A stretch of DNA of 64,000 nt from Candidatus Acidiferrales bacterium. Its GTDB lineage: Bacteria > Verrucomicrobiota > Verrucomicrobiia > Limisphaerales > UBA11358. Shown here piece after piece: positions 1 through 64,000 of the stretch; position 1 is the stretch's first letter, and the number at the start of each line of letters is the position of its first letter. The DNA is taken from NCBI GenBank assembly GCA_035499615.1, contig DATJYM010000273.1, positions 434 through 64,433 of the forward strand, given 5' to 3'. The notes below the pieces were generated by a model. That model was not told where the DNA came from, did not search any database, and was given only the letters and a program-made list of their open reading frames with translations. The translations under genes and the position numbers were made by a program.

Positions 1-745
1 CGCAGGTTTTCCTCATGGCGTCACGCTGCTTCCGGATTTGTTCCTCGGTCAAGGCCTTGGCGTAACCTTCCTTCGTCTGGCCGGTCTCGCCGAGATCAAT
101 CTTCAGGAATTGCGCGCCGAGCGATTTTACCTGTTCCTCGACCACGGGCCGCGTGTCGTAAGCGGTGACTTTGGCGCCCAGCCGTTTGGCGGTGGCGATC
201 GCCTGCAAACCAGCGACCCCGACGCCGATGATGAAAACCTTCGAAGGCAGAATCGTGCCTGCCGCCGTCGTCATCATCGGAAATATCTTGTTCGCATAGC
301 GCGCGGCCAGAATGACCGCTTCATAGCCGCCGAGATTCGCCTGCGAGGACAATACGTCCATCTTCTGCGCCCGGGTCGAGCGCGGGATGAATTCCATGCT
401 GATGGCACTGACACCCCGCTCGGCCAGCTTCTGGACCAATTCCTTTTCGTTGAAGGGATCCAGCAGGCTGACGTGGATGCAATTGGCCTTCAACAGGGCA
501 ATTTCTTCCGCCGGCGGTTTGCGCAGACGCAGCACAATGTCGCCGGAGCCGAGGAGCGCCGGGCGGTCAGTGGCAATCGTCGCGCCGGCTTTGGTGTAGG
601 CTTCGTCGGCAAAACCGGCGTGCAGACCTAGACCGGCCTCGACTTCGACCAGGGCGCCGAGTTTGACCAGCTTGGCGGCGCTGTCCGGCGTGAGCGGTGC
701 GCGGGTTTCGCCCGGGTGCGTTTCTTTGGGTACGGAAATTTTCAT
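1..745 (-). CDS. pntA: NAD(P) transhydrogenase alpha subunit (PntA-like); C-terminal part lies outside the window
   Basis: Absent from the ORF track because it is open at the window edge. Minus-strand translation from the ATG (complement of 743-745) gives MKISVPKETHPGETRAPLTPDSAAKLVKLGALVEVEAGLG... and later a Rossmann loop FIIGVGVAGLQAIATAKRLGA, the typical PntA/alanine-dehydrogenase fold pattern. Confidence 0.8.
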   Translation of the reverse strand, partial: MKISVPKETHPGETRAPLTPDSAAKLVKLGALVEVEAGLGLHAGFADEAYTKAGATIATDRPALLGSGDIVLRLRKPPAEEIALLKANCIHVSLLDPFNEKELVQKLAERGVSAISMEFIPRSTRAQKMDVLSSQANLGGYEAVILAARYANKIFPMMTTAAGTILPSKVFIIGVGVAGLQAIATAKRLGAKVTAYDTRPVVEEQVKSLGAQFLKIDLGETGQTKEGYAKALTEEQIRKQRDAMRKTC

Positions 746-849
746 TTCTCAAAAACGTGGCGCGCAACCTATCACACCCGGTTTCTGCTGTTAACTCAAA
801 TGTTGCTTTTCTTTGCACGCGAATTGTTACGGCTTATGCGCGAGATGAA

Positions 850-1488
850 TTATCCTTTAACATGTGACAATGTTTGCAGTTTAGAGGCCTTAATGATGGC
901 GCGCACTTTGGCAGGGTCTTTCCGGCCCGGTGATGATTCCGCTCCGCTGGAAACATCCACGCCGAAGGGTTGAACCTGCCGGATCGCTTCGCCGACATTT
1001 TCGGGCGTCAGACCCCCGGCCAGAAAAACCGGTTTGCCCAGCTTTGGCACCTCCGCCGCCAGGGTCCAGTTGAATTTTTCGCCGGTTCCTCCGAACGCGT
1101 CGGATGCATAACCGTCCAGCAGCCACGCGTCGGTCCGATACTTCAGCAATTCCTTGAGCGACCCGGCGTCGCGGACGCGAAAGGCCTTCATACTCATCAG
1201 CCCGAACTGTGTGCAAAATTCCGGCGGCTCATCCCCATGAAATTGAAGCAGGTTCAGGCCGCATTCGCCGATGGCACGCCGGACCAGCTCTTCGGGGGGG
1301 TTCACAAAGACGCCGACGCGCAGGGTAAACGGCGGCAAGGACCGGCTGATTTCCGACGCCGTTTTTGTCGGAACAAACCGCGGGCTTTTCTCATAAAAAT
1401 TGAATCCCAGAGCGTCCGCGCCCGCCTCGACGGCGACCAGCGCGTCCGGCAGATTCGTGATACCGCAAATTTTGACCCGCGTGCTCAT
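850..1488 (-). CDS. trpF: phosphoribosylanthranilate isomerase
   Basis: 212-aa ORF with ATG start. N-terminal VKICGIT motif and overall PRAI-like sequence (GADALGFNF, FLAGGL). Confidence 0.85.
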   Translation of the reverse strand: MSTRVKICGITNLPDALVAVEAGADALGFNFYEKSPRFVPTKTASEISRSLPPFTLRVGVFVNPPEELVRRAIGECGLNLLQFHGDEPPEFCTQFGLMSMKAFRVRDAGSLKELLKYRTDAWLLDGYASDAFGGTGEKFNWTLAAEVPKLGKPVFLAGGLTPENVGEAIRQVQPFGVDVSSGAESSPGRKDPAKVRAIIKASKLQTLSHVKG

Positions 1489-1490
1489 TT

Positions 1491-1562
1491 TCGATTTACA
1501 ATTTTCGATTTACGATTCATCTGGCAAACCGGCTCGTAAATCGTAAATCGTAAATCGTAAAT
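1491..1562. repeat. inverted 7-nt-period arrays (ATTTACG / CGTAAAT) forming a hairpin
   Basis: Left arm 1491-1517 is tcgatttacaattttcgatttacgatt. Right arm 1535-1562 is four copies of cgtaaat. A 12-bp perfect pairing cgatttacgatt/aatcgtaaatcg is possible in several registers. Confidence 0.9.
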
Positions 1563-1568
1563 TGCCAA

Positions 1569-3620
1569 TCAATGAACAAAATGGCTGACGGTCTGATACA
1601 CGACAAACGCGCAGACATAGGCCAGGCCGGTCATATAAGCGATCTGGAACAAGGGCCATTTCCAGCCGCCCGTTTCGCGGCGCATGACGGCCGTGGTGGA
1701 AAGACATTGCGCGGCCAGGATGTAAAACACCAGCAGGCTGGCGCAGGTGGCGGTGGTGAACATGGGTGTACCGTCAGAACGAGCCGCTCGGCGCAGCGAA
1801 TCGTAAAGCGACGCGCTATGATGCTCGGCGGCGTCCTGGCCGACGCCGTAAACGATGGCCAGCGTGGAAACGATGACCTCGCGCGCGGCGAACGAACTGA
1901 TGATGCCGATGCCGATCTGCCAGTCGTAGCCGAGCGGTTTCAGCACCGGCTCCAGTAAACGGCCCAGCTTGCCGGCGGCGGAGTTTTGCAGCGAGTTTTG
2001 CGCTGAAAGATGGTCGGCGTCGGCGTGAAGTTCCGCGGCTTTCTGCGTGTCACCGGATTTTTCCAGTTGCACGGCCTGGGCCGTCAGCGCGACGGCGGCG
2101 GGCGGGGGCGTGGATTTTGGGTAATGCGAAAGCGCCCAAAGCACGAGCGAGACCACCAAGATGATGGTGCCCGCCTGTTTCACAAAGATTTTCGCGCGGT
2201 CAAACGTGTGCAACAGCGCCGAGCGCAGGCCGGGCAGGCGATACGGCGGCAGTTCAATCAGCAAGGGCCGGCTGCCGCCCGGCAAAATGGTGCGGTTGAA
2301 CACGACCGCCGACAGCACCGCCGCCAGGGCGCCGGTCGCGTAGGCCGCCGTGAAAACCAGGGCGGCTTTGAGTGGCGAATGCGGAAACAGCAGCGCGGTA
2401 ACCATGGCGTAAACGGGAATCCGCGCCGAACAGGTCAGCAGCGGCGTCACCAGGATGGTGACCAGCCGGTCGCGCGGATTTTCGATGACGCGTGCGGACA
2501 TGATGGCAGGAATGGCACAGGCGTGTGCCGAGAGCATCGGTACGAACGCCTTGCCCGGCAATCCGAGCCGGCGCATGATCTTGTCCATCACCAGCGCCGC
2601 ACGCGACAGATAGCCGGTGTCTTCCAGCAGCGACAGCGCGAAAAACAGAATGCAGATCTGCGGCAGGAACACCAGCACGCCGCCGACGCCGCCGATGACG
2701 CCGTTGACCAGCAGGCTTTGCCAGTCGCCCGGCGGTGTGTGCGCCGCAATCCAGGCGCCGCCGGTGCTGAACAGGCGGCTGATGAGACCCATCGGAATCT
2801 CCGCGGCCCAGAAAATCAGCGCGAACAACAGAAGCATGACGATTTGAAAAACGACGACACCCGCGACGGGGTGCGTCAAAAAGTCGTCGAGTTTTTCCGT
2901 CCGGACCGAACGCCGCGCCGCGGCCGCGTCCATCACCTTCGTCGAAATCTGTTCGGTCCATTCGTAGCGAGCCTGATAGGGACAACCGCTGCAACCCAGC
3001 GCGCAGGCGGGCTTGGTGTGCGCAACGGGGTTCGCGGTCTTGCCGGTCATGAGCCGCGCCATCTCGGTCTTGAGCTCGCCGATCCCCATGCCGGTGCGCG
3101 CCGAAATGGGGACCACGGAACACCCGAGTTCGGCGCGAAGCTTCGCAACGTCAATCCGGATACCGTCGCGCCGGGCCGTGTCCATCATGTTCAGCGCCAC
3201 GACGACGGGACAATCCAGTTCGAGCACCTGGCTGACGAGAAACAGGTTCCGTTCGAGGTTGGTAGCGTCCACGACGACCAGTGCGGCATTGGGTGCGGAG
3301 TGGCTGTCCAGCCGGCCATGCAGGGCGTCGCTCGCGATTTTTTCCTCCGGCGAAGAGCTTTCCAGGCTGTAAAGCCCGGGCAAGTCCACCACGACCATCT
3401 GGTGGTCGCCAAGGTGCGCGCGTCCGACCCGGCGCTCGACGGTGGTGCCGGGAAAATTCGCGGTCTTGGCACGCAGGCCGGTCAACGCATTGAACAGGGT
3501 GGTCTTGCCGGCATTGGGATTGCCGACCAGCGCGAGCGTAAAGGCGTGATGCGGCAAAACAACGGTCTGACCCTCGTCGCCACAGGATGCCCCGAACCCG
3601 AATTTAAGGGAATCACTCAT
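1569..3620 (-). CDS. feoB: ferrous iron transporter B
   Basis: 683 aa. N-terminal G-domain P-loop LVGNPNAGKTTLFNALTG followed by a long polytopic membrane region. Confidence 0.92.
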   Translation of the reverse strand: MSDSLKFGFGASCGDEGQTVVLPHHAFTLALVGNPNAGKTTLFNALTGLRAKTANFPGTTVERRVGRAHLGDHQMVVVDLPGLYSLESSSPEEKIASDALHGRLDSHSAPNAALVVVDATNLERNLFLVSQVLELDCPVVVALNMMDTARRDGIRIDVAKLRAELGCSVVPISARTGMGIGELKTEMARLMTGKTANPVAHTKPACALGCSGCPYQARYEWTEQISTKVMDAAAARRSVRTEKLDDFLTHPVAGVVVFQIVMLLLFALIFWAAEIPMGLISRLFSTGGAWIAAHTPPGDWQSLLVNGVIGGVGGVLVFLPQICILFFALSLLEDTGYLSRAALVMDKIMRRLGLPGKAFVPMLSAHACAIPAIMSARVIENPRDRLVTILVTPLLTCSARIPVYAMVTALLFPHSPLKAALVFTAAYATGALAAVLSAVVFNRTILPGGSRPLLIELPPYRLPGLRSALLHTFDRAKIFVKQAGTIILVVSLVLWALSHYPKSTPPPAAVALTAQAVQLEKSGDTQKAAELHADADHLSAQNSLQNSAAGKLGRLLEPVLKPLGYDWQIGIGIISSFAAREVIVSTLAIVYGVGQDAAEHHSASLYDSLRRAARSDGTPMFTTATCASLLVFYILAAQCLSTTAVMRRETGGWKWPLFQIAYMTGLAYVCAFVVYQTVSHFVH

Positions 3621-3903
3621 GCTCGTGCGCTTCCCGCATCGCGCAATGATCGGGCGTGCAGACTTCGAGCCAGACCCGCGAGGCCAGCGAAGCGGACACC
3701 CCCAGGCGTGAGCCGAAAACGCGGACTACCAGCGGGTCACCAGTCCGGACGACCTCCAGCCGGCGTCCGACGCAAATGCCCAGTGTTTTGAGGCGCTGCA
3801 CGTCATCACCGTCGGTTTCGATGCGGCGCACGACGGCACATTGCCGGGGTGGCAATGCGTCGAGCCGGGTTTCCGGCATTGGCGTTAAGTCGTTTGTCGC
3901 CAT
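3613..3903 (-). CDS. feoA: FeoA-family small protein
   Basis: C-terminal part of the 132-aa ORF has an FeoA/SH3-like pattern (LGICVGRRLEVVRTGDPLVVRVFGSRLGVS). It overlaps the feoB start by 8 nt. Start trimmed to the internal MATNDL; the exact start is uncertain. Confidence 0.75.
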   Translation of the reverse strand: MATNDLTPMPETRLDALPPRQCAVVRRIETDGDDVQRLKTLGICVGRRLEVVRTGDPLVVRVFGSRLGVSASLASRVWLEVCTPDHCAMREAHEHE

Positions 3904-4038
3904 GGTGAAACAAGGTAGGTGCGGTGGCGAATCTTCGCTGTCGGCGGCTTGCGGTTTTTTAACGGTAGCTTGCGCCCGTCGGCTTTTGACAATGGGTGGC
4001 AAGGTCGGCAAATCGCTTCGATTTTCAATCCAGTCAAA

Positions 4039-4070
4039 TATTTACGACTTTTGATTTTTGACTTACGATC
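4039..4070. repeat. degenerate 7-nt-period array in the feoA / cysteine desulfurase divergent region
   Basis: The sequence atttacg acttttg atttttg acttacg reads with period 7 and is related to the ATTTACG arrays elsewhere in the window. Confidence 0.45.
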
Positions 4071-4149
4071 AGTCCACGGAACGTGAGACGCGAAAAGTGA
4101 GGGGAAACAACGTTGCGATAACGCTTCACGCCCTGGGTTTCATTGAACC

Positions 4150-5298
4150 ATGCCGCGGACAATCTATTTCGATTACAACGCCACGACGCCGCTGGATCCG
4201 GCGGTCCGCGAGGTCATGCTGCCGTGTCTGGGCGAAACCTGGGGCAACCCTTCCAGCGTGCATCACGTCGGGCGTCGGGCGCGGGCCTTGCTGGACGATG
4301 CTCGCGACCGGGCGGCGAAGGTGCTCGGCTGCAAACCGGCGGAAATCATTTTCACCAGTGGCGGCACGGAAAGCAACAACCTGGCAGTCTTCGGCACGGC
4401 AAGGCTGTTGGCAACCAAGGGTCGCCACTTGATTACTTCTGCCATCGAGCACCATGCGGTGTTGTCCTGTTTTGAGTATCTCGAAAAAAATGAGAAATTC
4501 GAAGTGTCTCGCCTCCCGGTTGATTCCAAGGGACGGGTGTCGGTGGACGATTTAAAACAGGCTATCCGCCCGGACACCATTCTGGTCTCCATCATGGCGG
4601 CCAATAACGAAATCGGCACGATTCAGCCAGTGGCGGAATTGGGAGGAGTTTGTCGCGCACACGGAATTCCCTTCCACACCGACGCCGTCCAATGGTTTGG
4701 CAAGGAGCCATTTGCGACCGTCGGCCAGTTTAATGCAGACCTGGTTTCGCTCTGCGCTCACAAGTTTCATGGGCCCAAAGGTGCAGGATTACTGTGCTGC
4801 AAATCCCCCCTGCATCCTCACCCGATTCTTTTCGGCGGCGGACACGAGCAGGAACGGCGCGCCGGCACGGAGAATCTGGCGGGCATCATCGGTCTGGTGG
4901 AAGCCATGGAAAGATTCATCGCAAAACCGGTTTTTGACAGGAATCACCTGGAACCCTTGTCCCGCCAACTGATCGACTGCCTCTCAAAAATCCCGGTTGT
5001 CGAATTAGTCGGTTCCCTCGAGAACCGGCTGGTCAACACCGTCGGGTTTGTGGTTCCGGGCACCGACAGCATCATGTTGCTGGGAGGCTTGGACCTTGAG
5101 GGAATCTGCGCTTCCAGCGGGTCGGCCTGTTCCTCCGGTTCGCTGGAACCTTCGCATGTCGTTTCAGCCTTGGGCAAACAGGATCGCGCCAATTCCCTCG
5201 TTCGCTTTTCGCTGGGCAGGAAATCCAGTGCGGAAGAAGTAAACCTTGTCTGCCATCTGCTTCCCGACATTATCCAACGTGCACAACCTGGCAAATAA
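4150..5298 (+). CDS. cysteine desulfurase (NifS/IscS family, class V aminotransferase)
   Basis: 382 aa. PLP-lysine motif SLCAHKFHGPKGAG and active-site cysteine loop SSGSACSSGS. Confidence 0.88.
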   Translation: MPRTIYFDYNATTPLDPAVREVMLPCLGETWGNPSSVHHVGRRARALLDDARDRAAKVLGCKPAEIIFTSGGTESNNLAVFGTARLLATKGRHLITSAIEHHAVLSCFEYLEKNEKFEVSRLPVDSKGRVSVDDLKQAIRPDTILVSIMAANNEIGTIQPVAELGGVCRAHGIPFHTDAVQWFGKEPFATVGQFNADLVSLCAHKFHGPKGAGLLCCKSPLHPHPILFGGGHEQERRAGTENLAGIIGLVEAMERFIAKPVFDRNHLEPLSRQLIDCLSKIPVVELVGSLENRLVNTVGFVVPGTDSIMLLGGLDLEGICASSGSACSSGSLEPSHVVSALGKQDRANSLVRFSLGRKSSAEEVNLVCHLLPDIIQRAQPGK

Positions 5299-5354
5299 GT
5301 TCCGATTCCTATGTGAAGATTTTGTTAATGTGGTGGAGAACCGTGAGTTTGGAG

Positions 5355-5447
5355 ATTTACTTTCTTTTTATCTTTCAAATCACCCTTTATTTTCGTTACT
5401 TTCCATTGATGAAACCTTGACACCGTGGGTTGTTTGCCTTATTCACA
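5355..5447 (+). promoter_or_regulatory. AT-rich tract plus one DnaA-box-like 9-mer upstream of dnaN
   Basis: Region 5355-5415 is strongly AT-rich (atttactttctttttatctttcaaatcaccctttattttcgttactttcc). TTATTCACA at 5439-5447 differs from TTATCCACA at one position. Other box-like words have 3 or more mismatches. Confidence 0.3.
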
Positions 5448-5496
5448 ACCCTTAATACTGATACTTTTTTATAAAGAAAAACACTATTAACCGCTC

Positions 5497-6606
5497 ATGA
5501 ATCTCACCATCGCGAAGGAGCAAATTCTCAGTGGCTTGCAGGCGGTTCAAAACGTGGTTGGGTCTCGAACGACGCTCCCCATTCTCTCCAATGTTTTACT
5601 ACGGGCGGAAGGCGATCGGGTCGAGTTTACCGCCACGGACTTGGATGTGACCGTGGCTTGTTCGGTGGAAGCCAAGGTGAAAAAAGGAGGGACAACGACT
5701 GTCCCGGTAAGAAAACTTTTTGGAATAATCAGAGAATTAAGCGGCACGGACATTGACATCGAAGTGGATGATAAAAATGTATGCAGTGTTCGCAGTGGAA
5801 CCTCGTTTTACAAAATACACGGAATTGGAGCGGATGAGTTTCCTCCCCTGCCAAAATTCAAGGATGAAAAGAAGGTGACACTAACTCAGGAAACAACCAA
5901 GGCCATGTTGGGGAGGACATCGTTTGCCATCTCCACCGATGAGTCGCGGTACGTGTTAAACGGGGTCTACATCTGTCTCAAAGACCACAAGATGACCATG
6001 GTGGCGACCGACGGACGCCGGTTGGCACTGGCCGATGAAGAGGTGGAAATATCGGAAAAAAGTCAGGGAGAGTTCATCATTCCTGCCAAGGCAGTCAATG
6101 AGTTAAACCGGCTTCTGCAGGAAAAAGGGGACGTGGAAATAAAATTTGGAGAAAACCAGGCGGCCTTCAAGTTGAAGGACGACAAGGGCTTTTCCGTCCT
6201 TGTCTTGACCAAACTAATAGAAGGGAATTATCCCAATTATCGTCAGGTCATTCCGGCTGAAACCAAGGAGCGCGTGCCGCTGGTGCGGGACGAATTCCTC
6301 CACGCGCTGCGCCGGGCTGAAATCATGACCAGCGAGAAGGCCAACTCTGTCAAGTTGAACTTCAGCAAAAACAATCTGGCAATAACAGCCAACTCACCGG
6401 AAGTCGGAGAAGCCCGGGAAAGCCTCGCCGTGAACTACAAAGGCAAGGAGATCGCCATTGCCTTCAACCCGAAATTTCTCATCGAACCGCTCAGCTCTCT
6501 GGCCGAAGACGAGGTCTTCTTTGAGTTGACGGACGAACTTAGCCCCGGGGTACTGAAGATAAACGGTCCCTTCCTTTATGTGGTCATGCCCATGCGGTTG
6601 AGCTGA
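5497..6606 (+). CDS. dnaN: DNA polymerase III beta sliding clamp
   Basis: 369 aa. Typical DnaN pattern: MNLTI..L...L, ATDGRRLA, NYPNYRQVIP, C-terminal VVMPMRL. Confidence 0.92.
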   Translation: MNLTIAKEQILSGLQAVQNVVGSRTTLPILSNVLLRAEGDRVEFTATDLDVTVACSVEAKVKKGGTTTVPVRKLFGIIRELSGTDIDIEVDDKNVCSVRSGTSFYKIHGIGADEFPPLPKFKDEKKVTLTQETTKAMLGRTSFAISTDESRYVLNGVYICLKDHKMTMVATDGRRLALADEEVEISEKSQGEFIIPAKAVNELNRLLQEKGDVEIKFGENQAAFKLKDDKGFSVLVLTKLIEGNYPNYRQVIPAETKERVPLVRDEFLHALRRAEIMTSEKANSVKLNFSKNNLAITANSPEVGEARESLAVNYKGKEIAIAFNPKFLIEPLSSLAEDEVFFELTDELSPGVLKINGPFLYVVMPMRLS

Positions 6607-6668
6607 TGGTGCTGACCCCGTGTCCTCGGGATATCACGGTGAGTCGTCGTTGCCAAAATCCTGCCGGG

Positions 6669-6710
6669 GCGCAACTTGACGAGGAGGTGGCGCAACTTGA
6701 CGAGGAGGTC
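6669..6710 (+). repeat. tandem 21-bp duplication
   Basis: gcgcaacttgacgaggaggtg (6669-6689) is followed directly by gcgcaacttgacgaggaggtc (6690-6710), 20/21 identical. Each unit holds ttgac and gaggagg. Confidence 0.95.
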
Positions 6711-6731
6711 TATGACTGACACCTTGACTGC

Positions 6732-7631
6732 ATGCTTCCGCTACAATTCCGTGTCATCGTTATCGTTCTTTTTTGGGGATCGGGGATTCTGTTCAGTCGC
6801 GCCGCTGTCGTGGTAGCCTGTATTGGTGACAGCATTACAGCCGGCGTGGGCGTCACAACGCCTGCGCTCGAAAGTTATCCGGCCAAACTGCAAAAATTAC
6901 TGGGGACAAACTACAACGTGCTCAACTACGGCGTCAGTGGCACCACACTTTTGATTTCTGGAGACATGTCATACTGGAACACCGGCGCCTTCACTGCCAG
7001 TCATAATGCGCCCCTTCCAGACATCGTCATCATTCTGCTCGGCACCAATGATTCAAAACCGCAGAACTGGCAATACGGAAACAATTTTTATTCGGATTAT
7101 CGGAGGCTGATTTCCACCTACACTAATCTAACCTCGATCCCGCGCGTATTGATCTGCACGCCTCCTCCGGTATTTGGCAGCAACAGCTACAACATCAATG
7201 CGGGCATCATTGCAACAAACATTTCACCCCTCGTCCGACAACTGGGGACCAACCTTAACCATCAGGTCATTGACCTGCAAACGCTGTTGGCCGGCCACGG
7301 CGAATGGTTTCCTGATTATGTGCACCCAAACTCGCAAGGCACATCGGTCATGGCGGCGATTGATTATACGGCGTTATCCGGCGACACAATGTATGGAGCC
7401 ATCCCCAATCCAACTGTGTCTGAGTCCGGGAATGCCACGGTCGCTTTGTCGTGGCCCGGGGGTGGTGCCGGCTGGGTGGTTCAAACGATACCCGCTCTGG
7501 GTGGCACGAACCTTTGGACCGTTGTCAGTAATGTCATCACAAACGATGGAACCGCCGCCACCGTGACAATTCCCGTTCCCGGTCCAAGCGCCTTCTTCCG
7601 GCTCTGGAATCCTTCCATTCAAGGTCTTTGA
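6732..7631 (+). CDS. secreted SGNH/GDSL-family esterase with an extra C-terminal module
   Basis: 299 aa with a hydrophobic N-terminus. SGNH blocks: VACIGDSITAGVG (block I), LLGTNDSK (block III), DYVHPNSQG (block V). The last ~70 aa are a separate beta-rich module ending in FFRL. Confidence 0.8.
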   Translation: MLPLQFRVIVIVLFWGSGILFSRAAVVVACIGDSITAGVGVTTPALESYPAKLQKLLGTNYNVLNYGVSGTTLLISGDMSYWNTGAFTASHNAPLPDIVIILLGTNDSKPQNWQYGNNFYSDYRRLISTYTNLTSIPRVLICTPPPVFGSNSYNINAGIIATNISPLVRQLGTNLNHQVIDLQTLLAGHGEWFPDYVHPNSQGTSVMAAIDYTALSGDTMYGAIPNPTVSESGNATVALSWPGGGAGWVVQTIPALGGTNLWTVVSNVITNDGTAATVTIPVPGPSAFFRLWNPSIQGL

Positions 7632-7667
7632 AGACCGGATGGTATGGGGCGTAATGGCCCGCCAACA

Positions 7668-8399
7668 CTATTTGACCGCAGCCCAGATGCGGTGAACATC
7701 GTCGTGGTCATCCAGGCTTTGGAGAAATTCACCCACTTCCGCCCGTTGAACCTCGGAAAGTTCAGGATGAGTTTTCGGCAGGTAACCCGGCTCGCTCGTC
7801 ACCACCGTCCAGCCGTTACTTGAAAGCCACTTGGAAACGGCATGAACCGCCGTGCGATCGCAAATGAAACGTGCTCCGGCCCGGCCTTCCGGGATGTCGT
7901 CGTTCTGCTCAGGCTTCAATGCTTCAACCTCGTTGGCGCCGGCTTCGATGGCGGCGGCCTCGCGATCAATGTTCAGGTCCGCGTGATGCGCCTCCACCAA
8001 ACCGACGAGGTCGAAAAGGAATTTGTTGCTGCCTGACGTTCCCAGCTGGCCTTTCTTGAACAGCACGCGGATTTCCGGCGCGGTGCGATTCACGTTGTCG
8101 GTGAGCACTTCGACGATCACCGGCACTTTGTGCGGCGCATAACCCTCGTAAACCACATGCTCCATCACGAGTTTCTCTTCGCCGGTCCCAGCCCCCTTTT
8201 TAATGGCGCGTTCGATGACGTCGCGCGATACGCTTTCCTTGCGCGCCTTCTCCAGGGCGGCCGCCAGGCGCGCGTTGGCATCCGGGTCCGCTCCACCCAA
8301 TTTGGCGGCGATGGAAATTTCGCGGACCAGTTTGCTGGTGGCCCGGCCTTTCTTCAGCCCGGCCACAAGACGTTTGGCATGTAACCATTGTCGCCCCAT
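7668..8399 (-). CDS. yebC: YebC/PmpR-family transcriptional regulator
   Basis: 243 aa. N-terminus MGRQWLHAKR...KKGRATSKLVREISIAAKLGGADPDANARL is the typical YebC family signature. Confidence 0.88.
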   Translation of the reverse strand: MGRQWLHAKRLVAGLKKGRATSKLVREISIAAKLGGADPDANARLAAALEKARKESVSRDVIERAIKKGAGTGEEKLVMEHVVYEGYAPHKVPVIVEVLTDNVNRTAPEIRVLFKKGQLGTSGSNKFLFDLVGLVEAHHADLNIDREAAAIEAGANEVEALKPEQNDDIPEGRAGARFICDRTAVHAVSKWLSSNGWTVVTSEPGYLPKTHPELSEVQRAEVGEFLQSLDDHDDVHRIWAAVK

Positions 8400-8523
8400 G
8401 CGCTGAAAATATCACATCCCTCCCGACCGGTTCAATTTCACATTCCATGCCGGCAAGCCTGGCCCGGACCCAGGGCGCCAGGGCTGGCGCGGCAAACCTT
8501 CTGCACCGCCGCCGCGGCGAGAA

Positions 8524-9030
8524 TCAACGGTGGCGGACCGGCATCAGGCCGAAATGCAACACCAGCCAAATGGGTACGGCAAGCAGCGCGATCGCGAACA
8601 AGCGGTCCCACGTCCAGGACAGGTAATGCGCTTGCATTGGGAAGATGGCGATCATGAAATAATTCGCGAAGCGCGTGTGGCCGATGAAACGCAGATGCCT
8701 GGGAAATCTTTTGCGGATCCCGCTGACGAGCGCAGTCACGCCCAACGCCAGCGTAAGAAAGGTCACCAGCAGATTGACCGGGAGCATCGCGTTCAGTTCC
8801 AGGTAACGCCCGTGCGCTGCATGCGGCACGAAATACGGCCACAACCATTGAGTCCCGGCCCAGAGAAAACCAAAGCCCGACTGGATGGCGGTCCGGTAAT
8901 TCGCCTTGTCCGCCGTCAGTTCATTCAGGAACAACCCGAAGTACAAGGGCACGATGCCCCAGATCAACACCGAGTGCTCGAACGGCGTGACAATCAGTGC
9001 AACAAATGTGACCCAGTAATTATAAATCAT
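8524..9030 (-). CDS. hypothetical integral membrane protein
   Basis: 168-aa ORF with about 5 hydrophobic segments. No family recognised. Confidence 0.55.
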   Translation of the reverse strand: MIYNYWVTFVALIVTPFEHSVLIWGIVPLYFGLFLNELTADKANYRTAIQSGFGFLWAGTQWLWPYFVPHAAHGRYLELNAMLPVNLLVTFLTLALGVTALVSGIRKRFPRHLRFIGHTRFANYFMIAIFPMQAHYLSWTWDRLFAIALLAVPIWLVLHFGLMPVRHR

Positions 9031-9250
9031 CGGCGGCGCCCTTGAATTTCCCGACGCCCTTGGCGGAGCGACACGCCAGCCGTTTGAGAGCTTTCATAAC
9101 TTACGCTTTTGACGGAACCGTCTGATTTGCTTTCGAAATGCTTCTTTTGTCATTTTCACAGGATGTCAGAAATTGGTTCTTGAAATTAAAGATAGACCCG
9201 GACAGCATGAGAATCCAAGCTTGGACGCGAACGCATTCAAGACCTCTTTT

Positions 9251-10888
9251 ATGACAAACAATCAGGTTTCACCCGGGCGGTATGTTTTGGCCATGATGAT
9301 TGTCGCGACACTGTTCGGACAGCCTCACGCGTTGATGGCAGCGGGCGGGGACACACTCTCAACGGCGCCCGCCGCGCCGGACCGGGTGATCACCGTGGAT
9401 TTGAACGCCGTCCAAGGGCCGCTGGACACTTCTTTTAAGGAATGCATTGGCGCCGGCAGGGCCAACGAAGGGCTGCGGGCGGATTGGCAGGATCAGTTGC
9501 GCGAGGCGCAACGCGAGTGCGGCTTCAAGTATATCCGCATGCACGGACTGCTCACCGATGACATGGGCGTTTACAAGGAAGACGCGCACGGCAACCCCGC
9601 CTACAACTGGCAATACATTGACCGGCTTTACGACTTCCTGCTCAGCATCAACATGAAACCGTTCGTCGAACTTTCGTTCATGCCCAAGGACCTGGCCAGC
9701 GGCAGCCGAACCGTTTTCTGGTGGAAGGGTAATGTCACCCCGCCCAAATCCTATGACAAATGGGCCGACTTGATCCGCCATCTGGTGACCCACTTCCAGG
9801 AGCGCTATGGACAGGACGAGGTGAAAACCTGGTACTTTGAAGTTTGGAATGAACCCGACTTGCATAACGGCTTCTGGTCCGGCACGCGGGAGGATTATTT
9901 CAAGCTCTATGACGCCACTGCCCGGGCCGTCAAAAGCGTTTCGCCGGATTACCGCGTCGGCGGCCCGGCCACGGCCATGGGCCAGTGGGACGAATCATTC
10001 ATCAACTATTGTTACACCAACCACGTGCCGCTCGACTTTGTTTCCTCGCACAATTATGGAGTCAAAAGCGGGTATTTGGATGAAACCGGCCAGCGCGGAA
10101 CGGTGATTGATCCCGATCCCAATTCCGTGGTGGGCCGGATGATCAACGAGCGGAAGATGATTGATCGTTCCCCGATGCCCGGCCTGCCGTTGCATTTTAC
10201 CGAGTGGAGTTCGTCCTACACGCCCACCGATTTCATTCACGATACCTACCAGCAGGCGGCCTTCATCCTCAGCAAAGTCAAAGCCGCCTATCGGTCGGTG
10301 GACTCGATGTCTTACTGGGTCTTCACCGACATTTTCGAAGAGAACGGCCCGCGGATGACTCCATTCCACGGTGGTTTTGGTTTGATTAACTACGAGGGTT
10401 TGAAAAAACCGGCCTTTTACGCTTTCAAATTCCTGAACGAACTGGGGACAACCGAACTTGTCAATGCCGACCCGGCGTCCTGGGTCTGCAAAAGCCCGGA
10501 CAATTCCGTCCAGGCCTTGTTTTGGAACTATACGCCCATCGTGCCGCCAGCGGGAGAGAACGATCAACAGTTCTATAAAAACGAGATTCCGGCCAAGGAC
10601 GTTGGCCGGGTGGTGCTCAACCTTACCAACCTGCCCGCCGGAAGCTACAGTCTGGAGATTTACCAGACCGGTTATCACGCCAACGATGTTTATACCCGCT
10701 ATCTTGACATGGGCTCGCCGTCGCAATTGACGCCGACCCAGGTCGAAATTCTGCGCCAACAAAGCAGCGGCGACCCTGAATCGGTGGAAACCATCCGGAT
10801 TGAAACCGGCAAGCCGTTCACGCGCACGTTCTCCCTGCGGCAGAATGACGTTTACTTCGTCAGACTTCTGCCGTTGGAAATCAAGTAA
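9251..10888 (+). CDS. glycoside hydrolase family 39-like (beta-xylosidase-type)
   Basis: Acid/base motif YFEVWNEPDL and nucleophile motif LHFTEWSSSY. Start trimmed to MTNNQ, which is followed by a signal-peptide-like VLAMMIVATLFGQPHALMA. Confidence 0.8.
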   Translation: MTNNQVSPGRYVLAMMIVATLFGQPHALMAAGGDTLSTAPAAPDRVITVDLNAVQGPLDTSFKECIGAGRANEGLRADWQDQLREAQRECGFKYIRMHGLLTDDMGVYKEDAHGNPAYNWQYIDRLYDFLLSINMKPFVELSFMPKDLASGSRTVFWWKGNVTPPKSYDKWADLIRHLVTHFQERYGQDEVKTWYFEVWNEPDLHNGFWSGTREDYFKLYDATARAVKSVSPDYRVGGPATAMGQWDESFINYCYTNHVPLDFVSSHNYGVKSGYLDETGQRGTVIDPDPNSVVGRMINERKMIDRSPMPGLPLHFTEWSSSYTPTDFIHDTYQQAAFILSKVKAAYRSVDSMSYWVFTDIFEENGPRMTPFHGGFGLINYEGLKKPAFYAFKFLNELGTTELVNADPASWVCKSPDNSVQALFWNYTPIVPPAGENDQQFYKNEIPAKDVGRVVLNLTNLPAGSYSLEIYQTGYHANDVYTRYLDMGSPSQLTPTQVEILRQQSSGDPESVETIRIETGKPFTRTFSLRQNDVYFVRLLPLEIK

Positions 10889-10917
10889 GCCGCCCGTGCC
10901 TTGACGAAAGCAAAAAC

Positions 10918-11583
10918 TTACTGCGCCGGCGGACCGCCGAAATGGGCCTTCCAGGATTCGTAGGCAGCTGAATCTGCCAGCATGGATTCAATCGCCGCCA
11001 CCAGTGGTTCAAGCCGCCAAAAACCGGAAAACACGGTGCGATCGCCGATGTTGCTCTCCAGCACAAACGTTGGCCGTTGGGTCACTTGCAAGGCGTGAAA
11101 TTCCGCCGTCGTCGCCCGCACGCGCTTTTCGATTTCCGCTGACCGCGCTTTCTTGAGAAGCGCAGCGGTCTTCAGCCCGCCGGCTTTCGCGGACACAGCT
11201 ACCGAGATTTCCCAGTTTCCAACCTTTTGTCCTTGGCGCATCGCTGCTTCCATCAGCGCCAGGCGCACGCGGTCATCCGTTACGCCGTAATCCTTGGCGG
11301 CTTCTGCCACGCAGTTTGCCGCGAGACATTCTTTCAAGATCTTCGGCTCCCACCAGCCCGAGTTCAGCATAAACGGCGAACGTACAATGCTCCCGCTCCG
11401 GCGATAAAACCATTCGCATAGCGCGCGCGATTTTGACATGCCGTTTTCGTCCAGCAGGGCGATTTTCCAGGCGAACTCCACCGGCGCCTTGGCATAGCGC
11501 CGCTTCAACTCCGCCCACGCCGGTTCTGCCCAATAACACCAGGAAGAGACGATGTCCAAATAGTAAGTGACGTTCACGTTCAT
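10918..11583 (-). CDS. DsbA-like thioredoxin-fold protein
   Basis: N-terminus NVTYYLDIVSSWCYWAEPAW resembles DsbA/FrnE-like family proteins with a degenerate CxxC. The start is set at the ATG at 11583, because the track start at 11622 is a TTG. Confidence 0.5.
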   Translation of the reverse strand: MNVNVTYYLDIVSSWCYWAEPAWAELKRRYAKAPVEFAWKIALLDENGMSKSRALCEWFYRRSGSIVRSPFMLNSGWWEPKILKECLAANCVAEAAKDYGVTDDRVRLALMEAAMRQGQKVGNWEISVAVSAKAGGLKTAALLKKARSAEIEKRVRATTAEFHALQVTQRPTFVLESNIGDRTVFSGFWRLEPLVAAIESMLADSAAYESWKAHFGGPPAQ

Positions 11584-11618
11584 AACGAAATTGTATTCAC
11601 GCTGTTCCCGCCGGGCAC

Positions 11619-12194
11619 TCAAAAAGCCCGCGAAGGCGGCCCGGCTGCGGTTGAGTATTTGACAGCGCGCCGCTCTGCTTCGGTCCAGCCGGGCAACAGA
11701 TCCTCGCCATAATAAAATTCAGTCTCGAACGTCAGGCCGGCCTTTTCCATGACCCGCCGGGATGCAAGGTTGCCGGCGAGGGTGCGGGCACAGACTTTGG
11801 CATAGCCCCATTCCCCAAGGGCCCGCTCAAGCAACGCCCGCGAACCTTCCGTGGCCAAACCGCGCCTCCAAACGCTGCGCTTCAGCCGGTAGCCCAGTTC
11901 CATTTCCCCCGGCGAAATCCGGTCCGGCCGCAGATGAAACCATCCGATGAATTCGCCACCTTCGCGCAAGTGCGCTGCCCAAAAACCTTGCGGAGGAGAC
12001 TGCCGATAATATTCGAGAAATCGCGGAATAAATTCATTCTGAATTCTGATTAGCGGCGTGGATTGGCCCTTGGAGATGAACCGCATCACTTCCGGATCGC
12101 TGTCGAGTTCAAATAACCGTTGTGCATCTTCCGAGCGAAACTCCCGGAAATACATCCGTTCTGTTTCAACTAAGATGACGCCGGGCTCGATCAC
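11619..12194 (-). CDS. GNAT-family N-acetyltransferase (RimJ/RimL-like)
   Basis: 191 aa with GTG start. Pattern LREFRSEDA...GYRL...WRRGLATEG...A...N..S..VMEKAGL is typical of GNAT enzymes. Confidence 0.75.
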   Translation of the reverse strand: MIEPGVILVETERMYFREFRSEDAQRLFELDSDPEVMRFISKGQSTPLIRIQNEFIPRFLEYYRQSPPQGFWAAHLREGGEFIGWFHLRPDRISPGEMELGYRLKRSVWRRGLATEGSRALLERALGEWGYAKVCARTLAGNLASRRVMEKAGLTFETEFYYGEDLLPGWTEAERRAVKYSTAAGPPSRAF

Positions 12195-12203
12195 GGGCGA
12201 AGC

Positions 12204-14315
12204 TTACACGCTTCGTCCTTTAATCGCCGTCAAAATATCCGCAATCACTTCGCCCTTTGGTTTCGCGCCGACATTGCCTTTGCCGTGCAGCCGGACGGAA
12301 ACGTTGCCGGCTTCCATGTCACGGCCGCCGATGACGAGCATGGTGTGGACTTTTGCCTGTTCCGCCTCCTGAATCTTGCCGTTGATTTTGTTCGATGAAA
12401 AATCCGACTCGCAGCGGACGAAATTGGCGCGCAATTCGTTCACAATGGTCTTGGCGTAATTCACCAGCGGCTCTTCGTCGCCGAGGGTCATCACGCGCAC
12501 CTGTTCCGGCGCGAGCCAGAGCGGGAAATTGCCGGCGTAATGCTCGATGAGGAAGCCGATGAACCGTTCATGCGTGCCCAGCGGCGCGCGATGGATGCAC
12601 AGCGGCGTCTTGTCCGTGTTGTCCCTGTCACGATACACCAGGCCGAATCGCTTGGGCACGGCGAAGTCCACCTGGTTGGTGGCCAGCGTGAATTCACGGC
12701 CGATGACGCTCCAGACCTGCACGTCAATCTTCGGCCCGTAAAACGCCGCTTCGTTCGGCACCTCCACGTAGGGAATCTTCGAATCAATCAGCGTCTGGCG
12801 GACCATGTCTTCGGTCTGCTTCCACAATTCCGGCTCATTGACGAACTTGGCGTTGTCGCCGGTCAGTCGCGACGGATCGTGCGTGCTGAAACGCATGACA
12901 TATTTGTCGATGCCAAAAATCTTGAAATACTTCAGGTACATTTCGTTGACGGCGTTGAACTCGGCGGCGAATTGCTCCGGCGTGCAATAGATGTGCGCAT
13001 CATTCATATTTAAACTGCGGACGCGCATGAGGCCGAACAATTCGCCCGACTGCTCGTAGCGGTAGCAGGTGCCGTATTCGGCCAGCCGCAACGGCAAATC
13101 GCGGTAACTGCGCTGCTCCGCCGCAAAAATGCGGTGATGATGCGGGCAGTTCATGGCCTTGAGGTAATAATACTCTGGCTGTAGAGACCGCCATTCACCA
13201 TCTTTATGAATAAACTCGCCAACCAAACTGCTGAGACCTCGTGGCAGTTTTTGTTCTTCCCATAATTCTTCAAGTCCTTGGAAAAGGAATTCTTCACCGA
13301 CTTCGCTTTTGGAGTTCGCAGCAGAAATCAGTTTTTTCAGTTCTTCGCTTTCGTGCCGAAGGTCGTCTGCAGTTTCAATAACTGTTTTGCGCAATGATTT
13401 GACTTCATCTCCCAACGCTTCACGTTTTTCGCGCTCCTCGGGTTTACCTTTAAGAGGATCCAAGGTCATGGGGGGGAACATTGACTCCGCGTAAAGAATC
13501 GGCAGATGCCCGCTCGTCAGATACATCTTCTTCCTCGCGATGTGCGGCGTTTTCACGCGCACGTAACCGGCGGCGAATTCCGTTTCCTTCGCCAGCTTTT
13601 CCAGTTCCTCGACGATGGCGGTGCCTTTGGGCAGCCACAGCGGCAGGCCCGGCCCGACGTATTCGGTGTCAATCGCGAACAGCCCCATCTCCGCGCCGAT
13701 CTTGCGATGGTCGCGGCGTTTGGCCTCCTCGAGCATCTTGAAATACTCGTCGAGCTGGGTCTTGTTCTTGAACGCTGTGCCGTAGATGCGCTGGAGCTGC
13801 GGGTTGCGCTCGTCGCCCTTGTAATACGCGCTTGCCACGCTGGTGAGCTTGAACGCGCCGATGTTGCCGGTGCGCATCACGTGCGGCCCGGCGCAGAGAT
13901 CAATGAAATCGCCGTTCTTGTAATAGGTGATTTGCTCGCCTTCGGGGATGGCTTCCAGGTTGCCAATCTTGAACTTGCTCGGGTTGCCCGGCCGCTCGCT
14001 TAGGCCGCCAAGACGTCCGCTCTCGGAATCCTTGACCGCCTGCTCGCGCGTGACGACGATTTTCTCGAAGGGATGGTTCGCCTTGATTTCCTTCTTCATC
14101 TCGGCCTCGATTTTTTCAAAATCCTCGGGCGAGATGCGGTGCTTCAGGTCCACGTCGTAGTAAAATCCGTTTTCGACCGGCGGCCCAGCGGCGAACTGAG
14201 CGTCCGGCCACAGGCGCAGAATGGCGGTGGCCATGACATGCGCGGCGGAATGCCGGAGGCGTTCCAGCTCGGTCATTTTCGCGCGGTCATCGAGTGTTTT
14301 ACGTTCAGATTCCAT
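12204..14315 (-). CDS. thrS: threonine--tRNA ligase, lacking an N-terminal TGS domain and carrying a ~95-aa internal insertion
   Basis: Editing-domain motif RLRHSAAHVMA, catalytic/zinc region AMNCPHHHRIF, and an anticodon-binding C-terminus. Start set at the ATG at 14315 (MESERK), because the track start at 14339 is a TTG. Confidence 0.92.
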   Translation of the reverse strand: MESERKTLDDRAKMTELERLRHSAAHVMATAILRLWPDAQFAAGPPVENGFYYDVDLKHRISPEDFEKIEAEMKKEIKANHPFEKIVVTREQAVKDSESGRLGGLSERPGNPSKFKIGNLEAIPEGEQITYYKNGDFIDLCAGPHVMRTGNIGAFKLTSVASAYYKGDERNPQLQRIYGTAFKNKTQLDEYFKMLEEAKRRDHRKIGAEMGLFAIDTEYVGPGLPLWLPKGTAIVEELEKLAKETEFAAGYVRVKTPHIARKKMYLTSGHLPILYAESMFPPMTLDPLKGKPEEREKREALGDEVKSLRKTVIETADDLRHESEELKKLISAANSKSEVGEEFLFQGLEELWEEQKLPRGLSSLVGEFIHKDGEWRSLQPEYYYLKAMNCPHHHRIFAAEQRSYRDLPLRLAEYGTCYRYEQSGELFGLMRVRSLNMNDAHIYCTPEQFAAEFNAVNEMYLKYFKIFGIDKYVMRFSTHDPSRLTGDNAKFVNEPELWKQTEDMVRQTLIDSKIPYVEVPNEAAFYGPKIDVQVWSVIGREFTLATNQVDFAVPKRFGLVYRDRDNTDKTPLCIHRAPLGTHERFIGFLIEHYAGNFPLWLAPEQVRVMTLGDEEPLVNYAKTIVNELRANFVRCESDFSSNKINGKIQEAEQAKVHTMLVIGGRDMEAGNVSVRLHGKGNVGAKPKGEVIADILTAIKGRSV

Positions 14316-14331
14316 AGAGCTAGAAAAGTTT

Positions 14332-14361
14332 AACCGCAAATGGACGCAGATAAACGCAGAT
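14332..14361 (-). repeat. three phased decamers ATCTGCGTTT/ATCTGCGTCC/ATTTGCGGTT (mRNA sense), 16 nt upstream of the thrS ATG
   Basis: Read directly from the reverse complement of 14332-14361. Period is exactly 10 nt. Confidence 0.85.
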
Positions 14362-14363
14362 TT

Positions 14364-14519
14364 TTAAGGCGGCAAAACCGCCGGAATGGTAAAGGCAATC
14401 AGACCCAGGACGGTAGCGAGCCGTAATCCCATGCGCCGGTTACCTTTTATCTGCGGCCATTTGCGTCCATCTGCGGTTGAAATCGGGTCATCCGCGTTAT
14501 CTGCGGTTGTTCGGTTCAT
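14364..14519 (-). CDS. possible 51-aa small membrane peptide in the thrS leader (may be repeat-generated)
   Basis: ATG at 14519, TAA at 14364-14366. It encodes MNRTTADNADDPISTADGRKWPQIKGNRRMGLRLATVLGLIAFTIPAVLPP. The N-terminal half is encoded by the decamer repeats and the C-terminal half is one hydrophobic helix. Not in the ORF track (below its size cutoff). Confidence 0.2.
   Translation of the reverse strand: MNRTTADNADDPISTADGRKWPQIKGNRRMGLRLATVLGLIAFTIPAVLPP
14449..14517 (+). repeat. array of ~7 phased ATCTGCG-type decamers, inverted relative to 14332-14361
   Basis: atctgcggcc atttgcgtcc atctgcggtt gaaatcgggtc atccgcgtt atctgcggtt gttcggttc. Segment 14449-14465 is a 16/17 inverted match of 14335-14351. 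Confidence 0.85.
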
Positions 14520-14750
14520 GAGATTCGATGGAAAAGAATAGCAGAAAGCCCGGGCAGAAAGCCAGCCTGAGGAAAACGGCCCCTGGCGTTCCGAGGCCTC
14601 CGGACATCCAGGACAGCCTGCCGCACGAAGGTGGTAGCGGGAATCGCCTTTATTTTGGTTGCCCGATCATTCGTGGGCGCTTAGGGTTCCGCCAGTATAA
14701 ATGGATCTTCCGAATCCAAGTTCAACTGAACCAAACGAAAAGGTTAAAAT

Positions 14751-15248
14751 ATGAAACGCATCCTCATTACCATGATCCTGGCCACCGCTGCTTTGAGTGT
14801 GCAAGCGGACGGGAGCGGCAGCAGCAAATTCTTTCAGGCCTCGCTGACGCCGGACATTGCGCTGCAATCCAAGGATACACGTATCAACGGCATCTCACTG
14901 GCGATCTGGGGTGAAAATCCGCAAAGCGCTTTTACCCTCGGCTTTATCAACGGCAGCACCGGCAGCAGTGCTGGACTTTCCTGGGGCATTGTCAACTATG
15001 CCGAATCTTACAAAGGTGTCCAACTCGGGTTCGTAAACACCTCCAGCGACCTGTTCGTCGGGTTGCAGGACGGTGTCGTTAACGTGGCCAAGGAAGCGCA
15101 TGGTCTCCAATTGGGCACGGTAAACTATACCGAGTCCTTGAAAGGCGTGCAGATTGGAATCGTGAACATCGTGACCACCACGCCGTGGTTCAAGGAATTT
15201 CCGGACAAGCTTTCCAAAGGTTTCCCCTTCTTCAACTGGTCGTTCTAA
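14751..15248 (+). CDS. secreted repeat protein (G-x-Q-x-G-x-V-N repeats)
   Basis: 165 aa with signal peptide MKRILITMILATAALSVQA. Repeated KGVQLGFVN / HGLQLGTVN / KGVQIGIVN units. Followed by a strong terminator. Confidence 0.7.
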   Translation: MKRILITMILATAALSVQADGSGSSKFFQASLTPDIALQSKDTRINGISLAIWGENPQSAFTLGFINGSTGSSAGLSWGIVNYAESYKGVQLGFVNTSSDLFVGLQDGVVNVAKEAHGLQLGTVNYTESLKGVQIGIVNIVTTTPWFKEFPDKLSKGFPFFNWSF

Positions 15249-15275
15249 TCGGAAATCAAATATCTCCAGTTTCGC

Positions 15276-15302
15276 AGAGGCGGCACCGGCCGCCTCTTTT
15301 TG
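15276..15302 (+). terminator. rho-independent terminator
   Basis: agaggcggc-accg-gccgcctct gives a 9-bp GC-rich stem, followed by a ttttt run, 28 nt after the stop of the 14751-15248 gene. Confidence 0.85.
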
Positions 15303-15369
15303 TTCTCCAACTGGCGGCTGAACCAATCGAGATTGTACTCAGGCGGAGTGATGTTTTGTCTGGATCATC

Positions 15370-16554
15370 TCAACGCGCCATTTTCCAGATTCCCAGCAGC
15401 GCGCCGAAGCCGCATAACAGCAGACCGCTGACGGCGAAGGCGCTGCCATGGGCGAGCTGCGGCAGGAATTGCAGCGTCACCGCGCCGGTCGCCGGGCCGA
15501 TACAGTTGCCGATGCCGATGGCCGCTTCGTGGATCCCGCCGTGCTCGCCCTTGGTGTCGCCGGCGTCCATCGAGTAAAAGAGCGACGAGTAATAAATCAG
15601 CCCGATGGCGCCGCCGAAAAATATTTGTGCTACAATCAGCACCGGCAGACTCGGCACGGTAAGAATGGAAATGAAGGAAACGATGAGCAGCGCAAATGCC
15701 GCCACCAGCCACCGGAACCGGTAGTGCCAGTCGGTCCAGAGCCACAGGGTCAAAAATGTTCCAAACCGCACAAACCCCCACAACGAGCAGGCAAATCCCG
15801 CGAACATCGGTGAGAGATGAAAATGCGCGGCCACACCCGGCAGTTCAGGAATGAACGTATTGATGGCGATGTAGGCGACCGGATTGGCGAGCCAGGCCAT
15901 GCGCAGGAAGGCCCGGGTCCGGACCGGCGCCGGCCGGTGGGGGTCGGGCGGAATGACGGGCGCGGGCGCGCCGTCCGGCGAGGCCCCACCAATGACCTGT
16001 TTTTCCAGCCACAACGTTGCCGCCAGTTGCCCGAGACACAGGGCCAGCGGCAGGTAGAAGATGGTTTTAAACCCGAATGCTTCCACCAGAGTCCCGCCAC
16101 TGAACAGGGCCAGCGCGTTGGTGGAGGCCCAGACGAGATTGTAGGTGCCAACGGCACGCGGCAGGGTAATGGCGTCACCGCCCTCACTGACCATGGCTTC
16201 GATGGTTGGCCAGAGGAAACACATGCCCACGTTGAACAAGCCGGTGGCGACAACCACGCCGGACGCGGAATGGCATTGCGAGCCGGCGGCCAGCGCGAGG
16301 ATCATCAGGCCGAACCCGGCCTTAAGCGCGGTGAAGCAGCCGTGGCGTTGGACAAACCGACCGGCCTGCCAGGCGGCGATGGTATAAATGAGGCCGTTGA
16401 GCGCGGCGAAGGCGAGGTTGTGTTTGTTGTCAAAACCAAACCGGTCCCGCATGTAAAAATAGAGATAATAGGAATTGAGAGACGTTGCGAAGGAGCTCAA
16501 TCCCTCGAACGCAAAGCAAGCCCGCTTAACTTCGCGCCCGCCTTTAGTAATCAT
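15370..16554 (-). CDS. MFS transporter
   Basis: About 12 hydrophobic segments. Start trimmed to the internal ATG at 16554 (MITKGG...), because the longer ORF would overlap the upstream zinc-ribbon gene by 120 nt. The remaining overlap is 11 nt. Confidence 0.75.
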   Translation of the reverse strand: MITKGGREVKRACFAFEGLSSFATSLNSYYLYFYMRDRFGFDNKHNLAFAALNGLIYTIAAWQAGRFVQRHGCFTALKAGFGLMILALAAGSQCHSASGVVVATGLFNVGMCFLWPTIEAMVSEGGDAITLPRAVGTYNLVWASTNALALFSGGTLVEAFGFKTIFYLPLALCLGQLAATLWLEKQVIGGASPDGAPAPVIPPDPHRPAPVRTRAFLRMAWLANPVAYIAINTFIPELPGVAAHFHLSPMFAGFACSLWGFVRFGTFLTLWLWTDWHYRFRWLVAAFALLIVSFISILTVPSLPVLIVAQIFFGGAIGLIYYSSLFYSMDAGDTKGEHGGIHEAAIGIGNCIGPATGAVTLQFLPQLAHGSAFAVSGLLLCGFGALLGIWKMAR

Positions 16555-17035
16555 ACAGTCCGCTGTCCCGGGTGAAGCCGCCGCCGCCTTCTCCGCTGCC
16601 CATGAAATCGCCCAGGACGTCACCCATGTCGGCTTCGATTCTTTCCGGGTCCTCACCGGCTTCAAGCCGTTTGATGGCCACGTCCAGTTCCTTGGGAACA
16701 GACCCCGGCGGCATGAGATTTTTCATTTTTTTCATCATGTGGGCCATGTGCCGGGGATTATTCTCGTCCATGTGTTCCATGTCGCGTTCGAGTTCCATCA
16801 TGGCGCGCTCGACGCGCGGATCGTCCATGTCCGGCATCGGCGATCCGCCGGGTTCAGAGCCGGTTGAGGCGGCGGGCTCGGCCAGTTTGCGGGTCGTGGC
16901 AAACCGGCTGACCTGCTTGGACATTTTTTTGTTGCCGCACTTCGGGCAGACGGGCAGCCGCCCGGGGGCGACGCGCTTGGAGAGGAAGCTGAAAATCCTC
17001 CGGCACTTCGGGCAGGCAAATTCGTAAATCGGCAT
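16544..17035 (-). CDS. FmdB-family zinc-ribbon protein with a Met/His-rich and acidic C-terminal extension
   Basis: N-terminus MPIYEFACPKC...CPKCG matches the CxxC-CxxC FmdB signature. It is followed by MMELERDMEHMDENNPRHMAHMMKKMKNLM. Confidence 0.75.
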   Translation of the reverse strand: MPIYEFACPKCRRIFSFLSKRVAPGRLPVCPKCGNKKMSKQVSRFATTRKLAEPAASTGSEPGGSPMPDMDDPRVERAMMELERDMEHMDENNPRHMAHMMKKMKNLMPPGSVPKELDVAIKRLEAGEDPERIEADMGDVLGDFMGSGEGGGGFTRDSGLYDY

Positions 17036-17134
17036 TTCGATTTACGATTTACGATTTACGATTTACGCACGCCAGAAAAAAAGCGAGCCTCCGGAAACTC
17101 GGAGGCCCGTCAATCGTATATCGTAAATCGCAAA
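17036..17134. repeat. inverted 7-nt-period arrays (CGATTTA x4 / CGTAAAT-like) bracketing the korB terminator
   Basis: Left arm 17038-17067 is cgatttacgatttacgatttacgatttacg. Right arm 17110-17134 is caatcgtatatcgtaaatcgcaaatc. An 11-bp perfect pairing is possible. Confidence 0.9.
17072..17108 (-). terminator. rho-independent terminator of korAB
   Basis: On the minus strand, the hairpin gcctccg-agtttc-cggaggc is followed by tcgcttttttt. Confidence 0.8.
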
Positions 17135-18103
17135 TCACTTCATCTTGTCGAAATTCTTCTGAAGAATCTGCCAGTCCTTCAAGCCTTTGACCTTTTCCAT
17201 CATGCCGCGCTGGATTTCCGCCTCCTTGGCGTTTTTGGTCGGCTTGTTGTTTTTGTAAAAAATACCGAAGTAACCGGGGAAATCCGCTCCGGCCAGTTTG
17301 TAAGCGGCCAGCTCATCGGTCACGTCGTGATCCTTCGGGACTTCGTTGAACACACCGCCTTTGCGCGGATTGGCGGCGTCGAACGCGCCTTCGTAAAATT
17401 CCACGCACTCGCTCAGGCATTCCACGAAGCCGAAACCGTCGTGGTCCATCGCGGCTTCCATCATCGCCAGGACGTGGTTCGGATTCGTGGACGTGGTGCG
17501 GGCGACAAAGGTGGCGCCGGCGGCAACGGCCTGTTTCATCGGGTTGATGGGATAATCCACCGCGCCCCACGGATCGGTCTTGCTCTTGAACCCGAGCGGC
17601 GATGTTGGCGAGGTCTGTTTCTTGGTCAGCCCATAAACCCAGTTGTCCATGACCACGTAGGTCATCTTGATGTTTTTCCGCGCGGTATGATTGAAATGAT
17701 TGCCGCCAATGGAAAACGCATCGCCGTCGCCGCCGAAAACGAACACGTGCAGATCCGGCCGCGAAAGCGAAATGCCCGTGGCGAACGGCAGCGCGCGCCC
17801 ATGAATGTAATGCACACCGTGCGCCTGCACAAAATACGGAAACCGGCTTGAGCAACCGATGCCCGCGACGGTCGTGATATTCTCATGCCATAGTTTGCGC
17901 TTTTCGATGAGCTTGAAATACAACGCGAGCACCGAAAAATCGCCGCAGCCGGGGCACCACGTCGGGTGATCGGCAGCGATTTCCTTTTTCGTCAGACCCT
18001 TGCGTTCGACAACCGGCGGTGCCGCAGCGGGGGCCGGGGTGGCGACGGGCACAGCCGCACGCATGGGGTTTTCGACAATCGTTTCGTTCATAACATCCTT
18101 CAA
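17135..18103 (-). CDS. korB: 2-oxoacid:ferredoxin oxidoreductase beta subunit
   Basis: 322 aa. Contains CPGCGDFSVL and the TPP-binding motif VFGGDGDAFSIGGNH. Confidence 0.9.
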   Translation of the reverse strand: MKDVMNETIVENPMRAAVPVATPAPAAAPPVVERKGLTKKEIAADHPTWCPGCGDFSVLALYFKLIEKRKLWHENITTVAGIGCSSRFPYFVQAHGVHYIHGRALPFATGISLSRPDLHVFVFGGDGDAFSIGGNHFNHTARKNIKMTYVVMDNWVYGLTKKQTSPTSPLGFKSKTDPWGAVDYPINPMKQAVAAGATFVARTTSTNPNHVLAMMEAAMDHDGFGFVECLSECVEFYEGAFDAANPRKGGVFNEVPKDHDVTDELAAYKLAGADFPGYFGIFYKNNKPTKNAKEAEIQRGMMEKVKGLKDWQILQKNFDKMK

Positions 18104-18112
18104 ATTTGAATA

Positions 18113-19945
18113 TTAGACGGTTTTAGCGCCCTGGCCGTTCGATGACAATTTCAGTTTCGCCGCCGCGAGAATTTCCTTCACCTTCCAGGTCAGGCCGTCG
18201 GTTTTGTTAATGCCCCGGATCCGGGGGTCGCAATAGCGGGCGCGCAACATGCCGGCCAGTTGACCATAACCGTAAAATCCTTCATCGTTCATTTCCACGA
18301 CAAACACGTGGTGGAATCCGGAGAAAATATTGTCCAGGCCGTTTGGCAGCGGATGGAGATGTTTGATGTGTAATGACGAGATGCTGTCGCCGGCGGCCCG
18401 GGCCTGATCCACTGCCTCACGGATCGGACCTTGCGTCGAACCCCAGCCGACGAGCAGTACGTTGCCCTCCGGCGGGCCGTAAACTTTCGGCACCGACAAC
18501 GTTTTTTGGAGGGCCAGCAGCTTCCGGCGTCGCTTGGCGACCATGGCCTGGTGCATCTTGGGCGAGCCGGTGGGGTGACCAGCTTCATCATGCTCCAGGC
18601 CGGTGGCAATGGGATAGATTCCGTTATTGATGCGCGTGCCGGGCACCACGCGCGGCACGACGCCGTCCGTGGCGGACAAATCGTACGGTTTGAAATCAGG
18701 GACGGGCGAAAGGTCGGGTGAAATGTTCTGGCAAACTTTTTCCAGGTTTGGTTCCGGAAACGCTTCGATGCGCGTGGCGATGGACTGATCGCTCAAAATC
18801 ATGACCGGTACATTGTATTTGCGCGCGATATTGACGGCCTCGATGGCGGTGTAAAAACAATCCTCGACGTTTGCGGGGGCGAGGACAACGCGGGGCGAGT
18901 CGCCGTGGCTGCCGAAGCGGGCGATGTTCAGATCGGATTGCTCGACGTTCGTCGGCAGGCCGGTGGACGGGCCGCCGCGTTGCACGTCCACAATGATCAG
19001 CGGCACCTCGGCCATCACGCCCCAGCCGATCGATTCCATTTTGAGGGATATGCCCGGACCGCTGGAACCCGTGACCGCGACGCGCCCGGCATAACCCGCA
19101 CCCATGGCCATCGAGACGGAGGCGATTTCATCCTCGCACTGGACGAACGTGCCGCCGTATTTGGGCAGTTCACGCCGGAGCAACTCCATGATGTCCGTCC
19201 ACGGCGTAATGGGATAGCCCGCGCCGAAGCGAACGCCGGCAGCGATGAGGCCAAGGCCCAACGCCTCATTGCCGTTCATCACCACTTGTTGTCCTTCGCG
19301 CTTTTGGCTTTCGGAAAACTGGAACGTCTCCAGCAAATTGCTCACGTCATGGGCATAACCGCCATGAAAAGCCGCCAGCGCATTTTTAACAATACTCTCG
19401 TCCTTGCCGCCGAAACGCTCGGCGATGAGCTTTTCCAGTTTCGGCACGTTCAGGTCGAACATCCGCGCGATGAGGCCGAGCGCGTAAATGTTTTTGCCCT
19501 TGTCCTTGGCCGTGCCCCCGATGGCTTCGACGGTCAGGCTGGAAATCGGGATGCCGACGTGATGGTAGTCCTTTTCCCATTCCGGCTTCATCTGAACGTG
19601 GTCGGAGTCGTAAAGCACAATGCCGTGCTTTTTGAGCGAACCGATATGGCCCTCGTAGGAATGCTGGTAGAATGCCAGCAGCACGTCCGCCTCGTCGCCG
19701 GCGCTCAAGACCTCGCCCGAACCGATGCGAACCTGAAAAATAGACGGACCGCCGGAGATGGTGGCGGGAATGGTCATGAACGTCATGACTTCCTGTTCGC
19801 TCCGGCCGGCCAGCCGCGCCAGAAAGCCGCCGATGGCCTGGATGCCGTCCTGGGAATTGCCGGCGATGCGGATGACCGCCTCGTTGATGCGCGAAATTTT
19901 TGGCGCGCCGCCGGAGGCCGACGCGGTTGTCATTGTATCACTCAT
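18113..19945 (-). CDS. korA: 2-oxoacid:ferredoxin oxidoreductase alpha subunit
   Basis: 610 aa, directly upstream of korB. Typical KorA/PorA-gamma fusion pattern (AGYPITPWT, GSSGPG). Confidence 0.88.
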   Translation of the reverse strand: MSDTMTTASASGGAPKISRINEAVIRIAGNSQDGIQAIGGFLARLAGRSEQEVMTFMTIPATISGGPSIFQVRIGSGEVLSAGDEADVLLAFYQHSYEGHIGSLKKHGIVLYDSDHVQMKPEWEKDYHHVGIPISSLTVEAIGGTAKDKGKNIYALGLIARMFDLNVPKLEKLIAERFGGKDESIVKNALAAFHGGYAHDVSNLLETFQFSESQKREGQQVVMNGNEALGLGLIAAGVRFGAGYPITPWTDIMELLRRELPKYGGTFVQCEDEIASVSMAMGAGYAGRVAVTGSSGPGISLKMESIGWGVMAEVPLIIVDVQRGGPSTGLPTNVEQSDLNIARFGSHGDSPRVVLAPANVEDCFYTAIEAVNIARKYNVPVMILSDQSIATRIEAFPEPNLEKVCQNISPDLSPVPDFKPYDLSATDGVVPRVVPGTRINNGIYPIATGLEHDEAGHPTGSPKMHQAMVAKRRRKLLALQKTLSVPKVYGPPEGNVLLVGWGSTQGPIREAVDQARAAGDSISSLHIKHLHPLPNGLDNIFSGFHHVFVVEMNDEGFYGYGQLAGMLRARYCDPRIRGINKTDGLTWKVKEILAAAKLKLSSNGQGAKTV

Positions 19946-20237
19946 GAAACCTCAAACTTAAATTTAACCCGTGCAGGGTGAGATGGACCACTGGATGTGA
20001 ATCAACACTGCACCATTGCCTTCCCACATTAAGCTACGCAAAGCGACTGTGTCAAATTCTAATCCTTTATATATGTGATTGCCAATGAATAATTTGCGTT
20101 AATTTACATGACTGTCATTGAGGTGGCAAAAAATGTGGATTAGACCGAATTATGCCCCTGTCCGGGCGTTGGAAATTATCTTTTGCGCCTCGCGCCCCTT
20201 GCGCGGCGGCGGCCAGGTGCGTTAGCGTCCGGTTGTC

Positions 20238-20666
20238 ATGACGTTGCAGGAACAGTACGACGAGGCAATGTTCGATTTCAGCCGCAGTGACTTCGCGGGG
20301 GCCATCGCCAGGCTCAACGCGGTGCTGGCCGTCGACCCCGCGCATTTCGACGCCCAACTGGCCCTGGGCATGGCGCATTATCGCCAGGGCGATTACGCCG
20401 CCGCCATCGCCGAGGGCCTTAAGGCCGAACAACTCCGCCCCCGCGAACAACTGGTTCACACGAACCTGTCCCTGTTTTATATGAAGGCAGGCGACAAACA
20501 AAAGGCCGAGCAGCACGGCCTGCAGGCGAAGATTGAGTCCTGGCGGGCCGACGCCACCCAGGCCAAAGAGCCCGACGCAAAGTCCGGACCCAATGCCGAA
20601 TTGCAGATGGCGCGGCCGAAACCGCCGCCGGTCAAATTTCCCAGCCAGCCGTGGAAGAAGAAGTGA
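20238..20666 (+). CDS. TPR-repeat protein
   Basis: 142 aa with TPR-like repeats (FAGAIARLNAVLAVDP, LALGMAHYRQGDYAAAI) and a basic Pro-rich tail. Confidence 0.7.
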   Translation: MTLQEQYDEAMFDFSRSDFAGAIARLNAVLAVDPAHFDAQLALGMAHYRQGDYAAAIAEGLKAEQLRPREQLVHTNLSLFYMKAGDKQKAEQHGLQAKIESWRADATQAKEPDAKSGPNAELQMARPKPPPVKFPSQPWKKK

Positions 20667-20755
20667 CATCGGGATTCGTTAAATGGGTTGAAAGTGATAT
20701 CGGAAGGTCTTACAACTCGTCCACCTGATTTAACCAGTTACGGTTTGCTACCGAT

Positions 20756-21037
20756 ATGAAAACCGCCTATGAACTCGCGATGGAGCGTTTGCAAAAAAGC
20801 GTGCCATCGAAAAAATTGACCGGGGCGCAAAAAAAGGAATTGGCGGAGCTCGATTCCCAATACGCCGCCAAAATCGCCGGGCGAGAACTTGCACTGGCAG
20901 ATGAAATCAACACGACTCGCGGGACCGGCGATATGGAGAAGGCCGGAAAGCTACAGGAGCAATTGGTTGTGGAACGCAAGAAACTTCTGGCCGAGCTGGA
21001 GGAGAAAAAGGAGAAGGTGCGACAGGCGGCTGGATGA
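20756..21037 (+). CDS. hypothetical coiled-coil protein
   Basis: 93-aa Lys/Glu-rich ORF with a clean ATG. No family recognised. Confidence 0.5.
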   Translation: MKTAYELAMERLQKSVPSKKLTGAQKKELAELDSQYAAKIAGRELALADEINTTRGTGDMEKAGKLQEQLVVERKKLLAELEEKKEKVRQAAG

Positions 21038-21100
21038 GGTTGGGGAGTTGCCCGACAGCACATTTCAGGCTTCGCCGCAACGTTGATCGCGAATGAAAAA

Positions 21101-21184
21101 TGGTGCGCGCGAGAGGACTTGAACCTCCAACCCTTACGGGACCAGATCCTAAGTCTGGCGCGTCTGCCATTCCGCCACGCGCGC
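21101..21184 (-). tRNA. tRNA-Leu (anticodon UAG), CCA encoded
   Basis: The reverse complement reads GCGCGCGTGGCGGAATGGCAGACGCGCCAGACTTAGGATCTGGTCCCGTAAGGGTTGGAGGTTCAAGTCCTCTCGCGCGCACCA. It folds as a cloverleaf with a long variable arm and anticodon loop CTTAGGA. Confidence 0.95.
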
Positions 21185-21285
21185 AACCGCAACAAATTGC
21201 GCCCCGAACCCGCGAATCTCAAGTCCCTTTTGCCTTGAGCCAACGCGCGATTGCGCCTATTAAAGGGTTCGTTTAGGTTCGCATC

Positions 21286-22074
21286 ATGTCATTTGGGAAT
21301 CGCCTTTGGTCCGTTGTGTTTGCCGTTTGGATCGGGATCACGTTGAGCGGCTGCCTGCCGTCGGACCAAAATCAGTCCGAAGAGGAAAAGGAACCGCACT
21401 TTGTCCTCGGCAAGAGCCGTATCAACGCCATGGATTATCAAGGCGCCGTCCAGGCATTTGAGGAATCATTGGAAACCAATCCGCATTCGGCCGCCGCTCA
21501 TTTTGAACTCGGCTGGCTTTATGATGAAAAGGAATCCGATCCGGCCGCGGCGATCTTTCATTATCAGCAATACCTGAAGCTTTCGCCCAACGCGGGCAAC
21601 GCCGAGGTCATCCGGCAACGCATCGAAAGTTGCAAGCAACAGTTGGCGGCCGATGTGCTGCCCCTGCCGAGCACGCCCGCCGCGCAAAAACAAATCAATC
21701 AACTCATCGAACAGAACCAGCAGTTGCAGGACGAAGTCAATAAATGGCGCGCCTATTACGCCAGCCAGGCGACGGTAAAAAATCCGTCTGCGCCGGCACC
21801 GGATTCGGGTGTGACACCGGCCGCCGCGAATCCGGCTTCAACCCCGCAGACCGCCAATTCCTCTACTCCGGCGGGAAAGCCGGGTGACCGCGGCGTGGCG
21901 CATTCGTCCGCAACCCGGGCCGCGTTGCGTACACACAGGGTCGCCGCCGGTGAAACGCCCGTTCGCATCGCGCGCGAGTATGGCGTTTCCTTGGATGCCT
22001 TGCTGGCCGCCAACCCGGGTTTGGAGCCCCGGCGGTTGCGGGTCGGTCAGATTTTGAACATACCCGCTCCCTAG
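21286..22074 (+). CDS. lipoprotein with TPR region and C-terminal LysM domain
   Basis: Lipobox ITLSGC, a TPR-like segment, a Pro/Ala/Thr linker, and a LysM-like C-terminus HRVAAGETPVRIAREYGVSLDALLAANPGL...GQILNIP. Confidence 0.75.
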   Translation: MSFGNRLWSVVFAVWIGITLSGCLPSDQNQSEEEKEPHFVLGKSRINAMDYQGAVQAFEESLETNPHSAAAHFELGWLYDEKESDPAAAIFHYQQYLKLSPNAGNAEVIRQRIESCKQQLAADVLPLPSTPAAQKQINQLIEQNQQLQDEVNKWRAYYASQATVKNPSAPAPDSGVTPAAANPASTPQTANSSTPAGKPGDRGVAHSSATRAALRTHRVAAGETPVRIAREYGVSLDALLAANPGLEPRRLRVGQILNIPAP

Positions 22075-22082
22075 GTCGCCCT

Positions 22083-22886
22083 ATGATTTCACGAATTGCC
22101 TTTCTGCTGATCGCCGTGTTTTGGATTGCGATGAATGTCCTGTTGTGGCGGGCCGAGTATGTTCACAACGGCATCGGTATTCGCGTGCCCCTGGCTTTGG
22201 TCCTGCAGAAAATTTTAACCGCACCGGACATTTCTTCGCTGACCGTTTTCCAGGACGGCGACCGGATCGGCTTCTGCGAATTCTCGACGAGCGTCGAACA
22301 GGAAATGGCCACCCTCGACGAGGGCAAACCCGTGCCGGAGGGCGTCAATACTCATGCGGGTTATCAAATTCGATTTAATGGGAATGTCGGCCTGGGCGAT
22401 TTTACCAACCGGCTCACGTTTAACGGGATCCTCGAATTTACCCGCCAACGCGCGTGGCGTGAATTGAACCTGAAGGTTTCGTCGCATTTCGCCACGGTCG
22501 AAATCCACTCGCTGGCGGCCGATCGGAGTGTTCAAGTGACCATCACCACCGATGAGCTCAGTACCGAGCGCGTGTTCAGTTTTGACGACCTGGAGAATCC
22601 CAACGGTTTGATACACGCATTTGCGGGAAACCTGGGCGGAGACTGGGCCCAAGGGCTGGATCTGCCGGTTGTTTCCGGGACGCCGGACATGCTCGCGCAA
22701 AATATTCACTGGGACGTGCATCTGGACCGCTTGACCCTGGGCCGGGAATCCGTGCCGGCGTATCGCTTGGAGGCGCGTGTGCTCGACCACCCGATCGTCG
22801 TTTATGTCAGCACCCTCGGCGAAATCTTGCATGTTGAATTGCCCGGCGGCGTGACCGCCGCGTTCGACCAACTCGGCAACCCCTGA
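22083..22886 (+). CDS. hypothetical protein with an N-terminal membrane anchor
   Basis: 267 aa with one N-terminal hydrophobic helix followed by a beta-rich soluble part. The gaps to the neighbouring genes are 8 nt on each side. Confidence 0.6.
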   Translation: MISRIAFLLIAVFWIAMNVLLWRAEYVHNGIGIRVPLALVLQKILTAPDISSLTVFQDGDRIGFCEFSTSVEQEMATLDEGKPVPEGVNTHAGYQIRFNGNVGLGDFTNRLTFNGILEFTRQRAWRELNLKVSSHFATVEIHSLAADRSVQVTITTDELSTERVFSFDDLENPNGLIHAFAGNLGGDWAQGLDLPVVSGTPDMLAQNIHWDVHLDRLTLGRESVPAYRLEARVLDHPIVVYVSTLGEILHVELPGGVTAAFDQLGNP

Positions 22887-22894
22887 GTCGCACC

Positions 22895-23620
22895 GTGATT
22901 GAACTCGTCCATCTGGTAAAAAAATTCGGCGACCTCGTCGCGGTCAACGATATCAGCCTGACCATCCCCCGCGGGGAATTTTTTGCGGTGCTCGGCCCCA
23001 ATGCCGCCGGCAAGACGACAACGCTGAAGATTCTTGCCGGCCTGATGAAACCGACCGCTGGCAGCGCGTGCGTTTGTGGCTTTGATACGCAGGCCGACGC
23101 GCTCGAAGTCCACCGTCGGCTCGCGTACGTGCCGGATTTTCCATTTCTTTATGACAAACTCACGGCTGCGGAGTTTTTCCGCTTTATCGGACAACTGTTT
23201 GGAATGACGGAGGCACAAATCGAGACGAACGCGAAGGAATTGGTCGCGCGTTTTCATCTGACCGACTTTGCCAACCTCCCTCTGGAAAGCCTCTCGCATG
23301 GTACACGCCAGCGCGTGGCCATTGTGTCCGCGCTGCTTCACGATCCCGAGGTCTTTGTGATTGATGAACCCATGGTGGGACTCGATCCGCAACATGCGCG
23401 CGTGGTCAAGGATGTGTTCAAGGAGCGGTCCCGCGCCGGAATGACCGTGCTGATGTCCACGCACGAACTGAGTGTGGCCGAAGAAATGGCCGACCGTATC
23501 GGCATCATCAGCAGCGGAAAATTGATCGCCGTCGGTACGCGGGACGAACTCCGCAAACAAAGCGGCAAGTCCGGTCCGCTGGAGGAGGTTTTTCTGACGT
23601 TGACTGCCGAGACGAAATGA
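22895..23620 (+). CDS. ABC transporter ATP-binding protein (ABC-2/DrrA-like); no adjacent permease
   Basis: GTG start. Walker A VLGPNAAGKTTTLK, signature LSHGTRQRVAIV, Walker B VFVIDEPMVGLD. Confidence 0.88.
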   Translation: MIELVHLVKKFGDLVAVNDISLTIPRGEFFAVLGPNAAGKTTTLKILAGLMKPTAGSACVCGFDTQADALEVHRRLAYVPDFPFLYDKLTAAEFFRFIGQLFGMTEAQIETNAKELVARFHLTDFANLPLESLSHGTRQRVAIVSALLHDPEVFVIDEPMVGLDPQHARVVKDVFKERSRAGMTVLMSTHELSVAEEMADRIGIISSGKLIAVGTRDELRKQSGKSGPLEEVFLTLTAETK

Positions 23621-23718
23621 TGTGCCGTTTGAGCTCTTGCCTTTTGGGCCGCCACTATTAAAATGTGCCAAGTTGGCGCGCTGCCGAATGCAGGAATTCG
23701 GCACCTGATGGATGTTTT

Positions 23719-24951
23719 ATGGCTAAATCCAGCTTTCTCGACAAGGTGCTCGGCCGTATTGGGCGGCTGGATGCCGAGGGTTTGCAGACCGTGGTCAAGC
23801 GCTTGGCCCGGGAACGGAGTTTTCTCGAGACGTTGTTTAACACAATTGAAGATGGAGTGTTGGTGGTGGATGAACAGGGCCGGATTATTTACTTCAACCA
23901 GGCCGTTACCCGTTTGCTGGGCCTGCAGTCGGGGACCGAAGGACAGCACGTCGCCCGCTTCCTGCCGGAACTTGATTGGGAAGACCTTTCGCGGTTTGAC
24001 AGTGAAGGCGGGGCCCGCGTCGCACGACATGAATTTGAAGTGAATTATCCGCGTCCGCGCTTTTTGCGATTATACGCCGCGCCCCTCGACGGCAAAGCGG
24101 CTGGCAGTTCCGGAGTCGCCCTGATTTTGCATGATGCCACGGAAACGCGGCAACAAACCTTTGAGGCCATTGAAAGCGAGCGCGTTCAGGCACTGACTTT
24201 GCTGGCCGCCAGCGTCGCGCACGAAATCGGGAATCCCCTCAACGCGCTGCATATTCATTTGCAGCTCATGGAACGCGAATTGAAAAAGATAAGAAACGAC
24301 GAGTGGCGGGCCGCGTCGCCCGCCGCCTCGCAACCGTCACTCCGGGAAATGTCAAACAAGCTTTCCCAGTATCTGGACGTTGCCAAGGGCGAAATCAACC
24401 GGCTGGATTACATTATTACTCAATTTTTGCAGGCAATCCGCCCGGCGGCGCCGCAATTGGAATTGGTTTCCCTGAATGAAATTGTGGAAAGAACGCTGGA
24501 TTTGCTCAAGCCGGAGTTGACCAACCGCGGATTGAACGTGAAAAAACGGTTGGCACGCCGGCTGACGGCGGCGCCGGTGGACGCAACCCAGATGCAACAG
24601 GTGTTGGTGAACCTTATCAAAAACGCCGTGCAGGCGATGACCAAGGGTGGCACGCTGACGCTGCAGACCGGCGAGGGAGCCGACGGCGTGTGGGTGAGTG
24701 TGGTTGACACCGGCGGCGGCATTCCCCAGGAACAAATCAACCGCATTTTCGAGCCGTTCTATACGACCAAAAAGAAGGGCACCGGACTGGGCTTGATGAT
24801 TGTGCAGCGCATCGTGCGTGCGCACGGCGGAAAAATCGAGTTGGAAAGTCACGCCGGCCGCGGCACCACGTTCCGGGTCTGGTTGCCGCTGCACGAACAC
24901 CGGCCACGCCTGCTCGAGGAAAAAACGGAAACACCGGCTGAAAAACTGTGA
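23719..24951 (+). CDS. sensor histidine kinase (PAS-HisKA-HATPase, NtrB-like)
   Basis: H-box SVAHEIGNPLNAL and ATPase boxes DTGGGIP and GTGLGL. Start trimmed to MAKSSF. The stop overlaps the next start by 4 nt. Confidence 0.88.
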   Translation: MAKSSFLDKVLGRIGRLDAEGLQTVVKRLARERSFLETLFNTIEDGVLVVDEQGRIIYFNQAVTRLLGLQSGTEGQHVARFLPELDWEDLSRFDSEGGARVARHEFEVNYPRPRFLRLYAAPLDGKAAGSSGVALILHDATETRQQTFEAIESERVQALTLLAASVAHEIGNPLNALHIHLQLMERELKKIRNDEWRAASPAASQPSLREMSNKLSQYLDVAKGEINRLDYIITQFLQAIRPAAPQLELVSLNEIVERTLDLLKPELTNRGLNVKKRLARRLTAAPVDATQMQQVLVNLIKNAVQAMTKGGTLTLQTGEGADGVWVSVVDTGGGIPQEQINRIFEPFYTTKKKGTGLGLMIVQRIVRAHGGKIELESHAGRGTTFRVWLPLHEHRPRLLEEKTETPAEKL

Positions 24952-26330
24952 TGGAGAAACCGACCTTGTTGATCGTGGATGACGAGAAGCCAACGCGCGA
25001 CGGGCTGCGCGCGGCGCTCGAGGATCGTTATGATGTCTATGTGGCCGAGGATGCCCGGGCGGCGATGGATTTGCTGGAGCGCGACAACTTTGACGTCTTG
25101 CTGACGGATTTTCGGCTGCCGACCGAGGACGGCATGAAATTGATCGGGCGCGCCAAATCACTGGCCCGGCCCCCCATTTGCATCCTGATGACCGCTTACG
25201 GATCGGAAGAACTGGCGGTGGACGCCATGAAACGCGGGGCGGACGACTATGTTCCCAAGGGCCGGCTGCAGATTGATGAACTGGAAATGCGCATTGCGCG
25301 TGCCTTGCGCCGGCAGGGCCTCGAAACGGAAAACGTTTCCCTGCGCCGGCAGCTCGATACCAAATTTGGCCTCGAGAACATCGTCGGCCAATCGCCCGCG
25401 ATGAAGGAAATTTTTGAAGTGGTCCAGCAGGTTGCCCCGACCCGGGCCACGGTTTTGCTCAGCGGCGAGAGTGGCACGGGCAAGGAGTTGATTGCCCGGG
25501 CCATTCACCAGCTCAGTCCCCGCGCGAAGCAGCCGCTGGTGATTGTACACGGTGCGGCGCTGGCGCCGACGCTGCTGGAGAGCGAGCTGTTCGGCCATGA
25601 AAAAGGCGCTTTTACCGGAGCGCACGAACGGCGCATCGGCCGTTTCGAACAAGCCCAGGGAGGCACCTTGTTTCTCGACGAAATCGGCGAGATTGACGCA
25701 ACCCTCCAGGTGAAGCTGCTGCGTTTTCTGGGCGAGCGGACGTTTGAACGGGTTGGCTCAAACAAGACCTTGACCGCGGACGTGCGGCTCGTGGCCGCAA
25801 CCAATAAGAACCTGGAGGAACTGGTCAAGGCGGGAAGTTTCCGCGAAGATTTGTTTTTCCGGCTGCGGGTGGTGGAAATCCATCTGCCGCCGTTACGCGA
25901 GCGGCCGGAAGACATTCCCCTCCTGGCGCAAAGGTTTTCGCGCGAGTTTGCGGAGGAAAACAACAAGCCGGTGAACGGCTTCACGCCCGATGCCCTGGAG
26001 CGGCTGATGAATCATTCCTGGCCGGGCAATGTGCGCGAACTGCGCACGGCCATCGAGCATGCGGTGGTATTGTGCCGGGGCGAAAAAATTTCCGCGCGCG
26101 ATTTGCCCCGGCAAATTTCCGGCGGCGGACGGGGCGGTCCGGCCGGGCACGCCGACGAGGCGCAACTATTTGCGCGAAATGATTTGACAGTGAAGGAGGC
26201 CGAGAAACAATTAATCATTCTTGCCTTGAAAGAGACCAAAGGCAATCGCACACTGGCCGCCAAAAAGGTCGGCATGAGCCGGCGGACATTTCACCGCAAA
26301 CTGCACACCTATCACCTGGAAGGGCTTTAA
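24948..26330 (+). CDS. sigma-54-dependent response regulator (NtrC family)
   Basis: Receiver domain, AAA+ Walker A GESGTGKE, sigma-54 contact loop EKGAFTGA, and a C-terminal HTH. Confidence 0.92.
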   Translation: MMEKPTLLIVDDEKPTRDGLRAALEDRYDVYVAEDARAAMDLLERDNFDVLLTDFRLPTEDGMKLIGRAKSLARPPICILMTAYGSEELAVDAMKRGADDYVPKGRLQIDELEMRIARALRRQGLETENVSLRRQLDTKFGLENIVGQSPAMKEIFEVVQQVAPTRATVLLSGESGTGKELIARAIHQLSPRAKQPLVIVHGAALAPTLLESELFGHEKGAFTGAHERRIGRFEQAQGGTLFLDEIGEIDATLQVKLLRFLGERTFERVGSNKTLTADVRLVAATNKNLEELVKAGSFREDLFFRLRVVEIHLPPLRERPEDIPLLAQRFSREFAEENNKPVNGFTPDALERLMNHSWPGNVRELRTAIEHAVVLCRGEKISARDLPRQISGGGRGGPAGHADEAQLFARNDLTVKEAEKQLIILALKETKGNRTLAAKKVGMSRRTFHRKLHTYHLEGL

Positions 26331-26332
26331 CT

Positions 26333-28150
26333 ATGCCGTCGTTGCAAGATTGGATTCATAAACTCGAAGAAGGCGCGGGGGCGCGATACCTGAAAATCAT
26401 CGCCTTCTGCGTTGCGATCCTGTTCCTGACGCTCATTTACAATCTGTGTGCTTATCGCAATTTTGCCACACCCGAAGCGATGGATTCGGCGCAATTGGCA
26501 CGCAATCTGGCGGAGGGAAAAGGTTATACCACGCTCTTCATCCGTCCCTTCAGCCTTTATCTGGTGCAGGAACATAATCAGACGCCGACCGCGGATGCGC
26601 TGACGAGTGCCGGGACGGACTTTGCCAAAATCAAAACTGCGCATCCGGATATTGCCAATCCCCCTGTCTATCCAATCGTGCTGGCGGGCTTGATGAAGGT
26701 GCTGCCGTTTCATTATCCCCTGAACCTCAAAAATGCGTTCTGGAGCAACAGCGGAAATTTCTGGCGGTACGAACCGGATTTTTTGATCGCGATGTTCAAT
26801 GAAGCGCTGTTGCTGATTGTGGTTATCATGACGTTTTTTTTGGCGCGGAAATTGTTCGATGCCCACATCGCCTGGCTGTCCGCCTTTTTGGTGCTGGGAT
26901 GCGAGTTATTGTGGCGATTCAGCGTAGCCGGCCTGTCGACCATGTTGCTGATGATCATTTTTATTGCGCTGACCTGGTGCATCTTGCGCATCGAAGAAGC
27001 GGCACGCGACAAGGAACCGCAATCCGGCCGGCTGCTGGGATTGGCGGTCGCCGCCGGGGTCGTGACGGGCGTGGGAGCTCTCACCCGATATGCGTTTGGC
27101 TGGGTGATTATACCGGTGACGCTGTTTCTGGTTTTCTTTGGCGGGCAGCGCCGGGTCTTGTGTGCGGTGGTGTCGTTGGTCGCATTCCTGCTGGTGCTGG
27201 CGCCGTGGGTTGTTCGCAATTTCGCGGTCAGCGGTACGCCCTTTGGGACCGCGGGTTTCGCGGTGGTGGAGGGGACCGGAGCCTTTCCGGGATTCCAACT
27301 GGAACGCTCCATTCATCCCGATTTGTCGCCGGCCCTGGGGCTGTCAATGTATCTGCACAAGTTTTTGGGCAATCTGCATCTCATTCTACAGGACGCGCTG
27401 CCTCGATTGGGAGGCAGCTGGGTCAGCATGTTGTTCCTGACGGGCCTGTTGCTGAATTTCCGCAGTCCGGCGGTGCGGCGGATGCGCTATTTTTTACTCA
27501 TGTGTCTGGCGGTCTTGATCGTCGTGCAGGCTTTGGGACGGACGCAACTTTCGGAGGAATCACCCGAGGTGAACTCCGAAAATCTTTTGGTGCTCCTGGT
27601 GCCGCTGGTGTTCATTTATGGCGTGAGTCTCTTTTACGTTTTGCTGGATCAAATGACGTTGCCGCTCCGGGAATTGCGTTTGGTGGTGAAAATTGTATTT
27701 GTGGGTTTATGCTGCGCCCCGATGTTTTTCGCCTTGTTGCCCCCCCGGGCAATACCCGTGGTTTATCCCCCATATTATCCGCCAGACATTCAGTTGATAG
27801 CCGGTTGGATGAACCCCAGCGAGCTGATGATGAGCGACGTTCCCTGGGCGGTCGCGTGGTACGGGCAACGCCAGTGCGTATGGCTGACGAGGGATGCCCA
27901 GGATGACTTCTTCGCCATCAATGATTACATGAAGCCGGTCCAGGCGCTTTACCTCACCCCGGAAACCATGGACGCAAAATTTGCCTCCAGTTGGGTGAAG
28001 GCCGATCAACACAGCTGGGGTAATTTCATCCTGCAGGCGGTGGCGCAGAATAAAATTCCGGTTTCTTTTCCGTTGGTCCATGCCCCGCCGGGGTTCTTCC
28101 CCGAACGCCTGTTCCTGACGGACGTGGATCGCTGGAAACTCTCGAAATAG
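26333..28150 (+). CDS. polytopic GT-C-type glycosyltransferase (ArnT/PMT-like)
   Basis: 605 aa with many transmembrane segments. The N-terminal loop ATPEAMDSAQLARNLAEGKGY resembles ArnT/PMT-family first-loop motifs. It starts 2 nt after the NtrC stop. Confidence 0.55.
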   Translation: MPSLQDWIHKLEEGAGARYLKIIAFCVAILFLTLIYNLCAYRNFATPEAMDSAQLARNLAEGKGYTTLFIRPFSLYLVQEHNQTPTADALTSAGTDFAKIKTAHPDIANPPVYPIVLAGLMKVLPFHYPLNLKNAFWSNSGNFWRYEPDFLIAMFNEALLLIVVIMTFFLARKLFDAHIAWLSAFLVLGCELLWRFSVAGLSTMLLMIIFIALTWCILRIEEAARDKEPQSGRLLGLAVAAGVVTGVGALTRYAFGWVIIPVTLFLVFFGGQRRVLCAVVSLVAFLLVLAPWVVRNFAVSGTPFGTAGFAVVEGTGAFPGFQLERSIHPDLSPALGLSMYLHKFLGNLHLILQDALPRLGGSWVSMLFLTGLLLNFRSPAVRRMRYFLLMCLAVLIVVQALGRTQLSEESPEVNSENLLVLLVPLVFIYGVSLFYVLLDQMTLPLRELRLVVKIVFVGLCCAPMFFALLPPRAIPVVYPPYYPPDIQLIAGWMNPSELMMSDVPWAVAWYGQRQCVWLTRDAQDDFFAINDYMKPVQALYLTPETMDAKFASSWVKADQHSWGNFILQAVAQNKIPVSFPLVHAPPGFFPERLFLTDVDRWKLSK

Positions 28151-28380
28151 AGCAGTTCCACTTTTCCTATGGCCCGGACATGCTTGTCGGCGGGTGGGCG
28201 GGACATCCCTGTCCCATGTTACGCCCGTACGAAAGTGGCGACTGTCTGCCGTTGCGCCGCAGCGAGGTTTTGGCCTGCCGCGAAGATGAAAAATCCGGCA
28301 GAATCCCGCTACGTGGGACGGGAAATCCTGTGCTACGATCTGACTGTAAACCCTCCAATGTCCGCGCGCGTGTCGCGGAC

Positions 28381-29388
28381 TCAGGCGGCGCCGCGCCGGA
28401 GCCGGTCGGCGATGGCCAGCCATTCCGGCAAATCCGGCGGCGCTTCCACCACAATCCATTCCGCTCCCGCCTCATCGCTCCGATGCAGCTCTCCGTATAT
28501 CGCCCGCGCGAATGCCTCCGCGTCATGCGGAATCATACACACGTTGGCGAAATTTTCGGCGGAGGGAATTTTAGTGTGAGCAATGACGTGACACGTGAGA
28601 CGTGAGACGTGAGACGTGACAAGACGCACAAGCAAATCAGCGTCATCCTTCCAATCCAGCACCAATAATTTTGCCTTCGGCGAGTAATGTCTTTGCAAAA
28701 GGCCTGGACTCCGAAGCATTGAATGTTGAATGTCGAAAGTTGAATGTTGAATATTGCCCGTTACTGCCGCCAGTGATTCGGCGTGGATCATGCCCGGACG
28801 CAAAATGTCCGGCGGTGAAACCGTTAAATCCAGCACCGTGGATTCGATGCCGACCTGTGACTGGCCGCCATCAACAATCAGGGAAATTTTATGTCCGAGT
28901 TGATTGCGCACGTGCCCGGCATTGGTCGGTGAAACCCGGCCCGACAGATTCGCGCTGGGCGCGGCGAGCGGGAAGCCGCATTCGCGAATCACCGCTTGAA
29001 TCAGCGGATGGCCGGGCCAGCGCACGCCGACCGTGGCACCGCCGGCAGTCACATTGTCGGGAATCTCTTTTGCTCTTGGCAGGACGAGCGTGAGCGGACC
29101 GGGCCAGAACGCCTTCGCCAGATTATCAGCGTTGGCCGGCCAACTCGCCACGCACCGTTTCGCCATCTCCACACTGGCGACATGAACAATGATTGGATTA
29201 TTTGCCGGCCGGCCTTTGATTTGGAAAATATTTGCGATCGCGTTCTCATCCCAGGTGTTAGCGGCAAGGCCGTAAACCGTTTCTGTCGGCAAGGCCACCA
29301 CTTCACCCGCGCGCAGCCGGTCCGCCGCGCGTTTCACGGCGGCTTGAAAAAGCGCCGGCGTGTGCGTCGATAAAACTTCAGCGATCAC
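28381..29388 (-). CDS. L-threonylcarbamoyladenylate synthase (Sua5/TsaC family, YrdC plus Sua5 domains)
   Basis: Motifs VALPTETVYGLAAN and APSANLSGRVSPT. 335 aa. Contains two repeat-derived in-frame segments. Confidence 0.88.
   Translation of the reverse strand: MIAEVLSTHTPALFQAAVKRAADRLRAGEVVALPTETVYGLAANTWDENAIANIFQIKGRPANNPIIVHVASVEMAKRCVASWPANADNLAKAFWPGPLTLVLPRAKEIPDNVTAGGATVGVRWPGHPLIQAVIRECGFPLAAPSANLSGRVSPTNAGHVRNQLGHKISLIVDGGQSQVGIESTVLDLTVSPPDILRPGMIHAESLAAVTGNIQHSTFDIQHSMLRSPGLLQRHYSPKAKLLVLDWKDDADLLVRLVTSHVSRLTCHVIAHTKIPSAENFANVCMIPHDAEAFARAIYGELHRSDEAGAEWIVVEAPPDLPEWLAIADRLRRGAA
28585..28627. repeat. 7-nt-period array (GACGTGA-type, ~5 units) inside the sua5 coding sequence
   Basis: The sequence gacgtga cacgtga gacgtga gacgtga gacgtga caagacg encodes RLVTSHVSRLTCHV in the gene frame. 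Confidence 0.9.
28719..28756. repeat. 7-nt-period array (TTGAATG-type, 5 units) inside the sua5 coding sequence
   Basis: The sequence ttgaatg ttgaatg tcgaaag ttgaatg ttgaata encodes NIQHSTFDIQHSM in the gene frame. Confidence 0.9.
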
Positions 29389-29391
29389 GCG

Positions 29392-30660
29392 CTATTCATA
29401 GCGCAAGGCGTCAATCGGGTCGAGTTTGGAAGCTTTCCAGGCAGGATAAAATCCGGAGATGATGCCGGCGACGGCACTGGAGACGGACGCAATAGCAATC
29501 CAGGTGACCGGTGTCAACGTTGGCCAGCTGGCAAACTGGGACAAGAAATTAATTGGCATTCCGAGTTGGGTGAAAATAGCAGCGACCAATTTCACTGTGG
29601 GTTGCGCGCTCACACCGCAAACAATGCCAATCAGCCCGCCGATGATGCTGATGGTGACGGCTTCAATCAAAAATTGAACCAAAATGTCGTGAGCGCGCGC
29701 ACCGACGGCCATACGGATGCCGATCTCGCGCGTGCGTTCGGTGACGCTGACGAGCATGATATTCATGATGCCGATACCTCCGACCAGCAATGACACGGCC
29801 GCGACACCCGCCAGCAGAAAGGACATGGTTGTTGCCGTGCTGGTGGCAAATTCGGCGATTTCCTGCTGCGTGCGGATCGTAAAATCATCATCCTTGCCCG
29901 GCGTGATGCGATGTCGCTGGCGCAACAAATCGGTGATTTGTTGTTGAACCGATGACAGCATGTTCGCGCTGGCGGCCTGGACATTAATCGTGCGCAGGGT
30001 CGTCCCGCCCAGGACGCGCTTCATCGCGCTGGTGTAGGGAACGACCACGATATCATCCTGATCCTGGCCTTGCAGGGAAAGTCCTTTCGGAATCAGCACG
30101 CCGCCCACGATGAACGGCACATTCTTAATGCGGATGACCTTGCCCAGGGGATCCTCATTTCCGTAAAGCTGTGTGGCGACGGTCTTGCCGATGACGGCAA
30201 TTTTGCCCGCGGTGTGGACATCCTGATCCCCAAACGACGATCCTTCAGTGAAGGGCCACCGGCGCAAATCGAAATAATCCGCGCCCTCACCCAAAATTGT
30301 CGTGTACCAGTCCTGGTCGCCGGCGGCCACTTGGGCGGCGCCCCGCACCTCGGGGCTGACGATGGTAACACCTGAGACCTCGGTCTTGATGGCTTCGGCG
30401 TCATCAAGCGTCAGTGTGCCGGCGCTGCCCCAGCCGGTGCGTACGCCTTTGCTCGTGAAATTGCCCGACCAGACCAAAACCACATTCTGGCCGAGGCTGG
30501 CGATTTGTCCTTCCACCTGCGATTTGGCGCCACTGGTGATGCTGACCGACGCGATCACCGCCCCGACGCCGAAAATCATGCCGAGCATGGTCAGCAACGT
30601 GCGCATTTTATTCCGGCGCAAAGCGCGCGCGGCCATTCGGAGCGCGGCAAACAGTCTCAT
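29392..30660 (-). CDS. ABC transporter permease (MacB/FtsX-like)
   Basis: 422 aa with an N-terminal transmembrane helix, a large periplasmic domain and a C-terminal FtsX-type 3-TM bundle. It overlaps the upstream ATPase by 4 nt. Confidence 0.85.
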   Translation of the reverse strand: MRLFAALRMAARALRRNKMRTLLTMLGMIFGVGAVIASVSITSGAKSQVEGQIASLGQNVVLVWSGNFTSKGVRTGWGSAGTLTLDDAEAIKTEVSGVTIVSPEVRGAAQVAAGDQDWYTTILGEGADYFDLRRWPFTEGSSFGDQDVHTAGKIAVIGKTVATQLYGNEDPLGKVIRIKNVPFIVGGVLIPKGLSLQGQDQDDIVVVPYTSAMKRVLGGTTLRTINVQAASANMLSSVQQQITDLLRQRHRITPGKDDDFTIRTQQEIAEFATSTATTMSFLLAGVAAVSLLVGGIGIMNIMLVSVTERTREIGIRMAVGARAHDILVQFLIEAVTISIIGGLIGIVCGVSAQPTVKLVAAIFTQLGMPINFLSQFASWPTLTPVTWIAIASVSSAVAGIISGFYPAWKASKLDPIDALRYE

Positions 30661-31424
30661 GTGCTTAAGTTAATGGCTTGTTGCGCCTGGTGCAAATGGC
30701 GCAACTCATTTTCGGCCCTCAATCGTTCGCGTACCGGTTCGTCGGTTACAATTTTTCCATCGCGCAAAACAACCGTGCGCCGGGTGTATCGCGCGATATC
30801 CAATTCATGTGTGACCATGACAATGGTGATGCCCTGGTCATTGAGTTTTTGAAACACGCCCATGATTTCGATGCTCGTCTGGCTGTCCAGGTTGCCGGTG
30901 GGTTCGTCGGCCAGAATCAGGGACGGCTGGTTGACGAGCGCGCGGGCGATGGCCACGCGTTGCTGCTGGCCACCTGAAAGCTGGTTGGGTTTATGGTCAG
31001 CCCGGTCCCCGAGGCCGACCAATTCCAGTGCACGGGTGGCACACTCTTTTTGCTCGTGCGCCGGAACCCGATGACGTTTGTAAAGCATCGGCATCTCGAC
31101 ATTTTCCAGCGCCGTCGTGCGTGAAAGCAGGTTAAAACCTTGAAAGACGAAGCCGATTTTTTGGTTGCGAACGTCCGCCAGGGTGTTGCGGTCGAGGGTG
31201 GACACGTCAAGGCCGTCGAGCCAGTAGCTTCCGCGCGTCGAGCGGTCGAGACAACCGATCAGATTCATCAGGGTGCTTTTACCTGAGCCGCTTGAACCCA
31301 TGATGGCGACAAATTCACCGGGTGAAATCTCCAGGGTAACACCCCTTACGGCGTGAACATCCACCTCGCCCGTATGGTAAATTTTATGAATCTCCACGAG
31401 TTTGATGACGGCATTGGTCTGCAC
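30657..31424 (-). CDS. ABC transporter ATP-binding protein (MacB/LolD-type)
   Basis: Walker [15 protein letters not shown], signature [15 protein letters not shown], Walker [12 protein letters not shown]. Confidence 0.92.
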
Positions 31425-31446
31425 GGTCTAAAGTCGTTCGCTAAAC

Positions 31447-32781
31447 TTAACGGAATCGCGGGGCAAAAGGATTCCTGGTCGCTCCAGCGGTTTCATCTCC
31501 AAAAGCCAGACCGGTCACGACGTGGTCCCCTTCCTTCAATCCGGAAAGTACTTCCGTGAAAACCCCGTCGGTAATGCCGGTCCTGATTTGCACCGGTTTC
31601 AACGTGCCACCATTGTCTTCACCGGAAAGAACATAGACCGTGCGAACCGTCTGACTGCCACGCCCTCCCGTGCCACCAAATCCACCCAAACCGCCCGGTC
31701 GCCTGCCACCAAATCCGCCACCGGGGGACCCATTGCCGCCGAATCCACGGAAACGATTCGTTCCGCCGCCGACATTTTGTGATGGGCCGCGGGCAGGCTG
31801 GTTGGTGCCGGTGACACTGTTGGTACTGGTACCGGGCAATGCCCCTTCCGGTGGGCGAAAACGCAGCGCGGCGTTCGGAATTTTCAAAGCCTCCGGTCGT
31901 TCCGCGATGATGATATTCAACGGATTGGCCGTCATTCCGGGTTTCAATTTGTAATCGGGATTATCCACCGCCACGACACAGTCATACGTCACTACATTAT
32001 TGACGGTAGTCGGTGAATTTCGCACCTGTGTGACCTTGCCGCGGAACGTGCGATAAGGATAGGCGTCCACGTTGAAGGTTACTTCCTGCCCTTCCTCAAC
32101 GCCTCCGATGTCTGCCTCCGCCACGCTGGAATCAATCTGCATTTTGGTCAGGTCGTTCGCGATCTGGAACAGGGTCGGCGTATTGAAACTCGCCGCCACG
32201 GTTTGGCCGACGTCGACACTGCGCGAAATGACAATGCCATCCACCGGTGAGAGGATTTTACAGTAGCCCAAATTTGCCTGGGCGTTGTCCAAGGACGCCT
32301 GTTTGATCTGCACCGTCGCCTCGGCCTCATGCAGCGTGGCCACGGCGGTGTCATAATCCGAACCGGAAATCAGCTTGTTCGTAAACAACTCGGCGTCCCG
32401 CGTGGTTTCGATCTGTTGCAACTCCAGATTTGCCTTGGCGCTGGCCAGGTCAGCGGTGGCTTGTTCGACCTGCGCCTGATAAATCCGCGGATCGATTTCC
32501 GCAATGAGTTGGCCTGCCTTCACGGCGGTGTTGTAATCCGCGTACAGCTTCTGAATCGTGCCAGAAATCTGGCAACCGACCTGAACATTAGTAACCGGAT
32601 TCAACGTCCCGGTCGCCGTCACCAGTTGGGTCAATTCACCGCGCGTGACCGGGACGGTTTGATACCGTGGTCCGTTGTCGTGCCCGCGCCGCAAGAACCA
32701 AATCACACCCCCAATCACCACCAACAGCGTGGCCAGTATCACCACCCATTTTATCCAGCGATTCTTGTGGTTTTCCACCAT
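31447..32781 (-). CDS. HlyD/MacA-family periplasmic adaptor with a Gly/Arg-rich insertion
   Basis: Start trimmed to the ATG at 32781 (MVENHKNRWIKWVVILATLLVV, a membrane anchor). Coiled-coil hairpin and barrel regions are typical of membrane fusion proteins. The upstream part of the 604-aa ORF is antisense to trpD. Confidence 0.85.
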   Translation of the reverse strand: MVENHKNRWIKWVVILATLLVVIGGVIWFLRRGHDNGPRYQTVPVTRGELTQLVTATGTLNPVTNVQVGCQISGTIQKLYADYNTAVKAGQLIAEIDPRIYQAQVEQATADLASAKANLELQQIETTRDAELFTNKLISGSDYDTAVATLHEAEATVQIKQASLDNAQANLGYCKILSPVDGIVISRSVDVGQTVAASFNTPTLFQIANDLTKMQIDSSVAEADIGGVEEGQEVTFNVDAYPYRTFRGKVTQVRNSPTTVNNVVTYDCVVAVDNPDYKLKPGMTANPLNIIIAERPEALKIPNAALRFRPPEGALPGTSTNSVTGTNQPARGPSQNVGGGTNRFRGFGGNGSPGGGFGGRRPGGLGGFGGTGGRGSQTVRTVYVLSGEDNGGTLKPVQIRTGITDGVFTEVLSGLKEGDHVVTGLAFGDETAGATRNPFAPRFR

Positions 32782-32922
32782 AAACAATTTCCCAGCACCG
32801 AGGTTCACAGATTGAGACCACCGCAGCAGCGAATAAGTTACGAAATATCCCGCATCTGTCCATGTTTTCGTTGACCACACTTTCCGTCTTGAGCCGGCCC
32901 CGGTGAATCCTAGAATCGTCCG

Positions 32923-33957
32923 GTGCTTGAAACACTGATTTCCCAACTTGCCGGCTTGCAACCCCTCACCGAGCCGCAAGTTCGCGCCGCGGTAAAAGAA
33001 CTGGTTGACGAAAAAATCCCGGTGACGGCCAAAGCCGATTTTTTGGCCGCCTTGGCGCAAAAAGGTGAAACGCCGGACGAAATCACTGCGTTTGCCCGCG
33101 AATTGCGCGAAAAATCCATCCCGCCGCCGCTCGATGCCGCAACCAGATCGCGGGAAATCCTCGACGTGGTCGGCACCGGCGGTGACCGTTTGAGCACGTT
33201 CAATATCTCCACCACCGTTGCCATTCTGTGCGCCGCCGCGGGTGTTACCGTGGCCAAACACGGCAATCGCGCCGTGACGTCGTCGGTTGGCAGCGCGGAC
33301 GTGGTGGAAGAACTCGGTATCAAGGTTGACTTGTCACCGGCGGGGGCGGCCCGCGCGCTGCGCGAACACGGTTTTGCGTTTTTCTTCGCTCCGCATTTTC
33401 ATCCGGCCTTCAAACACATCGCGCCGGCCCGGAAATTGTGCGCCGAGCGGGGCCAGCGGACCATTTTCAACATCCTCGGTCCGCTGCTCAATCCGGCCCG
33501 CCCGTCGGCGATGCTCGTCGGCGTGCCGCGCCCGGAACTGTGCGAGCCGATGGCACGAGCGTTGCAGTCGCTCGGCGTGCGGCGCGGCATGGTCGTCTGC
33601 GGATCGGCTGCCGGGAAAAGGTTGGACGAACTTTCAACGCTGGGGACAAGTGACGTCGCGGAATTTTATCAGGAACGCGGTTTTTCAGTTTCGAGTTTGT
33701 CACCGGAACTTTTTCCGCGGCAGCCGGCAACACTGGCGGATTTGCGCGGAGGCGACAAGGTTGTGAATGCCGAAATCATCCGCTGTATTTTCCGTGGCGA
33801 GGAACGCGGCCCCAAACGCGACGCGGTTCTCCTCAACGGCGCTGCCGCACTGTTTGTGTCCGGCCAGACAAAATCATTGGCCGAAGGCTGGGATTTGGCG
33901 GCTCGGACAATTGACAGCGGGCGGGCGCAGGCGAAGCTGGAGGAATTGACGAGTTAG
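32923..33957 (+). CDS. trpD: anthranilate phosphoribosyltransferase
   Basis: GTG start. Motifs VVGTGGDRLSTFNIST and KHGNRAVTSSVGSADV. Confidence 0.92.
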   Translation: MLETLISQLAGLQPLTEPQVRAAVKELVDEKIPVTAKADFLAALAQKGETPDEITAFARELREKSIPPPLDAATRSREILDVVGTGGDRLSTFNISTTVAILCAAAGVTVAKHGNRAVTSSVGSADVVEELGIKVDLSPAGAARALREHGFAFFFAPHFHPAFKHIAPARKLCAERGQRTIFNILGPLLNPARPSAMLVGVPRPELCEPMARALQSLGVRRGMVVCGSAAGKRLDELSTLGTSDVAEFYQERGFSVSSLSPELFPRQPATLADLRGGDKVVNAEIIRCIFRGEERGPKRDAVLLNGAAALFVSGQTKSLAEGWDLAARTIDSGRAQAKLEELTS

Positions 33958-34685
33958 TTCGCGGGCGTGGTGCTTTCCGGCGATTCTTCCTCGGCCGCCG
34001 CCGCCGAGGCGTCGGTTTCGGCCACTTCCGGTTCTTTCAAGGAAGCGTAATGCAGCCCCAGATTATGCTGCGCGGTCTTGTCACCCTGACGCGCGGCGCG
34101 GATGAACCATTTCATGGCTTCCTGGGGATTTTGTTCAACGCCGCGTCCTGTCTGGTAACACAGGCCGAGATTGCATTGCGCCGGCGCACACTCCTGTTCG
34201 GCGGCCGCGCGATACCATTTGACCGCTTCCGTGAAGTTTTGCGGCACGACCTGGCCGGTTTCATAAAAAACGCCAAGGTTGAATTGCGCCGCGGGATAAC
34301 CGCGTTCCGCCGCTTCACGATACCATTTGACCGCTTCCGCAAAATTTTGCGGCACGCCCTGGCCGGTTTCGTAGAGCACTCCCAGATTGAATTGCGCCGC
34401 CGGATCGCTTTGTTCGGCGGCCTCCCGCAGCCATTTGGCCGCCTCGCCGAATTCCTGCGGCACACCCGTGCCGTGCAAATAACATACGCCCAGATAGCAC
34501 TGTGCGACCGGGTCGCCTTGCTCCGCCGCGCGGCGAAACCACGTTACCGCGTCCTGATTATCCGGCGCTACTCCCTGGCCGGTTTGATAGCAAACGCCCA
34601 AATAGCATTGCGCCTGCGGGTCGCCCTCGTGGGCGGCTTGCCGCATCGCTTCAAACGAATCCCATGTTCGACGGCTGCTCGACAT
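33954..34685 (-). CDS. Sel1-like (TPR-family) repeat protein
   Basis: Five or more repeats of AQ.NLG..Y..G.GVPQN...A.KW.R.AAEQG. Its stop codon overlaps the trpD stop (shared TTAG). The start is uncertain (34685 or 34739). Confidence 0.8.
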   Translation of the reverse strand: MSSSRRTWDSFEAMRQAAHEGDPQAQCYLGVCYQTGQGVAPDNQDAVTWFRRAAEQGDPVAQCYLGVCYLHGTGVPQEFGEAAKWLREAAEQSDPAAQFNLGVLYETGQGVPQNFAEAVKWYREAAERGYPAAQFNLGVFYETGQVVPQNFTEAVKWYRAAAEQECAPAQCNLGLCYQTGRGVEQNPQEAMKWFIRAARQGDKTAQHNLGLHYASLKEPEVAETDASAAAAEEESPESTTPAN

Positions 34686-34813
34686 CCCAAACTCAGATGT
34701 TAAGGCACTTTTTGTGCCGCACCTATCATAAATCGTCACCGGGCAAATTCAAGGCGTGAATTAGTCCCGCATTTTCACTTCCGTTCCATCAGTTGGCCTG
34801 CTACAAACTTTTC

Positions 34814-35629
34814 ATGGCAACCAAACTCACCATCGGATTTCTCGGTGCGGGCAAAATGGCCCTGGCCCTGGCCCGCGGTTTCATTAAAGCCGAACTCGTT
34901 GGCCCCAAGGACATGGTGGCGGCGGATCCGGTGGCGGCCGCACGAAAGCATTTCGCCGATGAAATCGGCGTGACGGCCACGGAATCCAATGCGGACGTGG
35001 CTAAAGCCGCCAATATCCTGATTCTCGCCGTCAAGCCCGACCAATGTTCCGGGGTCCTGGCCGGGTTGCGGGGTAGATTCACCGGCAACCACCTGCTCAT
35101 TTCCATCGCAGCCGGGGTGACGCTGGCAAAATTGGAGGGTGCGTTGCCGCCCGGCGCGCGTGTGATTCGTGTCATGCCCAACACGCCGGCGCTCGTCGGC
35201 ATGGGGGCTTCGGCGTTCGCGCTCGGGACCTCCGCCACGCCGGACGATGGTGAGCTGGCAAAGAGGCTCCTTTCCGCCGTGGGCATCGCCTTTCCGGTGA
35301 AGGAATCGCTGCTGGACGCCGTGACCGGCTTGAGCGGCAGCGGTCCGGCTTACGTCTTTCAATTCATCGAAGCGTTGAGCGATGGCGGCGTGGCTGCGGG
35401 TTTGCCGCGTGATTTGGCGACCAAACTTTCCGCCCAAACGGTTTCAGGTGCGGCCAAAATGGTTTTGGAGACCGGCCAGCATCCCGGCGCCCTCAAGGAC
35501 CAGGTCACCAGCCCCGGCGGCACGACCATTGAAGGATTGCACGAATTGGAGAAGGGCCGGATGCGCGCCATCGTAATGAGCGCTGTCCGGGCCGCGACAG
35601 AAAAGTCGAAGAAACTGGGACAAGGTTAA
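34814..35629 (+). CDS. proC: pyrroline-5-carboxylate reductase
   Basis: Rossmann motif IGFLGAGKMALALARG and the C-terminal motif SPGGTTIEGL. Confidence 0.9.
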   Translation: MATKLTIGFLGAGKMALALARGFIKAELVGPKDMVAADPVAAARKHFADEIGVTATESNADVAKAANILILAVKPDQCSGVLAGLRGRFTGNHLLISIAAGVTLAKLEGALPPGARVIRVMPNTPALVGMGASAFALGTSATPDDGELAKRLLSAVGIAFPVKESLLDAVTGLSGSGPAYVFQFIEALSDGGVAAGLPRDLATKLSAQTVSGAAKMVLETGQHPGALKDQVTSPGGTTIEGLHELEKGRMRAIVMSAVRAATEKSKKLGQG

Positions 35630-35680
35630 GGCCGGCAAAGGCCGATTTCTTGCGCTCACCCAACTCAAAAACGTCTTGTC

Positions 35681-35750
35681 AATTTGCAGGAGACGACATC
35701 TGGAGTCTCTGAACTCAGAATGAGCCTCGTTGACTCGTCTCCTGCAAATT
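35681..35750 (-). repeat. 70-nt hairpin element, copy A (16-bp perfect stem)
   Basis: aatttgcaggagacga (35681-35696) pairs perfectly with tcgtctcctgcaaatt (35735-35750). Its reverse complement aligns with copy B at 53416-53482, including the loop words cgaggctca and agagactcc. Confidence 0.85.
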
Positions 35751-36317
35751 TCACCCGCGCAATTGCCGTACGTCCACCGCCTCCATGCCGGCGGCGCGGA
35801 TGGCTTGAAGGCCGAGGTCGGTGTCTTCGTAACCGCGGCAAGATTTGGGTTCGACGCCAATCCGTTTCGCGGCTTCGAGAAAAATGTCCGGCGCGGGTTT
35901 CTGGTGCTTCACCATTTCACTGGTCACCACCGCGTCAAACAGGCGCCGGATCTTTAAATGGTCGAGCACCAGGCCGATGATTTTTTGTGTGCCGCCGGAG
36001 GCGACAGCCATCGGAACTTTACCATAATTCGCCTTTGCGATTTCGACGACGGCATGGACCGGTTCAGCCCTGGCGATCAGCGGCAGGTACGTTTCTTCTT
36101 TCTCGTGCGCCACGGCGATGTGGTCCAGTGACCGGCCTTGTTCAGTGGCGAGCAGTCGCAAAATGTCACGTGAGGGCACACCGCCAAAAGCATAGAAGCG
36201 GTCCTCGGGAAATTGAAGGTTGTGGCGCTGCGTGACAATTTGCCAGGCATGCCAGTGCAAGGGCATCGTGTCGGCCAACGTGCCGTCGCAGTCAAAAATC
36301 AAACCTTTGGGATGCAT
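35751..36317 (-). CDS. HAD-superfamily hydrolase (beta-phosphoglucomutase-like)
   Basis: Motif I LIFDCDGTLADT, plus later HAD motifs (ASGG; K..PAPDIFL; YEDTDLG). Confidence 0.82.
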   Translation of the reverse strand: MHPKGLIFDCDGTLADTMPLHWHAWQIVTQRHNLQFPEDRFYAFGGVPSRDILRLLATEQGRSLDHIAVAHEKEETYLPLIARAEPVHAVVEIAKANYGKVPMAVASGGTQKIIGLVLDHLKIRRLFDAVVTSEMVKHQKPAPDIFLEAAKRIGVEPKSCRGYEDTDLGLQAIRAAGMEAVDVRQLRG

Positions 36318-36356
36318 AATGCTCTGAAGCCGGAAAGAAGGAAACGTGCGTTGATT

Positions 36357-37436
36357 TCAGCCGTTTAACGCTTTTAGCCTTTCCTCCAGGTCATGCGTCA
36401 TCAGCGGGTCAATCAGCGGGTCAAGGTCGCCATCAATGAAGTTCGCCAGATTGTAAAGCGTCACCTCGATGCGATGGTCAGTGACGCGGTTTTGCGGAAA
36501 ATTGTAGGTGCGGATTTTTTCGTTGCGTTCTCCCGTGCCGACCTGTGATTTCCGATGGGCGGCATATTTTGCGTTTTCCTCGGCGATTTTCGCTTCCAGC
36601 AAACGTGAGCGCAGAACGGTCATGGCCCTGGCCCGGTTCTTCTGTTGCGAACGTTCGTCCGCGCAGCGCACAATCAATCCGCTGGGTTTATGCTGTATTT
36701 GCACGGCCGAGTCGGTGGTGTTCACGCCCTGGCCGCCCTTCCCGGATGCGCGGCAGACGTTGATCTCGACATCTTCCGGCTTGATCTCGATGTCCACCTC
36801 CTGCGCCTCCGGCAGCACCGCCACGGTGCTGGTGCTGGTGTGGATGCGCCCCTGGGCCTCGGTTGCCGGCACGCGCTGGACGCGGTGCACCCCGCTCTCG
36901 TATTTGAGCCGCTTGTAAACGTCCGCACCGTTGATCTGGAAGATTATTTCCTTGAATCCACCAAGGTCGGACGGATTGGAATCCAGCGTTTCCACCTTCC
37001 AGCCGCGAGCTTCGGCGTAACGGCAATACATCCGGTAGAGGTCGGCGGAGAACAGCGCGGATTCCGAGCCGCCCGCGCCGGCGCGGATTTCGATGATGGT
37101 GTTGCGCGAGTCGGTCGGATCCGGTGGTACCAGGCCGTACTGGATCTGCTGCGAAAGCTTTTTCTCATCCGCTTCCAGCCGGACGATGTCCTCCCTGGCC
37201 ATCAATGCCAGTTCGGAGTCCGTCGGTTCGGATTTCAGCATTACGCGGTTTTGTTCCAAATCAGCCAGCGTTTTGAGATAACGGTCACCATGCGCGACCA
37301 GCTCCTTGAGCCGGGCATATTCACGGGACAATTCCTGCGCGCGTTGCTGATTGTCGAACACCTTGGGATCACTCAACGCGATCTCGACCTCGCCCAAGCG
37401 CTTACGGAATTTTTCAATGTGCGGTGACAGATTCAT
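36357..37436 (-). CDS. prfA: peptide chain release factor 1
   Basis: GGQ motif GKGGQGVNTTDSAV and the RF1-specific PAT tripeptide in RVPATEAQGRIHTS. Confidence 0.93.
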   Translation of the reverse strand: MNLSPHIEKFRKRLGEVEIALSDPKVFDNQQRAQELSREYARLKELVAHGDRYLKTLADLEQNRVMLKSEPTDSELALMAREDIVRLEADEKKLSQQIQYGLVPPDPTDSRNTIIEIRAGAGGSESALFSADLYRMYCRYAEARGWKVETLDSNPSDLGGFKEIIFQINGADVYKRLKYESGVHRVQRVPATEAQGRIHTSTSTVAVLPEAQEVDIEIKPEDVEINVCRASGKGGQGVNTTDSAVQIQHKPSGLIVRCADERSQQKNRARAMTVLRSRLLEAKIAEENAKYAAHRKSQVGTGERNEKIRTYNFPQNRVTDHRIEVTLYNLANFIDGDLDPLIDPLMTHDLEERLKALNG

Positions 37437-37437
37437 T

Positions 37438-37510
37438 TGCGATTTACGATATACAGTTTACGACCGGATTAGCGCGCGTTGCGTCAATCGCAAATCGTAT
37501 ATCGTAAATC
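37438..37510. repeat. inverted 7-nt-period arrays (GATTTAC-type) forming a hairpin abutting the prfA start
   Basis: gatttacgatatac (37441-37454) pairs perfectly with gtatatcgtaaatc (37497-37510). Confidence 0.9.
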
Positions 37511-37523
37511 TTGCGGACATTGT

Positions 37524-37570
37524 TCAAAAAGAAACCGCCTGCATCTGCCAAGGCAGCTTGCAGGCGGTTT
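37524..37570 (-). terminator. rho-independent terminator of rpmE
   Basis: On the minus strand, the 12-bp stem aaaccgcctgca...tgcaggcggttt is followed by cttttt. Confidence 0.85.
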
Positions 37571-37582
37571 AAATTTGAGTCG

Positions 37583-37828
37583 CTAAGCCTTCTTTTTCTT
37601 TTTTGTGGCAAATGCGGCCTGGGCGGCCTGTGTCTTGGCGGCACGCTGCTGGAATTTGTCCACCCGCCCGGCGGTATCCACGAACTTCTGCTGGCCTGTA
37701 TAGAAAGGATGGCAGACGTTGCAGATGCCGACAATGACCACGGGCTTGGTGGAGCGGGTCTTGATCACGTTGCCACAGGCGCAGCGGATTTCCGCGTCCA
37801 CATATTTCGGATGGATGTCCGTCTTCAT
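37583..37828 (-). CDS. rpmE: 50S ribosomal protein L31 (Cys-containing form)
   Basis: [21 protein letters not shown]...[11 protein letters not shown]. Start trimmed to this Met within the 105-aa ORF. Confidence 0.9.
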
Positions 37829-38070
37829 AAAAAGGGGCTCGAAAATAGCATGAATTTGCCGGATGACAAGACGGAAATGATGGGAATTCGACGCCGGCAA
37901 TCCGCTGTCGTTCTTCTGCGACGACCTCGCTGGAAGTCAAAATGCGCTGCTCAGCCTTTTGGTGGCTTTATGCGCTCAAAAATTTCGGTGGCTCGCAACC
38001 AAACAGACAGATTGCCTTCGACCATTTTCACTTTCCACCAGAAGCTAAGAAGCTTAATCTTCACGAGGCT

Positions 38071-38144
38071 TGTCCGATGGTGTAATGGTAACACAGCGCC
38101 CTTTGGAGGCGTTATTCTTGGTTCGAATCCAAGTCGGACAGCCA
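38071..38144 (+). tRNA. tRNA-Gln (anticodon UUG), CCA encoded
   Basis: TGTCCGATGGTGTAATGGTAACACAGCGCCCTTTGGAGGCGTTATTCTTGGTTCGAATCCAAGTCGGACAGCCA. Acceptor stem TGTCCGA/TCGGACA, anticodon loop CTTTGGA. Confidence 0.95.
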
Positions 38145-38153
38145 TTCCCGTAA

Positions 38154-40112
38154 CTATTCTTCAAGCCTGACTTCTTCGGAAGCTCCGCCGGACGGATTTG
38201 CTGATGAATCAATTTTCCCGTTGGATGGCCCTCCGCGTTTCAACCATACCAGCAGAATTCCGATGTCAGCAGGAGATACTCCGGAGATACGGGAAGCCTG
38301 ACCGATGGTGGCAGGTCGAATCCTGGTGAGCTTCTGTAAAGCTTCCAGTTTAAGACTCGGCACTTTGGAGAAATCGAAACTATGAGGGATAATCTTATCT
38401 TCCAAGCCTTTGAATCTTTCAACTTCAAGTTCCTGGCGTTCGATATATCCAGCGTACTTAACCGCAATCTCCACCTGCTGAATGACCTCGTCAGACAAGG
38501 TCTCATTTCCGCCAGGCAAATCTTTGTAAGAAATCTCAGGCCGGCTCAACAGTTTAGCAAAAGTATTTGAACCATAACGTGTTGTGCTAATCCTTCTCAA
38601 CTCGTCGGTAATTTCCAGGCGTTTAGCACAGAATCTTTGATAATTGCGCGCAGGCAAAAGACCGATTTCATGGCCAAGCTCAGAGAGTCTTAAGTCCGCA
38701 TTGTCTTGGCGTAATATGAGTCGGAACTCCGCCCGCGAGGTAAACATCCGGTAAGGTTCGGTTGTTCCTTTCGTAACCAAATCGTCGATCAAAACACCGA
38801 TATATGCTTGGTCACGCCGCAATACAAACGGACCCAATTTTTTAGTTCGTCTTGCCGCGTTTATTCCAGCTATAAGTCCTTGTGCTCCAGCCTCTTCGTA
38901 ACCTGAAGTACCATTTATTTGACCCGCTAAAAACAAGTTCTTACAAACTTGTGTTTCCAACGTCGGCCCTAATTGCGTTGGGAAAACCAGATCGTATTCA
39001 ACGGCATAGGCTGGGCGAATTATTTCAGCACTTTCGCATCCGATAATTGTTCGAACCAGCTCCATTTGTACTTCAAATGGAAGACTTGTTGAGAAGCCGT
39101 TGACGTAGATTTCATCTGTCTCAATGCCTTCGGGTTCTAGAAAAATTTGGTGGCGCTCCTTTTGACTGAATCTTACTATTTTGTCTTCGATTGACGGACA
39201 ATATCTTGGTCCAATTCCTTGAATAATACCTGAATACAAAGGAGATTTATGCAGGTTCTCTCTAATTAACCCGGCAGTCTTTTGAGTCGTGTAAGTGATG
39301 TAGCACGGCATTTGGCCATTAATTCGCTCAAGAATTGATCTGGGCGGGTATTTACCACTTTTCAGTCCTTCTTCAGCCTCCGGCTTGTCCTTCTGTTCCA
39401 CGTGGAACAAATCATCTTTCCAGTAGGTAAAATAGGGCACTGGTTCGTCCCCTGGTTGCATCTCTACTTTGGAGAAATCAATTGAACGCTTAAGCAAGCG
39501 CGGTGGAGTCCCCGTCTTAAATCGGCCAAGTTCCAAGCCAAGATCCTGAAGAGACGATGAAAGGCTCATAGCAGCTACATCACCGGCGCGCCCACCGGTC
39601 TGCTGATTCGATCCGATATGCATCAAGCCTCTTAAGAAAGTGCCAGTGGTTACAACCACAGTCTTCCCATAGAACTGGACCTGCATGGTCGTCTCCACTC
39701 CGCAGGCTTCGCCATTTGTGTGAAGGACTTTTGCCGACTGGCCTTGTCTAACATCAAGGTTCGGCTGCGTCTCGCAAATCCATTTTAAACGGAATTGATA
39801 GGCCTTTTTGTCGCATTGAGCGCGTGGGGCCCAAACGGCCGGACCCTTCTTTGTGTTAAGCATGCGAAACTGAAGTCCGGTCATGTCTGTGTTCTTTCCC
39901 ATCTCGCCTCCCAGTGCATCAATTTCGCGCGCCAAGTGCCCCTTAGCCAGCCCACCAATCGCCGGGTTGCAGGACATCTGACCAATCGTGTCAGCATTCA
40001 TCGTCAGCAGCAATGTCTGACAACCCATGCGTGCGGCGGCCAACGCTGCTTCAACTCCGGCGTGACCGGCCCCAACGACTATGACGTCGTACGACTTTGG
40101 ATAGACGAACAT
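38154..40112 (-). CDS. mnmG: tRNA uridine-5-carboxymethylaminomethyl modification enzyme MnmG (GidA)
   Basis: 652 aa. FAD-binding N-terminus YDVIVVGAGHAGVEAALAAARMG and overall GidA pattern. Confidence 0.93.
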   Translation of the reverse strand: MFVYPKSYDVIVVGAGHAGVEAALAAARMGCQTLLLTMNADTIGQMSCNPAIGGLAKGHLAREIDALGGEMGKNTDMTGLQFRMLNTKKGPAVWAPRAQCDKKAYQFRLKWICETQPNLDVRQGQSAKVLHTNGEACGVETTMQVQFYGKTVVVTTGTFLRGLMHIGSNQQTGGRAGDVAAMSLSSSLQDLGLELGRFKTGTPPRLLKRSIDFSKVEMQPGDEPVPYFTYWKDDLFHVEQKDKPEAEEGLKSGKYPPRSILERINGQMPCYITYTTQKTAGLIRENLHKSPLYSGIIQGIGPRYCPSIEDKIVRFSQKERHQIFLEPEGIETDEIYVNGFSTSLPFEVQMELVRTIIGCESAEIIRPAYAVEYDLVFPTQLGPTLETQVCKNLFLAGQINGTSGYEEAGAQGLIAGINAARRTKKLGPFVLRRDQAYIGVLIDDLVTKGTTEPYRMFTSRAEFRLILRQDNADLRLSELGHEIGLLPARNYQRFCAKRLEITDELRRISTTRYGSNTFAKLLSRPEISYKDLPGGNETLSDEVIQQVEIAVKYAGYIERQELEVERFKGLEDKIIPHSFDFSKVPSLKLEALQKLTRIRPATIGQASRISGVSPADIGILLVWLKRGGPSNGKIDSSANPSGGASEEVRLEE

Positions 40113-40119
40113 GAGAGCG

Positions 40120-41715
40120 TCAGCCTAAACCATATTTTGAATCGAGGAAAGAACGTCCTTGGGCTTTTACGATTCGGCGATTCTGGTTTGCTGTTAAATG
40201 TTGAATAACTTTAATGATTGTCTCTATATCATACTCACAATGAATAAGTTGTGATATTTCAAAGACTGTGAATAACTTGCCTGGTTTACTAGATAGGCAG
40301 CTTAAAATCTCTCCTTGAATTTTAATAACTTTTTCGGCCGCCTTCTTCCCGGCTTCGACGCCAGGTTGATGGTATGCGTTAATGTTTATCAAGGACGCGT
40401 AAAATCCAACTGCCCGTTCAAACAGCGCAATTAACCTTGCTACACTTTGCGCGGAAACGTCAGTTACGGTGATTGTCAAAGATTCTCGATTCTTTTCGGC
40501 CAGCGCTTCTCGTGTCCCTAAGTAAAAGCCGTGCAAAAAGTCTCCAGCTGTTACGTTGTTCTCGACCATGAAATCCGAGTTTTGACCATCATTCAACACT
40601 TCGATAAACGTAACGAAAAAGTCGTTAGGCCCATCGCGCAACTGTTGAACGTAAGCATGCTGGTCCGTAGACCCCTTATTGCCGAAAACGGTGAGGCCCT
40701 GATTAACGACATTTCCGTTCAGATCCAATTCTTTACCGAGAGATTCCATGACCAGTTGTTGAAGATATCGTGAAAACAACTCCAAGCGGTCATTATAAGG
40801 TAAAAAAACCATATTTTTAGTTCCTTTACCGTTACCGGATTCGAACCAAGCCAATGCTAATTGTAGTGCCGGATTGCCTTTAACGTTCGTATTTCGCGTT
40901 AATGTGTCAATCTCACAAGCTCCTGATAATAATTTTGTTATATCGATTCCTTGCAAGGCGGCAGGCAACAGGCCGACCACAGATAATTCGCTGGTTCGTC
41001 CACCCACCCAATCCCACATCGGAAAACGTGAAAGCCATTTGTTTTGGATTGCGTATTTATCTAGATCACTCCCTGCCATGGTGGTAGCGATGGCGTGCGC
41101 GCCGAAGTCGAGTCCTGACTGTTCGTAAGCCGCTTTGGCCATGAGCATCCCATTTCGGGTCTCTTTGGTGCCACCGGATTTTGAGATGACGATACACAGG
41201 GTCCGATTCAATTCAGGGCCAATTGTCGCCAGGAGGCGATTCATCCCGTCAGGATCGGTATTGTCAAAAAAGAAAGGCTTAAGCTTATCAGCAGGAGGAT
41301 CTCCCAGGGCATGAGCGACGAATTGAGGGCCGAGAGCGGATCCGCCAATGCCAATCAATAAATAATTCTTAAAAGGTCCGCCATGGCCGCGAATTTGCCC
41401 GGAGTGGATTCGGGCGGTAAAATCTTTGAGACGGTTGGTCGTATCTTCAATTTCCTTGCGGATTTCCGGAGTTGGCGCGAGCGCGGGGTTTCGCAGCCAA
41501 TAATGGCCGACCAGCCGGTTCTCATCGGGGTTTGCCACGGCGCCCTTTTCCAGCGCTGCCATGGCGGCCAATGCCTTTTTCACACCCGATTCCATCTCCG
41601 CGAAGAACTCGTCGGATACGTTCATGCGGCTCAAGTCCACTGCCAAACCCACTTCGGGAAATTCGGTGTAGTATTTTTGAAATCGCTCCCACCACTGTAA
41701 TTTCGTGTTCTGCAT
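40120..41715 (-). CDS. pgi: glucose-6-phosphate isomerase
   Basis: Start trimmed to the ATG at 41715 (MQNTKLQWWERF). PGI-like pattern: LLIGIGGSALGPQF, VISKSGGTKET, GGRTSELS. Confidence 0.85.
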   Translation of the reverse strand: MQNTKLQWWERFQKYYTEFPEVGLAVDLSRMNVSDEFFAEMESGVKKALAAMAALEKGAVANPDENRLVGHYWLRNPALAPTPEIRKEIEDTTNRLKDFTARIHSGQIRGHGGPFKNYLLIGIGGSALGPQFVAHALGDPPADKLKPFFFDNTDPDGMNRLLATIGPELNRTLCIVISKSGGTKETRNGMLMAKAAYEQSGLDFGAHAIATTMAGSDLDKYAIQNKWLSRFPMWDWVGGRTSELSVVGLLPAALQGIDITKLLSGACEIDTLTRNTNVKGNPALQLALAWFESGNGKGTKNMVFLPYNDRLELFSRYLQQLVMESLGKELDLNGNVVNQGLTVFGNKGSTDQHAYVQQLRDGPNDFFVTFIEVLNDGQNSDFMVENNVTAGDFLHGFYLGTREALAEKNRESLTITVTDVSAQSVARLIALFERAVGFYASLININAYHQPGVEAGKKAAEKVIKIQGEILSCLSSKPGKLFTVFEISQLIHCEYDIETIIKVIQHLTANQNRRIVKAQGRSFLDSKYGLG

Positions 41716-41850
41716 AGAATTTGAACCAATGTGGTTGGATAAATTTGGCGACCGTTTCTGGCAAGAAAATAGCGCAAGAGAATTTACCGAGGACCAACGG
41801 ACGCCCGAACGGGTCGGACGTTTCAAGCTCCGGCAAGCGACCCGTCGGCT

Positions 41851-43581
41851 TCAGCTGGCCGGCAAGGTCAGGATGATGCTGGTTCCGTGCTGCAAGCGGG
41901 ATTTGATGCGGATGTTGCCGCGATGGGTTTCCACGATGCGCCCGACAATGGCCAGGCCCAGCCCTGTGCCTTTGGCCTTGGTGGTGCTTAACACCGCCGT
42001 AAAGGCGCGCTTCTGCAATTCTTCGCTCATGCCTTTGCCGGTGTCCTTCACTTCCACCGAGACATGGGTCGGCTTCTCGCTGGCGCGGGGCAGGCGGATG
42101 GCCCGCGATCTAATAACGAGCGTACCGCCGTCGGGCATCGCCTCGGCGGCGTTGAGAATCAGGTTCAGAAAGGCCTGTTCCAGTTGCGGTGCGTCGCCCA
42201 TGACCAGAGGCAAATCCGCCGCCAGTTCCCGAACCAGTCCGATATTCTGATTTGCCAGTTTATGACGCACCAGCAGGCCGAGTTCGTCGATCAATTCGTT
42301 CAAATTCACCGGGGCGAGACGGGGTTCGGTCGTGCGGGCAAAGGCGAGAATCCGCTCCACGATTCGGTTCAGATGTTCGATTTTCGCCTGAATCAGTCTG
42401 GCGTCCTTGGCACGCGGATCACTGTCGGGAAACTTCAGGTCCAGCGAATGGTAAAGCAGCTTTACCACAGTGAGCGGATTGCGGATTTCGTGCGCGACTT
42501 CGGCGGCCAGCAGGCCCAGGGCGGAAAGTTTTTCATTTTGCCGCAACTGTTCCTCCACGTCTACAATGCGCTCATAGAGACGCGCCTTTTCGATGGCGAT
42601 ACCGGACAATTCCGCCAGGGCGCTCAGGATGCGGATTTCTTCATTGGAAAAATTATAGGGCTGGCCGGTATAAACACTCAACGTGCCGGTGACCTGACCG
42701 GCAAACAGCAACGGCACGCTCAGCAGGGAAATCAATCCTTCGCGGCGCGCAACATCGACGTTCTGGTAACGACTCGAGGTCTGGACATTTTCCAGTTGCA
42801 TCGGCTTTTTGCGGCGGACGACAACGCCCAGAACGCTTTCTTCGACGCTCAACCGCGGTTTTTTGAGATAGGCTTTGCCGCCGCCATAATTGGCGCGCAG
42901 ATCCAGCCATTCACGACTTTCATCCAGCATCATCAACGAACACATCCGCGCCCGCATGAGCACGCATGCTTCGCGCGTGATGACGCGCAATGCCTCGTCC
43001 AGATTCAGCGTGGAATTGATCGTACGGCTCACGCTCGCGAGCGATTCGAACAGGCGTGCTTTTAGGCGCAGTTGTTCGTACAGCCAGGTATTTTGAATCA
43101 CCTTCGCCGCCTGTACCGCCAGTTCCTGTAACAGTTCCTGGTCCTCCACCTTGAAGGCATCCACCCGGTCCGAATCCACGTTCAACACGCCCCGCGTCTC
43201 GCCGTTGACTTCCAGCGGCACCGCCAGCTCCGAGCACACACCGGTCCGGACGGCGACATATCGCGGATCCTGGATCACGTCGCCGACCAGGGCGGGTTTG
43301 CCGTGGCGCGCGACCCAGCCCGTAATGCCTTCACCCAGACGCAGTTGCAGTCGCTTGGCGCTGGCGGGGAGCCCTTGCGCGGCGTGAATTTCCAGAAAAC
43401 CCGAGGTCGGATTGATCAGGACCACCGAACCGCTGGACGCGCGCATTAGACGGACGGCTTCGCTCACAATCAATTGCAACGCCTCCTGCGAATCCAACGT
43501 TGAATGAATGACCTTGCTCACCTGGTAGAGCAGGTTCAACCGCTCGTAACGCAGCAACAGTGTTGTCAATTCGTCGTTCAC
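41851..43581 (-). CDS. sensor histidine kinase with tandem GAF domains
   Basis: 576 aa with two GAF-like regions, H-box AAEVAHEIRNPLTVV, and ATPase boxes DTGKGM and GTGLGLAIV. No adjacent response regulator. Confidence 0.88.
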   Translation of the reverse strand: MNDELTTLLLRYERLNLLYQVSKVIHSTLDSQEALQLIVSEAVRLMRASSGSVVLINPTSGFLEIHAAQGLPASAKRLQLRLGEGITGWVARHGKPALVGDVIQDPRYVAVRTGVCSELAVPLEVNGETRGVLNVDSDRVDAFKVEDQELLQELAVQAAKVIQNTWLYEQLRLKARLFESLASVSRTINSTLNLDEALRVITREACVLMRARMCSLMMLDESREWLDLRANYGGGKAYLKKPRLSVEESVLGVVVRRKKPMQLENVQTSSRYQNVDVARREGLISLLSVPLLFAGQVTGTLSVYTGQPYNFSNEEIRILSALAELSGIAIEKARLYERIVDVEEQLRQNEKLSALGLLAAEVAHEIRNPLTVVKLLYHSLDLKFPDSDPRAKDARLIQAKIEHLNRIVERILAFARTTEPRLAPVNLNELIDELGLLVRHKLANQNIGLVRELAADLPLVMGDAPQLEQAFLNLILNAAEAMPDGGTLVIRSRAIRLPRASEKPTHVSVEVKDTGKGMSEELQKRAFTAVLSTTKAKGTGLGLAIVGRIVETHRGNIRIKSRLQHGTSIILTLPAS

Positions 43582-43597
43582 CTTTATCCGGGTTTGT

Positions 43598-44707
43598 TTA
43601 CCTTACGCGCGCCATGGAAAGCAGCCCCACTGCGGCAAAAAGCAGGTTGGGCAGCCAGGCGGCCAGCGACGCCGGCAAAAAGCCGCCCATCCCCAGGGCC
43701 AGCCCGACTTGCTGAAGCACAAAGAAAGTAAAACAGATGAATACGCTGCCCGCCACACCAACAAAGAGGTTCCGCCGGCCGGGGGCCACACCAAATGGTA
43801 TGGCGATGAGCACCACGACCAGGCACGTCCATGGTGTTGCCAGCCGGCCTTCAAATTTGGTCCACCATTTCCCTGCTTCGGCGGGCGGCAAATCCGGATG
43901 CCTCTGCAGATATTCCCAAAGGACTGAAAGTGGTATGTTAAGATTACGCGAATGCAGGTTCGCATAGCGGCTCATCTTGATTTCGTTTTCAATGCCCGCA
44001 GGGGTTTCATCAAATTCCGGCATGGCCAACTCGTCGGTTTGGAGACCGGGAACGATCGGGGCCGCTTCACCGGCCTGCACTAGCTCCTTCACTTTGAAAA
44101 ACGTCCAGCCCGGCTTCGAGTAAACCGCCCGGTCGGCGTACAGTTTCCGAATGGAGCCGTCCGGCAGGGTCCAATTCACTACAATCGGGCCAGACATCTC
44201 GGCGGTTGAGGGATGATAAGCGCTGAATATCCAGATGCGATTGGCCCGCACGTTTTTGAAGCCGTGGAATTGATTCGCGGTATCGTCCCGCTTGGGCACG
44301 TACCGGTTCAAAATGCGGTCCGCCCAATCGGCACTTCGGGGTACCACGATTTCATTCAGCGCGAACAACGCTACGCTCGCGGTAAATCCCACCAGAAAAT
44401 AAGGAAGGCACAACCGCCACAAACTCAGGCCCGCGGCGCGCAGGGCGGTGATTTCATTATGCCGGCTGTGATGGGTGAGCGTATAGAGCAACGCCAGCAG
44501 GAGGGCGACGGGCAGTACGGTCACCAGACATTCTGGCGTCCAGGCTAAACACAACTCAATGACATCCAGCAAATGCAGTTTGGCTTCCTGCAAATCGTCC
44601 AACCGGGAGAATAAGTTGAAAGAAATCCAGAAGACCACGAAACCACCAAGGCAATACGCCAGGGGGGTGAGCAGTTCGCGCAACAAATATCGGTCGAATA
44701 ACCGCAT
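43598..44707 (-). CDS. LptF/LptG-family (YjgP/YjgQ) permease
   Basis: Start trimmed to the ATG at 44707 (MRLFDRYLLRELLTPLAYCLGGF, the typical family N-terminus). The longer track ORF runs into the tmRNA gene. Confidence 0.8.
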   Translation of the reverse strand: MRLFDRYLLRELLTPLAYCLGGFVVFWISFNLFSRLDDLQEAKLHLLDVIELCLAWTPECLVTVLPVALLLALLYTLTHHSRHNEITALRAAGLSLWRLCLPYFLVGFTASVALFALNEIVVPRSADWADRILNRYVPKRDDTANQFHGFKNVRANRIWIFSAYHPSTAEMSGPIVVNWTLPDGSIRKLYADRAVYSKPGWTFFKVKELVQAGEAAPIVPGLQTDELAMPEFDETPAGIENEIKMSRYANLHSRNLNIPLSVLWEYLQRHPDLPPAEAGKWWTKFEGRLATPWTCLVVVLIAIPFGVAPGRRNLFVGVAGSVFICFTFFVLQQVGLALGMGGFLPASLAAWLPNLLFAAVGLLSMARVR

Positions 44708-44902
44708 CCACGCAGGGTAAGCGGCCCGCCGGGAAGTGGGCAAGTCTGGCCTCCGTGGCCCATTCCGGCCGGCCCGCGCGAAAATTCGGTGCAAACCGCC
44801 TGGTCTGCCGGGTCGTAGCTTGCGATTCCACCGGGTGGGACCGTCTGCTTTCGCTTGGCTACGGCGCAACGCGCTGCGTCCGAATCCGAGCGAAATTCGG
44901 TA

Positions 44903-45255
44903 TGGTGGAGGCGGCGGGAGTTGAACCCGCGTCCCCGGCAAACAAACCAGCCGCGACTACATGCTTAGTCCGGAGAATTTTTTCTGCTGTGCGATGGCGT
45001 CCGGACTCGAATCGCACTGCCTAGTCCGCATGGAATTTTCTCGGCCAACAGCGCGCGGTCTCCGCCGTCAACCATGCCTGCTATGGCGTTCGTCCGGCGT
45101 AGCAGGTGTCCACCGGCGAACGTCGCAGCACTTTAGGCCGCGAGAGCTAATTCTTCGTTAGCTGTTTTGTTTGATGCGATGATTAACGAGGCCAACGCAT
45201 CGTCCTCGGCATGCCGCCTCTGGCGCATTCACTGGGTCGAAACCGGTGCGCCCCC
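44903..45255 (-). ncRNA. ssrA: tmRNA (SsrA), one-piece, CCA encoded; tag ORF at 45133-45162 encodes ANEELALAA
   Basis: 5' end GGGGGCGCACCGGTTTCGAC and 3' end GGTTCAACTCCCGCCGCCTCCACCA, a tRNA-Ala-like acceptor with a G3:U pair. Also GCATGCCGAGG...GGCCTCGT, and the resume frame GCT AAC GAA GAA TTA GCT CTC GCG GCC TAA. Confidence 0.93.
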
Positions 45256-45408
45256 AAATGTCGGCAATCTCATAATCGGCTAACTCGCCGTCCGGGTCAA
45301 GCGTAGCGGCCTCAGGGATGCCAGATTACTTGGTTTGGAGTTCCGCGTTGACCCGACCGTTCCGCCACGCGGGGTGGGACTCCAAACTGTCCTTCTGTGG
45401 CGTTGGCT

Positions 45409-47490
45409 TTATTGCTCCACGCCGACCCGATAGAACCGGGTGTTGCCGGAGAGAACGGAGGTGTCGGTTAAGATATTGGTGGGCGCGGTTGCGGCGATAT
45501 TCGTGTTGATGGTGCTGAAGCCCGTAAGCAGGTTGGTGGAACGTGCCAACCAGTAAGTCTTTCCGGCCGTACTCGACCAACTGACCACGACGCCGCTGAG
45601 GTTGTTGGACACGATTGACGCCCGCAGAACCGATGCGGCATTCGTCGGATTCGTTCCCGCGATCCATTCCGCCAGATTACTCATGCCATCGTGGTCGGGG
45701 TCGGCGTTCGGATCCGTGCCAGTATAGTGGCCGAAAAACTCGAACTCCCACCAATCCGGCAGGCCATTGCCGTCGGTATCCACCATGCGCTGCAGATTCA
45801 ATCGCCGGCTGTTGTGCACCAGTCCTTGCAAACCCGGGATGACGTCTGCATTGGTTAGGATGCGTTGAACCCGCTGGGTCACGGTTTCGCTCGGAAAATT
45901 CATCGCCGCAAACGCAACCGCGCCGGACACGTGAGGCGTCGCCATCGAGGTGCCGTCCAGGTATTCATAAAGCCCGTGGACAACCGTGGCGGTGGCATTG
46001 GTCTGCAACGCCAGTCCGTCGGCCTGGGAAAGCGCGACGGCGGGAATCCAGCCATTGGTGCCCCCCAGCGTAAAACCGAAGGGACTGCCACTGGTGTTGT
46101 TATAAATGATGGCTGCCTTGGCGCCCGCCGCCATGGCATTGATGACCTTGTTGGAAAAAGTGAGCGTGCCGCGTTGAATCAAGGCAATATTGCCGTTCAC
46201 CGCCGCCGGAAAGTTCGTGGGATATCCCAGGCCACAAACATAGACTGTGGCGGTGAGGCCGGTCGTGATGCCGGAAAACTCCATGTCGTTGCCGCTATAA
46301 ATCGTGGAGCCCTGCTGGACCTGCGAATAAATAACACCCTCCGGCGCGATCCCCGGCACAATCGGTAGCAGGGAAAGGATGTTCGTGCCCGGTGCGCCCA
46401 GGTCCACTGTGTTGGTTCCAAAGTTCGAAAAAGATGCTAGGGCATCGTTTGGGTCTGTGGCCGCCACGACAATCATGTTGCCCAGTCGATAATCGGCCGG
46501 ATACGTCGGGGTGGTGTCATTGTCGCTGCTGTCGTTTCCGGCCGCGATGCAGAAGATGATCCCGGCGTTGCCGGCGGACACCATGGCGGCGCGCTCGGTG
46601 CTGTTTGACCCGCCGCCACCGAAAGATTCATTGATGGCGACAACATTAACACCTCGGCCCTTCATCATGGTGGCGTATTCAATGGCCGCGACGACGGCCG
46701 AATTGGGCAGTGAATTGCCATCGCTTGAAGCCCGGAGCGCCATGATTCTGGCCTGATAATCCACGCCAATCACGCCGATGGCATTGTTGCCAACCGCCGC
46801 GATGGTTCCAGCCACGTGCGTTCCGTGAAAACCAGAATCGATGGGTTCAGGCAGGTTGTCCGCGAAATCGTAACCGTAATAATCATCCACGTAGCCATCA
46901 TGATCGTCATCCACGCCATTATTGGGGATCTCGCCGGTGTTGGTCCACATGTTGGCGGCCAGGTCCGGGTGCCCATAATCCACGCCGGTATCAATCACCC
47001 CCACCACCGGCCGGTTGGTACTGGGCTGTTGGGCCAGCGCCCAGGCTGGAATAAAACGGATGTCATCTCCCGCCGTGCCCGAACTGCCGTTGATCATCTG
47101 GCCGGTGTTTTGCAGTGCCCACAGATTGGTGAACAGCATGTCATTGGGGGGCGCAGTGGAAATCCAGCGCAGGTAATTCGGTTCGGCCGTTTCCACGTCC
47201 GGGTCGTCTTTTAATTCAGCAATCAGTTGTGCCGTCGTCCGGTTATTCGCGTGCACCAAACCGGTTTGCTTGCCCCATTGGCGGGAAAATTCGGCGAAAT
47301 GTCTCCGCCATATCAGCGAATGACTGGCGAGCGCCTGTTCAGCGGTGGTCAGGTTGACCGACGATTTGAATGTGACGATGGCATCGCCTTCAACGTATTC
47401 CGTGGCTGGATGGCTTGGTCCCGCCCACGCAACGACCGTCAGACTCAACAGCGCGAGGACGGCAAACACTCCCTGAGAAAAGGTTTTCAT
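45409..47490 (-). CDS. secreted subtilisin-like (S8) serine protease with PA-like insert, Asp-rich calcium-type repeats and an extra C-terminal module
   Basis: Catalytic triad motifs GVIDTGVDYGHPDL, HGTHVAGTIAA and GTSMATPHVSGA. Start trimmed to the ATG at 47490 (MKTFSQGVFAVLALLSLTVVAWA, a signal peptide). DTDGNGLPDWWE / DPNADPDHDG repeats. The C-terminus ends in RFYRVGVEQ. Confidence 0.88.
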   Translation of the reverse strand: MKTFSQGVFAVLALLSLTVVAWAGPSHPATEYVEGDAIVTFKSSVNLTTAEQALASHSLIWRRHFAEFSRQWGKQTGLVHANNRTTAQLIAELKDDPDVETAEPNYLRWISTAPPNDMLFTNLWALQNTGQMINGSSGTAGDDIRFIPAWALAQQPSTNRPVVGVIDTGVDYGHPDLAANMWTNTGEIPNNGVDDDHDGYVDDYYGYDFADNLPEPIDSGFHGTHVAGTIAAVGNNAIGVIGVDYQARIMALRASSDGNSLPNSAVVAAIEYATMMKGRGVNVVAINESFGGGGSNSTERAAMVSAGNAGIIFCIAAGNDSSDNDTTPTYPADYRLGNMIVVAATDPNDALASFSNFGTNTVDLGAPGTNILSLLPIVPGIAPEGVIYSQVQQGSTIYSGNDMEFSGITTGLTATVYVCGLGYPTNFPAAVNGNIALIQRGTLTFSNKVINAMAAGAKAAIIYNNTSGSPFGFTLGGTNGWIPAVALSQADGLALQTNATATVVHGLYEYLDGTSMATPHVSGAVAFAAMNFPSETVTQRVQRILTNADVIPGLQGLVHNSRRLNLQRMVDTDGNGLPDWWEFEFFGHYTGTDPNADPDHDGMSNLAEWIAGTNPTNAASVLRASIVSNNLSGVVVSWSSTAGKTYWLARSTNLLTGFSTINTNIAATAPTNILTDTSVLSGNTRFYRVGVEQ

Positions 47491-47595
47491 CAAAGTTAAA
47501 GTAATTGTGACAATCATAGCACCTTTGATGCCCAACGGCAAAAAACAACACGCGAGGCTGGACGTGCTTCCGGTCCTGCCCCGGTTCAATTTCAT

Positions 47596-47793
47596 TCAGT
47601 CTCCGTCCGATTCAAAAATCTCTTCGATGGATAGCTTGAACAAGCGCGCCGCCTTGAACGCCAGCTGCAAGCTTGGATCGTATCTCTCGGTCTCGATGGC
47701 GTTCACGGTCTGACGCGAGACGCCAAGCTGGTCCGCTAGATCGGATTGTGACCATTGCCTGGCCGCACGCAGTTCGCGCAACTTGTTTTTCAT
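47596..47793 (-). CDS. XRE-family helix-turn-helix transcriptional regulator (65 aa)
   Basis: MKNKLRELRAARQWSQSDLADQLGVSRQTVNAIETERYDPSLQLAFKAARLF. ATG at 47793, overlapping the stop of the upstream membrane gene by 4 nt. Confidence 0.85.
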   Translation of the reverse strand: MKNKLRELRAARQWSQSDLADQLGVSRQTVNAIETERYDPSLQLAFKAARLFKLSIEEIFESDGD

Positions 47794-48230
47794 CTGTAGC
47801 GGCGATTGAAAATGGTCTGACCCAGGATGTAAAAGCAAACCACCAGCCAGATAATCACAAAGCCGGCCGTCGCGTGGAAATGGGCAGGTATCACGCCTGC
47901 CGTAACCAGGAAATGCAGAGCGGCAACGACAAAGAGGGTCGCTACGGTCGCGAATAGACAGGCGGCGATAGTGATGCGACGATGCAATTCGTCCATGCCA
48001 CGGACCCATCCCGCCACGCTCCGCACCCAGAGCAAACTCGCCACCAGCGGAACCAGGGCGATGACCGTCCGTAAGGCAACCGGCCAGTCTGTGTGATGCG
48101 GGAGCAACCAGCATTCGCCCGCGAAAGAGCTCAGTACGGCCGCCCAACACCAGCCGTTCACTTTCATTTCCGTCCGGAAGGAATAATATTTCCCGGGCGC
48201 AAGTTCTTCAGGGGTGTTCGGTCTATTCAT
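47790..48230 (-). CDS. small integral membrane protein co-transcribed with the XRE regulator
   Basis: 146 aa with about 4 hydrophobic helices. Overlaps the regulator gene through ATGA. Confidence 0.65.
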   Translation of the reverse strand: MNRPNTPEELAPGKYYSFRTEMKVNGWCWAAVLSSFAGECWLLPHHTDWPVALRTVIALVPLVASLLWVRSVAGWVRGMDELHRRITIAACLFATVATLFVVAALHFLVTAGVIPAHFHATAGFVIIWLVVCFYILGQTIFNRRYR

Positions 48231-48237
48231 ACGGGGT

Positions 48238-48281
48238 AATGTAAAGCATAATTTACATTATGTCAAGCATTCTTTACATTG
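48238..48281. promoter_or_regulatory. two adjacent 22-bp palindromic operator-like sites upstream of the membrane-XRE operon
   Basis: AATGTAAA-gcataa-TTTACATT (48238-48259), then TATGTCAA-gcattc-TTTACATT (48259-48280). The first site begins 8 nt upstream of the ATG at 48230. Confidence 0.55.
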
Positions 48282-48426
48282 TAATTTGAGCCAAAACACG
48301 AGGTTGCCGCTGAAGGGAACGGAGCGCGGATGTCCCACCCGCACCAGTCTGGATTGCCGAATGAGCGTCGGGAAATTCTATCGATTTCAGGTTATCGCAC
48401 CCGCTGCGGCCGGGACAACCGCGCAC

Positions 48427-48461
48427 CAAAAAAACGAGGCTGGAATTGCTTCCAGCCTCGT
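48427..48461 (-). terminator. rho-independent terminator of groEL
   Basis: The 11-bp stem acgaggctgga/tccagcctcgt is followed on the minus strand by a run of 7 T. A second GC hairpin gggacggcc-tggcg-ggccgtccc lies at 48478-48500. Confidence 0.88.
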
Positions 48462-48522
48462 TTGTAATGCGTTGGTAGGGACGGCCTGGCGGGCCGTCCC
48501 AATGGGAGGGCGGAACCTCCGC

Positions 48523-50163
48523 TTAATAATCCATTCCGCCCATGCCGCCGCCACCGCCACCGGGCATCGGGGCCGGCTTTTCCTTCTCCGGAATTTCCGT
48601 GATCAGGCATTCGGTCGTGAGCAGCAGACCGGCGATCGACGCCGCGTTTTGCAGCGCGGTGCGCGTGACCTTCTTCGGGTCCACAATGCCGGCCTTCACG
48701 AGGTCTTCGTACTCGTTGGTGGCCACATTGTAGCCTTCGTTGCCCTTGCGTTTCTTGACTTCCTCGACGATGACGGAGCCTTCCACGCCCGCGTTGTCCG
48801 CGAGCGAACGGAGCGGCGATTCGATGGCGCGCTTCACAATGTCCACGCCAATCTTTTCGTCTTCGTTTGCGCCCTTGACCCCTTCAATGGCGCTCAGGCA
48901 GCGCAGCAACGCCACGCCACCGCCGGCCACAATGCCTTCCTCGACCGCCGCGCGGGTCGCGTGCAGCGCGTCTTCCACGCGGGCTTTCTTTTCCTTCATC
49001 TCGGTCTCGGTCGCGGCACCGACGTTGATGACGGCCACGCCGCCGGCGAGTTTCGCCAGGCGTTCCTGCAATTTCTCGCGGTCGTAATCGCTCGTCGTCT
49101 CCTCGATCTGGCGGCGGATTTGATTCACGCGGCCCTGGATGTCAGACGACTTGCCGCCGCCTTCGACGATGGTGGTGTTTTCCTTGTCCACCACGATGCT
49201 CTTGGCGCGGCCGAGGTCGGCCAATTCAATGCTCTCCAGCTTGATGCCGAGGTCTTCGCTGATGAACTTGCCGCCGGTGAGGACGGCGATGTCTTCGAGC
49301 ATGGCCTTGCGGCGGTCGCCGAAGCCCGGCGCCTTCACGGCGCAGACGTTCAGCGTGCCGCGCAGTTTGTTCACGACCAGCGTGGCGAGCGCTTCGCCCT
49401 CGACTTCTTCGGCGATGATGAGCAGTGGCTTGCCTGAGCGCGCGGCCTTTTCGAGCAACGGCAACAGGTCCTTCAAGCTGCTGATTTTCTTTTCGTAATT
49501 AAGGATGTAAGCGTCTTCGAGCTTGGCTTCCATCGTCTCGGCGTTGGTGACGAAATAAGGCGAGAGGTAGCCCTTGTCGAACTGCATGCCTTCGACGACT
49601 TCGAGCGTCGTCTCAATGGACTTGGCTTCCTCGACCGTGATCGTGCCGTCCTTGCCGACCTTGTCCATCGCCTCGGCGATTTTGTCGGCAATTTCGAAAT
49701 CCCAGTTCGCGGAAACCGCGGCCACCTGGCGGATTTCGTCCTTGTCCTTCACCTTCTTTGTGATTTTGTCGAGCTGGCCCACGGCGGCCTCGACGGCCTT
49801 GTTGATGCCGCGCTGAATGCCGATGGGATTGCCGCCGGACGTGACGAATTTCAGGCCTTCGCGGTAAATGGATTCCGCGAGCACTGTGGCCGTCGTCGTG
49901 CCGTCGCCGGCGGTGTCGCTGGTTTTGCTGGCGACTTCGCGCACCATCTGTGCGCCCATGTTTTCGTAGGAATCTTCCAGCTCGATTTCCTTGGCCACCG
50001 TCACACCGTCCTTGGTGATGGTCGGGGAGCCGAATTTCTTGTCAATGACCACGTTGCGGCCTTTGGGGCCGAGCGTGGCGACGACCGCCTTGGAGAGCTT
50101 CTGCACGCCGCGCAAAATCGCCTGCCGCGCCTGCTCGTCAAATATCAATTGTTTTGCTGCCAT
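48523..50163 (-). CDS. groL: chaperonin GroEL
   Basis: 546 aa. Contains [15 protein letters not shown] and the C-terminal [12 protein letters not shown]. Confidence 0.97.
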
Positions 50164-50171
50164 AATCTTAA

Positions 50172-50203
50172 GTTGATGGTTGAATGTTAAATGTTGAGAG
50201 TTT
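50172..50203. repeat. 7-nt-period array filling the groES-groEL spacer
   Basis: In mRNA sense it reads ctcaaca tttaaca ttcaacc atcaact taagatt ATG. Confidence 0.75.
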
Positions 50204-50205
50204 TA

Positions 50206-50499
50206 TCAGTCGAGCACGGCCAGGATATCGTCCGAGGACAAAATCTTGTATTCCTTGCCGTCAATCTTGATTTCTGTGCCGCCGTATTTGGAGACCAGCA
50301 CGCGGTCGCCCTTTTTGACTTCAAACGGAATTTTCTTTCCGTCGTCGTTGGTTTTGCCGGTGCCGAGGGCGACAATGATGCCCTCCTGCGGCTTTTCCTT
50401 GGCGGTATCGGGAATGATGATGCCGCCCTTCTTAACCTCTTTTTCTTCGACCGGCTCGACCAGGATGCGGTCGCCGATCGGTTTCACGTTTAGTGCCAT
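50206..50499 (-). CDS. groS: co-chaperonin GroES
   Basis: [21 protein letters not shown]...[16 protein letters not shown]. Start trimmed to this Met. Confidence 0.95.
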
Positions 50500-50600
50500 A
50501 GTTTTGTTTTTGTTTTGTTTGAGTTGGTTACTGTAATCAAATCCCACCGCACCCGCGATGGGAAAATGTATGGTAATGTTCGCGCGCGGCGTCCCTGGCC

Positions 50601-52544
50601 TCACTTCTTCTCGTCCACGACTTCCGCGTCAATCACGCCTTCGTCCTTTTTCTTGTCGTCGGACTGGGCTTCACCCTTCGGCTCGCCGCCCGATGGGCCG
50701 GCGCCCTGCGCCTTTTCCGCCTGCGCCTTCGCGGCGGCGGCCTTGTAAAGCTCCGCGCTCGCAGCCTGCCACGCTTCGTTCAGCTTCTCAGAGGCGGATT
50801 TGATGGCGCCGGCATCGCTGCCTTTCAATGCTTCCTTCACTTCCGCGACGGCTTTTTCAATCTTCGCCTTGTCGTCGCCGGTCATCTTGTCGCCGGTGTC
50901 CTTGAGCATTTTCTCGGAGCGATACACCGCGCTGTCGGCCTCGTTGCGCGTCTCGACCTCCTCACGCTTGGCCTTGTCCTCGTCGGCGTGGGATTCTGCG
51001 TCCTTGCGCATCTTCTCGATTTCATCCTTCGAGAGGCCGCTGCTGGCAGTGATGGTGATCTTCTGTTCCTTGCCCGTGCCGAGGTCCTTGGCGGCCACGT
51101 GCAGGATGCCGTTGGCGTCGATGTCAAACGTCACCTCGATCTGCGGCACGCCGCGCGGAGCCGGCGGAATGTCAGTGAGCTGAAACTTGCCGATGGTCTT
51201 GTTGTCCTTGGAAAACTGGCGTTCGCCCTGCAATACGTGCACTTCCACGCCCGGCTGGTTGTCCGAGGCGGTGGAGAAAATTTCCGATTTGCGGGTCGGG
51301 ATGGTCGTATTGCGCTCGATGAGCCGCGTGAACACGCCGCCGAGTGTCTCGATGCCGAGAGACAATGGCGTTACGTCCAACAGGAGAACATCCTTCACTT
51401 CGCCCTTGAGCACACCGCCCTGAATGCCGGCGCCAACGGCGACGACTTCGTCCGGGTTCACGCCCTGGTGCGGTTGTTTATTGACGAGCGTTCTGGCGAC
51501 TTCCACCACGCGCGGCATACGGGTCATACCGCCGACGAGCACCAGCTCGTCAATCTTCGCGGCTTCGATGCCGGCATCCTTCAAACAGGCCTTGACCGGC
51601 TTGATGGTGCGCTCGAATAAATCGTCGCACAGTTGTTCCATCTTTGCGCGAGTGAGCGTCTTCTGGATGTGCTTCGGCCCGCTGGCGTCCGCCGTGATGA
51701 ACGGCAGGTTGAGGTCGTATTGCTGCGCAGATGACAGGGCGATTTTCGCCTTTTCGGCCTCTTCCTTGATGCGTTGGAGCGCGTCGGGCTGCTTGCGCAA
51801 GTCCATGCCGCTGTCCTTTTTGAATTCGTCAAGGATCCAATCCATCAGGCGACCGTCCCAGTCGTCACCACCCAGGTGCGTGTCGCCGTTTGTAGCTTTG
51901 ACTTCGAACACGCCATCGCCGATTTCCAGCACGGAAATGTCGAACGTACCGCCACCCAAATCGTAAACCGCGATCTTTTCGTCCTTCTTTTTGTCGAGGC
52001 CGTAGGCGAGCGACGCTGCGGTCGGCTCGTTGATGATGCGGAGCACTTCCAGCCCCGCGATTTTGCCGGCGTCCTTGGTGGCCTGGCGCTGGGAATCGTT
52101 GAAATAGGCGGGAACGGTGATGACGGCCTGCGTGATTTTTTCGCCAAGGCGCATTTCGGCGTCAGCCTTCAGCTTGGCCAGGATCATCGCGGAAATTTCT
52201 GGCGGCGAATAGCGGGTGGTCTTTCCATCCGCTTCCACCTCGACAGCAGCGTCGCCGTTGGACGCCTTCACGACCTTGTACGGCACGCGTTTGATTTCTT
52301 CCTGGACCTCGTCAAATTTGCGGCCCATGAAGCGTTTGATGGAATAGACGGTATTGCGCGAGTTGGTGACGGCCTGGCGCTTGGCGGCCTCGCCGACGAG
52401 GCGCTCGCCGTTTTTGGTGAACGCGACAACACTGGGCGTGGTACGTTTTCCCTCGGAATTCTCAAGGACAAGCGGTTCGCCGCCTTCCATGACGGCCATG
52501 CAGGAGTTCGTGGTTCCCAAATCAATACCTAATACTTTTGCCAT
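50601..52544 (-). CDS. dnaK: molecular chaperone DnaK (Hsp70)
   Basis: 647 aa. Motifs [13 protein letters not shown] and [14 protein letters not shown]. Confidence 0.97.
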
Positions 52545-52677
52545 AAAATCGTTCTGGTTGAAGACAATGTCTCACCTGCTTCCAAGCAATGACGGTGCCG
52601 CGGCGTTAAAAATCGTATAAACCGTTATTAATAAAAGATTAAATGACTGCTCAGCCTGAAATAGGGCACGCTGAAAA

Positions 52678-52729
52678 CTGTGCCAAAAGCGCCACAATGG
52701 CACAGACTTGTGGGCCATTTGGCACTGTG
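52678..52729. promoter_or_regulatory. palindrome CTGTGCCA-N12-TGGCACAG plus a third TTGGCACTGTG half-site in the dnaK upstream region
   Basis: ctgtgcca lies at 52678-52685, tggcacag at 52698-52705, and ttggcactgtg at 52719-52729. The sites are 134-185 nt upstream of the dnaK ATG. Confidence 0.4.
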
Positions 52730-52803
52730 TCGGGGCATGGGGGGCACGGCCTCGACAGTACCCGGAATTCGGGGCAGCGACGAGGCGCTGCCCACCACCG
52801 GAC

Positions 52804-53370
52804 TTATTTGCTACCCGGCTTGACGGCGGGCGTCTCGGCCAGGTCGGGCGGGAGTTTGTCCGGTTCGAAGACCTCGACTTTGAGTGAAATCAGGTTGGCG
52901 AACGGCACACCGAAACTGACCGCGCCGTTGGAACGGTCCACAATCGCCGCGATGCCGGTCACGTGACCCTGATGGGCACGGACGATATCGATCGTTTCCT
53001 GCACGCGGCCGCCTTTGGTGACCACGTCCTCGACCACGAGCATTTTTTCGCCGGGCGCAATTTTGAATCCACGGCGCAGGACCAGTTTGCCTTCCTCTTT
53101 TTCGGGAAAGATGAACCGCACGCCGAGCTGCCGGGCGACTTCCTGGCCGATGACCAGTCCGCCGAGCGCCGGGGCAATGACCGTGACCGCGCCGAGGGGG
53201 CGGGTTTTTTCGGCGAGCGCCGCGCCGAGTTTTTCGACCGTGGGCATTTGCTGGAGGGCCAACGCACATTGGAAGAACTGACGGCTGTGCAGGCCGCTGC
53301 GGAGAATGAAATGGCCTTCGAGCAACGCGCCGGTGTCGCGGAAAATCTGGAGAACTTCATCCTGTGTCAT
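52804..53370 (-). CDS. pyrE: orotate phosphoribosyltransferase
   Basis: 188 aa with the PRPP-binding motif MLVVEDVVTKGGRVQE. Confidence 0.9.
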   Translation of the reverse strand: MTQDEVLQIFRDTGALLEGHFILRSGLHSRQFFQCALALQQMPTVEKLGAALAEKTRPLGAVTVIAPALGGLVIGQEVARQLGVRFIFPEKEEGKLVLRRGFKIAPGEKMLVVEDVVTKGGRVQETIDIVRAHQGHVTGIAAIVDRSNGAVSFGVPFANLISLKVEVFEPDKLPPDLAETPAVKPGSK

Positions 53371-53384
53371 CGGGCGGATTCTAA

Positions 53385-53417
53385 GATCAAAGTTCGAAGT
53401 TCAAAGTTCAAAATGTT
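53385..53417. repeat. 7-nt-period array (AAGTTCA/AAGTTCG) in the pyrE leader
   Basis: In mRNA sense it reads ttgaact ttgaact tcgaact ttgatct tagaatc, then cgcccg ATG. Confidence 0.8.
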
Positions 53418-53490
53418 GCAGGAGCCGACGTCCCGAGGCTCAAGTCGCAAAATTAAGAGACTCCTTACGTCGTCTCCTACAATTTTTTCT
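53416..53490 (+). repeat. 70-nt hairpin element, copy B, followed by a T-run
   Basis: ttgcaggagccgacg (53416-53430) pairs with cgtcgtctcctacaa (53468-53482) with two mismatches, followed by tttttt. It aligns to the reverse complement of copy A. Confidence 0.8.
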
Positions 53491-53525
53491 CGGTGTCTTC
53501 ACGTCTCTGCGGGTAATCTCCCGCG

Positions 53526-54185
53526 GTGCCGAAGTGGCTCAAGTTCATCATTGGCGTCCTGTTGCTGCCGGTCTGTGCCGGGGCGGCGATGGCCTTGTGG
53601 CGGGTGCTGCACGCCAGCTACGGCGCGGATACGGTCTGGGTGCCGTCGCTGGCCGGCGCGGCTTGCTGGCTGGTGATTTTTCTGCTGTTACCCAAGCCGA
53701 TGTGGATTTATGTGTTCGGCCACGAACTGACGCATGCGCTGTGGGTCTGGCTCTTTGGCGGCCGGGTCAAAAAAATGAAGGTCACTTCCGACGGCGGCCA
53801 CGTGGTCATCTCCAAAACCAATTTTCTGATCGCACTCGCGCCGTATTTTTTTCCGCTATATGCGGTGCTGGTCATCGCGGTATTTGCCATCGGCCGTTTG
53901 ATTTGGGACTGGCGCAGCGGTCTCGTCTGGTTTCACCTGCTGGTCGGCGCGGCGTACGCGTTTCATGTGACGCTGACCTGGCACGCTTTGAAGACGCGGC
54001 AAACGGATATAACCTCGCAAGGTTATCTGTTTTCCGGGGTGGTCATATTTCTCGGCAACGTCAGTGTGCTGTTGTTTGGCGTTCCGTTGCTGACGGCGAA
54101 AGTAGGTCCTCTCAATGTGTTGGGTTGGTGGTTTCAAAGCACGGGGGAAGTTTTCCACCGGCTGGCGCGATGGTTCTTAATATAA
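53526..54185 (+). CDS. membrane protein with an HExxH motif (M50-like/zincin-like putative metalloprotease)
   Basis: 219 aa with about 6 hydrophobic helices and GHELTHALW in the second helix region. Non-ATG start at 53526 (GTG). Confidence 0.55.
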   Translation: MPKWLKFIIGVLLLPVCAGAAMALWRVLHASYGADTVWVPSLAGAACWLVIFLLLPKPMWIYVFGHELTHALWVWLFGGRVKKMKVTSDGGHVVISKTNFLIALAPYFFPLYAVLVIAVFAIGRLIWDWRSGLVWFHLLVGAAYAFHVTLTWHALKTRQTDITSQGYLFSGVVIFLGNVSVLLFGVPLLTAKVGPLNVLGWWFQSTGEVFHRLARWFLI

Positions 54186-54253
54186 TCCGGACGAGGCAGC
54201 ATTTCTCGCTTGTGAAATGACGGCAGTCTGGTTCAAATTGCCGGCAACACGGT

Positions 54254-54718
54254 ATGGATTTAGGCGACATTTTAAGCAAGGCACAGATCATCCCTGATTT
54301 GCGCGGGGCAAACCGGTGGGAAGCCATTGACGAACTGATTGGCAATCTGGTGGCCACCGGCAAGATTCAGGCCGGCGACCAGGACGCCGTGACCGCCGCC
54401 GTGAAAAAGCGTGAGACGTCCATGAGCACCGGCATTGGATTCGGCATCGGCATTCCGCACGCATCGACCGATCTGATTCACGAAGTTGTCGGCGCGCTGG
54501 GCCGCTCCAAAAAAGGGGTCAACTTTGACGCTCTCGACAACCAGCCGGTCAAGCTCGTCATGCTCTTCCTCGTGCCGCAGGGACAATTTCAAAAACATCT
54601 TCACACGCTCGCCAATATCGCCAAACTTCTCCACAAAGCTGATTTCCGCCAGGCGCTTGAGCAGGCGCCGGACGCCGAGGCGATGCTCAACATCATCAAG
54701 GAATATGGAAAGAAGTAG
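54254..54718 (+). CDS. ptsN: PTS IIA-type nitrogen regulatory protein (PtsN-like)
   Basis: 154 aa. The phosphorylatable His lies in GIGFGIGIPHAS, and the overall pattern is EIIA(Ntr/Fru). Confidence 0.8.
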   Translation: MDLGDILSKAQIIPDLRGANRWEAIDELIGNLVATGKIQAGDQDAVTAAVKKRETSMSTGIGFGIGIPHASTDLIHEVVGALGRSKKGVNFDALDNQPVKLVMLFLVPQGQFQKHLHTLANIAKLLHKADFRQALEQAPDAEAMLNIIKEYGKK

Positions 54719-54778
54719 TGGCAGGGTCATCGCGCTGAGATGACCGGACGCCGCGGCGCGGCGTCCCCACCTTGAAAA

Positions 54779-54808
54779 ATCCGTGTCCATTCGGGTTCAT
54801 CCGTGATT
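54779..54808 (+). repeat. three phased decamers ATCCGTGTCC/ATTCGGGTTC/ATCCGTGATT ending 10 nt upstream of the argS GTG
   Basis: Read directly with period exactly 10. The next 10 nt, aaatcctccc, lead straight into the start codon. Confidence 0.8.
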
Positions 54809-54818
54809 AAATCCTCCC

Positions 54819-56570
54819 GTGCTCCCGCACCGACATATTGAACTCCGCCTGCAACAGGCCGTCCGCGCCGTCCTGCCGGATGCCGACATAGCCGCAGTGC
54901 TGGTTCGTCCATGTCCGGACCCGAAATTCGGCGATTACCAGAGTAACGCGCTGATGTCGCTGGCCAAGGCAAGAAAGTCAAATCCGCGGCAATTGGCCGC
55001 CGACGTTCTGGCGAAGCTGGATGTATCTGAAATTTGTGAAAGTGTTGAAATTGCCGGTGCCGGTTTTCTGAATTTTCGGCTCAAGAATTCCATGCTCGCG
55101 CAGACGCTCAAGTCCGCGGCGCGCGGCGAGCATCTTTTCTTCGACAAGGCGGCGCAGCCGAAAACCATTGTCATTGATTTCAGCTCACCGAATGTGGCCA
55201 AGCCGATGCACGTCGGACATATCCGCTCGACCATTCTGGGCGACTGCCTGGCCCGCACCTTGCGGCTGCTCGGGCACCAGGTCATTACCGACAATCACAT
55301 CGGCGACTGGGGCCTGCAATTTGGCTTGCTGGTCGTCGGTTGGAAGAAGCACCTGAATCGCGAGGCGCTTGGGGTGGAACCGCTGGGTGAAATGGAGCGG
55401 CTTTACAAGCTGGCGTTTGCCGCCAGCCAGGCCGACGCAAAAGTCCTGGAGGAAGCGCGGCAGGAGCTCGTCAAATTGCAGCGTCGTGACCCGGAAAATC
55501 TCGGCATCTGGGGGGAAATGCGCGATCTTTCCTTGCGCCAATTCAGTTCCGTTTACGACCGCCTGGGGGTGAGATTCGATCATACTTACGGAGAAAGTTC
55601 CTACAATGCCCGTCTGGAATTCCTGGTTCAGGATTTGATCGCCCAGGGCATCGCACGCGAAAGCGAAGGCGCGATTGTGGTTTTCTTCGACGATATTCCC
55701 CAGTTATCCAAACAACCGCTCATCATCCGGAAGAGTGACGGCGGGTTCAATTATGCCACCACCGATCTGGCGACGCTCGAATTCCGACTCGATTCGTGGA
55801 AGCCCAATGAAATCATTTACGTCACCGACGGCCGTCAGCAATTGCATTTCCAGCAGGTCTTCGCCGCGTTCCAAAAATGGCGACAGGCCAATTCCGAGCT
55901 CCGCAGTTCGAACCATGGACTCAAATTGGCCCATGTGTGGTTCGGCTCAATCCTGGGTGAGGACGGCAAGCCGTTCAAAACCCGCAGCGGCGAAACCGTG
56001 AAACTGACGGACCTGTTGGATGAAGCCGAAGAGCGCGCCTTTAGAATCGTGTCTGAAAAGAACCCCGATTTGCCGGAGGCGCAGCGGCGCGAGATCGCGC
56101 GCGTGGTCGGACTGGGCGCGGTGAAATACGCCGACCTGCTGCCGAACCGGCAGAGCGATTACGTGTTCAGCTGGGACAAGATGCTGGCACTCAACGGCAA
56201 TACCGCTCCGTATCTCCAGTACGCCTACACGCGGATCAAAAGCATTTTCCGGAAGGTGGCGGAAACATCGAACATCGAACGTCGAACAACGAACATTGAA
56301 TTGACCGAACCCGAAGAAATTGTGCTGGCGAAGCATTTACTGAATTTTGGGCTGACGCTGGAAGCCGCGGCCGAGGAATACCGCCCGAATTTTCTCTGCA
56401 ATTATCTTTTCGAACTGGCCGGAAAATTCACCGCGTTCTATGAAAATTGCCCGGTGCTCAAAGCCGATGACGCCACCCGGGCCGGCCGGCTCGCGTTATG
56501 TGATTTGACCGCGCGCGTTCTCCAACAGGGACTGGAAGCCCTCGGCATCGAAACGGTGGAACAGATGTGA
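54819..56570 (+). CDS. argS: arginine--tRNA ligase
   Basis: 583 aa with GTG start. HIGH-type motif SSPNVAKPMHVGHIRSTILGD and a C-terminal DALR-type domain. Confidence 0.93.
   Translation: MLPHRHIELRLQQAVRAVLPDADIAAVLVRPCPDPKFGDYQSNALMSLAKARKSNPRQLAADVLAKLDVSEICESVEIAGAGFLNFRLKNSMLAQTLKSAARGEHLFFDKAAQPKTIVIDFSSPNVAKPMHVGHIRSTILGDCLARTLRLLGHQVITDNHIGDWGLQFGLLVVGWKKHLNREALGVEPLGEMERLYKLAFAASQADAKVLEEARQELVKLQRRDPENLGIWGEMRDLSLRQFSSVYDRLGVRFDHTYGESSYNARLEFLVQDLIAQGIARESEGAIVVFFDDIPQLSKQPLIIRKSDGGFNYATTDLATLEFRLDSWKPNEIIYVTDGRQQLHFQQVFAAFQKWRQANSELRSSNHGLKLAHVWFGSILGEDGKPFKTRSGETVKLTDLLDEAEERAFRIVSEKNPDLPEAQRREIARVVGLGAVKYADLLPNRQSDYVFSWDKMLALNGNTAPYLQYAYTRIKSIFRKVAETSNIERRTTNIELTEPEEIVLAKHLLNFGLTLEAAAEEYRPNFLCNYLFELAGKFTAFYENCPVLKADDATRAGRLALCDLTARVLQQGLEALGIETVEQM
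56264..56303. repeat. 7-nt-period array (AACATCG-type, 5 units) inside the argS coding sequence
   Basis: The sequence aacatcg aacatcg aacgtcg aacaacg aacattg encodes ETSNIERRTTNIELT in frame. Confidence 0.9.
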
Positions 56571-56620
56571 GTAACGGAGAACCGCTTGCCTCCGGAGTGG
56601 AAACGGTTTAACAAGACGCT

Positions 56621-57154
56621 ATGCAGACTCCCCTGGTGATGACGATTATCGGCCCGGATCGGACCGGGCTGGTCGAGTCCGTCGCGCGCGTGGTGGCCGA
56701 GCACGGTGGAAATTGGCTGGAAAGCCGCATGTCGCGGCTCGGGGGCGAATTCGCCGGCATCCTGCGCATTGAACTGCCCGCAGACAAAAGACAACCCCTG
56801 CTCGACGCCCTGCAAAAATTGCAGGGCGCCGGCCTGACCGTCGTCGTCCGACCCGATGACCCCAAGACGCCGGCGGCCTTGGGCCGGCAGACCCGGCTCG
56901 AAATCGTCGGGCACGACCGTCCGGGGATTGTCCGTGAAATCACGCACGCGCTGGCGCAGGCCGGCGTCAACGTCGAGGAATTCTCCAGTCAACTCCTCAG
57001 CGCGCCGATGTCCGGGGAAATCCTGTTCAAAGCCAGCGCGGATCTGCGGCTGCCGGAGGGCTGTGATCTGGCGGCGTTGAAAACCGAGCTGGAAAAGATT
57101 GCCGCCGATCTGCTGGTGGATGTTTCCCTGGTGGAATTGCAGCACAAAGGTTGA
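56621..57154 (+). CDS. tandem ACT-domain protein (GcvR-like)
   Basis: 177 aa with two ACT-like units (MTIIGPDRTGLVESVARVVAEHGGN and LEIVGHDRPGIVREITHALAQAGVN). Confidence 0.75.
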   Translation: MQTPLVMTIIGPDRTGLVESVARVVAEHGGNWLESRMSRLGGEFAGILRIELPADKRQPLLDALQKLQGAGLTVVVRPDDPKTPAALGRQTRLEIVGHDRPGIVREITHALAQAGVNVEEFSSQLLSAPMSGEILFKASADLRLPEGCDLAALKTELEKIAADLLVDVSLVELQHKG

Positions 57155-57158
57155 GACG

Positions 57159-57707
57159 CTAGAACCAGCGGCGGACACGGGCTTTATAAGCGCGATACGC
57201 GTCGCCAAACCTGGCCTCGAGATACCGTTCCTCCCGCAAAACGATTCTCCAGTGTACAAACGCCAGCACCGGCACCAGCAGGATCAGCAACCACAGGGCG
57301 TCGCAGCACAGGGTGATGCCCAGATAAAGAGTGATGAGCGACAGATAAAGCGGATTCCGCGATAACCGAAAGGGACCGCCGGTCACCAGCACGGTGGCGG
57401 GGCGGTCGGGACGCACGTTGGTGCCCGCCCGGTGCATGGTGGCGCTGCCCCACACTCCCAATCCAATGGCTGCGAGGCAGAACACGACGCCCCACATCCG
57501 TGACGGACCGGGCGGGAACGGCCGCAGAGGCATCAGCCACTGGCAGCACAACCCCAGCCCTAATCCGCCCAAAAAAAGCAACGGGGGACAGGCGAAAACC
57601 CCGGGCGAATCTTTTGAATGGTCAGCCACAGGCACAATCTGATGAAACAGTAACAGGGTTTGGCCAAAAGGCCAATCAGGAGACGGATTGACGCGCGCAA
57701 AACCCAT
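57159..57707 (-). CDS. isoprenylcysteine carboxyl methyltransferase-family membrane methyltransferase
   Basis: Contains RLSRNPLYLS and the C-terminal EERYLEARFGDAYRAYKARVRRW. Confidence 0.8.
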   Translation of the reverse strand: MGFARVNPSPDWPFGQTLLLFHQIVPVADHSKDSPGVFACPPLLFLGGLGLGLCCQWLMPLRPFPPGPSRMWGVVFCLAAIGLGVWGSATMHRAGTNVRPDRPATVLVTGGPFRLSRNPLYLSLITLYLGITLCCDALWLLILLVPVLAFVHWRIVLREERYLEARFGDAYRAYKARVRRWF

Positions 57708-57766
57708 CCGGCTTTATGCACAAAAATTCATGTTCAACCGCCGGGATTTGATTAACTCTTCACACC

Positions 57767-58909
57767 ATGTTTGAGCTCCTCCAGACCGATCCGCAGACCA
57801 AAGCGCGGCTTGGGAAATTGCACACCCCACACGGCGTCGTGGAAACACCGGTGTTCATGCCCGTCGGGACGCAGGCCAGCGTGAAGGCACTCGACCCGCG
57901 CGAACTGCTGGAAATGGGCACCCAAATCATCCTCGGCAATACGTATCACCTCAATATCCGGCCCGGGCTCGACATCCTCCGCGCCGCCGGCGGCTTGCAC
58001 CGATTTATGAACTGGGAAAAGCCGATTCTTACCGACAGCGGTGGATTCCAGGTCTTCAGCCTCGCCAAAATCAGGAAAATCAAGCCACACGGCGTCGAAT
58101 TCCGTTCGCACCTTGACGGCTCACCCCTGTTTCTGGGCCCGAAAGAAGCGATGGAAATTCAGCGTGTCCTGGGCGCTGACATCGCGATGGTCTTCGACGA
58201 ATGTCCGCCGCACGACGCGCCGGCCCGTGAGCAACGACTTGCCGTCGAACGCACCCTTCGCTGGGCGCGCGAATGCCGGGAACAGCCCCGCGCCGAGGGA
58301 CAACTCGTCTTCGGCATCGTGCAGGGCGGCTCCAACGCCGCCTTGCGCGAGGAATGCGCCAGGGCGCTCGTCGCCATGGATTTCGACGGTTATGCCATCG
58401 GCGGCGTGAGCGTCGGCGAACCCGAGCCGGAAATGTTAAAGGCAATTGAAGTTACCGAGCCCTTTTTGCCCGCCCAACAGGCGCGATATGCCATGGGCCT
58501 GGGCACGCCCGCGCAGATGATTGAGTTGATGGCGCGCGGCGTGGACATGTTTGACTGCGTATTGCCCACGCGCGTGGCGCGCAACGGCACGGCGTTCACC
58601 CGCCGCGGCGCCTTCGGCCTCAAAGGCGCCGCCTACAAGGCGGATTTCCGGCCGATTGAAGAAACCTGCGACTGCTTCGCGTGCCGGCATTTCACGCGGG
58701 CGTACCTCCGGCATTTGCTGAACGTGAACGAGATTCTCGGTTTGCGGATGGTGAGCGTCCACAACTCGCATTTGTTTTTGAAAATCATGGCCGACGCGCG
58801 CGCCGCGATTGCGGCGGGGACCTTTGGCCGGTTCCACCGTGATTTCATTGCCCATTACGTGCCGTCGCGAAAGGTGCTTTCCGCACGCCAGGCGCAAATT
58901 GAAAGATAA
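57767..58909 (+). CDS. tgt: tRNA-guanine transglycosylase (queuine tRNA-ribosyltransferase)
   Basis: Motif LTDSGGFQVFSL and the zinc site CDCFACRHFTRAYLRHL. Confidence 0.95.
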   Translation: MFELLQTDPQTKARLGKLHTPHGVVETPVFMPVGTQASVKALDPRELLEMGTQIILGNTYHLNIRPGLDILRAAGGLHRFMNWEKPILTDSGGFQVFSLAKIRKIKPHGVEFRSHLDGSPLFLGPKEAMEIQRVLGADIAMVFDECPPHDAPAREQRLAVERTLRWARECREQPRAEGQLVFGIVQGGSNAALREECARALVAMDFDGYAIGGVSVGEPEPEMLKAIEVTEPFLPAQQARYAMGLGTPAQMIELMARGVDMFDCVLPTRVARNGTAFTRRGAFGLKGAAYKADFRPIEETCDCFACRHFTRAYLRHLLNVNEILGLRMVSVHNSHLFLKIMADARAAIAAGTFGRFHRDFIAHYVPSRKVLSARQAQIER

Positions 58910-58976
58910 AAAGACCTTGCTACCGTCCGGGGATGTGGCACTTTGTTGGGATTGTAAAAACAAATTTTGACAAGTT

Positions 58977-59315
58977 ATGGAAAAGCCCAAGATTGTTGCT
59001 TATTTGAAGCCGACCTGCGGTTGGAGCCAGGGTGTCCGGGCGATATTGCGCAAATACGACCTGCCCTTTGAAGATCGCGATGTCATCAACGACCCCTTGC
59101 AGCGGCAGGAGATGATCGAGAAGAGCGGACAGATGCTCAGTCCGTGCGTCGAGATTAACGGTCAGATGCTCGCCGACGTCAGCGGTGAGGAAGTCGAGGC
59201 GTGGATGCTGGCGAACAAAATCGTGCTGCCCAACGACCGCGAGGCGGACGCGCCGACCAACCAGCCTTGCGCCAACGAAGCACCGGCGAGCGCACCGCTG
59301 AATTTTGTGCGCTGA
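58977..59315 (+). CDS. glutaredoxin-like thioredoxin-fold protein
   Basis: KIVAYLKPTCGWSQGVRAILRKYDLPFEDRDV has a Grx-like fold with a single Cys in the CGWS context. Confidence 0.65.
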   Translation: MEKPKIVAYLKPTCGWSQGVRAILRKYDLPFEDRDVINDPLQRQEMIEKSGQMLSPCVEINGQMLADVSGEEVEAWMLANKIVLPNDREADAPTNQPCANEAPASAPLNFVR

Positions 59316-59382
59316 AAAATAGATTTGTGGGGACGTTCTGTGAAGGTGGCTGACGTTTGCAACAATCACAAAATGTACTGAC

Positions 59383-59420
59383 AAAACCGCGTTGGAAGTT
59401 TCCGGCGCGGTTTTTTCTTT
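59383..59420 (+). terminator. rho-independent terminator
   Basis: The stem aaaaccgcg...cgcggtttt is followed by ttttcttt, 68 nt after the glutaredoxin-like gene. Confidence 0.8.
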
Positions 59421-59552
59421 AAGGCGATGCCGGTTGCAGCTTCCGGTGGGGCGAGCGTCCGCGCGGGCCGGTTGGTCAGGAGCCTCGCCCGCAAAAACGA
59501 ACCGCTTCCTTTTCTTTCGTGAATTCAGCGGCGATTCCGGGTAAATAAAATC

Positions 59553-60455
59553 ATGCGAATCGTTTCAAAGATTGCCGCCATGCAAGAACTGGCCCGGCGC
59601 TGGAAACAGGCCGGCACGCGGATCGGGCTGGTGCCGACGATGGGCTGTTTGCACGCGGGACATTTAAGCCTCGTCCAACACGCGCGCCGGGCCGTTGGCA
59701 AGCGCGGCGCCGTGGTCGTGAGCATTTATGTCAACCCAACGCAGTTCGGCGCGAACGAGGATTTTTCCAAATACCCGCGCGATTTGAAGCGTGATCTGAA
59801 GCTCTGTCGGGATGCCGGCGTGGATTTTGTCTTCACGCCGAGTGACAAAGAAATGTATCCACGGTGGGGCGAGGCTACTGACGAGCCGGCTCGTGAGGAC
59901 GCTCGCCCCACCAAGAAATATAGCACCTATGTTGTGGAGGAAGAATTATCGCAGAACATGGAAGGCGCAGCGCGGCCGGCACATTTCCGGGGCGTGACGA
60001 CCGTGGTGGCGAAGCTGTTCCATCTCGTGCAGCCGGACATGGCCGTGTTCGGCCAAAAGGATTTTCAGCAGGCGGCCATCGTCAAACGCATGGTCGCGGA
60101 TTTGAATTTCCCGGTGAAAATCATCGTCGCACCCACGGTGCGTGAGACGGACGGCCTGGCGATGAGTTCGCGCAATAAATATCTCGATAGTCATTTGCGA
60201 CGGCAAGCCACGGTGCTCTGGTGTGCGATTCAAGTCGCGCGCGTCACCGTCAAGAAAACGAACGTGTTTCCTGCCGCCCGGCTGAAGGCGGCGGTAAAAA
60301 AACTGGTCGAATGCGAGCCCGATGCGAAACTGGATTACGTGGAATTCTTTGAACCCGAAACGCTCGCGCCCGTGGCGAAAGTCAAGGCGGGCACCCAAAT
60401 GGCGCTGGCGTTGTTCGTGGGCAAGACCCGATTGATTGATAACGCGCAACTGTAA
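59553..60455 (+). CDS. panC: pantoate--beta-alanine ligase
   Basis: Motif VPTMGCLHAGHLSLV and the RPAHFRGVTTVV region. Its stop shares one nucleotide with the nadB ATG (TAATG). Confidence 0.92.
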   Translation: MRIVSKIAAMQELARRWKQAGTRIGLVPTMGCLHAGHLSLVQHARRAVGKRGAVVVSIYVNPTQFGANEDFSKYPRDLKRDLKLCRDAGVDFVFTPSDKEMYPRWGEATDEPAREDARPTKKYSTYVVEEELSQNMEGAARPAHFRGVTTVVAKLFHLVQPDMAVFGQKDFQQAAIVKRMVADLNFPVKIIVAPTVRETDGLAMSSRNKYLDSHLRRQATVLWCAIQVARVTVKKTNVFPAARLKAAVKKLVECEPDAKLDYVEFFEPETLAPVAKVKAGTQMALALFVGKTRLIDNAQL

Positions 60456-62050
60456 TGAAGCAATTCGACTTTATCATCTTAGGCAGCGGCATTGCCGGGT
60501 TGTCCTTCGCGCTGAAGGTTGCGCCGGGCCGGCGGGTGGCCATTGTCACCAAAAAGGACCGCGCGGAATCGAACACAAACTACGCGCAGGGCGGCATCGC
60601 GTCGGTGACGAGCAAGGAGGACTCGTTTGCATTGCACTTGCGGGACACGCTGACAGCCGGCGCGGGCCTGTGCAAGGAGAGCGTCGTCCGTACCATTGTG
60701 GAGGAAGGCCCGGCGCGGATTCAGGAGTTGATCGAACTCGGCATGAAGTTCTCCGAGCGCGAGGCGCCGGCCGGGGATGGCGGCAAGGAACTGGACCTGG
60801 GCAAGGAGGGCGGGCACTCGAAGCGGCGCATCCTGCACGCCAAGGATGTGACCGGGCGCGAGATTGAGCGCGCGCTGCTGAATGCGGTGGCCCGGCAGCC
60901 GAATATCCAGATGTTTGAAAATCACATTGCGATTGATTTGATTACCAGCCAGAAACTCGGCCACGCGGGCGCCAATCGCTGTCTTGGAGCGTACGTATTC
61001 GACAAAAAGGCCAATCGCGTCTGGGCTTTCACGGCACCGGCGACGCTGGTGGCCACGGGCGGCTGCGGCAAGGTTTACCTTTACACGACGAACCCCGACA
61101 TCGCGACCGGCGACGGCGTGGCGATGGCGTATCGCGCGGGCGCGACGATTGCCAACATGGAATTCGTCCAATTCCATCCGACGTGCCTTTACCATTCGCA
61201 GGCAAAATCGTTTCTCATCAGCGAAGCCGTGCGGGGCGAAGGCGGTGTATTAAAAACGCTGGAAGGAAGGGAATTCATGGATGCTTATCATCCATTGAAA
61301 TCACTGGCGCCGCGGGACATCGTGGCGCGGGCAATTGACAGCGAGATGAAAAAGAGCGGCGCGGAACACGTGTGGCTGGACATTACGCACCGGCCGGCGC
61401 GGTTTATCATCGAGCGATTCCCGAATATTTACCAGACCTGCCTGCGTTACGGCATTGACATCACCAAGGAACCGATTCCCGTCGTGCCGGCGGCGCATTA
61501 TCAATGCGGCGGCGTGGTGACTAATGTGGATGGCGAGACGGATATCGCGGGGCTTTGCGCCGTGGGCGAAGCCGCCTGCACCGGCCTGCACGGTGCCAAC
61601 CGGCTGGCAAGCAATTCACTGCTGGAAGCGCTGGTGTGCGCCCACCGCGCGGCGCAGAAAGCCATTTCCAGTCCGCTGCAAAAGATTGAGGCTGAAATTC
61701 CGCTGTGGCAGTCCGGCAACGCCCACAATCCGGACGAAATGGTGGTGGTGTCGCACAACTGGGACGAGATCCGGCGGCTGATGTGGGATTACGTCGGCAT
61801 CGTCCGCACGAACAAACGACTGGAGCGTGCGGCCAAGCGCATCGCCAATTTGCAGGAGGAAATTCGCGAGTATTACTGGAATTTTATCGTGACCAGCGAT
61901 TTGCTGGAGCTCCGCAACATCGCCACGGTGGCCGAACTGATTGTGCGCTGCGCGCAATTGCGCCCCGAAAGCCGCGGCCTGCATTACAACCTCGATTATC
62001 TGCATCCCAATCCCGCCTGGGCCCAGCGCGATTCGATTTTAAGAAAATAG
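60455..62050 (+). CDS. nadB: L-aspartate oxidase
   Basis: FAD-binding motif DFIILGSGIAGLSFAL. Also RGEGGVL and HYQCGG motifs. Confidence 0.93.
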   Translation: MKQFDFIILGSGIAGLSFALKVAPGRRVAIVTKKDRAESNTNYAQGGIASVTSKEDSFALHLRDTLTAGAGLCKESVVRTIVEEGPARIQELIELGMKFSEREAPAGDGGKELDLGKEGGHSKRRILHAKDVTGREIERALLNAVARQPNIQMFENHIAIDLITSQKLGHAGANRCLGAYVFDKKANRVWAFTAPATLVATGGCGKVYLYTTNPDIATGDGVAMAYRAGATIANMEFVQFHPTCLYHSQAKSFLISEAVRGEGGVLKTLEGREFMDAYHPLKSLAPRDIVARAIDSEMKKSGAEHVWLDITHRPARFIIERFPNIYQTCLRYGIDITKEPIPVVPAAHYQCGGVVTNVDGETDIAGLCAVGEAACTGLHGANRLASNSLLEALVCAHRAAQKAISSPLQKIEAEIPLWQSGNAHNPDEMVVVSHNWDEIRRLMWDYVGIVRTNKRLERAAKRIANLQEEIREYYWNFIVTSDLLELRNIATVAELIVRCAQLRPESRGLHYNLDYLHPNPAWAQRDSILRK

Positions 62051-62074
62051 CGGTGGGTATGTCGCCGTCACGTC

Positions 62075-62638
62075 TCAGTGAACCGCCTGCAGTAAATCCA
62101 GATTTTTTCGGGTTTGATCCACCAGATCCTCAAACTGGGACAGTTGGGCCGGAGTGATTAAAATTCTCGGACTGTTGGTGCTGTAGTCCTGCAGGAAATA
62201 TTGAATGACGCCGCGCCGTTGGCTGGTGAAAGCACCGACCCGCAGCCCGGACCGGGTGACGTAGCCGGCAACAAATGTGGGCAGCTCGGTCACTTTGTAA
62301 TCGATCCGGGCAAGGTAATTCAACCCGTTGATCAGTGAATTCATTTCGTCGTAGTCCACCACTCTTTTCCACGCCCGTTGGTCATTGGCAACCACCTCGA
62401 CGGCCATGCCGTATTGTCTGCGGCCGGTGCTTACATTCACAGATTCCTTGCCGATCACGTTGATGGTCAATGCGTCAACGGCTAAAGAACCGATCTGGCC
62501 GGCACCTTTGACAATGACCGTTCCGGTCTGGGCCTCGAACGTTTCCAATTCGGTCGGGGGCAGGTTGGTGATTTGGGCGCGAGCGGCAAGTGTGCATAAG
62601 CCCGAAGCCATGATTAAAGCGATGCAAAATCTGCTCAT
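62075..62638 (-). CDS. hypothetical secreted protein
   Basis: 187 aa with signal-peptide-like MSRFCIALIMASGLCTLAARAQ. No family recognised. Confidence 0.55.
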   Translation of the reverse strand: MSRFCIALIMASGLCTLAARAQITNLPPTELETFEAQTGTVIVKGAGQIGSLAVDALTINVIGKESVNVSTGRRQYGMAVEVVANDQRAWKRVVDYDEMNSLINGLNYLARIDYKVTELPTFVAGYVTRSGLRVGAFTSQRRGVIQYFLQDYSTNSPRILITPAQLSQFEDLVDQTRKNLDLLQAVH

Positions 62639-62787
62639 GAGGTTCCTCCTTGGAAATGGGTTGTCCGCATTTGGGTTTGAAACCCCGGCGAGCGGGGAAA
62701 GTTTCTCCCGTAAAGGACCGGTCAGTCCGGCCGCAGTGCTTTTAAAGATTGAATTTCTCCAATTTTTGTGGCTTCTTACGAACCGGC

Positions 62788-62862
62788 GCGCGGTTAGCTC
62801 AGCGGTAGAGCACCAGTATCACACACTGGGGGTCGCAGGTTCAAAACCTGCACCGCGCACCA
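62788..62862 (+). tRNA. tRNA-Val (anticodon CAC), CCA encoded
   Basis: GCGCGGTTAGCTCAGCGGTAGAGCACCAGTATCACACACTGGGGGTCGCAGGTTCAAAACCTGCACCGCGCACCA. Anticodon loop ATCACAC. Confidence 0.95.
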
Positions 62863-63979
62863 GCTCACCCCCGGGTGAACCTTTGCGCCACTCCGTGCCA
62901 GGAAGCGACTTCAAGCCCATATCTACAGTCTTTTTTGCGGTTTTAATCCCCTCTTTTTTCGTGACAGGCAATGACACCAAAAGACCTCCAAAGCCATTTC
63001 TTTGTGCGTCTCTTTGTGCGTCATCCGTTGAACCGAACCACGGCAGTTTCTCAACCGCACTTCGCAATGCAAACAACGAGGCATCCGCATACGTGCTCGC
63101 CGTCAGCCGAGGGTCATTATGCCGCATTAGTTCCATCGCCTCACGTTGCGGAACGCCGGCCCGGTGCAGATTCGTGCAGAACGTGTGACGCAACGAATGA
63201 AAGTCCACAACACGCCCTTGCGAGTCAACTTTCTCAATACCAGCTTTTTTCAATATCAAATTGAACTTCTCCGAACGAGGAACAATACCCGCAAACACAA
63301 AATCACCCGCAACAGCATTCGAGGGACGGAACTTTGCCAATTCGGCCAGCAACACAGGATGCACCGGCAGGCACGCTTGCTTGTGGTTCTTGCTGATCGA
63401 AGCCCGTACCAACACCGAAGGCTTTTCGACGCTCAAGTTGAAATCTCCCCATCGTAACCGTTTTAATTCACCATGACGAATACCTGTCAACAATGCAGTT
63501 AGACACGCCAATCTATATTTGCCCGCCGCCTTTAACAAAACCTCTACCTCATCATCCGTGTAAGCACGCCGGGGACGAACTTCCCTTCCACGGGCCTCCA
63601 CCTTCTGAACCGATGCCAGCGGATTCGACGCCAGCCGCTCTTGTGACACCATCCAATTCAAAACCCCCTTCGCGCTTGCAAGGTACTCGTTTAGTGTCTT
63701 TGGCGAGTGCCTTTGCCCGCTGCGCCACCTTACGAACGAATCCGGAGTCACCTGCCTGACCGATTGCCACCCGCAAGCAGCACACAACGATGTCAGCTTG
63801 TGTTCCTCCTGCCTGATATATTTCTCATCGCGGCCTTTAGCTTTCAAGTCGCCTATAAAATCACCAACGTGCATCGCCAGGAACGCTTGCGCTGCCTCCC
63901 TTTGCCCTCTCGGTGGAATCAGCCCGGCCAGTTCCCTCTCCCGTTCCTGAACGATTTTACGCGCTTTCTCCTCAGCCAC
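62819..63979 (-). mobile_element. tyrosine-type site-specific recombinase (phage-type integrase) whose ORF runs into the 3' half of tRNA-Val
   Basis: 386 aa. Catalytic residues lie in LLTGIRHGEL (Arg), HSLRHTFCT (HxxR) and LMRHNDPRLTASTYADAS (His and Tyr). The last 11 aa, RGAGFEPATPS, are the antisense reading of the tRNA T-arm. Confidence 0.88.
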
Positions 63980-64000
63980 CTGCCGGTCAGATACGCCTAA

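Follow-up and report, generated by a model that had tools for sequence, protein, structure and literature searches.

The REP/BIME, ERIC and Neisseria Correia/nemis elements are small palindromic intergenic repeats which are transcribed with their flanking genes. In the coat-replicase region of phage MS2 the initiation region is sequestered by long-range pairing, which is relieved by upstream translation. Among repeats with a unit of seven nucleotides, the cyanobacterial STRR heptamers were reportedly described by Mazel et al. in 1990. Heptamer repeats which adjoin start codons have been noted for a decade in Beggiatoaceae, Cyanobacteria and Bacteroidetes; TAACTGA repeats lie upstream of starts in all three groups, the Beggiatoaceae concerned being marine (MacGregor 2015, PMC4679880), and TTTTGAA/TTCAAAA heptamer repeats are found in Nostoc (bioRxiv 10.1101/2022.06.06.494920). 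Long simple sequence repeats show an excess of heptanucleotides, according to the summary of Mrazek et al. (2007) given in PMC4679880.

The spacer described here lies in a 64-kb window (the whole stretch of DNA that was analysed). Read along the minus strand it comprises the stop codon of a korB-like gene, a first heptad array (arm 1), a GC hairpin followed by seven T residues, four CGTAAAT units (arm 2) and the ATG of a Zn_ribbon_8 gene. Inspection of the sequence found every one of these elements where a preliminary description of this DNA had placed it. A literature search for the CGTAAAT repeat string in a start-proximal context found no instance. The features of the spacer, and two related copies elsewhere in the window, are as follows.

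17135 to 17137, minus strand: stop codon (TGA) of the korB-like gene, the end of ORF 17135-18103; its 3 nt open the predicted outer stem.
17108 to 17136, minus strand: arm 1, a degenerate (ATTTACG)n array reading TTTGCG ATTTACG ATATACG ATTGACG in the RNA sense; inverted partner of arm 2.
17084 to 17109, minus strand: terminator stem-loop of 10 bp (8 GC) with a 6-nt loop, -19 kcal/mol.
17076 to 17082, minus strand: T7 run (U-tract) of the terminator, identity 0.86.
17068 to 17074, minus strand: TGGCGTG motif between the T-run and arm 2; conserved, TGGCGCG in most orthologs.
17034 to 17067, minus strand: arm 2, (CGTAAAT)4-5 in the RNA sense, with a gap of 2-3 nt to the ATG, identity 0.85.
17033 to 17035, minus strand: ATG of the zinc-ribbon gene (FmdB-type; ORF 16544-17035), CAT on the plus strand.
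17019 to 17031, minus strand: zinc-ribbon codons 2-6 (CCGATTTACGAATT), whose sequence complements the heptads of arm 2.
1487 to 1570, minus strand: second copy, consisting of the feoB stop (1569-1571), arm 1 with four units, a 20-nt loop, arm 2 and the trpF ATG (1488).
37435 to 37510, minus strand: third copy, consisting of arm 1, a 19-nt loop, arm 2 and the prfA ATG (37436).

ORF 17135-18103 was called korB-like (2-oxoacid:ferredoxin oxidoreductase beta) because it has a TPP_enzyme_C match and lies downstream of a POR/POR_N gene, while ORF 16544-17035 matches PF09723 (Zn_ribbon_8); the earlier gene calls (korB-like, zinc ribbon and MFS) are correct. In arm 2 four perfect CGATTTA units (17038-17065) are followed by CG to position 17067, and TRF counts 5.0 copies over 17034-17067. 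The array of arm 1 (17108-17136; 4.1 copies with 81% matches in TRF) overlaps the korB-like stop. A repeat search pairs 17039-17067 with 17108-17136 as inverted arms of 29 nt, 90% complementary and 40 nt apart.

The arrangement exceeds chance expectation. With at most one mismatch, CGATTTACG has 38 matches in the window against 17.3 expected, a number reached by none of 100 shuffles, and the matches are concentrated at three loci. Self-similarity at a lag of 7 yields 12 regions in the window, compared with 0-6 for each other lag from 4 to 13. The RNA from 17140 to 17030 folds with -52.8 kcal/mol (z = -7.6), and no sequence among 200 shuffles folds as well. The outer AU-rich stem enclosing the terminator, as it had been drawn earlier, belongs to this predicted minimum-free-energy fold. 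Its duplex of arm 1 with arm 2 is predicted to reach about 28 bp (-31 to -35 kcal/mol), the strongest among the orthologs scored, and sets the korB-like stop and the zinc-ribbon start together at the base of the stem.

The (ATTTACG)n-loop-(CGTAAAT)n palindrome has two further copies in the window, at feoB|trpF and at rpmE|prfA, neither of which holds a terminator. The feoB|trpF copy (fold z = -6.2) is also present at the trpF ortholog in L069. At rpmE|prfA the rpmE stop is followed by a terminator (37570 to 37527), by 16 nt and then by arm 1, the terminator thus lying outside the arms. L205 and L206, with 96-97% RF1 identity, have the prfA palindrome and L207-L210 (89-92%) lack it, which indicates that it is dispensable at this locus; it constitutes a presence/absence polymorphism of about 80 nt between closer and more distant relatives. 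Its insertion flanks carry an ambiguous GCAA repeat only, and neither a target-site duplication nor a cognate transposase was identified for the palindrome copies. A single mobile element was considered and rejected, the loops of the three copies being unrelated and no target-site duplication being clean. Palindrome copies occur at other genes of related genomes as well, and L007 has several (ATTTACG)n-ACGAG-hairpin modules within 8 kb.

Period-7 arrays of other units adjoin start codons elsewhere in the window. Heptad arrays are flush with the starts in the groES-groEL spacer and at a phosphoribosyltransferase gene, trpF and prfA, and in relatives at a NUDIX gene. Some sit inside ORFs (Sua5, ArgRS), so that arrays can exist without a leader function. 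The CGTAAAT unit occurs in at least 10 phyla, beside arrays of other units. Among 125 CGTAAAT arrays across phyla a plausible start lies at most 60 nt downstream of 62 in the CGTAAAT sense and of 40 in the opposite sense, and an inverted partner lies no more than 160 nt away for 23 of 123; since these are modest biases only, a strict orientation rule across phyla was rejected. So was uniqueness of CGTAAAT: tandem heptads in IMG/VR number 16, 0, 6 and 68 stretches for four units, and other heptads form such arrays there too, TAACTGA more often.

The GC hairpin and T-run had been proposed as a classical terminator, and the comparison of 35 orthologs upholds this, with compensatory changes in 7 of the 8 (8-9) stem pairs; judged on its sequence, the element is a genuine intrinsic terminator. 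A terminator consensus scan places the stem from 17109 to 17084 with the tail CTTTTTTTCT. The RNAalifold consensus of the orthologous spacers contains this terminator alone and leaves the outer stem out. In most relatives the lower stem is heptad sequence (ATTTACGAG...CTCGTAAAT) over a variable GC core, and the arm 1 heptad adjoining the stem has an identity of 0.86. An attenuator or riboswitch was rejected. Arm 1 pairs strongly with arm 2 only, which comes after the U-run, is transcribed once the termination decision has been taken and therefore cannot be an antiterminator; the terminator-proximal heptad of arm 1 lengthens the terminator stem and does not compete with it. A search of Rfam returned no match at the gathering score or at permissive thresholds, the best sub-threshold family being atoC (22 bits, cut-off 50).

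Fifty orthologous korB|Zn-ribbon spacers were compared. Arms and terminator are both present in 37, arms only in 6, and a terminator with other repeats in 6; folding predicts the outer pairing for 34 of the 37 and for all six arms-only orthologs. The preliminary description had held that relatives which keep the terminator without the arms would count against its model; such relatives are a minority (6 of 50), and most (37) keep both. Pairwise identity reaches 0.85 in arm 2, 0.85 in TGGCGCG and 0.86 in the T-run, compared with 0.67 at 4-fold synonymous sites and 0.46 in the 6 nt directly before the ATG. The distal arm 1, at 0.62, evolves at about the synonymous rate. Arm 2 together with its position-specific variants (TCAATCG TGAATCG TAAATCG TAAATCC) holds its 0.85 across orthologs with 74-96% protein identity.

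The start-proximal array stays with the zinc-ribbon gene where arm 1 is gone, and the leader module is kept under different upstream genes (L125, L139, L140, L161, L166, L176, L190, L192). In L139 the ORF upstream of the zinc-ribbon gene is divergent and 125 nt away, and the array is still present. Because the array is kept without arm 1, even beside this divergent gene, it is probable that the zinc-ribbon gene is driven by a promoter of its own and that arm 1 would be missing from its main transcript. By the measure of sequence conservation, only the terminator and the array beside the downstream start codon are clearly conserved. Dozens of orthologous spacers in this manner split the conserved elements (terminator, start-proximal array) from the non-conserved distal arm. 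Homogenisation of repeats, instead of selection, could partly account for the high conservation of arm 2.

The earlier view of the nest as one elaborate selected design is not supported by this comparison: the outer arms do not covary, the distal arm is near-neutral and the parts are separable. No informative compensatory changes were found in the outer arms, where two-sided substitutions affect just 3 of the 25 pairs, each of them at a frayed end of the stem. Duplexes of arm 1 with arm 2 are no better within a locus (-17.97 kcal/mol) than across loci (-18.40 kcal/mol; permutation p = 0.89). In the sense strand the cells of the outer stem include 78 G·U against 36 A·C. The arms occur without a terminator inside them at the two other window loci as well as in six orthologs, and terminators occur without these arms in six orthologs. 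A stable predicted hairpin made of repeats, even one with a z-score of -7.6, may arise and persist without evidence that its helix is selected.

An alternative hairpin is predicted between the arm 2 heptads and codons 2-6, with the AUG in its loop. As a conserved switch this leader-CDS pairing was rejected. The heptads pair with codons 2-5 (z = -2.3 to -4.1) in the heptad class only, and other leader classes score near zero; since conservation of the coding sequence does not differ between leader classes, there is no leader-CDS covariation.

A sigma-70 promoter scan of the coding strand of the spacer found no site, and inspection by hand for -35/-10 combinations inside the arms revealed poor matches only. 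A sigma-54 reading of TGGCGCG (GG-N10-GC; TGGCAC-N5-TTGC) was rejected on inspection, TCGT or AATC standing where TTGC is expected; the arms-only orthologs carry TTGCGCG, which lacks the GG and also counts against this reading. Arm 2 is an AU-rich leader with TAA in all three frames and without a Shine-Dalgarno motif. About 40 window genes have almost no motifs of the latter type upstream, and Verrucomicrobia have been reported as Shine-Dalgarno-scarce (PMC10783764).

Our tentative preference is to read the spacer as an intrinsic terminator and a conserved Shine-Dalgarno-free heptad leader, with the distal arm a decaying mirror copy, and not as one nested device. The terminator would end the korAB transcripts, and the GGCGCG and T-rich stretch, together with the (CGTAAAT)n array that follows them, would form the conserved 5' control region or leader of the zinc-ribbon gene. 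We infer that the most likely role of this leader is a cis effect on the initiation of translation, whether by offering ribosomes an unstructured region on which to load or by holding a site for a factor that binds single-stranded RNA. The array would be one case of the start-adjoining heptamer arrays, in a Shine-Dalgarno-poor organism and in many phyla. The korB-proximal array, as the mirror copy of the leader, would pair with it in read-through transcripts only, and translation of these would stay masked until the stem was opened, whether by a double-strand RNase or by ribosomes that terminate at korB. It should be observed that the outer stem would be of consequence for all transcripts of the zinc-ribbon gene if this gene depended on read-through, a point which tells against the composite reading. 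The nested look would then come down mostly to two ordinary, poorly understood elements side by side.

The preliminary description has the outer stem enclose the terminator and sequester the leader; developed into a model, the nest would be a selected riboregulator, in which the outer stem of read-through RNA would set zinc-ribbon and MFS output after korAB and could also serve as an RNase III site splitting the mRNAs. The strong predicted stem (z = -7.6), the layout kept in 37 of the 50 korB-linked orthologs with the outer pairing predicted in 34 of these, the meeting of stop and start codons at the stem base, the excess of G·U over A·C cells in the sense strand and a spacer devoid of a sigma-70-like promoter are all what such a device would lead us to anticipate. 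An RNase III site would call for about 20 bp or more of double-stranded RNA; the duplex of about 28 bp is predicted for read-through RNA only. The riboregulator nonetheless appears quite unlikely, given that the 25 outer pairs lack compensatory changes save at the frayed ends, that arms of the same locus pair no better than arms of different loci, that the distal arm changes at the synonymous-site rate, that arms and terminator are found independently of one another, and that the leader is conserved without arm 1 even beside a divergent gene; an antiterminator role is closed to arm 2, which is made after the termination decision. A reading in which the repeats have no function, slippage favouring 7-nt units or MITE/REP-like palindromic insertion having filled tolerant spacers with the terminator inside by chance, we regard as unlikely. 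It agrees with the many different period-7 units of the window, some inside ORFs, with the tandem heptads of several units in IMG/VR, with the spread of CGTAAAT over at least 10 phyla near arrays of other units and with the polymorphism of the prfA copy, and a genome-wide excess of heptanucleotide simple repeats has been published (Mrazek 2007, as far as it is summarised in PMC4679880). The conservation of arm 2 and its variants (0.85) is, however, well above the synonymous level, the arrays stop within a few nucleotides of start codons at many unrelated genes, and the insertion version is opposed by the three unrelated loops and the want of a clean target-site duplication. If the repeats are only slippage products, the locus is still a useful caution on stable predicted hairpins made of repeats.

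Two further readings have the heptads act as targets. Single-stranded, AU-rich RNA leading into a terminator hairpin and a U-run is reminiscent of the 3' module of Hfq-type sRNAs, and arm 1 with its hairpin and U-tail might on this basis be a 3'-UTR-derived sRNA whose (AUUUACG)n seed masks the (CGUAAAU)n leaders of the zinc-ribbon, trpF, prfA and NUDIX genes. Complementary leaders do lie at several start codons of this genome and its relatives, and the repeated modules of L007 have the appropriate form; the proposal is wholly inferential, however, its presumed seed in the distal arm 1 is the least conserved part of the spacer, and we think it highly improbable. In the other reading the arrays are tandem protein-binding sites, either for a protein that covers about 7 nt of single-stranded RNA (ribosomal protein S1, for instance, or one with a cold-shock domain), which would promote translation when bound to the leader and may modulate termination when bound to arm 1, or for a DNA regulator using the inverted arrays as operator. 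The strict 7-nt phasing, the conservation of the arm 2 sequence without structural covariation and the identity of 0.86 in the arm 1 heptad beside the terminator stem suit a binding site; S1, Csp and CsrA have been proposed for the TAACTGA repeats (PMC4679880) and a heptamer-binding factor in Nostoc (10.1101/2022.06.06.494920). As a general explanation it is very doubtful, as the arrays have no link to any candidate protein, the genes after them (trpF, prfA, groEL, NUDIX, zinc ribbon) are functionally unrelated, and quite different units at the same position are left unexplained by a sequence-specific binder. A wider conjecture, which we consider a long shot, is that start-flush heptad arrays, with (CGUAAAU)n one widespread unit, serve in cis as a translation signal in bacteria poor in Shine-Dalgarno sequences (Verrucomicrobiota, Bacteroidota, Cyanobacteria, Chloroflexota and others), that the factor reading them binds single-stranded RNA with a footprint of 7 nt, and that inverted copies tune the signal as anti-leaders, either in cis or, as 3'-UTR fragments with a terminator at their end, in trans.

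Returning to the composite reading, each of its parts has a counterpart among known systems. Like Rho-independent (intrinsic) terminators in general, the one in this spacer has a GC-rich stem-loop with a covarying stem and a U-run, placed just past a stop codon on the coding strand. Unlike plain members of this class its lower stem is lengthened by conserved heptads in most orthologs, and the hairpin here lies within a larger AU-rich inverted repeat. What the palindromes share with the REP/BIME, ERIC and Correia/nemis elements is that copies of 75-105 nt, inverted at their ends, are scattered between co-directional genes and are predicted to form long RNA hairpins; three dispersed inverted-end copies in 64 kb, with presence/absence differences, likewise recall REP/MITE palindromes. 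They differ from the REP/BIME, ERIC and Correia/nemis elements in arms made of tandem heptads, in unrelated loops and in ends that coincide with stop and start codons. As in translational coupling of the MS2 type, the predicted stem runs from the upstream stop to 3-5 nt before the downstream AUG, and a terminating ribosome would for that reason unmask the leader; it departs from that system in being predicted only, in lacking covariation and in having a strong terminator in its loop, while the third window copy (prfA) is not beside a stop codon.

The closest parallel is provided by the TAACTGA and Nostoc repeats. In common with these there are 2-6 tandem 7-nt units a few nucleotides from a start codon, which overlap the expected ribosome-binding site without a Shine-Dalgarno sequence; a stop codon in the forward unit, with some ORF-internal arrays in the stop-free orientation; functionally unrelated downstream genes; and a patchy distribution over several phyla. 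The unit CGTAAAT and the Verrucomicrobiota-like host set the present arrays apart, the former excluding membership in the TAACTGA family proper. So do inverted pairs which span a spacer from stop to start, compared with 169 direct sets and one indirect repeat among the TAACTGA repeats (MacGregor, PMC4679880), one pair which encloses an intrinsic terminator, and a layout conserved over dozens of orthologous loci. As far as the Mrazek summary and the accounts of STRR heptamers go, the over-representation of period 7, the mostly intergenic location and the presence of several unit types per genome are shared with those repeats too; as there portrayed these are statistical or fingerprinting descriptions, whereas the arrays here are conserved, orthologous, start-flush and joined in palindromic pairs. 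The locus offers a testable handle on heptad arrays as translation signals in bacteria without Shine-Dalgarno sequences. The CGTAAAT arrays are a new variant unit among the start-adjoining heptamer repeats already known, to which this locus adds a very widespread heptad and a palindromic arrangement across whole gene spacers.

The TPP_enzyme_C gene that ends at this spacer lies downstream of a POR/POR_N gene, so that the pair resembles korA/korB of 2-oxoacid:ferredoxin oxidoreductase. Read along the minus strand from 17140 to 17030, the spacer and its borders have the following layout, in which arm 1 is the korB-proximal inverted array and arm 2 the start-proximal one:

17137 to 17135, minus: TGA stop of the TPP_enzyme_C (korB-like) gene
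17136 to 17108, minus: arm 1, a degenerate array (TTTGCG ATTTACG ATATACG ATTGACG)
17109 to 17084, minus: GC-rich terminator hairpin, 10 bp with a 6-nt loop (terminator scan)
17082 to 17076, minus: T7 run, the terminator tail (terminator scan)
Between the T7 run and arm 2, minus: CTGGCGTG
17067 to 17038, minus: arm 2, four CGTAAAT units, all perfect
Between arm 2 and the zinc-ribbon ATG, minus: CGAA
17035, minus: ATG of the Zn_ribbon_8 (FmdB-type) gene, product of 163 aa

An MFS transporter gene comes next. The arms are 29 nt each, 90% complementary and 40 nt apart in a repeat search, and TRF finds a period of 7 on both sides of the terminator. The preliminary description had placed heptad arms around a terminator here, and the sequence, repeat search, TRF and terminator scan all find them where it put them; the minus-strand RNA of the spacer folds at -52.8 kcal/mol (z = -7.6). 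Zinc-ribbon codons 2-6 (CCGATTTACGAATT, 17019-17031) are also complementary to the leader heptads at 17038-17064, and the two could form an alternative hairpin with the AUG inside a 6-nt loop. Among the orthologs, a second class of leader (AAATTCGTG repeats) shows weak complementarity to the neighbouring stretch of that coding segment; covariation was looked for in this leader-coding pairing and none was found.

Heptads are in excess in the window. With up to one mismatch allowed, CGATTTACG has 38 matches against 17.3 expected, a count attained by no shuffle, and these cluster at three loci. Self-similarity at lag 7 occurs in 12 regions, versus 0-6 for each other lag from 4 to 13.

We gathered 83 homologous zinc-ribbon loci (protein identity 73-96%), and drew spacer classes from the 50 with korB directly upstream. 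Thirty-seven form a terminator class with the layout of the window; in most of these, heptad sequence forms the lower terminator stem itself (ATTTACGAG and CTCGTAAAT around a variable GC core, with the T-run after CTCGTAAAT), and 3' of the T-run come a conserved TGGCGCG and arm 2 (TCAATCG TRAATCG TAAATCG TAAATCC). An arms-only class (6/50) has the arms around a loop of 17-25 nt with neither hairpin core nor T-run. Six of the 50 keep a terminator right after korB and have other repeats before the ATG, with no ATTTACG arms in any of them. The remaining locus (L125, spacer of 33 nt) was assigned to no class. At eight loci, with another gene or an insertion upstream, the T-run, TGGCGCG, arm 2 and ATG are kept and arm 1 is gone. 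At one locus, L139, the upstream ORF (303 aa) is divergent and 125 nt away, so the zinc-ribbon gene there must, on this arrangement, have a promoter of its own in or beside the T-run-TGGCGCG-arm 2 module.

Other units occur at the same position. Four orthologs without ATTTACG arms (L135, L167, L122 and L175) carry AATTCGTG-type repeats in the zinc-ribbon leader; in L135 these face inverted CACGGATT repeats 3' of the terminator, with G·U pairing in the sense-strand RNA only, so that a different unit has adopted a similar palindromic layout. L138, L141 and L154 have a (CGTAAAT)3 array 3' of the zinc-ribbon stop, before the next gene (protein starting MAHIHEKIDF), with the same 3' junction as at the zinc-ribbon ATG (TAAATTCCG ATG) and no inverted partner.

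The RNAalifold consensus of 35 terminator-class spacers consists of the terminator hairpin alone, with compensatory changes in 7 of 9 pairs, and explicit pair counting finds both sides changed in 7 of 8 pairs of that helix. In the outer helices (25 pairs, 76-85% of cells paired) both sides have changed in only three, all at frayed ends. Pairing arm 1 with the arm 2 of its own locus gives duplexes (-17.97 kcal/mol) no better than pairing across loci does (-18.40; permutation p = 0.89), and both are far better than duplexes with shuffled arm 1 (-7.95 kcal/mol); the complementarity thus derives from the shared heptad consensus and not from locus-specific co-evolution. Identities differ along the spacer.

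Mean pairwise identity
4-fold synonymous sites: 0.67
Distal arm 1: 0.62
Terminator stems: 0.62-0.65
Arm 1 heptad adjoining the terminator: 0.86
T-run: 0.86
TGGCGCG: 0.85
Arm 2: 0.85
Final 6 nt before the ATG: 0.46

Judged from the alignment, constraint lies on the terminator and on the start-proximal module, and the distal arm drifts at about the synonymous-site rate. By our reasoning, 76% outer pairing is about the remnant expected after decay of an ancestral perfect palindrome. Among outer-stem cells, which are not independent, G·U outnumbers A·C on the sense strand (78 vs 36), a mild excess which hints at some RNA-level tolerance. Folded to minimum free energy, 34 of 37 terminator-class and all six arms-only spacers still show the outer pairing, and the window's arm duplex is the strongest of the 35 aligned (-30.8 kcal/mol; -34.6 with full-length arms).

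Further heptad arrays lie elsewhere in the window:

1487-1570: palindrome, (ATTTACG)n-loop-(CGTAAAT)n, taking up the whole feoB-trpF spacer, from stop to ATG; loop of 20 nt
37435-37510: palindrome of the same form, with the rpmE (L31) terminator on one side and the ATG of prfA on the other
50170-50202: TCAACAT-like period-7 array filling the 42-nt groES-groEL spacer, directly upstream of the start codon
53378-53418: TTTGAAC x5, 8 nt 5' of the ATG of a phosphoribosyltransferase gene, in the spacer between divergent genes
28581-28629 and 28715-28762: two in-ORF arrays in the variable inter-domain/Sua5_C region of Sua5/TsaC
56259-56302: in-ORF array in a variable loop of ArgRS (ETSNIERRTTNIE)

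The feoB/trpF palindrome (z = -6.2) holds no terminator in its loop, and at prfA (z = -3.5) the terminator lies outside the arms. In all three palindromes of the window the CGTAAAT-sense arm stops 2-4 nt short of the ATG; being identical on both strands, the palindrome always presents this arm to whichever start codon flanks it. The Sua5/TsaC arrays translate to NIQHSTFDIQHS and TSHVSRLTCHV, and the units of all three in-ORF arrays lack stop codons in the coding sense. Also in the window are a tandem repeat at 34164-34442 (unit of 108 nt, 2.6 copies, 75% matches), a 21 nt x2 repeat with internal dyad symmetry at 48239-48280 (ATGTAAAGCATAATTTACATT), and, as Rfam gathering hits, a tmRNA gene (44903-45255) and three tRNA genes (21104-21184, 38071-38141, 62788-62859).

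An NCBI metagenome-assembled genome that bears the label Candidatus Acidoferrales encodes a protein 100% identical to the zinc-ribbon protein. This label is probably wrong, because the nearest named relatives of this protein and of RF1 belong to Limisphaerales, Verrucomicrobiae or Verrucomicrobiota, and we treat the organism as Verrucomicrobiota-like. Shine-Dalgarno-like motifs are nearly missing upstream of about 40 window genes, in agreement with the description of Verrucomicrobia as Shine-Dalgarno-scarce (PMC10783764). The DNA just 5' of start codons is AT-rich in this genome of ~57% GC.

The prfA palindrome is almost identical in L205 and L206 (RF1 identity 96-97%) and missing in four relatives (89-92%), in which ~8 nt separate the T-run of the terminator from the ATG; it is thus a lineage-specific insertion of ~80 nt that prfA can do without. 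The prfA and korB copies share with the arms-only orthologs the order of variant heptads in arm 1 (ATTTACG ATATACG ATTTRCG ATTGACG CAA), which suggests copying between loci, although the loops are unrelated and no clean target-site duplication is seen. In related Verrucomicrobiota the same palindrome type runs right up to the ATG of several genes: a trpF ortholog (L069), a NUDIX-like gene recognised only by eye (L068, L081) and others. A Verrucomicrobiia MAG (L007) has (ATTTACG)n + ACGAG + GC hairpin modules at four sites within 8 kb, which look like the window's arm 1 joined to the core of its terminator. An exact search of genome contigs for (CGATTTA)3CG gave at least 120 stretches in at least 10 phyla. 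Among the matches listed (L001-L120) there are often several per genome, frequently with other heptad arrays alongside (GTGAGGC, TTAGCTG, CATAAGT, AGAATGC, GGGACAC, CGTAAAC), and some arrays reach at least 16 units; 23 of 123 have an inverted partner within 160 nt, and orientation towards a nearby start is modestly biased (62 vs 40). In control scans of IMG/VR, CGATTTA occurred in 16 stretches and TAACTGA in 68, against 0 and 6 for two units matched in composition. Tandem heptads occur generally, with preferences among units, and are not the mark of one conserved function.

The reading we prefer, tentatively and at somewhat less than an even chance, is a composite one. The spacer would hold an ordinary intrinsic terminator for korAB, followed by a conserved heptad array that serves the zinc-ribbon gene as leader and control module. 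This AU-rich leader lacks a Shine-Dalgarno motif and contains stops in all three frames; most likely, we infer, it acts on translation initiation. The korB-proximal array would be a mirror copy of the leader, able to mask it in read-through transcripts only, in which the outer stem would set the korB stop beside the zinc-ribbon start. Such masking would be modulatory and lineage-specific, and not the reason for conservation of the locus. Of this reading, the data show the anatomy, the pattern of conservation and the covariation in the terminator, whereas what the leader does and any effect of the outer stem are inferred.

That the repeats are neutral, arising by slippage or in a MITE-like manner, we consider unlikely; the constrained start-proximal module would not suit this, nor would the unrelated loops of the copies. 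The nested riboregulator under selection of the preliminary description is a little less probable still, and that description's interpretation is supported in part: its terminator is real, with a covarying stem, and its outer stem is predicted, but the outer arms do not covary as one selected design would. Slightly further down we place the arrays as protein-binding sites; S1, Csp or CsrA have been put forward as binders of TAACTGA repeats, whose function is unexplained (PMC4679880). A 3'-UTR RNA acting in trans seems very improbable.

According to the part of Mrazek's work relayed in PMC4679880, heptanucleotide simple repeats are the commonest long-repeat class in most bacterial genomes, and a bioRxiv preprint on Nostoc (10.1101/2022.06.06.494920) reports that heptamers near start codons affect reporter expression. 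The literature searched yielded no account of a CGTAAAT repeat in a start-codon or spacer context. The closest published description is that of MacGregor's TAACTGA repeats, which occur in 2-6 copies a few nt from start codons without Shine-Dalgarno motifs, upstream of unrelated genes and occasionally in ORFs, with a patchy distribution across phyla (PMC4679880). The kind of element is therefore already described yet unexplained; the window locus differs from it in unit (CGTAAAT) and host phylum, in a palindromic pairing that runs from stop to start, and in the terminator built into that palindrome and conserved in many orthologs.

Follow-up and report, generated by a model that had tools for sequence, protein, structure and literature searches.

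Two arrays of 7-nt repeats lie in frame within the Sua5 gene of the window (the whole 64,000-nt stretch of DNA analyzed here), and a DNA-level origin of their periodicity is strongly supported by sequence comparisons. We consider it probable (a chance of roughly two in three) that these arrays are long-lived heptanucleotide SSRs that are kept homogeneous through slippage or conversion, with reading frame and length acting as filters. The gene and its two arrays are as follows.

28381..29388, minus strand: Sua5/TsaC2 gene (L-threonylcarbamoyladenylate synthase), a 335-aa ORF, host of both arrays
28719..28756, minus strand: linker heptad array, coding-strand unit ACATTCA/ATTCAAC, ~5.4 copies
28585..28627, minus strand: SUA5-domain heptad array, coding-strand unit TCACGTC/GTCTCAC, ~5 copies plus a degenerate unit

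The ORF has the two domains of a Sua5 protein, namely an N-terminal YrdC/TsaC-like domain (PF01300, residues 24-199, E = 1.8e-62) and a C-terminal SUA5 domain (PF03481, residues 201-335, E = 4.7e-19). It scores 197 bits against the TIGR00057 equivalog (cutoff, 123), matches Pyrococcus Sua5 (PDB 6F87, E = 3e-68), and with 335 aa has the usual length for the family. The linker lid of Pa-Sua5 is characterized by P-G-(M/L), H-Y, and a conserved proline at residues 228-230, 234-235, and 237, the essential lid being A225-A239 (PMC6004061); the window Sua5 keeps these motifs as P228-G229-L230, H234-Y235, and P237, all of which are invariant across 30 relatives.

TRF reports period 7 for both arrays, with 5.4 copies and 83% matches of the unit TTGAATG at 28719-28756 and 5.0 copies and 92% matches of the unit GACGTGA at 28585-28619. 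By coordinate arithmetic, the linker array encodes residues 211-224, GNIQHSTFDIQHSM (purity 0.86 over 42 nt), and the SUA5-domain array residues 254-268, VRLVTSHVSRLTCHV (purity 0.97 over 35 nt). The claim of the sequence-only reading that two heptad arrays sit in frame within a Sua5/TsaC-family gene is thus confirmed by TRF, Pfam, TIGR00057, and the coordinates, as are the peptides that it gave and their placement in the linker and the C-terminal domain. Each array has at least four head-to-tail 7-nt copies, and chance is ruled out because 100 dinucleotide-preserving shuffles yielded no period-7 array at the threshold at which the 64-kb window yielded 5, and because period 7 alone was productive in a scan of the window (5 regions at lag 7, none at lags 6 and 8 to 12). 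An assembly artifact is also excluded, since three contigs from other samples (L092, L093, and L094) carry both arrays base for base.

With respect to the relatives of this gene, we observe that the 7-nt register is a property of a whole clade. In the 35 relatives with at least 64% identity, DNA autocorrelation at both sites is 0.43 to 0.46 at lag 7 and 0.41 to 0.44 at lag 14, with all other lags at 0.19 to 0.32, while the 36 orthologs with less than 58% identity show no signal at either site (0.26 to 0.27). The gene-wide profile has only two clade-specific periodic peaks, which coincide with the two array sites, and the signal at both sites reaches Verrucomicrobiia relatives of ~65% protein identity. 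The repeated unit varies at these fixed positions: the window and its relatives have ACATTCA, AACATCC, GCGGAGT, and ATTCAGG in the linker and TCACGTC, TTTCAAC, CCCTCAA, and AAATCGC in the SUA5 domain, and more than 20 other units are found at the two sites. Purity in relatives is high (AACATCC, 0.97; ATTCAGG, 1.00; GCGGAGT, 0.94; TTTCAAC, 0.94; CCCTCAA, 0.94; ATCACGC, 0.93), and identity within arrays (0.55 to 0.61) exceeds that between orthologs at the same positions (0.40 to 0.44). A rule shared across units, such as "TCA-", was considered and judged insignificant, since each unit can be read in 14 ways when rotation and strand are counted. Among 120 protein relatives, the two Sua5 sites carry unrelated peptides that match the differing units, so the peptides differ because the units do.

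A scan of genome contigs yielded only 6 useful loci. Clade loci totaling 364 kb contain 30 strict period-7 arrays and no more than 3 at each of the other periods between 5 and 11, so that period 7 is overrepresented relative to neighboring periods in the clade loci as well as in the window. Of the 30 strict arrays, 21 sit in Sua5, far above the local background; this density at two sites exceeds what simple opportunistic colonization would give and calls for inheritance or some preference for the sites. The DNA shows periodicity at 7 and 14 nt, and a selected 7-aa repeat would need a period of only 21 nt, which argues for a DNA-level origin. The sequence-only reading had preferred such an origin to protein-level selection, and the two lags, the diversity of units at fixed sites, and a single-unit variant described below all speak for it.

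A second essential gene in the window carries an array of the same kind.

54819..56570: arginyl-tRNA synthetase (ArgS) gene, identified by its Pfam domains
56264..56300, plus strand: in-frame heptad array AACATCG in arginyl-tRNA synthetase, ~5.3 copies (TRF)

This array corresponds to residues ~482-494, close to where the DALR domain match begins. The site reads NIEHRTSNIE, NIQHSTFNIQ, NIQHPTSNIQ, or AIRNPQSAI in 120 relatives, and the array was confirmed at the DNA level in two loci (L095 and L096). ArgS is therefore an independent replicate, at one site, of the Sua5 phenomenon. The units AACATTC, AACATCC, and AACATCG are each seen at the Sua5 linker and again at ArgS, an overlap that purely local drift would not predict. 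Ectopic conversion within a genome was considered, but no unit is common to the Sua5 and ArgS arrays of the window (AACATTC versus AACATCG) or of a further pair that probably shares a contig (P0083 and P0204, whose contigs are equal in length).

Array alleles can also change abruptly between close relatives, with the linker segment being wholly different in strains that are 97.6% identical elsewhere. Loci L088 and L090 differ at 53 of 1,011 nt, and 37 of these differences fall within positions 607-676, a tract made up of the array and ~30 nt of upstream flank in which the changes are mainly synonymous. Since the divergent tract enters conserved flank and its changes there are mainly synonymous, recombination is favored over array-internal hypermutation, which we had considered for the linker difference between P0041/P0053 and P0043/P0045. 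Judging from these alignments, the swaps between near-identical strains trace to a recombination patch of ~70 nt.

Outside genes, the window has four further array sites.

1487..1570, minus strand: inverted array pair of ATTTACG/CGTAAAT type in the feoB-trpF gap (TRF, sequence)
17034..17136, minus strand: inverted array pair enclosing a GC-rich stem, then a U run (TRF, sequence)
37435..37510, no strand assigned: inverted array pair between the divergent start codons of prfA and an unannotated ORF (TRF, sequence)
53379..53412, no strand assigned: single TTCAAAG array between the start of a minus-strand phosphoribosyltransferase gene (53370) and an ATG on the plus strand (TRF, sequence)

The 3' arm of the first pair ends at the trpF AUG, and its RNA is predicted to form a hairpin of -31.5 kcal/mol (z = -5.9). 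The 3' arm of the second pair ends 4 nt before an AUG (predicted fold, -52.8 kcal/mol; z = -6.7), and its stem and U run look like an intrinsic terminator; the third has a fold z-score of -4.7. At the site orthologous to 53379..53412, locus L096 has an array pair with a drifted unit (GTTTCAG/CTGAATY). The suggestion of the sequence-only reading that the Sua5 arrays are of the same kind as these intergenic hairpin arrays holds for the period, which is equal, and not for the rest: the units differ in the window, no inverted partner of the Sua5 arrays and no pairing of the arrays with each other occurs within 28200-29500, and the folds of the Sua5 arrays are no more stable than those of shuffled sequence (z = -1.3 and +0.7; the intergenic pairs have -4.7 to -6.7). 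We accordingly reject pairing between the two arrays, or of either with a nearby inverted copy, and likewise membership in a known RNA family: at its gathering threshold, Rfam gives no match at the arrays and, for the window as a whole, nothing but a tmRNA and three tRNAs.

An alternative is that the periodicity itself is selected as a nucleic acid element, be it a platform to which an RNA- or ssDNA-binding protein attaches whatever the unit, a translation-pausing signal near domain boundaries, or a recombination hot spot, so that arrays would stay at fixed sites while the unit is free to change. We regard this as unlikely. It would account for the persistence of the same two sites at high purity over deep divergence, for the closeness of two arrays (Sua5 linker and ArgS) to domain junctions, for the non-random placement of the intergenic arrays, which abut start codons and form hairpins, and for a recombination tract that ends exactly at the array. 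Many clade members, however, have decayed arrays (lag-7 identity 0.27 to 0.45) in a gene that is still intact, the arrays have no conserved unit, RNA structure, inverted partner, or Rfam match, and the C-terminal array lies inside a domain rather than at its boundary. A wider form of this idea has a slightly smaller chance of being right: the 7-nt periodicity would be maintained by selection or by clade-specific machinery that generates or reads repeats, with the intergenic start-codon hairpins as its normal substrate (translational or termination control) and the Sua5 and ArgS arrays as copies that are functional or actively regenerated, such as signals for pausing or recombination close to domain junctions of translation genes.

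The recurrence of units at separate sites (ATTTACG at three intergenic sites of the window, AACATYS in Sua5 and ArgS, and AAATCGC in Sua5 of L017 and L027 as well as in intergenic arms) could suggest dedicated or mobile deposition with unit and target preference, through templated repeat synthesis or a repeat-carrying element. This is very improbable, as at least 20 different units are in use, the arrays have no flanking terminal repeats or target site duplications, no associated gene was identified, and the arrays are inherited at orthologous positions.

Equally doubtful is that the arrays are lineage-specific insertions, produced by slippage expansion or an inserted element and adding residues to surface loops. 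The sequence-only reading had called both segments lineage-specific insertions, and this claim fails by the refuting condition that the reading itself had set, since both sites are occupied by residues in orthologs from archaea and from distant bacteria; in the ortholog alignment, Pyrococcus Sua5 (PDB 6F87) runs through both with gaps of at most 2 residues. The linker segment averages 18.2 aa both in the clade and in the 36 orthologs with less than 58% identity. The C-terminal segment is ~3 aa longer on average (19.4 aa in the clade versus 16.1 aa in the outgroup), which would fit an insertion, but it stays inside the outgroup range of 0 to 23 aa, and the protein length is typical of the family. 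There is thus no net gain of residues relative to outside orthologs, and we reject insertion on length conservation, although the arrays are restricted to one Verrucomicrobiia clade and individual members do show gains (a 48-nt duplication of the array-bearing linker in L035, inserts of 27 to 36 nt inside both arrays in L012, and 10 extra residues in P0110).

Instead, the arrays coincide with the most variable parts of Sua5. In array-free orthologs, residues 212-224, just upstream of the PG(M/L)/HY lid, rank second in variability among the windows of the protein, and residues 245-270 also rank high; it counts against our preferred reading that the most variable outgroup window (residues 272-284) has no array in the clade. 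The linker array corresponds to residues ~210-224 of Pa-Sua5, the nonconserved linker half directly upstream of the essential lid, and this half is described as disordered in St-Sua5, while significant conservation of sequence is said to be lacking in the SUA5 domain (PMC6004061). In an AF2 model, the SUA5-domain array is predicted to run from the end of helix 249-258 through a loop into the first part of strand 266-270 (pLDDT, 87 to 92); the C-terminal domain alone was used here, the whole-protein model, with only close homologs as input, having a mean pLDDT of 50.

A check for unit-number polymorphism among strains, as proposed in the sequence-only reading, yielded one case. Locus L091 is identical to the window Sua5 except for an exact 7-nt deletion, one unit, in the SUA5-domain array, which frameshifts the gene into fragments of 282 and 51 aa. 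An apparent second array frameshift, in L005, was set aside, because the shift lies at a CCCC homopolymer downstream of the array and is probably a long-read sequencing error. A natural one-unit-short allele that truncates Sua5 in an otherwise identical strain is what a contingency (phase variation) locus would produce, with one-unit slippage toggling Sua5 off and on, and we give this reading hardly any weight. Sua5 and ArgS are core translation functions, and the loss of ArgS is lethal; an OFF state of either gene is presumably deleterious rather than adaptive. Moreover, four of five near-identical contigs share one unit number, and segment length is nearly constant over ~200 relatives with this single variant. 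The known precedent, neuO of the Escherichia coli K1 phage CUS-3, does work in this way, having a 5' heptanucleotide AAGACTC repeat of 3 to 53 units (versus ~5 here) and being phase-OFF in 66% of genomes (PMC13001214). The Sua5 arrays share with it an in-frame repeat whose unit is not a multiple of three, so that changes in unit number switch the frame; frequent unit-number polymorphism with many OFF alleles and a dispensable or environment-facing host gene are absent. Finally, selection of the 7-aa repeats (e.g., NIQHSTF) as a functional protein motif has a negligible chance despite similar peptides in many relatives and in ArgS, given the superfluous 7- and 14-nt periodicity, the peptides VTSDKWQ, VRSAECG, and FRIQDSG, which occupy one and the same site in relatives but are chemically unrelated, and the wholly different linker segments of otherwise near-identical strains.

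The preferred reading, that of long-lived and frame-filtered SSRs, would work as follows. A DNA process in 7-nt register, either replication slippage or misaligned repair or conversion within the array, would generate and homogenize both arrays, which sit at the least-constrained stretches of Sua5, i.e., the nonconserved N-terminal half of the linker and a helix-loop in the SUA5 Rossmann domain, which is itself poorly conserved. There, they would overwrite sequence of equal length, which would explain why they are not net insertions. Since the same two positions are periodic in relatives down to ~65% protein identity, the arrays may be old, with units that drift and are then rehomogenized in a form of concerted evolution, and short-patch homologous recombination may also move whole array alleles between lineages. 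Selection would act only as a filter that requires a unit free of stops in all three frames and in coding orientation (the reversed linker array would contain TGA) and a total array length that is in frame and near the ancestral one; changes of one or two units would create frameshift null alleles that are purged, and the 7-aa repeats would be by-products. The data show the 7-nt periodicity, the diversity of units at fixed sites, the conserved length, the placement in variable segments, one allele short of a unit, and one recombination patch; from these we infer that slippage or conversion is the homogenizer, that the arrays descend from a common ancestor, and that the peptides are neutral. 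Slippage predicts variation in unit number, yet length is nearly constant with one variant seen, and homogenization would therefore have to proceed without length change.

These arrays suggest that a repeat class usually kept out of coding DNA (7 not being a multiple of 3) can persist for a very long time in essential genes under three enabling conditions, namely, a sequence-permissive stretch, freedom from stops in three frames, and constant length. With two Sua5 sites, one ArgS site, and dozens of lineages, they offer a naturally replicated system in which to study the concerted evolution of microsatellite-like DNA under reading frame constraint, the mutational load on core genes (one frameshift allele being seen), and the shuffling of alleles over very short tracts. 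In metagenome-assembled genomes of Verrucomicrobiota, they also give rise to hypervariable patches in the peptide and to genes that look split, and annotation, the alignment of orthologs, and sets of phylogenetic markers can be misled as a result. In addition, they independently mark the freely varying parts of the Sua5 linker and SUA5 domain.

Heptanucleotide repeats have been reported to be the most abundant long SSR class in many bacteria, with polymerase slippage as the proposed cause (Mrazek 2007, as cited in PMC4679880 and PMC4692102), and units of multiple-of-three length are those expected in coding regions (Mrazek, Guo and Shah 2007, as cited in the same two papers). As far as these two accounts describe them, such SSRs resemble the present arrays in their head-to-tail 7-nt units, in a period of 7 that is far more common than its neighbors, and in being mostly intergenic. 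The clade arrays differ from them in having been retained at fixed sites of two essential genes throughout an order-level clade, the unit turning over while the length stays constant. Like the TAACTGA repeats of marine Beggiatoaceae and cyanobacteria (MacGregor 2015, PMC4679880), the heptamer arrays are genome-wide and concentrated directly upstream of start codons, and TAACTGA arrays occasionally lie within ORFs, where they encode the 7-aa repeat LSVISYQ (PMC4679880). That family, however, has one dominant unit with related heptamers rarely repeated (PMC4679880), whereas the present clade has many units and its in-ORF arrays are positionally conserved among orthologs. The GGGNATC repeats of Xanthomonas and Nostoc and the cyanobacterial STRR heptamers are likewise dispersed, with ~4 units, within 50 bp of ORF starts or stops (Rehm 2015, PMC4692102); unlike these, the present units are not G-tract units, and two arrays occur in one essential ORF. 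The units of the TAACTGA, GGGNATC, and STRR families do not match ACATTCA, TCACGTC, or the units of the relatives (PMC4679880, PMC4692102). As in neuO (PMC13001214), an in-frame array is translated in all three frames, needs a frame-keeping number of units, and frameshifts upon a one-unit change, but neuO is an accessory, phage-borne surface modification gene that is mostly phase-OFF, whereas the clade arrays are mid-gene in core translation genes and nearly fixed in length. The closest protein-level parallel is the interdomain linker and lid of Sua5 itself (Pichard-Kostuch 2018, PMC6004061), with PG(M/L), HY, and P237 at identical residue numbers in the window Sua5 and the linker array falling in the segment that is disordered in St-Sua5; what sets the present clade apart is that its nonconserved linker half is encoded by a DNA repeat.

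The sequence-only reading had placed two in-frame heptad arrays in the Sua5 gene, whose product matches TIGR00057, the equivalog for L-threonylcarbamoyladenylate synthase, and carries a YrdC/TsaC-like domain (PF01300, residues 24-199, E 1.8e-62) and a SUA5 C-terminal domain (PF03481, residues 201-335, E 4.7e-19).

28381..29388, minus strand: Sua5 ORF, 335 aa (ORF call and domain matches)
28585-28619: C-terminal array, GACGTGA, period 7, 5.0 copies, 92% matches (Tandem Repeats Finder)
28719-28756: linker array, TTGAATG, period 7, 5.4 copies, 83% matches (Tandem Repeats Finder)

On the coding strand the units read GTCTCAC (C-terminal array) and ATTCAAC (linker array), and by coordinate arithmetic the arrays encode residues 254-268, VRLVTSHVSRLTCHV, and 211-224, GNIQHSTFDIQHSM, respectively. 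Both arrays are confirmed, since five arrays pass the threshold in the window versus none in 100 dinucleotide-preserving shuffles, a scan of periods 6 to 12 returns period 7 only, and three contigs from other samples (L092, L093, and L094) carry both arrays identical base for base. Read in reverse, both units contain TGA, so only the present orientation is possible in the ORF.

The lid motifs P228-G229-(M/L)230, H234-Y235, and P237 are numbered alike in the query and in Pa-Sua5, and the Sua5 linker is defined as residues 200-239 (Pichard-Kostuch et al., PMC6004061); the linker array therefore occupies the half of the linker that is not conserved, ending directly before the essential lid. As a whole the AF2 model is poor (mean pLDDT, 50), with a confident C-terminal domain (pLDDT, 87-92) in which residues 254-268 run from the last part of helix 249-258 through a loop into the first part of strand 266-270. 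Across array-less orthologs, segment 212-224 ranks second in variability (entropy, 2.89 versus a mean of 1.74), and segments inside 245-270 rank third and fifth.

Among 120 protein relatives (76-100% identity; those named are Verrucomicrobiota, Verrucomicrobiia, or Limisphaerales), the length of both segments is kept, but the 7-aa-periodic peptides differ widely, including NIQHSTFNIQHS, NIQHPTSNIQHP, NIEHRTSNIEHR, VQSSKFKVQSS, VTSDKWQVTGK, and VRSAECGVRSG in the linker and LVTRHLSPVTCH, LSTLNSQPSTCH, LSTFNFQLSTCF, IQNSKFKIEK, and IANRKSQ at the C-terminal site. The underlying DNA consists of heptad arrays of differing units, often at high purity (linker: AACATCC 0.97, ATTCAGG 1.00, GCGGAGT 0.94, ATGGCGG 0.93, GGAACGC 0.91; C-terminal: TTTCAAC 0.94, CCCTCAA 0.94, ATCACGC 0.93, AAATCGC 0.88, ATTTCGA 0.88). 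For the pooled clade, bases agree at a frequency of 0.43-0.46 for lag 7 and 0.41-0.44 for lag 14 versus 0.19-0.32 at all other lags, and the outgroup gives 0.26-0.27 for lag 7. A gene-long sliding profile peaks specifically in the clade at only two places, residues ~212-224 and ~254-267; a further rise, at residue ~140, occurs in the outgroup too and lies within the invariant FPLAAPSAN motif. A 21-nt period would be enough for a selected 7-aa repeat, yet the signal is at 7 and 14 nt and the peptides at each site are unrelated, which demonstrates that the periodicity resides in the DNA and bears out the earlier proposal of a DNA-level origin rather than protein selection. Across 364 kb of clade loci there are 30 strict 7-nt arrays, 21 of them within Sua5, and no other period between 5 and 11 has more than three.

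The companion proposal, that both segments are lineage-specific insertions, is rejected. Pyrococcus abyssi Sua5 (PDB 6F87, E 3e-68) aligns through both array sites with gaps of at most 2 residues, and among 87 metagenome and genome loci forming a graded series, mean length at Q210-226 is 18.2 aa both for the 35 relatives with 64% identity or more and for the 36 orthologs with less than 58%. At Q251-269 the two groups average 19.4 and 16.1 aa, the former inside the outgroup range. The sequence-only reading had itself given such an outcome as one that would overturn insertion.

With respect to how the arrays change, lag-7 identity inside an array (0.55-0.61) exceeds ortholog-to-ortholog identity over the same aligned nucleotides (0.40-0.44), a pattern of concerted evolution. 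The common linker variants AACATTC, AACATCC, and AACATCG differ by a single base that is altered in every unit. One locus from an independent sample (L091, 4987-5987; ena:ERZ27256499:k141_3084811) is the window gene minus exactly one 7-nt C-terminal unit and otherwise identical; the resulting frameshift leads the gene caller to give ORFs of 282 and 51 aa. We file this deletion as slippage, and it should reflect real molecules, since a k=141 assembly is not expected to collapse a 35-nt array; it could be a naturally occurring null allele or reflect a heterogeneous population. An early stop in another Sua5 (L005, ~10830-10860) was considered as slippage and rejected: the indel lies at a CCCC homopolymer 3' of the array in a long-read metagenome-assembled genome, and the stop is most likely a sequencing error.

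A tree made from the alignment columns outside the arrays groups array types only loosely. Two proteins 97.6% identical outside the arrays (P0053 and P0061) have the C-terminal array in common and linker segments that are 13% identical. Between loci L088 (10001-11011) and L090 (1567-2577), 53 of 1,011 nt differ, 37 of them within positions 607-676; this ~70-nt patch comprises the array and ~30 nt of upstream flank, where changes are mainly synonymous, has a sharp 3' edge at the array end, and represents a short tract imported from a diverged Sua5 allele. The gene in L092 (2048-3055) is a mosaic relative to the window gene, with 69/69 differences in the first 399 nt. Judged from such sequence comparisons, these populations seem to recombine short homologous tracts of diverged Sua5 alleles commonly.

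True length changes at the array sites are rare, being found in L035, L012, and P0110. The L035 linker (within match 645-1709) carries a 48-nt tandem duplication of the entire array-bearing segment, with ~4-5 AACGCGG units per copy and 41 aa versus the usual 17 aa, so the linker is able to tolerate large expansion. In L012 (match 5929-6990), non-heptad extra DNA splits both arrays with the frame kept; at the C-terminal site the insert is a GC-rich palindrome of 36 nt (CCCCGTAAAGGGGCGTGGCCCCCACGGGGCCTTACGCCC, -22.5 kcal/mol) that looks like a small hairpin element of the REP or MITE type. In P0110 the excess is 10 residues.

Arginyl-tRNA synthetase (ArgS; PF03485, PF00750, and PF05746) replicates the pattern as a second essential gene with an in-frame heptad array and differing units at one site.

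56264-56300: in-frame AACATCG array in ArgS (54819..56570), residues ~482-494

The site reads ETSNIEHRTSNIE, ETFNIQHSTFNIQ, ETSNIQHPTSNIQ, ESAIRNPQSAI, or DSRSSSLRIE among 120 relatives, some with additional inserts of 7-27 aa. DNA arrays are confirmed in L095 (AATCCGC, 4.5 copies) and L096 (AACATCC, 3.5 copies), and the AACATTC/AACATCC/AACATCG series is common to the ArgS site and the Sua5 linker among relatives.

Arrays also occur between genes in the window.

1487-1570: inverted ATTTACG/CGTAAAT pair, intergenic, RNA hairpin z -5.9; next start codon trpF
17034-17136: inverted ATTTACG/CGTAAAT pair, intergenic, RNA hairpin z -6.7; next start codon zinc-ribbon gene
37435-37510: inverted ATTTACG/CGTAAAT pair, intergenic, RNA hairpin z -4.7; next start codon prfA
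53379-53412: single TTCAAAG array, intergenic, beside phosphoribosyltransferase gene start

All three pairs form a long RNA hairpin whose 3' arm ends 1-5 nt short of the AUG, and inside the pair at 17034-17136 lies a GC-rich stem with a U run after it, like an intrinsic terminator; the three may be translation or termination control elements. The sequence-only reading held the Sua5 arrays to be of the same kind, which stands for the period and fails for the hairpin architecture: a search of 28200-29500 for an inverted partner of the Sua5 arrays found none, and their RNA fold is no better than shuffles (z -1.3 and +0.7). The C-terminal Sua5 unit of L017 and L027, AAATCGC, matches a CGCAAAT variant found in the window's intergenic arms and is a single base away from AAATCGT, a rotation of the CGTAAAT arm. 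The array beside the phosphoribosyltransferase gene start is conserved in position in L096 (1104-1147 and 1221-1253), with its unit drifted from TTCAAAG in the window to GTTTCAG/CTGAATY, so fixed position with a changing unit holds outside genes too.

Further features of the window are as follows.

34164-34442: 108-nt tandem repeat, 2.6 copies, 75% matches, in ORF 33954..34739 (minus), probably encoding a repeated protein module
44903-45255, minus strand: tmRNA gene (Rfam RF00023, 167 bits)
48239-48280: 21-nt direct repeat ATGTAAAGCATAATTTACATT, 2 copies, A/T-rich, partly palindromic, between gene 47596..48150 (minus) and the region of a GTG start at 48214; may be an operator or promoter element
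21104-21184, 38071-38141, 62788-62859: three tRNA genes

The NCBI contig of P0001, a Sua5 protein identical to the query, is labeled Candidatus Acidoferrales bacterium (Acidobacteriota; NCBI taxonomy spelling Acidiferrales), and every close relative of Sua5 and ArgS that bears a name is Verrucomicrobiota, Verrucomicrobiia, or Limisphaerales. That contig is probably mis-binned, and P0012, labeled Limnocylindrales, looks mis-binned as well.

The best-supported account, to which we give a probability of roughly 0.68, treats the arrays as long-lived heptanucleotide simple-sequence repeats. Slippage or misalignment in a 7-nt register would create and homogenize them; selection would permit them only where the amino-acid sequence can vary freely, with no stop in any frame of the unit and no change of length or frame; short-patch recombination would swap array alleles; and a one-unit change would yield a null allele. 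The main features left unexplained are that length hardly varies although purity is high, that arrays concentrate at these sites, and that AACATYS units recur in two different genes. These leave room for selection on the periodicity itself, which we consider unlikely, and less for a dedicated or mobile mechanism that deposits the arrays or for phase variation, both more doubtful still.

Heptanucleotides are, in passages of PMC4679880 and PMC4692102 referring to Mrazek 2007, the most abundant class of long simple-sequence repeats in many bacteria, with polymerase slippage blamed and unit lengths in multiples of three expected inside genes. Genome-specific heptamer families lie near ORF starts, namely TAACTGA, with rare in-ORF copies encoding LSVISYQ (PMC4679880), and GGGNATC and the cyanobacterial STRR repeats (PMC4692102). 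Our literature search found no paper tying heptamer repeats to Verrucomicrobiota. In neuO, too, a heptanucleotide array lies in frame and is read in all three frames (PMC13001214); neuO is an accessory, phase-variable gene, whereas Sua5 and ArgS are essential translation genes, and clade-wide arrays of constant length and changing units at fixed sites in such genes appear to be a new behavior.
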